From Horticoccus luteus (GTDB lineage Bacteria > Verrucomicrobiota > Verrucomicrobiia > Opitutales > Opitutaceae), in the NCBI RefSeq assembly GCF_019464535.1, contig NZ_CP080507.1:810001-842000 (forward strand): a stretch of DNA of 32,000 nt. Direction: 5' to 3'. Made by a program: the position numbers and the translations under genes. The stretch's first letter is position 1. Each line of letters starts with the position of its first letter. Below the pieces are notes generated by a model that did no database searches, was not told the DNA's origin, and saw only the letters and a list, made by a program, of their open reading frames with translations. Of the stretch, positions 1 to 32,000 are shown piece by piece.

Positions 1-1
1 A

Positions 2-772
2 AAGACGGCGCTAGTCACAGGCTCCACGAGCGGCATTGGATGGGCCGTTGCGCAGGCCTTCGCGCAGCAGGGGATGAATGTGATGTTGCACGGTTTGGGC
101 GATCCGGACGCGAACGAAGCACTGCGGGCGCGCTTGGAAAGAGAGGCGGAGGTGCGCGTGAAATTACACAGCGCCAATCTTGCGGAGCCGGCGGAGGCGG
201 AGCGGTTGGTGATCGATACAGCGTCCCAGTTGGGTGGGATCGATATTTTGGTTAACAACGCTGGAATCCAGTTCGTCGCCGCGGTCGAGGAATTTCCGCC
301 GGAGCGCTGGACCGAGATTCAAAATGTGGTGCTCAACGCGTCGTTTCGCGCGACGCGCGCCGCCGTGCCGGAGATGCGTCGTCGCGGGTGGGGGCGGATA
401 TTGAACATTGCTTCAGCGCACGGCGTGGTGGCTTCACCGTTTAAGAGCGCTTACGTCGCGGCGAAGCATGCCCAGGTTGGCCTGACGAAGAGTGTGGCGT
501 TGGAGCTCGCGGAAACGGGCATCACGTGTAACGCGATCTGTCCCGGCTACGTGAGGACACCGTTGGTCGAAAACCAAATCGATGCGCAAGCCAAGGTGCA
601 CGGTCTGTCGCGCGAGCGGGTGGTGCGCGACGTGATTTTGGCGGCTCAGCCGACGAAGCGCTTCATCGAGGTCGAGGAAGTCGCGGCGCTGGCGGTCTTT
701 CTTTGCGGCGATATGGCGCGGTCCATCACTGGTGCGGCGATCGCGATGGATGGCGGCTGGACCGCGCGATGA
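2..772 (+). CDS. bdhA: Short-chain dehydrogenase/reductase, 3-hydroxybutyrate dehydrogenase type; 5' end cut by the window edge
   Basis: The frame of track ORF 74..772 stays open back to base 2 and reads KTALVTGSTSGIGWAVAQAF, the TGxxxGIG Rossmann motif. The catalytic YVAAKH (YxxxK) is present. The stretch AYVAAKHAQVGLTKSVALELAETGITCNAICPGYVRTPLVENQI closely matches BdhA-type SDRs as I remember them. Confidence 0.8.
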   Translation, partial: KTALVTGSTSGIGWAVAQAFAQQGMNVMLHGLGDPDANEALRARLEREAEVRVKLHSANLAEPAEAERLVIDTASQLGGIDILVNNAGIQFVAAVEEFPPERWTEIQNVVLNASFRATRAAVPEMRRRGWGRILNIASAHGVVASPFKSAYVAAKHAQVGLTKSVALELAETGITCNAICPGYVRTPLVENQIDAQAKVHGLSRERVVRDVILAAQPTKRFIEVEEVAALAVFLCGDMARSITGAAIAMDGGWTAR

Positions 773-995
773 ATGCGACCAAGGCGACTGGCCGGCCCCG
801 CCCGCGCCCACGCGGCCCACGTCAGCGCGGATGGTGAGCGGGCGGCAGGGGTGAATTGTGCGGCTGGCCGCGACGTGCGATGTGGCAAAAACGCTCGTGC
901 CGCTGCCCGGCATCTGAAAGAAGCCAGCTCAGAAGCGGCCGGGGCCGTTGCAAGGAGAAGAGCAAGCGCCGCCGCACATCGATCAACTTTTGCGT

Positions 996-1826
996 ATGAA
1001 AGAAGCACGTCTCAATCGACTATTTAATCCCCAAACACGCCGCTGTTTCGACGTCGCGATCGATCACGGCTTCTTCAATGAAGCCACGTTCCTCGCCGGC
1101 ATTGAGGATATGCCCGCCACGATTGCGACATTGGTCGAAGCGGCGCCGGACGCCATCCAGCTCACGGTAGCGCAGGCACGGCATTTGCAAACCCTGCCTG
1201 TGCGGCCGAAGCCGGCGCTGGTTTTGCGCACAGATGTCGCCAATGTCTATGGACGAAAGTTGCCGCGCACGTTGTTCTCGCGAGTGCTGGAAGACGCCGT
1301 ACTGCAGGCGGTGCGGCTCGACGCGGCCTGCGTCGTGGTGAACTTGTTTCGGATTCCGGATGAGCCGGAAATTGGCGACCAGTGCGTGCGCAACATCCTG
1401 GCGCTCAAACCGGCGTGCGACCATTACGGGATGCCGCTGATGATTGAGCCGTTGGTGTTTCAACCCAACGAACGCGCCGGTGGTTACATGGTCGATGGCG
1501 ATCGTGAAAAGATCGTGCCGTTGGTGCGGCAGGCAGTCGAACTGGGCGCGGACATTATCAAGGCGGATCCGACGGATAATCCGGAAGACTATCATCAAGT
1601 GGTGCAGACGACCGGAGGGATTCCGGTCTTGGTGCGAGGTGGGAGCAAAGCACCGGAACGGGAGATCCTCACGCGCACGGCGGCGCTGTTGCAGCAGGGC
1701 GTCGCGGGCATCGTGTATGGCCGCAATATCATTCAGCACCGTTCGCCGGGCGCGATGACGAGGGCGTTGATGGCTATCTTGCACGAGCAGGCGACGGTGG
1801 CGCAAGCGATGGAGATCCTCGCATGA
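996..1826 (+). CDS. Class I aldolase of the DhnA/FbaB/LsrF family (DeoC/LacD superfamily)
   Basis: Track ORF 948..1826. ARLNRLFNPQTRRCFDVAIDHGFF, GADIIKADP (Schiff-base Lys context) and GIPVLVRGGSKAPEREIL...GVAGIVYGRNIIQH run collinear with E. coli LsrF/FbaB as recalled from memory. The start is uncertain: TTG at 948 or ATG at 996. The stop overlaps the next start (ATGA at 1823-1826). Confidence 0.75.
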   Translation: MKEARLNRLFNPQTRRCFDVAIDHGFFNEATFLAGIEDMPATIATLVEAAPDAIQLTVAQARHLQTLPVRPKPALVLRTDVANVYGRKLPRTLFSRVLEDAVLQAVRLDAACVVVNLFRIPDEPEIGDQCVRNILALKPACDHYGMPLMIEPLVFQPNERAGGYMVDGDREKIVPLVRQAVELGADIIKADPTDNPEDYHQVVQTTGGIPVLVRGGSKAPEREILTRTAALLQQGVAGIVYGRNIIQHRSPGAMTRALMAILHEQATVAQAMEILA

Positions 1827-2959
1827 GCGCCTCCGATAATCCTGTGGTGCGCGTGGGCGTGATTGGCGCCGGATTGATGGGACGCGAAGTCGCCAGCGCT
1901 TTTGGTCGCTGGTTCGCGTTGCTGGATTGTCCGGTGCGGCCTGAGTTGGTGGCCGTGTGCGACGTCAATCCAGCCGCGTTGGATTGGTTCCGGCAGGTGC
2001 CTTCTGTCCGGCACTTTTGCGCCACGCATCACGAGCTGTTGGCGTGCGAGGACGTCGATGTCGTCTACGCCGCGGTGCCGCATCATTTGCACGAGCAAAT
2101 CTATTTGGACGTGCTGCGCGCAGGAAAGGATCTGCTGGCGGAAAAGCCGTTCGGGATCGACTTGCGGGCGGCGCGCGCGATTCGGGAGGAGGGCGAACGG
2201 CTGGGGCGGTTCGTGCGGGTTTCGTCGGAGTTTCCCTTTCTGCCCGGCGCGCAACGGGTGATGAAATTTGTTCAAGGCAACGATCTGGGAGCACTGTTAT
2301 CCATTCGCAGCCGGTTCCTTCATTCCAGTGATCTTGATCCGAAGAAGCCGATCAATTGGAAGCGAATCACCCAGTTTTGCGGCGAGGCGGGAGTGATGAA
2401 TGACCTGGGGTTGCACGTGGCGCATGTGCCGCTGCGGTTGGGTTGGCGGCCATTGTGGGTCTATGCACAACTGCAGAAGATATATGAATCCCGCCCGGAC
2501 GGGAAAGGAGGCACCGCGAAGTGCGATACCTGGGATAACGCCATGGTCCATGGTACGGCGCAAATCGCCGGGCAATCAGTGCCGCTGTCGCTGGAGATGA
2601 AACGGATGGCGCCGACGGAAACCAATACGTGGGAAATCGAGGTGCTCGGAACCGATCGGGGCGTGCGATATTCCACCAAAGAGCCGAAGACGCTCTGGCA
2701 GTATTCCCGGGCGGAGGAGCAATCGTGGTCCAAGGTCGACTTGGGATTTGCGATGCCGTTCAAAACGATCACGGGGGGGATTTTTGAGCCGGGGTTCCCC
2801 GACCTCTTGCAGCAGATGTGGGCGGCTTTTCTCGCCGAGCGGGCGGGGAAGCTGGAGGGCCGTTTCGGTTGTGCGACGCCTGCCGAAGCGGTCGCGCATC
2901 ATGAGATCTGGACGGCGGCGCTGCTGAGCCATGTGGAGCAACGCGTGGTGAGCGTGTGA
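1823..2959 (+). CDS. Gfo/Idh/MocA family NAD(P)-dependent oxidoreductase
   Basis: N-terminal Rossmann VRVGVIGAGLMGREV, the family EKP motif (LLAEKPFG), and about 378 aa. ATGA overlap with the upstream aldolase suggests translational coupling. Confidence 0.75.
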   Translation: MSASDNPVVRVGVIGAGLMGREVASAFGRWFALLDCPVRPELVAVCDVNPAALDWFRQVPSVRHFCATHHELLACEDVDVVYAAVPHHLHEQIYLDVLRAGKDLLAEKPFGIDLRAARAIREEGERLGRFVRVSSEFPFLPGAQRVMKFVQGNDLGALLSIRSRFLHSSDLDPKKPINWKRITQFCGEAGVMNDLGLHVAHVPLRLGWRPLWVYAQLQKIYESRPDGKGGTAKCDTWDNAMVHGTAQIAGQSVPLSLEMKRMAPTETNTWEIEVLGTDRGVRYSTKEPKTLWQYSRAEEQSWSKVDLGFAMPFKTITGGIFEPGFPDLLQQMWAAFLAERAGKLEGRFGCATPAEAVAHHEIWTAALLSHVEQRVVSV

Positions 2960-3006
2960 AGCGCTCGGGCCATGCACGCTCATTCACTTGAACGGAGGCT
3001 TTCACG

Positions 3007-4083
3007 GTGGCACCAAGCTCATCGGCGATGATTGCTTCTTCCAACTCCGACCGGCGCGGCCTATTGGCGGCGGGAAACTTTATAGTTGATCACGTCAAAA
3101 CCATCGACGTGTGGCCGAAGCAGGACGCGCTCGCAAATATTGTGGGCGAAGTTTCGGCGAACGGCGGGTCGCCGTATAATATTCTCATCAATCTGACGAA
3201 ACTCGGTGCGGCGTTTCCGCTGCAAGCGGCCGGTTGCGTGGGCGCGGATGCCAACGGCGCCTTCGTGCGCGAGCATTGCCGGAGCGCCGGGATCGCGGTC
3301 GGGCAACTGCACGAATTGCGCGATGCGGCCACGAGTTATACCGATGTGATGACGGTGCGCTCCGACGGGCGGCGGACGTTTTTCCATCAACGCGGCGCCA
3401 ATGCGCGTTTTGGACGAGAACATGTGGATTTCACGGTGACGCGGGCCAGGCACTTCCATTTGGGCTATATGCTTTTGCTCGATGCCTTGGATGCGTTGGA
3501 TGACGCCGGTAAGCCCGGTCACGCCGATCTTCTCGCCCGGGCGCGCGCGGCGGGACTGACGACGTCGGTGGACTGCGTGAGCGAGGAGAGCGACCGATTC
3601 GCATCCATCCTTTTGGGCACGTTGCCCGAGGTGGACCTGTTGTTCGCCAACGATTTTGAGGCGGAAAAACTCACGGGGTTGAGGCTCGGCCGCGGTGAAG
3701 AAGTGGAGCCGGAGCAGTTTCGGCGCGCGGCGGCAGAACTGCTGCGGCTGGGCGTGCGTCAGGTGGTGGTGATTCACGCGCCAGAGGGCGTGTGTGCCGT
3801 CACGAAGAGTGGTGAAGCGCGGTGGCAGCCGAGTGTGGCTTTGCCGGGGCGGATGATTGCCGGGGCCGCCGGCGCGGGTGATGCATTGGCGGCGGGTGTC
3901 CTGTATGGGTGGCACGAAGGCTGGCCGCTGGAACGTGCCCTTGAACTGGGCACCTGCGCGGCCGCTGCGTCGTTAACGCACGCCTCGTGCAGCGAAGGGG
4001 TGCGGACGGTGGAAGAAAGTCTGCGCTTCGGCCGGGAGCTGGGTTTCCGCGGCGCCGGCCAGCGGTGGTCAACGGGGAATTGA
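3007..4083 (+). CDS. PfkB/ribokinase-family carbohydrate (sugar or sugar-phosphate) kinase
   Basis: C-terminal PfkB signature GAGDALAAGVLYG and an N-terminal LLAAGNFIVDHV beta-strand start. GGAGG at 2994-2998 lies 8 nt upstream of the GTG at 3007 and supports this start. Confidence 0.75.
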   Translation: MAPSSSAMIASSNSDRRGLLAAGNFIVDHVKTIDVWPKQDALANIVGEVSANGGSPYNILINLTKLGAAFPLQAAGCVGADANGAFVREHCRSAGIAVGQLHELRDAATSYTDVMTVRSDGRRTFFHQRGANARFGREHVDFTVTRARHFHLGYMLLLDALDALDDAGKPGHADLLARARAAGLTTSVDCVSEESDRFASILLGTLPEVDLLFANDFEAEKLTGLRLGRGEEVEPEQFRRAAAELLRLGVRQVVVIHAPEGVCAVTKSGEARWQPSVALPGRMIAGAAGAGDALAAGVLYGWHEGWPLERALELGTCAAAASLTHASCSEGVRTVEESLRFGRELGFRGAGQRWSTGN

Positions 4084-4106
4084 CCAGAGAGATAGGCGGG
4101 CAGGCA

Positions 4107-4137
4107 GGCGTTTGGTTGCCGCGAAGCGGCACACGCC
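4107..4137. terminator. GC-rich hairpin between convergent genes (possible bidirectional terminator)
   Basis: GGCGT(4107-4111)...TGCCGC(4117-4122) GAA GCGGCA(4126-4131)...ACGCC(4133-4137). It sits in the 56-bp gap between the kinase stop (4083) and the RND stop (4140). There is no clear U-tract. Confidence 0.3.
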
Positions 4138-4139
4138 AA

Positions 4140-7100
4140 TCAAGTGGTGGGTGGCCTTGGGTGGCGGAGCGAGAGCAGGACAGGCAGGACGATCAGGACG
4201 ACGGGCATTTGCAACAGCAGGCCGGACACGATCGCGATTGCGAGGGGCTGCTGCATCGCAGAGCCGGCGCCGAGACCGAGGGCCAGCGGCAAGAGTGCGA
4301 GGATGGCGGCAAACGTCGTCATGGTGATGGGCCGCAGGCGATTTACGCCGGCTTGCACGAGCGCGTCCGCCGTCGGAAGGTCCGCGGGTAGCGATTCGAA
4401 TTCCGACACGTAGAAAATCGCCACCTCGGTCGCGATGCCGACGATCATCGTCAGACCCATCATCGAGGAGATGTTCAATTCGGTGTGTGTGAGCCAGAGG
4501 CCGATCATCACCGCCGAGAGCGCGAGGAGGGTGGACACGAGCATGGCGCCAGCCGTGAAGAAACTCTCGTAGAGGAAAAGCAGCAGTAGGAACACGAGGG
4601 CGACCGCCGCGCCAAAGACGAGCATGAGCCCCGTGAAGGCCGAGCGCTGTTGCGCATACGTGCCGCCGAGGGCGAAATACATTCCGGCGGGCACGGTGCC
4701 CGGGCGCCGCAGAGCGGCTTGCACGTCGCGAATCGTCGAACCGAGATCGCGACCACTGATTCGCGCCGTCACCGCCAGCATACGTTTCAGGTTGTCCCGG
4801 CTGATTTGGGGCTGGCCCACCACGCGGGAGATGGCGGCGACACGCTGCGCGGGAAAATAGTGCCCATCCGGCGCGCGCAATCGCAGGCGCGCGATGTCTT
4901 CGGCCGTGCGGCGCTCGTCGGTGGGAATCCAGACGCGGATGCCGACCAGCTTGGGCCCTTGTTCGATCTTGGTGGTCGTCTCGGCTCCTCCGAGCAGGTC
5001 CGCCAGTTGGGTCGTGATCGCCTGCGGATCCATGCCTTCACGAGCCGCCAAGTCGCGGTCGACGGTGATGTTGAGGGCATCGCCCGCGAGCACGATGCCA
5101 TCCTTCACGTCCACGACACCGGGGATGCGGCCGATGGCGTCGGCGACATGCGGCGCGGTGCGTTGGAGCAAGGCGCCGTCGTCCGCATAGAGTTTGATCT
5201 CGATCGGCTGCGGCACCGCGGTGAGATCGCCGATCAGATCCTCCATCAGCTCTGCCATTTCAATTTCCAAGCCGGGCACCGTCGCGTGCACTTTGGTGCG
5301 CACTTCGTCGATGACATCGTCGATGTCGCGGCGGGGCGGCGGCTTGAGCCGGATGAAGAAATCGCCCTCGTTCGCTTCGGTCAGCCCGCCGCCCAACTGC
5401 AAACCGGTGCGGCGCGAATAGGTCTCCACCTCGGGGGTCGCTTGGAGGATGGCTTCAACCTGGCTCAGCAGCCGGTCGGTCTCCGTGAGCGAGGTGCCGG
5501 AGGCGGCGCGGTAATCGAGAATGAAGCCGCCCTCGTCCATCGACGGCATGAACCCGGAGCCCACCTGCCGGTAGCCGAACCACGCCGCCACCAGGAGCGG
5601 GCCGATGCCGAGCAGAATCAGCGCCGGGCGGCCGAGCACCCGCCGCATCAGCCGGTCGTAGGCGCGGTGCACCCGCGTGGTAAGCGCGCCGCCTTCGCGT
5701 TGCTGCGCATCCTTCGCCGTGAGAAAATGGTCGGCGAGAATGGGCACGGCGAGCCATGCGAGCAAAAAGGAGATGACAAGGCTGGCCGCCATCGTCAGCG
5801 ACAGGGCGCGAAAGAAAGCGCCCGTCACGCCGGATAAAAAGGCCAGCGGCGCAAAGATGATCACCGTTGACAGCGATGAGGCGACGAGCGGTTCGGTAAA
5901 CTCCGCCGCGGCCGCCCAGACGCGCCCGTGATGGGGGCCGGTGCTCCCGCGCAACCGCCGCACCACATGCTCCACCATGACGATGGCATCGTCGATGATG
6001 AGCCCGACCGCCGCGGCCATGCCGCCGAGCGTCATGATATTGAAGCTGCCGTGCAGCAGCTTGAGCAGCAGCACTGTGGCCGCGAGCGAAGCGGGCACGC
6101 ATACGATGGCGATGAGCGTGATTTTGCCGTTGCGCAGGAAGAGGAGCAGCACGGCGCCGGCGAGCAACACGCCGATCGCGACCGCATCGCGCACGCTCTT
6201 TTCGGCGGCGACGATCAACTGGCTCTGGTCATACCAGTTCGCGACCTTCACATCCGGTGGAAGCTGGCCGGTCACGCCTTTCAACTTGGCGCGGACGTCG
6301 GCGGCGATCTGCACCGTGTTGCCGCCGGGCTGCTGGTAAACCTGAAAGATGACAGCCTCCCGGCCGTCCGCCGTGACGCGCGTCCACTGGGGCTTGGTGG
6401 CGAGCGTCACCGTTCCGATGTCGGCGACGCGCAGGAGGCCGGCCGGGCGGGTGGTGAGGACGGTGGCGCCTAGTTGCTCGGCGGTCGCGAGACGGTTGTC
6501 CACGAGCGTGAGGTAGAGTTTGTAATGATCCTCAATGCGCCCGACGGCGCTGATGGTGTTGGCCGCGGAAAGCGCGCGGGCGACGTCGCCGACGGTCAGG
6601 CCGTGCGCCTCAAGCTGCGCCGGATCGATCGTCACGCGATACTCCGCTTCCGCTCCACCCAGCACGGCGACCTGGGCCACGCCGTCGACGGCCGAGAGCA
6701 ACGGCCGCAACTGGTAGTAGGCGATATCGCGCAGCGCGACGAGAGAACGCCGGGATGAAGTGAGGCTGTAAGCGATCGACGGAAACACGGTCGGATCCAT
6801 GCGGCGGGCCTCGAAGGTCGTGCCCGGCGGCAGCGAGGAAAGGGTGCGGTTGACGGCGGATTCCACCTGCAACAGCGCCGAGATCATGTCCGCGCCCCAA
6901 TCGAAATTGATCGAAACTTCCGCGCTGCCGCGCGTCGACGCCGAACGGATGCTCCGCAGCCCGGGCACCGAGCGCACGGCGTTTTCGATCGGAATCGTCA
7001 CCTCGGTCGTCATCCGCTCCACCGGTCGGTCACCGGCATCGAGACTGACGACAATGCGCGGAAAATCCACTTGGGGAAACAGCGATACGGGCAGCGTCCA

Positions 7101-7187
7101 CGTGGCGCCGGCGCCGGCGAGAATGAGAATCGCGAGGAGAAATAGCACCGCGCGGCGGTGCGCTTGCATCCAGCCGATGAACATCAC
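4140..7187 (-). CDS. RND-superfamily efflux transporter, inner-membrane permease subunit (AcrB/CzcA-like)
   Basis: 1015 aa with a 12-TM-type layout and two large periplasmic loops. TM4 motif is AVGLIIDDAIVMVEH. Its start overlaps the stop of the upstream adaptor gene. Confidence 0.9.
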   Translation of the reverse strand: MMFIGWMQAHRRAVLFLLAILILAGAGATWTLPVSLFPQVDFPRIVVSLDAGDRPVERMTTEVTIPIENAVRSVPGLRSIRSASTRGSAEVSINFDWGADMISALLQVESAVNRTLSSLPPGTTFEARRMDPTVFPSIAYSLTSSRRSLVALRDIAYYQLRPLLSAVDGVAQVAVLGGAEAEYRVTIDPAQLEAHGLTVGDVARALSAANTISAVGRIEDHYKLYLTLVDNRLATAEQLGATVLTTRPAGLLRVADIGTVTLATKPQWTRVTADGREAVIFQVYQQPGGNTVQIAADVRAKLKGVTGQLPPDVKVANWYDQSQLIVAAEKSVRDAVAIGVLLAGAVLLLFLRNGKITLIAIVCVPASLAATVLLLKLLHGSFNIMTLGGMAAAVGLIIDDAIVMVEHVVRRLRGSTGPHHGRVWAAAAEFTEPLVASSLSTVIIFAPLAFLSGVTGAFFRALSLTMAASLVISFLLAWLAVPILADHFLTAKDAQQREGGALTTRVHRAYDRLMRRVLGRPALILLGIGPLLVAAWFGYRQVGSGFMPSMDEGGFILDYRAASGTSLTETDRLLSQVEAILQATPEVETYSRRTGLQLGGGLTEANEGDFFIRLKPPPRRDIDDVIDEVRTKVHATVPGLEIEMAELMEDLIGDLTAVPQPIEIKLYADDGALLQRTAPHVADAIGRIPGVVDVKDGIVLAGDALNITVDRDLAAREGMDPQAITTQLADLLGGAETTTKIEQGPKLVGIRVWIPTDERRTAEDIARLRLRAPDGHYFPAQRVAAISRVVGQPQISRDNLKRMLAVTARISGRDLGSTIRDVQAALRRPGTVPAGMYFALGGTYAQQRSAFTGLMLVFGAAVALVFLLLLFLYESFFTAGAMLVSTLLALSAVMIGLWLTHTELNISSMMGLTMIVGIATEVAIFYVSEFESLPADLPTADALVQAGVNRLRPITMTTFAAILALLPLALGLGAGSAMQQPLAIAIVSGLLLQMPVVLIVLPVLLSLRHPRPPTT

Positions 7188-8293
7188 GGTTGCGGCGCCT
7201 TCGCGTCGGAGGGGTTGTCCGTTTGACCGTCGGCCGCGGGCGGCCCGACGTGCACCGCCATACCGTCTTCGAGTTCGTAGTTACCGAGGGTCACGACGGG
7301 TTCGCCGGCCTGCAAATCCGGACCGCTCACCGCGACGACATCGCCCGCCGTCACTCCGGCGTGCACCTCGTGGCGGACGGCCTTGCCGTCTTTCACGGTG
7401 AACAAAATCTCGCGATCACCATCCGGCAACAACGCGCGGCGCGGCGCCACGAGAGCTTTTTCGCGATGCACTTCGATCAAGGCCCGCACGTGTTCGCCGA
7501 GTAGAAACGGCGCGCCCGGCGGCAAGGGCGCGCGGGCGTCGATCGCGCCGGACACCGCATCAACGACGCGGCCGACGGTTCGCACGGTGGTGGTTGTAGC
7601 AGCGGTGTGGGGACGGGTGGCGGAAGTGAGCGTCACCTTTTGGCCGGCCGCCACACGGGTGGCGTCGGTCGCTTCGAGGCCGAGTTGCGCTTCCAAGCCA
7701 TCGCCCGCGGTCACGGCGGCGAGCGGCGTGCCGGCGGCCACCCATGCGCCGGTCGTTGCGTCGACCTTGCTCACGAAGCCGTCCACCGGAGCGAGCACGC
7801 GGCCATCGCCGCCGGCGCCGCGCGCCAGGAGGCTGGCGACTTTCAGCTTCGCGTCCTGCGCGGCTTGCTGCGTGGTGAGAAGTTCGGTGCGCGTCGCGAG
7901 TTGCAGGTCGTAGCGCTGCTGGGTGTCAGCGCGGTTTTTTTCCGCCAGATCCGCCGCGCTGCGGGCGGAGTCCAGGGCGAGTTGCGCGTCGGGTGTCAGA
8001 GCGAGTTCCACGAGCACGTCGCCGGCGGCGACTCGCGTGCCCGGCGCGACCGCAACCCGGCGCACTACGCCGTCGAAGGTCGCGACGGCCATGCGTTCGC
8101 TCGACGGCGCGGCGGTCACGAGGCCGAAAGACGCGACGGTTTGCGCAATCTCCCGGAGCGCGAGAGGCGTGACTTCGACGGTCGCAGTGGTCGCGGGTTC
8201 AGGTGCGGGCTGCGGGGTCGCGCGGTGCCGCCACCAAAACCAGACCCCGAAAACCAGAGCGGCGAGAAGAAGGAGCAGAATAAATTTCTTCAT
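7184..8293 (-). CDS. Efflux RND periplasmic adaptor subunit (membrane fusion protein, HlyD/AcrA family)
   Basis: 369 aa with N-terminal anchor MKKFILLLLLAALVFGVWFW, an Ala/Gln-rich coiled-coil hairpin segment and beta-barrel segments. Position between the OMF and RND genes, with ATGA overlap at 8290-8293. Confidence 0.85.
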   Translation of the reverse strand: MKKFILLLLLAALVFGVWFWWRHRATPQPAPEPATTATVEVTPLALREIAQTVASFGLVTAAPSSERMAVATFDGVVRRVAVAPGTRVAAGDVLVELALTPDAQLALDSARSAADLAEKNRADTQQRYDLQLATRTELLTTQQAAQDAKLKVASLLARGAGGDGRVLAPVDGFVSKVDATTGAWVAAGTPLAAVTAGDGLEAQLGLEATDATRVAAGQKVTLTSATRPHTAATTTTVRTVGRVVDAVSGAIDARAPLPPGAPFLLGEHVRALIEVHREKALVAPRRALLPDGDREILFTVKDGKAVRHEVHAGVTAGDVVAVSGPDLQAGEPVVTLGNYELEDGMAVHVGPPAADGQTDNPSDAKAPQP

Positions 8294-9729
8294 GGCGATG
8301 CGGCCGCGACGCGGCGGTTAAGGAGCGGCTGGCCGGTGACGGTTTCGAGTCCGACCTCGAGTTCGAGGAGTGATTGCTGCAGCTGGCTTTGTTCGATGCG
8401 CCGCGTCGCGAGCGTGTCGCGTGCGTCCCGATACGCGGCGGGTGTCACGCTATGTCCGGCCAGCGCCCGGGCGAAGGAGGCGGCGAGTTGCTCCAATGCC
8501 GGCAGGGTCGCATCAATGGCGCCGAGTTCGGCGCGTGTGGCCGTGATCTGGGCGATGATTTGACCGACTTCCGAGCGCGCCTCGGCAACGCGGGCGACGT
8601 ATTCCTCGAAGAGTTGCTGGCGGGTGGCACGGGCCACGGCGATCTGGCCCTGACCCCGGTCGAAGAGCGGCAGGTCGAGCGTGACACCGATGCTGTGGGT
8701 GTGGACGTCGCTGGTGTCGCGAGCGCGGGAGAGGCTGACATCGAGCCGGGGGAATTGGGCCTTTACGGCGGCGCGCAGCGTCGCTTCCTGGCTGGCGTAG
8801 CCGAGCTTGAGCGCGGCGAGGTCGAGGCGGCGCGTGGGCAAACCGTCCAGCGCCTGGGCGAGCGCATTTTCCGGGAGCGCAGGAAATCCGTCGTCGAGGT
8901 GGAGTTGAAGTGGTTCATCGACGGGCTGGCCGAGGGCGAGGTTAAGCGCGGAACGGTCGACGAGAATCTGCTGCTCGAGCGCGAGGCGGTCGGCTTGCGC
9001 GCGGCGCCAGGCGTCGTTTGCCGGCGTGAGGTCGGGTGCCGGGCTCAAGCGTTGTTGCACGGCGCGCCGGGTTTCCTCCAGCGCTTCCGCGCGATCGGAC
9101 TCGACGTCACGCGCCCACGGCAACCGTTGCTCCAGCGACCACAGACGAAAAGCGCGCATGCGCGCTTCCTGCGAGGCCTGCCATTCCTGCCACGCGATTG
9201 ACAGGTCGAGTGCATCGGCGGTGGCGCGAGCGGCCGCCTTCACGTCGCCGTGCGCCAGCAGCGCCGTGACATCCCAGCTCACGCCGAGGCTGTCGCCGTT
9301 CACGAGCGTGGGATCGCCGCGGGCATCGACGCGATCAAACGAGGCGCTGAGTTGCGGATTTGGCAGGAGGCCGGCTTGGAGGAGTTGCGCGCGGGCGACG
9401 CCCCGCTGGGCGCGGAGCGCGCGTAATGCCGGACTGGTGATGACGACCATCACGGCGATTTCGTCGGGCGAAAATCCATCCCGCGCGTCGATGACCACGG
9501 GGCGGATAAGAGGGTGTTGCAGGTTTGCCGCGGCGACTTTCACTGCGGCCAAGTTGGGGGCTCGCAACGCGGCCGCGACGGCCGGCGCATCGAGGGGTTT
9601 CGGTTGATAGGTTGCGCAGCCGGTCACAGCCAGCACTCCGACCGCCAAGGCTCCGCGCCAGAACCGGGCAGTCGCGGGGAAGGTGGACCCGCGCGCACGA
9701 GTGGGGCGGCCAGAGCGGCGGCAAACCAT
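8290..9729 (-). CDS. Outer-membrane efflux factor (TolC/CzcC/OprM family), probably a lipoprotein
   Basis: Duplicated alpha-helical repeat halves typical of the OMF family. Lipobox-like LAVGVLAVTGC follows the ATG at 9729. The track ORF extends to 9822, but that extension overlaps the upstream PepSY gene (stop at 9782), so I prefer 9729. Confidence 0.8.
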   Translation of the reverse strand: MVCRRSGRPTRARGSTFPATARFWRGALAVGVLAVTGCATYQPKPLDAPAVAAALRAPNLAAVKVAAANLQHPLIRPVVIDARDGFSPDEIAVMVVITSPALRALRAQRGVARAQLLQAGLLPNPQLSASFDRVDARGDPTLVNGDSLGVSWDVTALLAHGDVKAAARATADALDLSIAWQEWQASQEARMRAFRLWSLEQRLPWARDVESDRAEALEETRRAVQQRLSPAPDLTPANDAWRRAQADRLALEQQILVDRSALNLALGQPVDEPLQLHLDDGFPALPENALAQALDGLPTRRLDLAALKLGYASQEATLRAAVKAQFPRLDVSLSRARDTSDVHTHSIGVTLDLPLFDRGQGQIAVARATRQQLFEEYVARVAEARSEVGQIIAQITATRAELGAIDATLPALEQLAASFARALAGHSVTPAAYRDARDTLATRRIEQSQLQQSLLELEVGLETVTGQPLLNRRVAAASP

Positions 9730-9781
9730 GATGGCGCAGGAGGAGGGGAAGGAGGGAAGAGCAGGCGGCGCCGGAGACGGG

Positions 9782-10147
9782 TCAGTCGCGGTCGATATCG
9801 AGCACGGCTCCGTTGCCCGCATCGATTTCCACTTCGACGACGGTGTGTTGCGGCGTAACCACTTCGAACGAATACATCAGGCATCCGTCTTCGACTTCGA
9901 GTTCGCCTTTGATGACGTGTCCGGGAGCGGCGGCGAGCGCGGCGGTGAGTGCGCGTTCGAAGGAGATTTTCGCCCGGGCGGGCAAGTCAACCCGGCGGGG
10001 CGAGTCCGTTACCTGAATCGTGCCGGCGACGGGTTTACCGGCGTCCGCTTTTTCCGCGGACGCCCGCGAGGTCACCAGCATCAGAGCGGCGAGGCTGGCG
10101 ACAAAGAAGAGAAAGCGTGGCTGATGCGGAATAGAGTAGGTTGACAT
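9782..10147 (-). CDS. Secreted PepSY-domain protein
   Basis: 121 aa with signal peptide FLFFVASLAALMLVTSRASA. The C-terminal GHVIKGELEVEDGCLMYSFEVVTPQHTVVEVEIDAGNGAVLDID follows the PepSY pattern. It is the first gene of the minus-strand efflux cluster. Confidence 0.7.
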   Translation of the reverse strand: MSTYSIPHQPRFLFFVASLAALMLVTSRASAEKADAGKPVAGTIQVTDSPRRVDLPARAKISFERALTAALAAAPGHVIKGELEVEDGCLMYSFEVVTPQHTVVEVEIDAGNGAVLDIDRD

Positions 10148-10300
10148 AAGGAAAAGGGAGGGCTCGGGCCGACGCGAGAAGGGCCGGTTCTGGCAGCTAT
10201 TTTAGCAGGGCCGACATTACGGCGAGATTACGCAGAAATCATTCGGCCGTCATCTCCCGCTCATGTGCCGCGTGCCATGATTTCCGTCATCAAATTCCCG

Positions 10301-11320
10301 ATGAATGCCTTATCCCGTGTTTTGCTGATCGCGAGTTTCTCGCTCGTCCCGATGGCGGCGGCCCACGCCGCCGATGTTTATCGTTTCACGCATGAAATTC
10401 CCATCGGCGGCGAAGGGGGATGGGACTATTTGTCGGTGGAGCCGGCATCGCACCGACTGTTTGTGAGTCATGCGTCCAGAGTGGTGGTCATCGACACGCG
10501 GAAGGACGCGATCGTCGGCGAGATCGCGGACACGCCAGGCGTCCACGGCGTGGCGCCCGCACCGGAGTTGGGGCTGGGCTTCGTCAGCAATGGACGGGCC
10601 GACAATGTCAGCATCGTGGAACTCGCGACGTTAAAAACAGTGGGTCATGTCGCGACGGGAAAGAATCCCGACGCGATCCTCTACGAGCCGGAGCGCCGCG
10701 AAGTCTATGCTTTCAACGGTCATGGCCAGTCGGTGACGGTGTTTGCCGCGGCGGGCGGCAAGGTGGTGGCAACTATTCCGCTCGGAGGGAAACCAGAGTT
10801 CGCGCAGGCCGACGGGGGGCGTGTCTTCGTCAACCTCGAAGACAAAAACGAAGTGGCCGTGATTGCGACCGCGACGCACGCAGTCATCGCTCGCTGGCCG
10901 ATCGCGCCCGACGAGGAGGCCAGCGGGATGGCCATCGACCACGAACATCACCGCTTGTTTTTGGGTTGCGGGAATGCCCGGCTGCTTGTGCTCGACAGCA
11001 CTGACGGTCGCGTGGTGGCGAGCCTGCCCGCTGGGGCCGGCATCGACGCCGCGGCATTCGATCCGGGAACGCAGCTCGCGTTTGTCTCCAATGGGCACGA
11101 CGGCACGGTGACGGTGGTGCATGAAGATTCCCCGGAGCGGTTTGCGGTGGTCCAGACTCTCCCCACGCAACGCAGCGCCCGCACGCTCGCGGTCGATCCG
11201 GTATCGCATAAACTCTATCTGGCCGCCGCGCTGTTTCACCCGGCGGAGGCGGGTCGGCGCCCGGCGATGATCGCAGGAAGCATGAAGGTGCTGGTCTACA
11301 GCCTGGTTCCGGCGCGGTGA
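10301..11320 (+). CDS. Secreted YncE/YVTN-family beta-propeller repeat protein
   Basis: Signal peptide MNALSRVLLIASFSLVPMAAAHA. Reiterated ~40-aa units end in hydrophobic-V-x-V-I/V-D (VVVIDT, VSIVEL, VTVFAA, VAVIAT, LLVLDS, VTVVHE). The start could also be 10265 or 10277. Confidence 0.65.
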   Translation: MNALSRVLLIASFSLVPMAAAHAADVYRFTHEIPIGGEGGWDYLSVEPASHRLFVSHASRVVVIDTRKDAIVGEIADTPGVHGVAPAPELGLGFVSNGRADNVSIVELATLKTVGHVATGKNPDAILYEPERREVYAFNGHGQSVTVFAAAGGKVVATIPLGGKPEFAQADGGRVFVNLEDKNEVAVIATATHAVIARWPIAPDEEASGMAIDHEHHRLFLGCGNARLLVLDSTDGRVVASLPAGAGIDAAAFDPGTQLAFVSNGHDGTVTVVHEDSPERFAVVQTLPTQRSARTLAVDPVSHKLYLAAALFHPAEAGRRPAMIAGSMKVLVYSLVPAR

Positions 11321-11433
11321 GGCCGGGGCCGCAGGAAGCCCAGCGCCAGCGAGGCGGCGACTCGCCTTCTCCGTGCCGGAGGTGCTAGGAGAGGTTGCGT
11401 TCGCCCGCTCATGCATCGTCCTTTGCCCCTGTC

Positions 11434-12120
11434 ATGCGACTCCTGATCGTCGAAGATTCGTCCCGCCTGCAGCGGACGCTGGCCATGGCGTTCCGTCGTT
11501 CAGGCTACGCGGTGGATGTCGCCGGCGATGGTGAGGAAGGGTTGTGGCTGGCGGAGTTGAATGACTACGATGCAATCGTGCTCGACTTGATGCTGCCGAA
11601 GCGGGACGGCATCGATGTGCTCCGCACGCTGCGCACCCGCGGCCGGACGACGCACATCCTCCTGCTGACGGCGCGCGATACCGTGGCCGACCGCGTCGCG
11701 GGTTTGGCCGATGGCGCGGACGATTACCTGGTAAAACCGTTTGCGCTGGAGGAGCTGCTCGCACGGGTGCAGGCGCTGTGCCGGCGGGCCTACGGTTCGA
11801 AGCAGCCGCACTTGGTGGTGGGGGATCTCGAAGTCGATTTCGCCCAACGTCAGGCCCGGCGTGGCGGGCTAGAACTCGACCTCACGGCTCGGGAATACCA
11901 GTTGCTCGAGTATCTGGCGCGGCGCGGAGGAGAGGTTGTTACCCGTGCGGAAATAGAAGCGCACATCTACGACGGCCAGGTGGACCCGATGAGCAACGTC
12001 GTCGATTCCGCGATTTGCGGGCTGCGCAAAAAAATCGCGTTCAGTCCCGCCGCGGCGCCGCTCATCCACACCCGGCGCGGGCTCGGCTATGTGCTGAGCG
12101 CGCGGTCCGACGCCGCTTAG
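11434..12120 (+). CDS. OmpR/PhoB-family two-component response regulator
   Basis: Receiver domain MRLLIVEDS...DAIVLDLMLP...LLLTAR...DDYLVKPF and a winged-helix output LTAREYQLLEYL...RRGLGYVL. I prefer the ATG at 11434 over the track start at 11395. Confidence 0.9.
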   Translation: MRLLIVEDSSRLQRTLAMAFRRSGYAVDVAGDGEEGLWLAELNDYDAIVLDLMLPKRDGIDVLRTLRTRGRTTHILLLTARDTVADRVAGLADGADDYLVKPFALEELLARVQALCRRAYGSKQPHLVVGDLEVDFAQRQARRGGLELDLTAREYQLLEYLARRGGEVVTRAEIEAHIYDGQVDPMSNVVDSAICGLRKKIAFSPAAAPLIHTRRGLGYVLSARSDAA

Positions 12121-12124
12121 GGCG

Positions 12125-13522
12125 ATGAAATCGATTCGCCGGCAACTCACTCGCCAGCTCGTGCTATCGTTTGCCGCGCTCGTCGGTGTGGGCATGATCG
12201 GCGTCTACGTGGCCGGCCGGCATGTGTTGATGAAATCGCTGGAGACCAATTTGCGCGTGAGCGCGGTGTCGGTGGCGGCGTTGGCCGAAATCGAGAACGG
12301 GACGGTGCAATTCGATTTTTCCCCGGACTTTCTGGCGACCTATCGCTGGCGACCCGCGCGCAATTATTTTCAAGTCACCGATGAACGGGCGAGAACGCTC
12401 GCCCGGTCGCCCTCGCTCGCGGCGGCAGACCTGCCATGGCGGGAGGGAGGGACGCCGGCGCGGCCGGTGTATTTCGATGTGAGACTGCCGAACGGCCGGG
12501 CGGGCCGGGCGGCGGCCGTGCGATTTCAAGTGACCGAGGGCCGGATCCCGGGCGGCGTCGACTCGGACCTGCGCCTCGTGGTGGCGACGGATCGGACGGG
12601 AATCAACGAGACTCTCGCCGGTCTGATGGCGATCGTGACCGGGTGCGGTGTCCTTCTGCTGACTGCGATTCTAATCGTCGTGCCACGCGTGCTGGCGCGG
12701 GGACTGGCGCCGCTCGACGAGTTGGGCGATCAGGCGGCGCGGATCGACGCGGACTCTCTGGCGTTTCGTTTCGCTGTCGATCGACTGCCTGCGGAGCTGC
12801 AGCCGATCGCACGGCGGCTCAACGATCTGCTCGGGCGGCTGGAAAGCTCGTTTGAACGGGAGCGCCGGTTCAGCGCCGATCTCGCTCATGAATTGCGCAC
12901 GCCGCTCGCCGAGCTGCGCACGCTGGCCGAGTGCGCACTCAAGTGGCCGGACCAACGCGACCCGGCGTTTGAGGTGGAGGTGCTCGCGGTGGCGACTCAG
13001 ATGGAAACGCTCGCGACGCGAATGCTCGCGCTGGCGCGGAGCGAGCACGGACAACTCAGGGTGGAGTGCACGGCCGTGGAGATAGGGCCGGCCCTGGCGG
13101 AAGCGTGGCAGGCGCTGCAGCGGCGTGCGGCGGCGCGCGGGCTTCGCGTCAGGTTGACCGTCGCACCGGCCACAGTCGCGGCAGATGAAGCGATGCTGTC
13201 GGCGGTGGTGACGAACCTGTTCGACAACGCGGTCGAATACGCGGCGCCGGACGGCGAAGTGCGCGTCACCGGCCGCGTGACGCCGCGTGGCTACGTGCTG
13301 GAGGTGGCCAACGTCGCTCCGCAATTGGGCGCGGAAGACGTGGCGCGTTTTTTCGATCGGTTTTGGCGCAAGGAGTCGGCGCGCAGCGGCGGAATTCATC
13401 TCGGGCTCGGGCTCAATCTCGCTCGGGCTTTCGCCGAAGCGATGGGCTGGACGCTGACGGCGGATCTCGACGGGGAAGGGTGGGTCCGGTTTTCACTGAC
13501 GGGTTCGCGCATCGGCCACTAG
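12125..13522 (+). CDS. Sensor histidine kinase (two TM segments, periplasmic domain, HAMP, HisKA, HATPase_c)
   Basis: H-box FSADLAHELRTPL, N-box NLFDNAVEY, and a G-box-like GLGLNLARAF. It starts 4 nt after the regulator stop. Confidence 0.9.
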   Translation: MKSIRRQLTRQLVLSFAALVGVGMIGVYVAGRHVLMKSLETNLRVSAVSVAALAEIENGTVQFDFSPDFLATYRWRPARNYFQVTDERARTLARSPSLAAADLPWREGGTPARPVYFDVRLPNGRAGRAAAVRFQVTEGRIPGGVDSDLRLVVATDRTGINETLAGLMAIVTGCGVLLLTAILIVVPRVLARGLAPLDELGDQAARIDADSLAFRFAVDRLPAELQPIARRLNDLLGRLESSFERERRFSADLAHELRTPLAELRTLAECALKWPDQRDPAFEVEVLAVATQMETLATRMLALARSEHGQLRVECTAVEIGPALAEAWQALQRRAAARGLRVRLTVAPATVAADEAMLSAVVTNLFDNAVEYAAPDGEVRVTGRVTPRGYVLEVANVAPQLGAEDVARFFDRFWRKESARSGGIHLGLGLNLARAFAEAMGWTLTADLDGEGWVRFSLTGSRIGH

Positions 13523-13580
13523 AAGGAAAACATCCTACCGCGCGACGGCGTTTGCCAACCGGGAGCGGGCAGGAGGAAAA

Positions 13581-13653
13581 TGGGCCCACAGGGATTTGAA
13601 CCCTGAACCAAAGGATTATGAGTCCTCTGCTCTAACCGTTGAGCTATAGGCCC
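13581..13653 (-). tRNA. tRNA with CAT anticodon (elongator tRNA-Met, or tRNA-Ile2 if lysidinylated); no encoded CCA
   Basis: The reverse complement folds as a cloverleaf: GGGCCTA TA GCTC AACGGTTA GAGC A GAGGA CTCATAA TCCTT TGGTT CAGGG TTCAAAT CCCTG TGGGCCC A (73 nt). The 1:72 pair is G-C and the anticodon stem lacks the three G-C pairs of initiators, so it is not tRNA-fMet. Confidence 0.9.
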
Positions 13654-13834
13654 GAAAATGACGTCTCATCGGGTAGCGCGCAGGGGGCTGGCCGCAAGCC
13701 GGAATCTCGCGCGAGAACGCGCGGCGCGGGCAAATGGGCGGCGTCCTTCCGGGAATTCCGGTGCCCGTCGCGACGGCCATCCTCGGTGCCACACGACGGT
13801 GCGGGAGCGCGGTGTGGCGCCGCTCAACGGGCCG

Positions 13835-14353
13835 TTAGTCGGCGTCGCCCGCGGTATTGGCCCACGCTGGCGGCGGTTGGGAGCGGAATTCTGAGTGGCG
13901 GATTTTGCCGCCGGCGTAGCCGACGAGGCCGCCGAGGCCGAGGCCGCCCAAGGCGACGAGGGCGGTGAGGATCAGTGCGGCGCGTTGGAAGCGCGGCGCT
14001 TTCCAGAGGGCGAGCAGCGCAAGCAAGGCGACGGCGGCGGCGGCGGTGTCGACCCAGACGAGCTTGTCGGCGAGATGCATGTGCCAGTTGAGCCATTTCT
14101 GGGCGACGCCATTCGACATCGAGGTAACGCGGTCGTAACCGGCTTCGCCGAAATGCGCCGCGGGCCAGACGGTCAGGGCGGCGACGAAAATCAGCAGCAG
14201 CGCGAGGGCCTTGGCGGCGTGGCTGCGGGCGAGGGCGGCCGCCAGGAGCGCAAAAAGACCCGCGGCCAGTCCGTAAACCGGCAGCGGGTTGAGAAGAACG
14301 TGGACGTATTCCGGTTCGCGGAGGGCGCGGAGGAATTCGGTCCAGAGCGACAT
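13835..14353 (-). CDS. Hypothetical integral membrane protein (about 4 TM helices)
   Basis: 172 aa with four hydrophobic spans (LPVYGLAAGLFALLAAAL, ALALLLIFVAALTVW, AAAAVALLALLALW, AALILTALVALGGLGLGGLV). Codon usage is coherent compared with the overlapping off-frame ORFs. It lies 15 nt downstream of the preceding gene. Confidence 0.55.
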   Translation of the reverse strand: MSLWTEFLRALREPEYVHVLLNPLPVYGLAAGLFALLAAALARSHAAKALALLLIFVAALTVWPAAHFGEAGYDRVTSMSNGVAQKWLNWHMHLADKLVWVDTAAAAVALLALLALWKAPRFQRAALILTALVALGGLGLGGLVGYAGGKIRHSEFRSQPPPAWANTAGDAD

Positions 14354-14368
14354 CGCGAGCGAGCGAAA

Positions 14369-14767
14369 TTACGACTTCGAAACTTCGACGTTTTCGAGGA
14401 GATTGATGCCGTCGCGGCTCACGAGTTTGCCTTCGACGGTGATCGTCTTGCCGCCGGAATTGGCGAGCTCGTCGTTGATGGGTTTGTGTTCGCCGATGAG
14501 AAGATAAACGGTGCCGTCGGCGCTTTTCAGACCGACGGGCAGTCCGCTGGAGATGCACTTGTTGGCGCAATCGGCGTGTTTGGCGCCGTGCGCGCCGTGG
14601 TCGAGGTAGCAAGCCATGTCGAGGACTTCACCCGTGACGGTGACGTGGCTGCCGCTTTGGGCCGCAGAGGGAGCGTCACCCGCGCGAGCGGCGAGCGGGA
14701 GGAAGGCGAGCGCGGCACCGGCGGTGAGCAGTGAAAAGAAACGAGCGAGCGGGCGAAATGAATTCAT
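14369..14767 (-). CDS. Small secreted Cys/His-rich protein of unknown function
   Basis: Signal peptide MNSFRPLARFFSLLTAGAALAFLPLAARA begins at the ATG at 14767 (the track ORF extends to 14836). The mature part carries the cluster DMACYLDHGAHGAKHADCANKC, followed by a beta-rich segment. Confidence 0.55.
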   Translation of the reverse strand: MNSFRPLARFFSLLTAGAALAFLPLAARAGDAPSAAQSGSHVTVTGEVLDMACYLDHGAHGAKHADCANKCISSGLPVGLKSADGTVYLLIGEHKPINDELANSGGKTITVEGKLVSRDGINLLENVEVSKS

Positions 14768-14994
14768 CGGTGGGAGGGTTGAGGTTTGAAGGGTTCGAAA
14801 CGCTTTAACGGTGTGACTCCAACCGAGGAATTGCAAACCGGAGCACGGTAACGGGAAGCGATGGGCTGGTCGCGCGGTGCGAGGGGAGGAGTGCGCGCGG
14901 GAAAAGACGGTGCGGCGGGACGGGCGAAGCGATGGCGCGAGAGAAGCGGTGCGGGCGGCGCTGCGCGGGACGCGCCGATGGGGCGCGGGCGTGT

Positions 14995-17589
14995 TTACGC
15001 GGCAGCGATTTTTTCGCGGAGATGCGTGTAGCGTTGTTTCGATTCGTTGTTGCGCACGGCCATGGCGTAAGCGGCGGGCTCGCCGACGATGAAAACCTTT
15101 TTCCGTCCGCGCGTGATGGCGGTGTAGATGAGGTTTCGCTGCAGCATCATGAAATGCGCTTTGAGGAGCGGGATGATGACGACGGGGTATTCGCTGCCTT
15201 GGGATTTGTGAATGCTGATGGCGTAAGCGAGGGCGAGCGCGCCGAGGTCGCCGCGGTCAAACGTGTGAGGGTCGCCATCGAAGTCGGCTTCGAGCGTGCT
15301 CTTCTCAGGGTGAACGGCAGTGACGGTGCCGATGTCGCCGTTGAAAAGGTTTTTGTCGTAGTTGTTGCGCAGTTGGATGACTTTGTCGCCGGGGCGGAAG
15401 GCGGTGGAGCCGGCGCGGAGCGTGGCGCGAGGACCGGAGCGATCCCACGCAAGTTTGGAGCCCCCGCCGACCTCGGGGTTGAGCGCGGCCTGGAGCTGGG
15501 CGTTGAGATTGGCGACGCCCGCGGTGCCTTTGTGCATCGGTGCGAGCACCTGCACGTCGGCGACGGGATGCGGCCATTTGAGTTTGCGCGGGACGAACTC
15601 GGTGCAGAGCGCGAGGACTTTGCGCACGCAGTCCTCGGCATCGGTCGCGGCGATGAAGTTGAGGTCGGAAAACACCTGGGCGTCGGCCACGTCGTTGGTC
15701 GCGGGCGGGAGCGCGGGATTGCCGTCGTTGATGGCGTGGGCGGTCGTGACGATCTGGCTTTGGCCTTGCTGGCGGAAAATGACGGAGAGGCGCGTGGTCG
15801 TGATGTGGAGCGAAGGCTGGTGGGCGGCGACAGTTTCGGACGCGGCGGCGGCGATAAGGTCTTTGAGGACGTTGCCGGCGCCGACGCTGGGGAGTTGATC
15901 GGTGTCGCCCACGAGCAGGAGGTGCGCGCGGGAGGGGATGGCTTGGAGCAGCGAGGCGGCGAGGCGGGTGTCGAGCATCGAGGCCTCGTCGAGAATGAGG
16001 AAATCGGTGGCGAGGGGCGCGGATTCGTTGGCGACGAAACCGCCTTTGGCGGCGTCGTATTTGAGGAGGCGGTGAATGGTGGAGGCGAAGCCGCCGGTGG
16101 TTTCGGCGAGGCGTTGCGCGGCGCGGCCGGTGGGCGCGGCGAGGTGCACGCGGACTTTCTTGGCTTTGAGAATTTCGACGAGCGCGCGAAGGATGGAGGT
16201 CTTGCCGGTGCCGGGTCCGCCGGTGAGAATGGTAACCTTATGCGCGAGCGCGTTTTTGAGCGCGAGGCGTTGTAAGGGGTGGAAGACGAAGCCGGCTTTT
16301 TTCTCGGCCCACTCGACAGCGGCGTCGATTTTGATCGCGGGAAGCGCGCTGCCGGTGCGGGTGAGGCGGAGCACGGCGGCGGCGATCCGCGTTTCGGCGC
16401 GGTCGTTGTGCGGGAGTTGGAGAAAGGCGGCGGCAGGGAGGTCGGCGGGGGGAGTGCCGGAGGGGGAAGCGGAAACGTCGGACAGTGGAGCGACGGGGGT
16501 GCGGGGTGAGGGCGCCCCGCCCACAACGGGCGTGGGGGCGAGTGTGCCGCCGACGGCAGGGAAGTGCGCGACGAGGGATTTGTTTTGGACGAGGGCGGCG
16601 AGCCGCGCTTCGACGAAACGCGATTCCGTTTCGAGGAGGTTGGCGGTGTAGGCGACGAGTTCGTCGTGCGGGAAACCTGTGTGGCCTTCCTCCTGCAGCG
16701 TTTCGAGGGCGTAGAGGATGCCGCCGTCGACGCGGGGCGCGGCGTCGTTGGCGAAGCCGACGTTGATGGCGATGCGGTCAGCGGTCTTAAAGCCGATGCC
16801 GTCGATCTCGCGGGCGACGCGGTAGGGTTCGGTGGTGAGGATTTGCTTCGCGGCGGCGCCGTAGCGGCCGACGAGCTTCACGCACTGGCTGGGGGTGACG
16901 CCGTAGGTCTGGAGGAAAATGTAGAGTTCGCGCTCGATGCGTTTTTCGTCCCACGCCTGCTTGATGGCGGTGGCGCGTTTCGGCCCGATGCCGGCGACGT
17001 GGCGCAGGCGGCCGGAATCTTCGCTGAGCACGCGAAAGGTCTCGGTGCCGAGCGCGTCGACGATTTTGTTGGCGTAGACTTTGCCGATGCCGGGCACGAG
17101 GCCGCTGCCGAGGTATTTGCGGATGCCGTAGACGCTGGACGGCAGTTCGGACTTGAACGCGGCGACTTTGAACTGGGCGCCGTGCTGGGCGTGGCGCGAC
17201 CATTCGCCGGAGAGGTGAAGGGTTTCGCCGCATTCGACGCCGGGGAGGGGGCCGACGATGGTGACCGGTTCGGGGCGCGCCGATTTGGCGTCGGCCGCGG
17301 CGGCGGGCGGAAGGTCGGGGCGAAATTCCGCGATGGTGTAGTGGTTCTCCTCGTTGAAAAAGATGATGCGTTCGAGGACGCCGGTGAGCGTCGCCGAAGA
17401 GGAAGCGGAAGTGGAAGCAGCCACGTTGGGAGGAGTGAGCACGGGCTCGGCGCAGGATGCAAACCGGCGCTGCAGCGGGAAGAAATCATTGACCGCAGGT
17501 GCGCGGACCCGGTGGCGCGCGCGGGCGGTGAACATTCGCGCGATTCGCGGTTGCGCGACGCGGCCGCCGTGACCAAGTCGGAGGCGCAT
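14995..17589 (-). CDS. recD2: RecD2-like SF1B ATP-dependent DNA helicase
   Basis: N-terminal VLERIIFFNEENHYTIAEF, a helix-hairpin-helix region (GIGPKRA, IDGIGFKTAD), Walker A LTGGPGTGKTS, Walker B FLILDEASMLD, LLLVGDTDQLPSVGAGNV, and C-terminal AISIHKSQGSEYP. The start is uncertain: 17589 leaves only 11 bp to the divergent gene, and ATG 17535 or a downstream GTG are alternatives. Confidence 0.85.
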   Translation of the reverse strand: MRLRLGHGGRVAQPRIARMFTARARHRVRAPAVNDFFPLQRRFASCAEPVLTPPNVAASTSASSSATLTGVLERIIFFNEENHYTIAEFRPDLPPAAAADAKSARPEPVTIVGPLPGVECGETLHLSGEWSRHAQHGAQFKVAAFKSELPSSVYGIRKYLGSGLVPGIGKVYANKIVDALGTETFRVLSEDSGRLRHVAGIGPKRATAIKQAWDEKRIERELYIFLQTYGVTPSQCVKLVGRYGAAAKQILTTEPYRVAREIDGIGFKTADRIAINVGFANDAAPRVDGGILYALETLQEEGHTGFPHDELVAYTANLLETESRFVEARLAALVQNKSLVAHFPAVGGTLAPTPVVGGAPSPRTPVAPLSDVSASPSGTPPADLPAAAFLQLPHNDRAETRIAAAVLRLTRTGSALPAIKIDAAVEWAEKKAGFVFHPLQRLALKNALAHKVTILTGGPGTGKTSILRALVEILKAKKVRVHLAAPTGRAAQRLAETTGGFASTIHRLLKYDAAKGGFVANESAPLATDFLILDEASMLDTRLAASLLQAIPSRAHLLLVGDTDQLPSVGAGNVLKDLIAAAASETVAAHQPSLHITTTRLSVIFRQQGQSQIVTTAHAINDGNPALPPATNDVADAQVFSDLNFIAATDAEDCVRKVLALCTEFVPRKLKWPHPVADVQVLAPMHKGTAGVANLNAQLQAALNPEVGGGSKLAWDRSGPRATLRAGSTAFRPGDKVIQLRNNYDKNLFNGDIGTVTAVHPEKSTLEADFDGDPHTFDRGDLGALALAYAISIHKSQGSEYPVVIIPLLKAHFMMLQRNLIYTAITRGRKKVFIVGEPAAYAMAVRNNESKQRYTHLREKIAAA

Positions 17590-17600
17590 CTTTTATTCCC

Positions 17601-18407
17601 ATGTCCACACCCACACCGGAACAACAACGCTCCTTTTTCGAAACTTTCGGGTTTCTCAAATTCCCTGGCTTGGTGAAGGCCGAGCTGCCGCAAATCCTGG
17701 CGGAGTTCGAGGCGGTATTTCCGCAACTCGGGATCAAGCATGACGGCACGAAGCGGACGATGATCATCTCGTTTGTGGACCAGCGCGCGGGCTTGAGCGC
17801 GTTGCTGGATCATCCCGGCGTGCTGGCGGCCGTCAGCAACCTGATCGGCCCCGACTTCAACTATGTCAGCAGCGATGGAAATTATTACACCGGCGAGACC
17901 AGCTGGCATCGCGACAGCCTGTATAAGAGCAATAGCTATATCAAAATCGCGTTCTATCTCGACAAGGTGACGCGGGATAGCGGTGCGTTGCGCGTGCTCC
18001 CGGGCTCGCACCGCGACGAAGTGCAGGAGACGTGGGATGATGACGAGCTGCGGGCGTCGGCCACGCGCTGGGGCGTGGAGATGCGGGATCTGCCGGCGCA
18101 CGCGCTGGAGAGCGAACCGGGCGACATGCTGGTGTTCAGCCATCGGCTGCGGCACGCGTCGTTCGGTGGCGGGCACAGCCGCCGGATGTTCACGATGAAT
18201 CTGGGACGGCGGGCGAAGACGCCTCAGGAAGTCGACGACCTGATTTCGTATGTGGCGAACCAGTGGTCCGGGTATGTGCCGGCGCCCTATGGACCCGCAA
18301 TGTTGGAGACGGCGACGCCGGCGCGGCGGGTGCATCTCACCCAAGGGCCGGAATATTGGGAAGCGGGCATCGCGCGGCGCAAGGAACGGGCCGGGAAGGG
18401 CGCGTAG
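17601..18407 (+). CDS. Phytanoyl-CoA dioxygenase (PhyH) family Fe(II)/2-oxoglutarate-dependent oxygenase
   Basis: N-terminal QQRSFFETFGFLKFPGL is typical of PhyH. The HxD triad element WHRD and a distal His in VFSHRLRHAS are present. Confidence 0.7.
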   Translation: MSTPTPEQQRSFFETFGFLKFPGLVKAELPQILAEFEAVFPQLGIKHDGTKRTMIISFVDQRAGLSALLDHPGVLAAVSNLIGPDFNYVSSDGNYYTGETSWHRDSLYKSNSYIKIAFYLDKVTRDSGALRVLPGSHRDEVQETWDDDELRASATRWGVEMRDLPAHALESEPGDMLVFSHRLRHASFGGGHSRRMFTMNLGRRAKTPQEVDDLISYVANQWSGYVPAPYGPAMLETATPARRVHLTQGPEYWEAGIARRKERAGKGA

Positions 18408-18444
18408 GAGGTTATTTCGTTTCAGCGGAGCACGCTGGGCATCT

Positions 18445-18473
18445 GACCAGCCGCGCAACAGGAGCGGCTGGTC
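18445..18473 (+). terminator. Perfect 10-bp GC-rich hairpin downstream of the PhyH gene (possible terminator)
   Basis: GACCAGCCGC (18445-18454), a 9-nt loop, then GCGGCTGGTC (18464-18473). No T-tract follows. Confidence 0.3.
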
Positions 18474-18643
18474 GGAGCACCGGTCTGGCTCAGGTGCCGG
18501 CCAGTTGCGGTTTCTATCTGGGTTCGGTGCGCCGTGCCGCCACACGAGCGAGTCCGTGGCGGAGTGCTACGCATGAAGCGGGTCGTAATCTCCACGCTCG
18601 GCGGGGACGGCAAGTTGTAGGACATTGTCGGCATAACCTCGCC

Positions 18644-19510
18644 ATGAACGTTCCATTGCTCTCAGCTTCGCGCCTGCGGAGGGCGCTGGGCCTTGCGCTC
18701 ACCTTCACGCTGGGCGCGTTTGAAGTGCGGGCCTGCACGTTGTGGGCCGCGGTGGCGCCGAACGAAGGCGGGACGATCATCGCGAAGAACCGCGATTGGA
18801 AGCCCGACCACACGCAGGTGCTGAAGCTGCGGCGCGGCAAGGGCTATGCGTATTTCGGGCTCTACGCCGTGGGCAACGACGAGCCCGGGCTGAAGGAGGG
18901 CGTGAACGAGAAGGGACTGTGCGTCGTGACGGCGACGGCGGGCTCGATTCCCAAGGCCATGCGCAAGGCGCAGAGCTCGAAACGGGGAGGCGTGACGGCC
19001 ATGCTGCTCGCGAAGTATGCGATGTGCGACGAAGTGCTGGCCGACGCGGAGAAACTTTTTCACGGCCGTAATCCGATATTTCTGATGATTTCGGACCACA
19101 CGAAGATCCTCACGCTCGAGGTGGGGCTGGACGGTCGCTTCGCGGTGAAAGTCACCGCCGCGGGTCACGCCGCGCACACGAATCACTTCCTCGAGCCAGC
19201 GCTGGCCGACTGTAATCTGAAAATCGGCGAGAGCAGCGCCACGCGTTTCCGGCGGATTTCGGAGTTGCTGGAAGCGGCGCCGGGTCCGCTCGACACGGCG
19301 GCGTTTGCGACGATGAGCGCGGACCGCTACGCGGGCGACAGCGACAGTCTCTGGCGCGTCGGTAAAGGCAGCATCACGCTTTCGTCATGGATTCTCGAGA
19401 CACCCGCGAAAGGCGACATGACGCTCCGCGTCGTGCTGGCGAACCCGGGTCAGCCGAAGGAAGAAAAGCGGTTCGTGCTGGACGAGAAATTCTGGAAGCA
19501 GCACGGGTGA
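18644..19510 (+). CDS. Secreted N-terminal-nucleophile (Cys) hydrolase, choloylglycine hydrolase / C45 acyltransferase-like family
   Basis: The ATG at 18644 gives signal peptide MNVPLLSASRLRRALGLALTFTLGAFEVRA. It is followed directly by CTLWAAV...IIAKNRDW, resembling the Cys-nucleophile plus Arg/Asp (xRNxDx) arrangement of Ntn acylases. The track ORF start at 18263 would overlap the PhyH gene. Confidence 0.6.
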   Translation: MNVPLLSASRLRRALGLALTFTLGAFEVRACTLWAAVAPNEGGTIIAKNRDWKPDHTQVLKLRRGKGYAYFGLYAVGNDEPGLKEGVNEKGLCVVTATAGSIPKAMRKAQSSKRGGVTAMLLAKYAMCDEVLADAEKLFHGRNPIFLMISDHTKILTLEVGLDGRFAVKVTAAGHAAHTNHFLEPALADCNLKIGESSATRFRRISELLEAAPGPLDTAAFATMSADRYAGDSDSLWRVGKGSITLSSWILETPAKGDMTLRVVLANPGQPKEEKRFVLDEKFWKQHG

Positions 19511-19519
19511 GGAGAATGA

Positions 19520-20293
19520 CTACGAAATTTTGTGCCAGATGCCTCGCTCTCCCGCCTTCTGTGCGAGTAGGCCGCGGTCTCGCAAAACCTGAAGTTGTTG
19601 GCGGAGTTTGTCGCGAACATGACGATTTTCCGGGTGAAGCGCCGATAGCTCTGGTTCGAAGCCGTAGACATCGTCGTTGCGAAAGATAGCCGGGAGTTGC
19701 TCGACGAAGCGAAGAACGTCGAGCGTCCATCCGCGGCTGTCGGGAGGCAAGTTCGCGAGCCGCGCAATGCGGGCGTATTTCTCCCGAACCAGAGTTCGTT
19801 CGATTTCTGCGCCATCGACGACGAGGTCGATTTTTGCCGCTTGCGGGATCAGGCTAATGTTAAGCGTGTAGCCGACCCATTCGTGACGGCGGGCGGAAGA
19901 ACTCAGTGGCCTCCGAGGCGAGACTACAGCGGGCGAAATCGCGAACCGGGGAATGAGCAGAAGATTGCGAACGAACCACGCGGGCAGTTCGTAATTCAAA
20001 AGGAAAAAATTCGGTGTGCGGTTGTGGAGAATGGCTTCGACCATCCGCTGATAATTTGAGCCCAGGATAGTGCGTCCGATTTTGGTTTTCTGGCTTTTGA
20101 GCTGATAGCGCTCGACGCAAAGCGGACAAAGAAAGTCGGTGACGTGTGTGTTAGCGGGCGTTTGCTCAATGATGTCACTGGTGCAGGCGCAACAGAAGAG
20201 GTTGGAGGCTCCCCACGGCTCGGTAATGCGCCGGGCGATTTGCGAGGCGCTTTTGTAACCGGCGCCGTGATGCACCGGAAGCTGGAGGTCCAT
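19520..20293 (-). CDS. DpnI-family (Dam-replacing family) type IIM methyl-directed restriction endonuclease
   Basis: Collinear with S. pneumoniae DpnI as I recall it. Shared blocks: YKSxSQxAR..TE.W, a 4-Cys pair (CCAC ... CPLC), D-F-x-C...LKS, PNFFLLNY, RRPLSSSARRHEWVGY, SRGWTLDVL, and C-terminal winged-helix DKLRQQLQVLRDRGLL. I prefer the start at MDLQL (20293); the track start is 20311. Confidence 0.8.
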   Translation of the reverse strand: MDLQLPVHHGAGYKSASQIARRITEPWGASNLFCCACTSDIIEQTPANTHVTDFLCPLCVERYQLKSQKTKIGRTILGSNYQRMVEAILHNRTPNFFLLNYELPAWFVRNLLLIPRFAISPAVVSPRRPLSSSARRHEWVGYTLNISLIPQAAKIDLVVDGAEIERTLVREKYARIARLANLPPDSRGWTLDVLRFVEQLPAIFRNDDVYGFEPELSALHPENRHVRDKLRQQLQVLRDRGLLAQKAGERGIWHKIS

Positions 20294-20689
20294 CGTGGGC
20301 GAGTAGAGCAACCACCGGACCGCTCATCAAATCGATTTTACGCGATAGATTTCCGTTTCGCACCGAACGATGTGGGTCGTCTGCCGCTTGGTGCCATCTG
20401 ACGCGCGAGCCCATGCTTTCTGCAGAGTCACGTCGACGGTCGTGTGCACTACGCTCGCCGCCTGCGTGTGAGCGCTCGAAAGGAAGACGAACTTCGATTC
20501 ATGGAAAATACAGTGGTGCGGCGGGCTGGGGCGGCGTGTCGGCGCGGTGGCTGCGAATCCGGCCGAGGCGCTGGCGTGGTATGAGAAGGCGAGCACGCCG
20601 ACATCACACAGGCGAAGGCGACGGCGGATCGCGTGACGCCACGGGCACAGGCTGCCGCGGCGGAGAAGAAATAGGCGCGGCGGCGGCGC

Positions 20690-20719
20690 AAAAAAGGCCG
20701 CGGCGTGGAAGCCGCGGCC
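20690..20719 (-). terminator. Rho-independent terminator of the pyrophosphatase gene
   Basis: On the minus strand: GGCCGCGGC TTCCAC GCCGCGGCC followed by TTTTTT. That is a perfect 9-bp GC stem, a 6-nt loop and a 6-U tract, beginning 36 nt after the stop at 20755. Confidence 0.8.
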
Positions 20720-20754
20720 GAGGAGGATGCGCCGGTGCGGACGCGAGGAAGGTG

Positions 20755-23232
20755 TCAGGCTTTGGCGTCTTCCGGAATGCGCATCGAGTAGAAGCTGCGG
20801 TAGGCAAAGATCAGCGCGATCAGGAAGAAGATCACGCCGATGGCGGTCTTCACGTGCTGGTCTTTCATCGTCACCGCGATTTCCACGGCGAGCAGGCCGA
20901 AGAGCGTGGTGAACTTGATGACGGGGTTCATCGCGACGGAGGAGGTGTCCTTGAACGGATCGCCCACAGTATCGCCAACGACGGTGGCGGCGTGGAGGTC
21001 GGTGCCTTTCTGCCGGAGCTCGACCTCGACGATCTTCTTGGCGTTGTCCCACGCGCCGCCGGCGTTGGCCATGAAGATGGCTTGGAAGAGGCCGAAGAAT
21101 GCGATGCCGATGAGGTAGCCAATGAAGAAGTAGGCATTGAAGAAGGGCAGCGCCAACGCGAAGCAGAAGACGACGATGAAGATGTTCCACATGCCCTTCT
21201 GCGCGTAGACAGTGCAGATGCGGACGACTTCCTTGGAGTCTTTGGCGGACGCGGTCGTTGAATCGAGCTTGATGTGCTTTTTGATATAGACGACCGCGCT
21301 GTAGGCTCCCGTGACAACGGCCTGAATCGACGCGCCGGTGAACCAATAGATGACGGCGCCTCCCATGATGAGGCCGAGGATGATCTCCGGCTGCACGATC
21401 GAGAGGGCGGCCACCACTTCCTTGAACGGACCGGCGAGACCGGAGGCGAGTTGCGCCTCGTAGAGTTTCTGCAGGAGCATGATGATGCCGAACACCATCG
21501 TGGTCGCACCGACGACGGCGGTGCCGATCAAGACGGGCTTGGCGGTGGCTTTGAACGTGTTGCCCGCACCATCGCCCTTCTCGAGCTGGTATTTGGCGTT
21601 TTCGAAGTCGGGCTGGAAACCGAAGTCGCGTTCGATCTCGGCGGCGATGCCGGGCTTGGCTTCGATCTGGGAAAGTTCGTAGACGGATTGGGCGTTATCG
21701 GTGACGGGGCCGTAGCTATCGACGGCGATGGTGACGGGGCCCATGCCAAGGAAGCCGAAGGCTACGAGTCCGAAGGCGAAGATCGGGGCGGCGAAGAGGA
21801 ACTTGGCGGGCATCAGCGCGAGGAGCGCCGGGTTCTGGGAGAAGTAGTAAGACGCGGCCATCAGCAGCATGATGACGAGGCCCATCCAGAACGCGGAGAA
21901 ATTGCCCGCGACAAGACCCGACAGGATGTTGAGCGAGGCTCCGCCGTGCTGGGAGCAGTTGGTGACTTCTTTGACGTGGCGGCTGTTGGTGCTGACGAAC
22001 ACCTTGGTGAATTCCGGGATCAACGCGCCGGCCACGGTCCCGCAACTGATGATGACTGACAGCACCCACCAGAGGGCGGGATTAACGGTTTCTCCGCCGA
22101 CGGTCTGGTGCGCCAGAAGGAAATAGGAGGCGAGGAACGTGATGCCGATGGAGACGGCCGAAGTGATCCACACGAGATGAGTCAGTGGCGCCTCGAAATC
22201 AAAGTCCTTCAAGCGGCCGTATTTGGCGCGCGAGAGGCCTTGGTTGAGAAAATAGGAAACGAGCGACGTGACGATCATCAGGGCGCGCATGACAAACAGC
22301 CACACGATGAGGACGGCGCAAAGTTCGGCGCTCTCGGCGAGAGCGAGGGCGAGGAAGGCGATGAGGGCGACGCCGGTCACCCCGTAGGTCTCGAAACCAT
22401 CCGCGGTGGGCCCGACGGAATCGCCGGCGTTGTCGCCGGTGCAGTCGGCGATAACGCCGGGGTTTTTCGGGTCGTCCTCGGGGAGCTTGAAGACGATCTT
22501 CATGAGGTCGGAACCGATGTCGGCGATCTTCGTGAAAATGCCGCCGCAGATGCGGAGGACGGACGCGCCGAGGGACTCACCGATGGCGAAACCGATGAAG
22601 CAGGGACCGACGAGTTCCCGCGGCAGGAACACGAGGATGCAGATCATGAAGAACAGCTCGACGCACACCAGCAGCAGACCGACGCTCATGCCGGAGCGGA
22701 GCGGGATGAAGAGGGTATTGAGCGGGTTGCCCTTGAGGGCGGAAAAGGCGGTGCGTGAATTCGCGACCGTGTTGATGCGGATGCCGAACCACGCGACGCC
22801 GTAGGACCCGAGAATGCCGAGGACCGAGGCAAGGAGGATCACGCCCACGTTCAGCGCGGAGTTATGCCCCAAGAAGCCGAAGTAGTAAACCATGCACGCC
22901 CCGATCAGCACCCAGAGGATCGCGAGGAACTTGCCTTGGGTGAACAGGTAAGTTTTGCAGGTTTCCCAAATGGTATGCGAAACGCTGGCCATGGAGGCAT
23001 GGACCGCCAGCGCCTTTGTCTGCTTATATTGAATCAGGCCGAAAATCGCGCCCACTATACAGAGCGCGATGCCGATATACATTAGCGTGACGCCGTTCAC
23101 GCCGCCGAGTCCGTCGAAGCGGACCTGGGTGAGGTCCGGGATGTGGATATCGGCTTCGCTCGCGCGAACCAGCGAAGGGGCAACGACGGCCAGCAGGCCA
23201 GCGACGCCCGTTTTCAGGGTCAGTTTGGTCAT
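20755..23232 (-). CDS. hppA: Membrane-integral proton-pumping pyrophosphatase (H+-PPase), probably the K+-independent type
   Basis: Motifs GGIFTKIADIGSDLMKIV..PEDDPKNPGVIADCTGDNAGDSVGPTADGFETYGV, GNTFKATAKP, GGAWDNAKK and GDTVGDPFKDTSSVAMNPVIKF, with many TM helices. I prefer the start at ATG 23232 (MTKLTLKTGVAGLLAVVAPSLV). The track extension to 23433 reads as non-coding. Confidence 0.9.
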   Translation of the reverse strand: MTKLTLKTGVAGLLAVVAPSLVRASEADIHIPDLTQVRFDGLGGVNGVTLMYIGIALCIVGAIFGLIQYKQTKALAVHASMASVSHTIWETCKTYLFTQGKFLAILWVLIGACMVYYFGFLGHNSALNVGVILLASVLGILGSYGVAWFGIRINTVANSRTAFSALKGNPLNTLFIPLRSGMSVGLLLVCVELFFMICILVFLPRELVGPCFIGFAIGESLGASVLRICGGIFTKIADIGSDLMKIVFKLPEDDPKNPGVIADCTGDNAGDSVGPTADGFETYGVTGVALIAFLALALAESAELCAVLIVWLFVMRALMIVTSLVSYFLNQGLSRAKYGRLKDFDFEAPLTHLVWITSAVSIGITFLASYFLLAHQTVGGETVNPALWWVLSVIISCGTVAGALIPEFTKVFVSTNSRHVKEVTNCSQHGGASLNILSGLVAGNFSAFWMGLVIMLLMAASYYFSQNPALLALMPAKFLFAAPIFAFGLVAFGFLGMGPVTIAVDSYGPVTDNAQSVYELSQIEAKPGIAAEIERDFGFQPDFENAKYQLEKGDGAGNTFKATAKPVLIGTAVVGATTMVFGIIMLLQKLYEAQLASGLAGPFKEVVAALSIVQPEIILGLIMGGAVIYWFTGASIQAVVTGAYSAVVYIKKHIKLDSTTASAKDSKEVVRICTVYAQKGMWNIFIVVFCFALALPFFNAYFFIGYLIGIAFFGLFQAIFMANAGGAWDNAKKIVEVELRQKGTDLHAATVVGDTVGDPFKDTSSVAMNPVIKFTTLFGLLAVEIAVTMKDQHVKTAIGVIFFLIALIFAYRSFYSMRIPEDAKA

Positions 23233-23617
23233 AGGGGAGGGGTTGCGCGTGGTTTTAGGTGGTGAGAGCGAGGCCGCGAGCCAATTCTGCGCAGCCAATC
23301 TAATAGGCCGCAGGAGGCGAAGCGGTTGCGACGCCGGGCGCCGGGGGGCGATGCAAAAAATTAATCGCTGGTAGTGGGAACACCGACAAAGACTTGGGAT
23401 TATTCCCGGTTTTAACGGTGAGGTGCAAACCACTTTAATGTTGCGGGGATTACCCTATGGAGTAGGCCCATTGTCCGCCCGCCCGGTCTTTTGAGCCGTC
23501 CGGCGCATCACATGCTTTGTTTTGATTTTGCTTGGGAGAACTCCCCCTGCCGGTTGGCCCGTTGGCCCGCCGAGTGACCCGCTTTTAGCATCAGACACTT
23601 TTCAAACGCGTTCCATC

Positions 23618-26600
23618 ATGAGCACCCTCGTCCAGCGTATTATTCGAGCAATCGGCTTTGCAGTCCTGATGTCCGGCACATGGGCCGCCGCGGCGGCCCC
23701 GGCGAATTCCTTGGTAGGATCGTGGCTGATGGGCGACGCCAGCTCGCCCGAGTCGGCTGTGATCACTTTTCTGCCCAACGGCACATATTATTTCGCGGGC
23801 GACGCGAGCCCCGGTTCGGGCGACAAGCCGGGGATGGAACGAGGTGGCTACACGTGGAATGCGACGACCGGCCAGTTCACCGCCATCGCGGCGGGTGCTT
23901 TGAGTGATACGAATGGCGACGCCGGCATCTCCGGCGCCGGTTCGGACTCGGATTCCGTCATTCTGACCCTGGGCGCGGACGGCAACACGCTGACGGCGAC
24001 GCCCCAGCACGACGACCCGGTCACGCTCACCCGCATCGCAGATGCGAACCAAGCACTGGTCGGCACTTGGATATATGGCACGCCCGGCGCGTTGGGCTCC
24101 GGCGCGGTGACGTTTCTGGCCAACGGCTATTATTTTCTCGCGAACGACGGCGATTCTGACGCGACCGGCTGGGCCGGCATGGAACGCGGCACTTACGCGA
24201 TCAATGGCGGCCAGGTCGTGCCTTCTGTCATCACCGACACCAACGGCGACCGCGGCATCGGCGGCGAGGGGGCGATCGCCTTCTCGCTCAACGGCGATAC
24301 GCTGACCGTGACGACGAGCGATGGCACCCGTGATCTGGTGCGGGCGAACGCAGCCACCGCGGCAGTGCCCGCCATCACCACGCAGCCGGCTTCTCTCAAT
24401 GTAGTCACAGGCTCGAGCGTGACGCTGAACGTCGTCGCCAGCAGCTCGTCAGCCGTCACCTACCAATGGCGCCGCGACGGCGTGGCGATTTCCGGCGCGA
24501 CGCTCTCGACTCTCACGCTGGGCACCGTGCATCGCGCCGACGCGGACAACTACGATGTGGTGGTCACGAATGCGGTCGGGAGCAACACTTCGAGCCTCGC
24601 GCATTTGTCCGTCGCCCCCTTGAGCTATCCGCAGTCATTGGCGATTGACCCGACGTTCGCGCCGAATCCGCTGACCATCTCGACGAGGGTGTATGCCTCG
24701 GCCAAACTGCCGAACGGGCAATGGATGATCGGCGGAGATTTCGTGCAGGTGGGCGCGGCGAGCCGGCCGGGTGTGGCGCGACTCAATGCCGATTTCACCC
24801 TCGACCAGACGTTTACCCCGATCGTGGTCAACGGTGCCGTGCAGGCGATTGTCGCGGCGGCGGACGGGACGGTTTACGTCGGCGGCGAATTCACGCGCGT
24901 CAATGGTCTCGGTCGCCCGGGTTTGGCGCGGCTGACGACCACCCAGGCGTTCGATACGTCGTGGGGTCCGCAGGATGCGCCCAGTGCGCTGTCGATCGTG
25001 AGTGCGTTGGCGTTGCAGGCCGACGGGAAGCTGTTGGTGGCGCGGATGAGCTTTGCCGGGGGAACCGTGCCGGCTGTGCCGACGACCGCGGTTTTGCGGC
25101 GGCTCAAGAGCGACGGCACAATCGACACGACTTTTGCGAGCAACATCGTGCTCAACGGCGGCCGCATCTACAGCATCCTGCCGGAAGCGGGTGGTTCCGT
25201 GGTAATCGGCGGTGCATTTTCTTCGGTGAGCGGCACGGGCCGCAATGGCTTGGCGCGCCTGACCAATGCAGGCGCGTTTGATCCGAGTTTTGGAGGCAAC
25301 ACGGCCAACACAGGCGGCGTGTTCACGGTGTCGCGCCTCGCCGACGGACGCTATTTGGCCGGCGGTCAGTTCACGAATATTGACGGCGTGGCCCGCAACA
25401 AAATCGCGGTCTATTCGAGCGCGGGTGTACTGGATACGTCGTTCGTGCCCGCGGCGGGCGTCACGAATGGGCAGATTTATGCGGCCACGGAATTGAGCGA
25501 CCATCGGATCGTGGCCGGCGGAAGTTTTACGAGCTATGCGGGGCAGGCTACCAACGGCTTGATCAGATTCACGACCGCGGGAGCCATCGACCAAGCTTAC
25601 ACGGTGGCGGGTGCCGCCCCGACCGCGTTTACCTCGACCACGGCCGGCGCGAATTTGTGCGCCTACACGTTGGCGAACGATGACGTGGCGTTCTTTGGCA
25701 TTTTCCAGAGCATGCTCAATCAACGTCGCGTGGGCGTCGCCGTCGTGAAACTCGATGGCACCCTGGGGGCGGCGACGGCCGGGCCGATTTACCGCGGAGC
25801 TTATACGAACAACGCGTTTCTCGAAACGACCGGCCAAGTGACGATTCTCGGCTCGGTCGACACGCTCGGGGCTGCGAGCAATCTGATGCAACTCGCCCGC
25901 GTGAATGCCGATGGCACCGCGGATCTTTCCCTCACGCCGGGCGGCGGGTTTACCCAGAACGGGCTGTCGGCCTTCGGCATCTACAAAGCGGTGCGTCACG
26001 GGGACGGCCGCATTACCGCCGTGGGCGACGTGACGGCGTATGGCAACGTGAGTGGCACGCGCCTGCTTCAAATCAAAGCGGACGGGACGCCGGATGCGAA
26101 TTTCAACAGCGGCACGGGACCGACCACCTACCTGCTGCAGATGGCGCCATTGAGCGGCGGCGGGACGTTGCTCTACGGCTTCGGGGCCAACTTCAAATAT
26201 AACAACCAGAGCGCAAACGCCTTGGTCCGCCTCAACGCCGACGGTTCACGCGACCCGAATTTTGCGGACGGCGTTTTTCTCAATGGCACGTCCGGCGCGG
26301 GCGTCTCGGCGGCGGTCGAGGACCCCGCGACGGGACAGATTTACGCGGCCGGCACGTTCACGAGCTATCAAGGCGCACCGGCACCGGGCTTGGTGCGCTT
26401 GAATCGCGACGGCAGCCGCGATCCGAACTTCGCGCCGGGCACGGGCGCCAGCGGCGGCGCGGTCACCGGATTGCAGATTCTGGACGAAGGGCGTCTGCTG
26501 ATTTCCGGTTCGTTCACCAGTTTCGACGGCACCCCCGTCAATCGGCTGGCGATCGTCGATCGCGATGGGCGGCGCCAACAAAATTTCAACCCCGGCACGA

Positions 26601-29600
26601 TCATCAGCGGGCCGGTGAGCCAGGTCATCGTGCAGGAAGATGGCCGGCTGATTGTGGCGGGTGATTTCAATGCGGGGCTTGCCGTTCGGCTGACGAGCGA
26701 CGGCAATTACGATGGGTCTTTCAGTTTGACGGGCGATTTGTTTACGCCGGGCGGCAACACCACGATGCGCTTGTTGCTGGCCGACGACGGCAAAGTTTAC
26801 GGGCATAACATGCTCCTCAGTGCGAACGGCGCGCCGACGCAGTCGCTGGTGCGTTTCAATTCGGTGGTGCTGCCCAGCATCCAGACGCAGCCGACCAGTG
26901 TTGTGGCGGCCCCGGGCGGCTACGCGCAATTGCAGGTGAACGTTTCCTGGCAAGGCACGGCCATGCCGACGTATCAATGGCGCCACAACGGACAGGCGAT
27001 CGCGGGCGCCACGCAGGCGTATTACTTCATCGGCAACGTGCAGAGCGCCGACGCGGGCACCTACGACGTCGTGGTGAGCCTGCCGGACGGATCGGTGACG
27101 AGCAATGGCGCGCAGGTGATTCTGGGCACCGCGGGTAATGTTTACGCGCGCGATTACAGTTTCGTGCGGCCGGAATTCCGGCGCACCTCACTGGCCGGCC
27201 GCATCGTGGCGGCGCCGGGTGGCGGCTATTTCGCCTCGTTCAGCAACGGCCAATACGTGACGGGCGCCGACAATAAACGGATTGGCGCCGTGATTAAGTT
27301 GCATGCAGACGGCTCGCTCGACGACTCGTTCAAACCGGGATATACCCTGTCGGACGCCTGGGCGATGATTCCTCTCAGCGACGGCAGTGTGATCGTGGGC
27401 GGCGTGAGCAGCGATGAGAACAACGAGACCGGGCAAACGGTCTTCCGCGTGCTGCACCTCAACGCCGACGGTTCGCGCGACTACAACTTCTACTCGCCGG
27501 CCTTCACGGCGGTGCCGCGGTTCATGACGCGGCAGAGCGACGGCAAAATTCTCGTCGCCGGCTCCTACGGCAGTTACACGCCGAACGGCGGGCTTTCCGG
27601 GCTCGTGCGCCTGCAGGCCAACGGCAATACTGATTACAGTTTCCAAGCACCGGTGTTCGGCGCCAATGATGCCGCCAATCCCATCTTCGCGCCGATCGCG
27701 GTGGATAGCGCGGGCCGGATCGTCATCGCGGGCAATTTCAGCTCGGTCAACGGCGTGGCCCGCCCGGCCGTGGCGCGCTTGAACAGCGACGGTTCTCTCG
27801 ACACGAGCTTCGCGCCGAGTGGCTTCACCTTCACCGGTCCGCAGATTCGTGGCGTCGCGGTGCAGGGCCAGGGCGCCAACGCGGGCAAAGTGCTCGTCGC
27901 CGGCGGCACGCTGCAGGTGAACGGCGTCACGCGCGCCGTCATCCGGCTCAACGTCGATGGCTCGCTCGATACGTCGCTCGCGGCGATTCTGCCTGCGGCC
28001 GTGGGCGCGGATCCTTCGCTCGGCCAACGCGCACGGCTGATCAATTTGCTGCCCGACGATCGCTTCACCGTGCTCTCCACCCGCGTCGCGCGTTTCACGG
28101 CGGACGGTCTGCCGGACGCGACGTATGCGGCACCTGCGCTATCGGGTGAAGCCTATTGGATGACGACCGCCACCGACGGCTCGGTCGTGATCGCGCCGGA
28201 ATTCGGAACCGCTTTTAGTGGTTCGACGCTCGCGGCTCCGGTGCGGTTCACGCCGGCCGGACTGCTCGATACCTCGTTTGTGGCGCCGAAAGTCCAGGCG
28301 GAAGTTTACCCGTCGGACGTCGCGGTGCAGGCGGACGGCCGCACGCTGGTGTGGGGCAATTTCGATACGGTCAACACCACGGCCCGAAGCGGCATGGTGC
28401 GGCTCAACGTCGACGGTTCGATCGACACGACCTTTAATCTCTCCGGCGTGCCCAATCTCTACAGCATCACCAAAGCCACGGTGCTGCCGGACGGCCATAT
28501 TCTCGCGGGCACGAAGCTCGGCGTCTATCAAACCAACCTCGGCAGCGGCTTGGCCCGTTTTGCCGCCAATGGCGCGGTGGATGGTTCGTTCACTCTCGAT
28601 GCGAAGGCCAACGCCTCGTCGTTCGAAGCGCTGGCGGACGGCAGCATTTTGACTTGGAGCCTCTCGCCGAGCGACCTGTTGCAGGGCGGACTTTTCTTCA
28701 AACGTCTCACCGCGAGCGGGGCGATCGATGCCACCTTCACCGGTTTGGGCTCGACTTCGTTTGGACGCGTTTACCGCGATGCGAACAACAACATCACCTC
28801 GCTCGTGATGGGCCAGTTTGCGATCCTCGCGCACGACGCCACCGGCCGCGCCATCGCTGTCGCCACCACCCCCAACGGCACCTACGCCGCCAACGCGACT
28901 TCGCTCAACGTCACGCTTCTGCGACTCAACACGGACGGGACGATCGACTCGACGTTCAACGCCCCGTCGCTCGCGTGGAACACCACCGTCGGGTTCACAA
29001 GTTCGATCAAGGATCCGGTCACCGGCCAGACCAATCAGTGGTCGTTGATCTCGGTCGGCGGTTCACCCTTCTCCGGTGTGACGCCGCAGGCGGATGGCAG
29101 CATCCTGGTGTATGGCGCTTTCAAAAATTTGGGCGGAATCGCAGCGCCGGGTATCGCGCGCCTGACCTCCACCGGCGCCATCGATACGGGTTTCTCCGTG
29201 GGCGCCGGTGCGGAACTGCGCCAGCGCTGGGACCGTTCGCCGTTGGTGCAACATCTCGACGTGAGTGCCGATGGTAAAATCTGGGTGACGGGCACCTTCG
29301 ATACCTTCCAGGGATTCGCCTCGCCCGGTCTCGCGCGGTTGAACGCCAACGGTTCGCTCGACATCGGCTTCGTCTCCGGCGTGCGTTATCAACAGTATCT
29401 TGGCAACGGCACCAAGGTCGCTTTCGGACCGACGGGTGAAGTGTTTGTGGCCGGCACCTATTTCCCGACCTACACGCAATCGACCGACGTCTTGCCGTCG
29501 GCCCTCCTGCGCCTGCTGCCGAACGCGGCACCGGTCGTCACGAGTGTGAGCCCGAGTCCTGTTCAGGCGGGGCAAAGCTTCACCGTGACCGGGACAGGAT

Positions 29601-32000
29601 TGACCAACGTTTCTTCGGTGACGCTCAACGGCGCGGCCGTCAGTTACTCCAACGTCTCGCCGACGAGCTTGACGGTTTATCTTCCGGCCAACGCGACCAG
29701 CGGGACTTTGGTCGTGCAAACCGCGAACGGTTCGGTGACGTGGAATTTGCAAGTATCGGCGGGTATTCCGGTCATCTCCTCTCAACCGTCACACGCGATC
29801 GTCGCGCCGGGCGCCAACGCGGTGCTGTCGATCGCGTCGCCCACCACTGGCGTGAGTTATCAGTGGTATCGCAACGGCAGTCTGCTCGCGGGCGCCACCG
29901 CGCCGTCGTTGTTCCTCCAGAACGTCGGTGCCGCGAATGTGGGCGATTATTCCGCCAAAGTGACGAGCGCCGGCGGCACGGTTTCAAGTGTGTCCGCAGC
30001 GGTGCGGGTGACGTCGGGCGAGGGTTGGACGTTCCGCAACCCGCAGCCGTCGTTTGCGCCGTATTACTCGGTGGCCTTTGGCGCGGGTCGTTACGTTGCC
30101 GTGGGCGGGAGTGGCGTGATCGTCACCTCGACCGACGGCACCTCGTGGTCGGTCGCCGCGCATTTCTCGGATTTCATTCTCGATGTGGCGTATCACGGCA
30201 CGCAGTTCGTCGCGGTCGGCAGTTACGGCAACGTCTTCACGTCCAATGACGGCCTGAGCTGGACGCCGCATTCCGCGGGGATTCCGCAGGAGTTGAACAG
30301 CGTGATTTTCGCCGCCGGCAAATGGATTGCCACCGCCAGCAACGGCCAGGTGGTGACGTCGCCCGATGCGATCACGTGGACGGCGAGTTCCAGCCCGGTC
30401 GGCTTTATCACCGGCCTCAGCGTGGGGCCGAACAATACCGCGATCGCGGTGGGCGACAAAAAATTTCTTACCAGTGCGGATGGTGTGACCTGGACGGCGA
30501 CGTCGATTGCGAATGACGTTGATTTTGCCGACGTGGAATACGGCGCCGGGGTCTACCTCGCGAGCGGAGCGGATGCGATTTATCGCTCCACCGACGGTGT
30601 CACTTGGGCGCCCACGACGATTGGCGAAACCACGACCGGCCTTTATTGGAACCGCCTGGTTTTCACGGGCAGCGGCTTCATCGTGGTCGGCGCGGAAGCG
30701 CAAAGTTCCTCGCTGGGCTACATGATGACCTCGGTCGATGGTTTGGTGTGGACCGCGCGCACCGCGGAGCCGCTGCCGGGCCTGCAAGGCGTTACCAGCG
30801 GCCCCAATGGGGTGGTGGCGGTCGGCGTATCCGGCGCGCTGCTGCAATCGACCGATAACGGCGTGACGTGGACGCGGCGTTACTCGGGCTTCACGTTTCC
30901 GGGCAGCCTTTACAGCGTCGCGAACGGCACACCGGGAACCCTGGTGGTCGGCGACTACGGCAACGCGTGGCTCTCGACGACGCTCGGCGTCTGGAATCAG
31001 GTGGGTGGCAATACCGGCGAAAGCCTGCTCTCGGCCATTTATGCGGGCGGACGCTATGTCACGGTGGGCACCGGCGGGTATATTGCCCGTTCCACGTCGG
31101 CCGCGACAGGCACTTGGTCGGCCGCGACCACGGCGCCGGCGGTGAACTACCGCAGCGTGGCCTACGACACCGCGACTTCGACCTACACCGTCGTCGGTGA
31201 CAACGGCACCATCGCCACGTCGCCCGACGCCGCGGTGTGGACCACGCAGTCATCGAACTCCTCGCAATCGTTGCACGGCGTGGCAGCGGGTAATGGCGTG
31301 CGCGTCGCCGTCGGCACCGGTGGCACGATCCTCTATTCGACCAACGGGGGGGCGTGGACCAACGCCTCGTCGCCGGAATCGGGGCTGACCTACGAAGTCG
31401 TGGCGTTCGGGGGCGGCCGCTTCGTGGCGGCTGGTCGCTCGAACCACACCGTGATTATCACGTCAACCGATGGGGCGAACTGGCAGGAAGCCTACACGCC
31501 TTACACCGGGAGCATCCGCGGGCTGGCCTACGCCAACGGCAACTTTATCACCGTCGGCGGCACGTCGACGATTCTCACCTCGCCGGACGGCACGACTTGG
31601 ACGGCGGAGTCGTCGCAATATCCCTGGCTCCTGCGCGGTGTGACCGGCACTCCCTTCGGCTACGTGGTTGTGGGTGATTACGGTGCGATCGCGAGCAAGG
31701 CTTATCCGATCGCCCCAGTCATCACGACTCAGCCCACGGCGCAATCGGCCGATCAGGGTGGCAGCGTGACATTCTCGGTCGATGCGACCGGCCCCGCCAT
31801 TAGTTACCAGTGGTTCAGGAATGGCGCAGCCATCCCGGGCGCGACGTCGTCAACCTATACGATCGCGAGCGTCGGACTCGGCGACTATAATACCTATACG
31901 GTCAGGGCATCAAATACCTATGGCAGCGTAACCAGCACGGCGGCGACGTTGGCCCCGGCTTCGATCATCATCACCGACCAGCCGACGGCCCGCCGGGCGG
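23618..32000 (+). CDS. Giant secreted multi-domain repeat protein (at least 2794 aa, 3' end beyond the window), a putative cell-surface or adhesin-like protein
   Basis: NOT in the supplied ORF track. Frame +2 is open from the TGA at 23492-23494 to base 32000. The first ATG at 23618 gives signal peptide MSTLVQRIIRAIGFAVLMSGTWAAAAAP. My hand translation stays protein-like, with G/C-rich third positions, to the last codon. It resolves into Ig-like, delta-60/DUF5122-like, IPT/TIG and BNR-like modules. Confidence 0.9.
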   Translation, partial: MSTLVQRIIRAIGFAVLMSGTWAAAAAPANSLVGSWLMGDASSPESAVITFLPNGTYYFAGDASPGSGDKPGMERGGYTWNATTGQFTAIAAGALSDTNGDAGISGAGSDSDSVILTLGADGNTLTATPQHDDPVTLTRIADANQALVGTWIYGTPGALGSGAVTFLANGYYFLANDGDSDATGWAGMERGTYAINGGQVVPSVITDTNGDRGIGGEGAIAFSLNGDTLTVTTSDGTRDLVRANAATAAVPAITTQPASLNVVTGSSVTLNVVASSSSAVTYQWRRDGVAISGATLSTLTLGTVHRADADNYDVVVTNAVGSNTSSLAHLSVAPLSYPQSLAIDPTFAPNPLTISTRVYASAKLPNGQWMIGGDFVQVGAASRPGVARLNADFTLDQTFTPIVVNGAVQAIVAAADGTVYVGGEFTRVNGLGRPGLARLTTTQAFDTSWGPQDAPSALSIVSALALQADGKLLVARMSFAGGTVPAVPTTAVLRRLKSDGTIDTTFASNIVLNGGRIYSILPEAGGSVVIGGAFSSVSGTGRNGLARLTNAGAFDPSFGGNTANTGGVFTVSRLADGRYLAGGQFTNIDGVARNKIAVYSSAGVLDTSFVPAAGVTNGQIYAATELSDHRIVAGGSFTSYAGQATNGLIRFTTAGAIDQAYTVAGAAPTAFTSTTAGANLCAYTLANDDVAFFGIFQSMLNQRRVGVAVVKLDGTLGAATAGPIYRGAYTNNAFLETTGQVTILGSVDTLGAASNLMQLARVNADGTADLSLTPGGGFTQNGLSAFGIYKAVRHGDGRITAVGDVTAYGNVSGTRLLQIKADGTPDANFNSGTGPTTYLLQMAPLSGGGTLLYGFGANFKYNNQSANALVRLNADGSRDPNFADGVFLNGTSGAGVSAAVEDPATGQIYAAGTFTSYQGAPAPGLVRLNRDGSRDPNFAPGTGASGGAVTGLQILDEGRLLISGSFTSFDGTPVNRLAIVDRDGRRQQNFNPGTIISGPVSQVIVQEDGRLIVAGDFNAGLAVRLTSDGNYDGSFSLTGDLFTPGGNTTMRLLLADDGKVYGHNMLLSANGAPTQSLVRFNSVVLPSIQTQPTSVVAAPGGYAQLQVNVSWQGTAMPTYQWRHNGQAIAGATQAYYFIGNVQSADAGTYDVVVSLPDGSVTSNGAQVILGTAGNVYARDYSFVRPEFRRTSLAGRIVAAPGGGYFASFSNGQYVTGADNKRIGAVIKLHADGSLDDSFKPGYTLSDAWAMIPLSDGSVIVGGVSSDENNETGQTVFRVLHLNADGSRDYNFYSPAFTAVPRFMTRQSDGKILVAGSYGSYTPNGGLSGLVRLQANGNTDYSFQAPVFGANDAANPIFAPIAVDSAGRIVIAGNFSSVNGVARPAVARLNSDGSLDTSFAPSGFTFTGPQIRGVAVQGQGANAGKVLVAGGTLQVNGVTRAVIRLNVDGSLDTSLAAILPAAVGADPSLGQRARLINLLPDDRFTVLSTRVARFTADGLPDATYAAPALSGEAYWMTTATDGSVVIAPEFGTAFSGSTLAAPVRFTPAGLLDTSFVAPKVQAEVYPSDVAVQADGRTLVWGNFDTVNTTARSGMVRLNVDGSIDTTFNLSGVPNLYSITKATVLPDGHILAGTKLGVYQTNLGSGLARFAANGAVDGSFTLDAKANASSFEALADGSILTWSLSPSDLLQGGLFFKRLTASGAIDATFTGLGSTSFGRVYRDANNNITSLVMGQFAILAHDATGRAIAVATTPNGTYAANATSLNVTLLRLNTDGTIDSTFNAPSLAWNTTVGFTSSIKDPVTGQTNQWSLISVGGSPFSGVTPQADGSILVYGAFKNLGGIAAPGIARLTSTGAIDTGFSVGAGAELRQRWDRSPLVQHLDVSADGKIWVTGTFDTFQGFASPGLARLNANGSLDIGFVSGVRYQQYLGNGTKVAFGPTGEVFVAGTYFPTYTQSTDVLPSALLRLLPNAAPVVTSVSPSPVQAGQSFTVTGTGLTNVSSVTLNGAAVSYSNVSPTSLTVYLPANATSGTLVVQTANGSVTWNLQVSAGIPVISSQPSHAIVAPGANAVLSIASPTTGVSYQWYRNGSLLAGATAPSLFLQNVGAANVGDYSAKVTSAGGTVSSVSAAVRVTSGEGWTFRNPQPSFAPYYSVAFGAGRYVAVGGSGVIVTSTDGTSWSVAAHFSDFILDVAYHGTQFVAVGSYGNVFTSNDGLSWTPHSAGIPQELNSVIFAAGKWIATASNGQVVTSPDAITWTASSSPVGFITGLSVGPNNTAIAVGDKKFLTSADGVTWTATSIANDVDFADVEYGAGVYLASGADAIYRSTDGVTWAPTTIGETTTGLYWNRLVFTGSGFIVVGAEAQSSSLGYMMTSVDGLVWTARTAEPLPGLQGVTSGPNGVVAVGVSGALLQSTDNGVTWTRRYSGFTFPGSLYSVANGTPGTLVVGDYGNAWLSTTLGVWNQVGGNTGESLLSAIYAGGRYVTVGTGGYIARSTSAATGTWSAATTAPAVNYRSVAYDTATSTYTVVGDNGTIATSPDAAVWTTQSSNSSQSLHGVAAGNGVRVAVGTGGTILYSTNGGAWTNASSPESGLTYEVVAFGGGRFVAAGRSNHTVIITSTDGANWQEAYTPYTGSIRGLAYANGNFITVGGTSTILTSPDGTTWTAESSQYPWLLRGVTGTPFGYVVVGDYGAIASKAYPIAPVITTQPTAQSADQGGSVTFSVDATGPAISYQWFRNGAAIPGATSSTYTIASVGLGDYNTYTVRASNTYGSVTSTAATLAPASIIITDQPTARRA
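23711..24346 (+). repeat. Tandem duplication of a ~100-aa N-terminal module (lipocalin-like or beta-barrel guess)
   Basis: Copy A (23711-24043): LVGSWLMGD..AVITFLPNGTYYFAGD..GMERGGYTWN..SDTNGDAGISG..LTLGADGNTLTAT..VTLTRIAD. Copy B (24056-24346): LVGTWIYGT..GAVTFLANGYYFLAND..GMERGTYAING..TDTNGDRGIGG..FSLNGDTLTVTT..DLVRA. Confidence 0.7.
24365..24613 (+). other. Ig-like (I-set-like) domain 1 of the giant protein
   Basis: PAITTQPASLNVVTGSSVTLNVVASSSSAVTYQWRRDGVAISGATLSTLTLGTVHRADADNYDVVVTNAVGSNTSSLAHLSV. It shows the classic xTxQP..V..G..v.L.V...YQW..nG..I.GAT...L....V...D.G.Y.V.V.N..G pattern. Confidence 0.7.
24644..26869 (+). repeat. Repeat block 1: about 14 delta-60 / DUF5122-type beta-propeller repeats (~53 aa, ~160 nt period)
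   Basis: Recurrent anchors include G.ARLNADFTLDQTF (24772), LARLTTTQAFDTSW, LRRLKSDGTIDTTF, LARLTNAGAFDPSF, LARVNADGTADLS, LVRLNADGSRDPNF (26222), LVRLNRDGSRDPNF (26390) and LVRFNS (26845). Each is followed by ..V.A.A.Q.DGk.l.gG.F..v.G..r. The count was made by hand. Confidence 0.7.
26870..27127 (+). other. Ig-like domain 2
   Basis: LPSIQTQPTSVVAAPGGYAQLQVNVSWQGTAMPTYQWRHNGQAIAGATQAYYFIGNVQSADAGTYDVVVSLPDGSVTSNGAQVILG. Confidence 0.7.
27128..29527 (+). repeat. Repeat block 2: about 14 further delta-60 / DUF5122-type repeats (~57 aa, ~170 nt period)
   Basis: Anchors: VIKLHADGSLDDSF (27290), VLHLNADGSRDYNF, LVRLQANGNTDYSF, VARLNSDGSLDTSF, VIRLNVDGSLDTSL, VARFTADGLPDATY, VRFTPAGLLDTSF, MVRLNVDGSIDTTF, LARFAANGAVDGSF, FKRLTASGAIDATF, LLRLNTDGTIDSTF, IARLTSTGAIDTGF, LARLNANGSLDIGF (29330), LLRLLPN (29505). 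Confidence 0.7.
29528..29755 (+). other. IPT/TIG-like domain
   Basis: APVVTSVSPSPVQAGQSFTVTGTGLTNVSSVTLNGAAVSYSNVSPTSLTVYLPANATSGTLVVQTANGSVTWNLQV. It matches the canonical P.I.svsP..g..G..vTi.G.gf......V...G........s...l.v..P....G.v.V pattern. Confidence 0.65.
29765..30010 (+). other. Ig-like domain 3
   Basis: IPVISSQPSHAIVAPGANAVLSIASPTTGVSYQWYRNGSLLAGATAPSLFLQNVGAANVGDYSAKVTSAGGTVSSVSAAVRV. Confidence 0.7.
30011..31714 (+). repeat. About 13 BNR/Ycf48-like beta-propeller blades (~40 aa, ~120 nt period)
   Basis: Recurrent units of the form v.fg.G.fVAVG..G.I.TS.DG..W. The blade motifs seen are TSTDGTSW (30124), TSNDGLSW, TSPDAITW, TSADGVTW, RSTDGVTW, TSVDGLVW, QSTDNGVTW, LSTTLGVW, RSTSAATGTW, TSPDAAVW, YSTNGGAW, TSTDGANW and TSPDGTTW (31577). 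Confidence 0.65.
31715..31957 (+). other. Ig-like domain 4 (a fifth copy begins about 31958 and runs off the window)
   Basis: PVITTQPTAQSADQGGSVTFSVDATGPAISYQWFRNGAAIPGATSSTYTIASVGLGDYNTYTVRASNTYGSVTSTAATLA, then SIIITDQPTARRA starts the next copy. Confidence 0.7.

Follow-up and report, generated by a model that had tools for sequence, protein, structure and literature searches.

The 32,000-nucleotide stretch of the Horticoccus luteus genome analysed here, called the window, raises two questions. Does the region from position 23618 to its last base hold one giant plus-strand gene, as claimed in the initial annotation, or the six long minus-strand ORFs of the supplied ORF list? And what would the product of such a giant gene do? 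What lies there is one real gene of 4,713 codons, of which the window contains the first 2,794. The reading that we favour, with a probability of roughly 0.85, is that this one real gene encodes an exported all-β protein built of propellers and Ig-like domains, for which we propose a non-enzymatic, multivalent binding role in the envelope or at the cell exterior.

The plus-strand frame and its antisense shadows

Frame +2 was said to be open from 23495 to the last base of the window, and translation bears this out: the 2,835 codons contain no stop, whereas about 74 would be expected from the region's base composition (log10 P = −32.7, that is, P ~1e-33). The longest run without a stop in 200 shuffles was 493 codons, and the remaining five frames of the region have 14 to 126 stops each. 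From the ATG at 23618, where an overlooked in-frame stop had been the stated worry, all 2,794 codons to the window end are free of stops, and their GC3 is 0.79, the other genes in the window having values of 0.72–0.84. The translation matches the N-terminal 59% of a 4,713-residue protein of H. luteus (Opitutaceae, Verrucomicrobiota) with 100% identity and 100% coverage. This protein, WP_220163842.1 (QYM79662.1), is named “putative Ig domain-containing protein”, begins at the same Met, and is encoded on a 4.32-Mb contig. Given this complete match, the gene is already in the public annotation: it is known from RefSeq as a gene of a soil bacterium. The earlier length of “at least 2794 codons” thus becomes 4,713, and the stop, judged from the length of the RefSeq protein, is predicted to lie some 5.76 kb outside the window. 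We judge the gene to be real on the grounds of its codon-position composition, its strong domain matches, and the 100% match to the annotated protein. No tandem DNA repeats were found in 23400–32000, so nothing points to a collapsed assembly or a recent duplication.

The six minus-strand ORFs are present exactly where the initial annotation had placed them (Table 1). All of them lie in one antisense frame, codon position 1 of which pairs with position 3 of the sense frame. Since only 5.7% of sense third positions are A, antisense stops, which begin with T, are rare, and this frame has just 14 of them in 8.5 kb. The ORFs have a GC1 of 0.75–0.83 and a GC3 of 0.57–0.63, the mirror image of the plus frame. 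Their translations are about 20% Arg and are also rich in Ala, Gly, Val, and His, and a Pfam search of the six gave no match. They had been described as Arg/Pro/His-rich, which is right for Arg and His and wrong for Pro, a residue outside the six commonest. The GC3 comparison, named at the outset as a possible refutation, favours the plus frame. As their composition, the Pfam result, and the single stop-poor antisense frame indicate, the long minus-strand ORFs are not genes but shadows that the GC3-rich giant gene casts through its composition. The converse, that some or all of these ORFs, which do exist and reach 231–478 residues, are real genes and the long plus frame is an accident of composition, is effectively refuted by their GC3, their Arg content, and the lack of Pfam matches, together with the chance probability of the plus frame, its hundreds of bits of domain signal, and its RefSeq annotation.

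Why, then, was the giant ORF missing from the list? All the plus-strand ORFs listed for the region are in frame 1 or 3, and the guess made at the outset was correct: the list omits ORFs that run off an end, and the giant ORF has no stop inside the window. When frames that run off an edge are dropped and GC3 is high, plausible-looking antisense ORFs are what is left, and the list taken alone would leave a quarter of the window mis-annotated. Elsewhere in the window the same antisense artefact is seen again, the stretch opposite the RecD2 gene being one example.

Export signal and domain organization

The upstream neighbour is a divergent H+-pyrophosphatase gene (H_PPase ORF, 20755–23433, minus strand), and the intergenic region presumably holds both promoters. 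A scan of 23300–23800 for sigma-70-type promoter and terminator consensus sequences found nothing, nor can a Shine-Dalgarno motif be made out shortly before the ATG.

The N-terminus, MSTLVQRIIRAIGFAVLMSGTWAAAAAPANS, shows the tripartite n/h/c organization of a Sec signal peptide, with the parts MSTLVQRIIR / AIGFAVLMSGTW / AAAAA-P. That is, a positively charged n-region containing two Arg residues is followed by a hydrophobic core and then by an Ala run. The call is made by inspection and hydropathy (Kyte-Doolittle value of 1.54 for residues 8–26) and agrees with the initial annotation. By hydropathy, the signal peptide is the only hydrophobic segment fit for membrane insertion, and no transmembrane helix is found elsewhere in the full protein. 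A bacterial lipoprotein is ruled out, as there is no lipobox Cys at +1; the whole protein of 4,713 residues has one Cys, at position 681. The protein had been called secreted, a label based on its signal peptide. Passage through the inner membrane by Sec has good support; beyond that, the protein may or may not be released across the outer membrane.

Table 1. Features of the region, in window coordinates
Feature	Residues	Coordinates	Strand	Basis
Intergenic region, giant gene / divergent H+-pyrophosphatase gene		23434..23617	.	
Giant gene, 5′ part	codons 1–2794 of 4713	23618..32000	+	0 stops; GC3 0.79; identity to WP_220163842.1 (P0001)
Sec-type signal peptide	1–27	23618..23698	+	sequence, hydropathy
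Two tandem lipocalin-like barrels, ~110 aa each	28–140 and 141–250	23699..24367	+	
Ig-like domain 1 (I-set/Ig_3)		24368..24631	+	I-set best stretch 251–327; YQWRRDG core at 282
Delta-60 (DUF5122) block A	353–1082	24674..26863	+	custom repeat HMM, segment scan
Ig-like domain 2		26879..27133	+	Pfam ‘ig’ 1094–1161; YQWRHNG core at 1119
Delta-60 (DUF5122) block B, ~14 blades		27149..29512	+	13 repeats at residues 1206–1920
IPT/TIG domain (PF01833)	1972–2039	29531..29734	+	29.5 bits vs cut-off 20.9
Ig-like domain 3 (Ig_7/Ig_3)		29765..30022	+	PF19081 at 2058–2132; YQWYRNG core at 2081
Asp-box (BNR/Ycf48-like) tandem β-propeller, 14 blades (7+7)	2136–2696	30023..31705	+	AF2, Foldseek
Ig-like domain 4 (Ig_3/Ig_2)		31712..31954	+	Ig_3 best stretch 2700–2766
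Ig-like domain 5, start (cut by window end)		31955..32000	+	Ig in full-length protein; FQWRKNG core
Six shadow ORFs, 231–478 aa		24635–26071, 26246–26986, 27188–28027, 28139–28834, 29063–29785, 29984–30847	−	

The domain order in the window is as follows: the signal peptide, two lipocalin-like barrels, Ig, about 14 delta-60 blades, Ig, about 14 blades, TIG, Ig, the 14-blade Asp-box tandem propeller, and Ig. After the window end, the protein goes on with a further Ig, then the third delta-60 block, Ig, and 11–12 He_PIG domains. The two lipocalin-like halves are 38% identical to one another, and an AF2 model of residues 28–252 (pLDDT 80.5, pTM 0.83) shows two β-barrels with about eight strands per half. 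Only one fold match of the double barrel is meaningful, that to the periplasmic barrel of ToxS (prob 1.0, TMt 0.43); Lipocalin_4 (PF13648) scores 17.7 bits against a cut-off of 22.4. The same module is found internally in seven relatives.

The delta-60, Ig, and TIG models that the initial annotation had named for checking all match above their cut-offs: over the whole protein, DUF5122 (PF17164) with 476.1 bits (cut-off 27; 18 stretches, E=2e-146) and TIGR02608 with 342.1 bits (cut-off 76.5; 12 stretches, E=1e-104); further, Ig_3 (PF13927) with 121.7 bits (cut-off 30; E=2e-35), and I-set (PF07679) with 82.8 bits (cut-off 23.7). A custom delta-60 HMM detects 39 repeats in the full protein, 26 inside the window and 13 beyond it, with starts mostly 48–60 residues apart (the expected period is ~55–60). 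Block A has 13 detected repeats and a 63-residue gap able to hold one degenerate blade, giving about 14 blades, which would make two 7-bladed propellers. In block B, DUF5122 and TIGR02608 match best at residues 1360–1405, and relatives conserve this block better than any other, as the match to P0005 (see below) indicates. That the delta-60 blocks are β-propellers with a 7+7 split is suggested by the repeat counts, the Pfam definition, and contact-based modelling in which 2ymu_A was used as the template (PMC8078820). In the PDB, Ig-like domain 4 is related to two Ig-like proteins of phage tails, 9ncf_S and 9c2d_S (E ~1e-34).

An AF2 model of residues 2136–2700 is a 14-blade tandem propeller with 54 strands (pLDDT 86.6), and its Foldseek matches are tandem 7+7 propellers, namely 2ymu, Utp21, Aip1, GH74, and PorZ (5m11). 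Residues 2136–2696 match the fold of GH74, PorZ, and Utp21/Aip1 with TMq 0.56–0.75 and prob 1.0, but with an identity of 8–15% and no family-level sequence match. The sequence matches of the block, to DUF6242 and PSII_BNR, are weak. DUF6242 (PF19755) reaches 35.4 bits over the whole protein against a cut-off of 29, with no single stretch passing and three sub-segments at 18–28.6 bits. PSII_BNR (PF14870) stays at 17 bits, below its cut-off of 27; the BNR-type block proposed earlier is thus upheld at the level of the fold and not by this sequence score. NF010237 (Ycf48) scores 19.4 bits against 326. Membership in the Ycf48 family is rejected on these scores and on the 14-blade model, as against a single 7-bladed propeller, so that the block is Ycf48-like in blade type only.

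The full-length protein ends in the He_PIG array, which occupies its C-terminal third (E=5e-53) with nothing after it. He_PIG (PF05345) scores 177.9 bits over residues ~3745–4097 and 82.9 bits over the last 180 residues, the GTP-motif counts 11–12 copies, all beyond the window, and the last residues are ...TLVLTITSSVELNGGN. The check for a C-terminal anchor proposed in the initial annotation found no known anchor or sorting signal. In Pfam and NCBIfam searches this end matched only He_PIG/PKD-like models, with no PEP-CTERM, T9SS CTD, autotransporter barrel, or RTX/T1SS signal; a terminal transmembrane helix, a hydrophobic C-terminal segment, and a terminal aromatic residue are absent too. The same databases gave no enzyme domain in the full-length protein. 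After signal cleavage, the mature protein is ~474 kDa and acidic (pI ~5), all-β, with a single Cys.

Proposed role, location, and a possible partner

The reality and identity of the gene, and the domain content and Sec-type N-terminus of its product, are established by the results above. We infer that the protein is most likely a non-enzymatic binding protein, adhesin-like or matrix, of the envelope or cell exterior. It counts against this assignment that all-β repeat giants are read as adhesin-like by default. We propose the following arrangement. The Sec signal peptide would export the protein across the inner membrane and then be cleaved. The two lipocalin-like barrels form an N-terminal tip. 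Behind it stand the 14-blade Asp-box propeller and three delta-60/DUF5122 blocks, each with some 14 blades, all split by single Ig-like/TIG domains. The 11–12 He_PIG domains, which are cadherin/dystroglycan-type Ig domains, make up a rod of about 1,000 residues at the protein's end. The Ig and He_PIG domains may act as spacers, and ligands may be bound by the propeller faces and by the lipocalin-like tip.

As no known outer-membrane export or anchor signal is present, the protein may stay periplasmic. It would then be a Sec-exported structural or scaffold protein kept in the periplasm or envelope and neither displayed at the surface nor released, which we hold to be unlikely. The N-terminal Sec signal, unaccompanied by any T1SS, T5SS, T9SS, or PEP-CTERM feature or a C-terminal aromatic residue, is consistent with retention. 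So are the flanking genes: in the window and beside two relatives (loci L009 and L010) these are unrelated housekeeping genes, and no conserved or adjoining secretion system is seen. However, proteins with Ig, He_PIG, and TIG rods and propeller arrays as large as these typically belong to the cell surface or the extracellular space, and many relatives have C-terminal tails (EF-hand/dockerin-like, ‘FFRLKV’, ‘EVYELP’) that resemble extracellular sorting or docking modules.

The fold of the Asp-box block brings up a further alternative, a secreted carbohydrate-active enzyme in which this block functions as a GH74 xyloglucanase does, with substrate bound by the remaining domains. Foldseek gives TMq 0.64–0.69 to the GH74 structures 6p2k, 5jwz, 2cn3, and 6p2l, in line with the two 7-bladed propellers that form the cleft of GH74 enzymes, and Verrucomicrobiota are noted as polysaccharide degraders (PMC12714770). 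Yet the non-enzymatic Utp21, Aip1, PorZ, and 2ymu match as well or better, the identity to GH74 is only 13–15%, and no glycoside hydrolase family is matched in Pfam or NCBIfam. In an alignment of 11 homologous blocks, moreover, the invariant columns are only the residues of the Asp-box repeat motif (S, D, G, W), and no column resembles an active site. In comparison with GH74, PorZ, Utp21, and Aip1, the tandem propeller of the giant protein is one module among many and shows no conserved catalytic signature in this alignment. Given the modelled GH74-like fold, a catalytic role is conceivable, but we consider it improbable. Far less credible is a polymorphic toxin or contact-dependent effector, in which the repeats would serve to deliver a toxin at the C-terminus. 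Such systems do have the general shape of giant, exported, repeat-built proteins, but after its He_PIG repeats this one has no toxin, RHS, PT-HINT, or immunity-linked module, and it has no RTX or TPS domain.

For the binding protein that we favour, the bare He_PIG end invites one more suggestion, offered as speculation with the odds well against it. In a two-gene cassette for a surface fibre, the delta-60/Ig giants of Opitutaceae that end in this way could be one of the two products. The other, encoded by the next gene downstream, would be a smaller He_PIG/Ig protein that has a signal peptide of its own and a tail domain at its C-terminus, and through this partner the giant would be anchored or sorted in trans. 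A contig search with the C-terminal 1,055 residues of the giant protein identified at least eight related loci. A downstream He_PIG/Ig partner is present in all four related loci that were examined, and in other relatives the partner's tail is fused to the giant itself. With the partner from one locus (L002) as the query, the family proves to be widespread; the best 120 matches include no H. luteus entry. Such a cassette, if true, would reveal a route, so far undescribed, by which giant proteins of the PVC group are exported or anchored. On how proteins of ~0.5 MDa are exported from the periplasm, and on their ligands, the H. luteus locus adds no handle beyond this possible cassette.

Relatives and comparison with known systems

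More than 1,000 relatives, mostly from Opitutae/Verrucomicrobiota, have the same domain vocabulary. The best non-self match has 38% identity over 70% of the query, and the highest identity among the longer matches is 50%, over 38% of the query (P0005). Giants of Opitutales/Verrucomicrobiota such as P0003 (4,530 aa, from MAG GCA_947085165.1) and two proteins of Actomonas aquatica (P0021, P0024) share the Ig_3/I-set domains, the 14-blade DUF5122 blocks, the Asp-box tandem propeller, the lipocalin-like double module, and the He_PIG arrays, although the order of the modules is shuffled relative to the H. luteus protein. P0003 also stops right after its He_PIG array, at an equivalent position (...LPSLQING vs ...SSVELNGGN). 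In contrast, many relatives have tails that the H. luteus protein lacks, with a double EF-hand/dockerin-like motif or an ‘FFRLKV’ or ‘EVYELP’ domain. A literature search found no paper on the function of delta-60/DUF5122, on WP_220163842.1, or characterising its relatives experimentally. The giant protein is of a common, uncharacterised kind in Verrucomicrobiota.

Very large genes are frequent in PVC phyla, including Verrucomicrobiota, as described in a study that focuses on Omnitrophota proteins of more than 30,000 residues near secretion-system loci (bioRxiv 10.1101/2023.11.21.568195). Unlike those, the H. luteus protein has 4,713 residues, with no secretion-system neighbours seen in the window. 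Its gene is one more of a very large, wholly uncharacterised class that encodes giant all-β exported proteins of Verrucomicrobiota. The Ig-rod adhesins of Gram-negative bacteria, of the LapA, SiiE, and Bap type, are likewise very large, acidic, and Cys-poor, with ligand-binding modules and no catalytic domain; they are exported by a T1SS through a C-terminal RTX signal and are not known to have an N-terminal Sec peptide. The H. luteus protein resembles these adhesins in its size, acidity, paucity of Cys, and long Ig-like/cadherin-like rods, and it differs from them in having a Sec peptide, no RTX repeats, and an architecture in which β-propellers are dominant.

Open frame and coding strand

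Translation bears out the initial annotation, which had proposed a giant secreted open reading frame (ORF): frame +2 holds no stop in the 2,835 codons of 23495-32000, and 2,794 codons run from the ATG at 23618 to the window end. About 74 stops would be expected in this stretch from the region's own base composition (log10 P = -32.7); shuffling 200 times yielded open runs of at most 493 codons, and the remaining five frames of the region contain 14-126 stops. GC at codon positions 1/2/3 is 0.58/0.55/0.79, the last value matching the GC3 of the window's other recognisable genes (0.72-0.84). The mechanical ORF list has no entry in this frame, all its plus-strand ORFs there being in frames 1 or 3, because ORFs running off an end are left out, as the tool's description states and as had been surmised from the missing stop.

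The 2,794-residue translation is 100% identical over its full length (100%) to P0001, a RefSeq protein of 4,713 aa (QYM79662.1, WP_220163842.1, UniRef100_A0A8F9TX53) recorded as 'putative Ig domain-containing protein [Horticoccus luteus]', whose gene lies on a 4.32-Mb contig. It follows that this gene is in public annotation already, with an identical start codon; its first 59% is in the window. We regard the gene call and architecture as virtually certain. The second-best match reaches just 38% identity across 70% of the query. H. luteus is a member of the Opitutaceae (Verrucomicrobiota), and its type strain, KSB-15, came from orchard soil contaminated with DDT, according to the reference list of PMC12193912.

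The six long minus-strand ORFs opposite the gene (24635-26071, 26246-26986, 27188-28027, 28139-28834, 29063-29785 and 29984-30847) are present. All lie in one antisense frame, whose codon position 1 pairs with sense position 3; A makes up only 5.7% of that sense position, which keeps antisense stops few, at 14 in 8.5 kb. Given their GC1 of 0.75-0.83, GC3 of 0.57-0.63, approximately 20% Arg and lack of any match in a Pfam search, we reject them as genes and consider them shadows. They had been described as rich in Arg, Pro and His; this holds for Arg and His, which are abundant together with Ala, Gly and Val, but not for Pro. A further long shadow ORF, 14932-16275(+) (447 aa, GC1 0.82, GC3 0.67), is antisense to a RecD2-type helicase gene, 14995-17589(-), with GC3 0.82. 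The same artefact probably accounts for further long, overlapping entries of the list, such as 4650-5837(+) opposite the AcrB gene.

Domain architecture

Features of P0001 and of partner genes at related loci (L001, L002, L003, L009) in other genomes; residues are numbered from the Met at 23618
Feature	Position	Strand	Remark
Signal peptide, Sec-type in appearance	residues 1-27	+	MSTLVQRIIR / AIGFAVLMSGTW / AAAAA
Two tandem modules, ~110 aa each	residues 28-250; window 23699-24367	+	mutual identity 38%
Ig domain	residues 251-338	+	
Delta-60/DUF5122 block A	residues 353-1082	+	
Ig domain	residues 1088-1172	+	
Delta-60 block B	residues ~1178-1965	+	
TIG	residues 1972-2039	+	
Ig domain	residues 2050-2135	+	
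Asp-box block	residues 2136-2696	+	
Ig domain	residues 2699-2779	+	
Start of further Ig domain	after residue 2779, to window end	+	
Rest of that further Ig domain	past window end	+	from P0001
Third delta-60 block	residues 2880-3615	+	from P0001
Ig domain	core at residue 3693	+	from P0001
He_PIG domains, 11-12	C-terminal to Ig with core at 3693	+	from P0001
Downstream partner gene	L001 6250-9384		
Downstream partner gene	L002 4378-7557		
Downstream partner gene	L003 ~13300-16493		
Downstream partner gene	L009 23637-25379		

The signal peptide has no lipobox. The double module that follows it gives a confident all-beta AF2 model (nine-sequence alignment; pLDDT 80.5, pTM 0.83) with about eight strands in each half. 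Its Foldseek search against the PDB returned no match below E=1e-3, the sole credible match being the lipocalin-like periplasmic barrel of ToxS; Lipocalin_4 scored under its cut-off, and no Pfam or NCBIfam model matched above threshold. At least seven relatives (P0008, P0009, P0012, P0017, P0019, P0021 and P0022) carry the same double module internally, and it appears to be a mobile domain without an existing model.

With a repeat HMM built from P0001 itself, delta-60 blocks A and B each show 13 clear blades and space for one degenerate blade, and hence approximately 14 blades per block. We read each block as two putative seven-bladed propellers; a propeller model of DUF5122 has been published (PMC8078820). 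The AF2 model of the Asp-box block (11-sequence alignment; pLDDT 86.6) has 54 strands forming 14 blades, and its best Foldseek matches are tandem 7+7 propellers, namely 2ymu, Utp21, Aip1, GH74 xyloglucanases and PorZ.

C-terminal tails and neighbouring genes

The size and anchoring of the protein, which the initial annotation could not read from the window, can now be stated: 4,713 residues and no known anchor. The protein ends in ...TLVLTITSSVELNGGN, where neither Pfam nor NCBIfam shows a PEP-CTERM, T9SS, autotransporter or RTX element, and besides the signal peptide it has no hydrophobic segment compatible with a transmembrane helix. The mature protein would be ~474 kDa, with a pI of ~5.0 and one Cys. 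Among the best 120 matches, about 21-25 end in a double EF-hand/dockerin-like motif, about 20 in a '...TNLxxW...FFRLKV' domain and four in an '...EVYE.P' domain; all of these tails are absent from P0001 and from P0003, the relative nearest to it in architecture. The duplicated motif of the first kind, HSADxNxDGxIxLxELTRVIELYNxRxGTxRTGxYxxxxGTEDGFAPGP, occurs at the end of about one fifth of the best 120 relatives, including P0004, P0007, P0009-P0012, P0021 and P0024. It scores with EF-hand_5 (E=4e-7) and weakly with dockerin, and has no dedicated Pfam or NCBIfam model.

At all four related Opitutaceae loci where the giant has a bare He_PIG ending, the next gene, starting 27-44 nt 3' of the giant's end or overlapping it slightly, encodes a separate He_PIG/Ig protein of 580-1,090 aa with its own signal peptide, about five He_PIG and one or two Ig_3 domains, and a C-terminal tail of the 'FFRLKV' type or of two 'NISTR...EVYELP' domains. 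These tails also occur in relatives P0005, P0034 and P0038, there joined directly to the giant's He_PIG array. The giant and its downstream partner may form a conserved two-gene cassette in relatives. A search with the partner protein gave no H. luteus partner among the best 120 matches.

The flanks of the giant gene in the window are unrelated to it (H+-PPase, DpnI-like nuclease, RecD2, an RND efflux operon, a two-component system and sugar-metabolism genes), as are the neighbours of two relatives' genes, and no secretion system is seen around any of the three. In the H+-pyrophosphatase ORF, 20755-23433(-), 125 of the 892 residues precede the Pfam match, so that the true start may be further in than the mechanical GTG start; in that case the intergenic space between this gene and the giant one would be larger. 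The DpnI-family (Dam-replacing, methyl-directed) restriction endonuclease gene, 19520-20311(-) (E=3e-52), sits where GC is lower (~0.60, versus 0.63-0.69 over most of the window), with no adjoining methyltransferase recognised. The RND operon, 4140-9822(-), comprises an AcrB-type pump, an HlyD-type adaptor and an outer-membrane factor; it adjoins a PepSY protein, a weak beta-propeller ORF and a regulator/kinase pair (region 4140-13522), the last being an OmpR-type response regulator and its histidine kinase, 11395-13522(+).

Predicted function and relatives

The domain content of P0001 suggests, with a probability of about 0.5-0.6, a binding protein of the envelope or exterior that is multivalent, non-enzymatic and exported by Sec, in which the spacers would be the Ig and He_PIG domains, and the propellers and the lipocalin-like tip would offer binding surfaces. 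The main rival, that P0001 is kept in the periplasm or envelope, is unlikely. A GH74-like enzymatic role, to which the Foldseek matches of the Asp-box block might point, is very improbable: the whole of P0001 matches no catalytic family in Pfam or NCBIfam, and the invariant columns among 11 homologues of the block are repeat-motif residues only. We found nothing in the literature on the function of delta-60/DUF5122 proteins.

P0001 belongs to a kind of protein that is common though uncharacterised. Among the candidates scored, at least 1,090 proteins are related at E<=1e-10, mostly 2,000-4,900 aa long and built of the same modules in shuffled order; those with names are mostly from Opitutae/Verrucomicrobiota, and 'uncharacterized delta-60 repeat protein' is a frequent label. 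A PDB sequence search matches P0001 to nothing but Ig-like domains from phage tail and decoration proteins. Giant genes are noted to be frequent in the PVC phyla (bioRxiv 10.1101/2023.11.21.568195).
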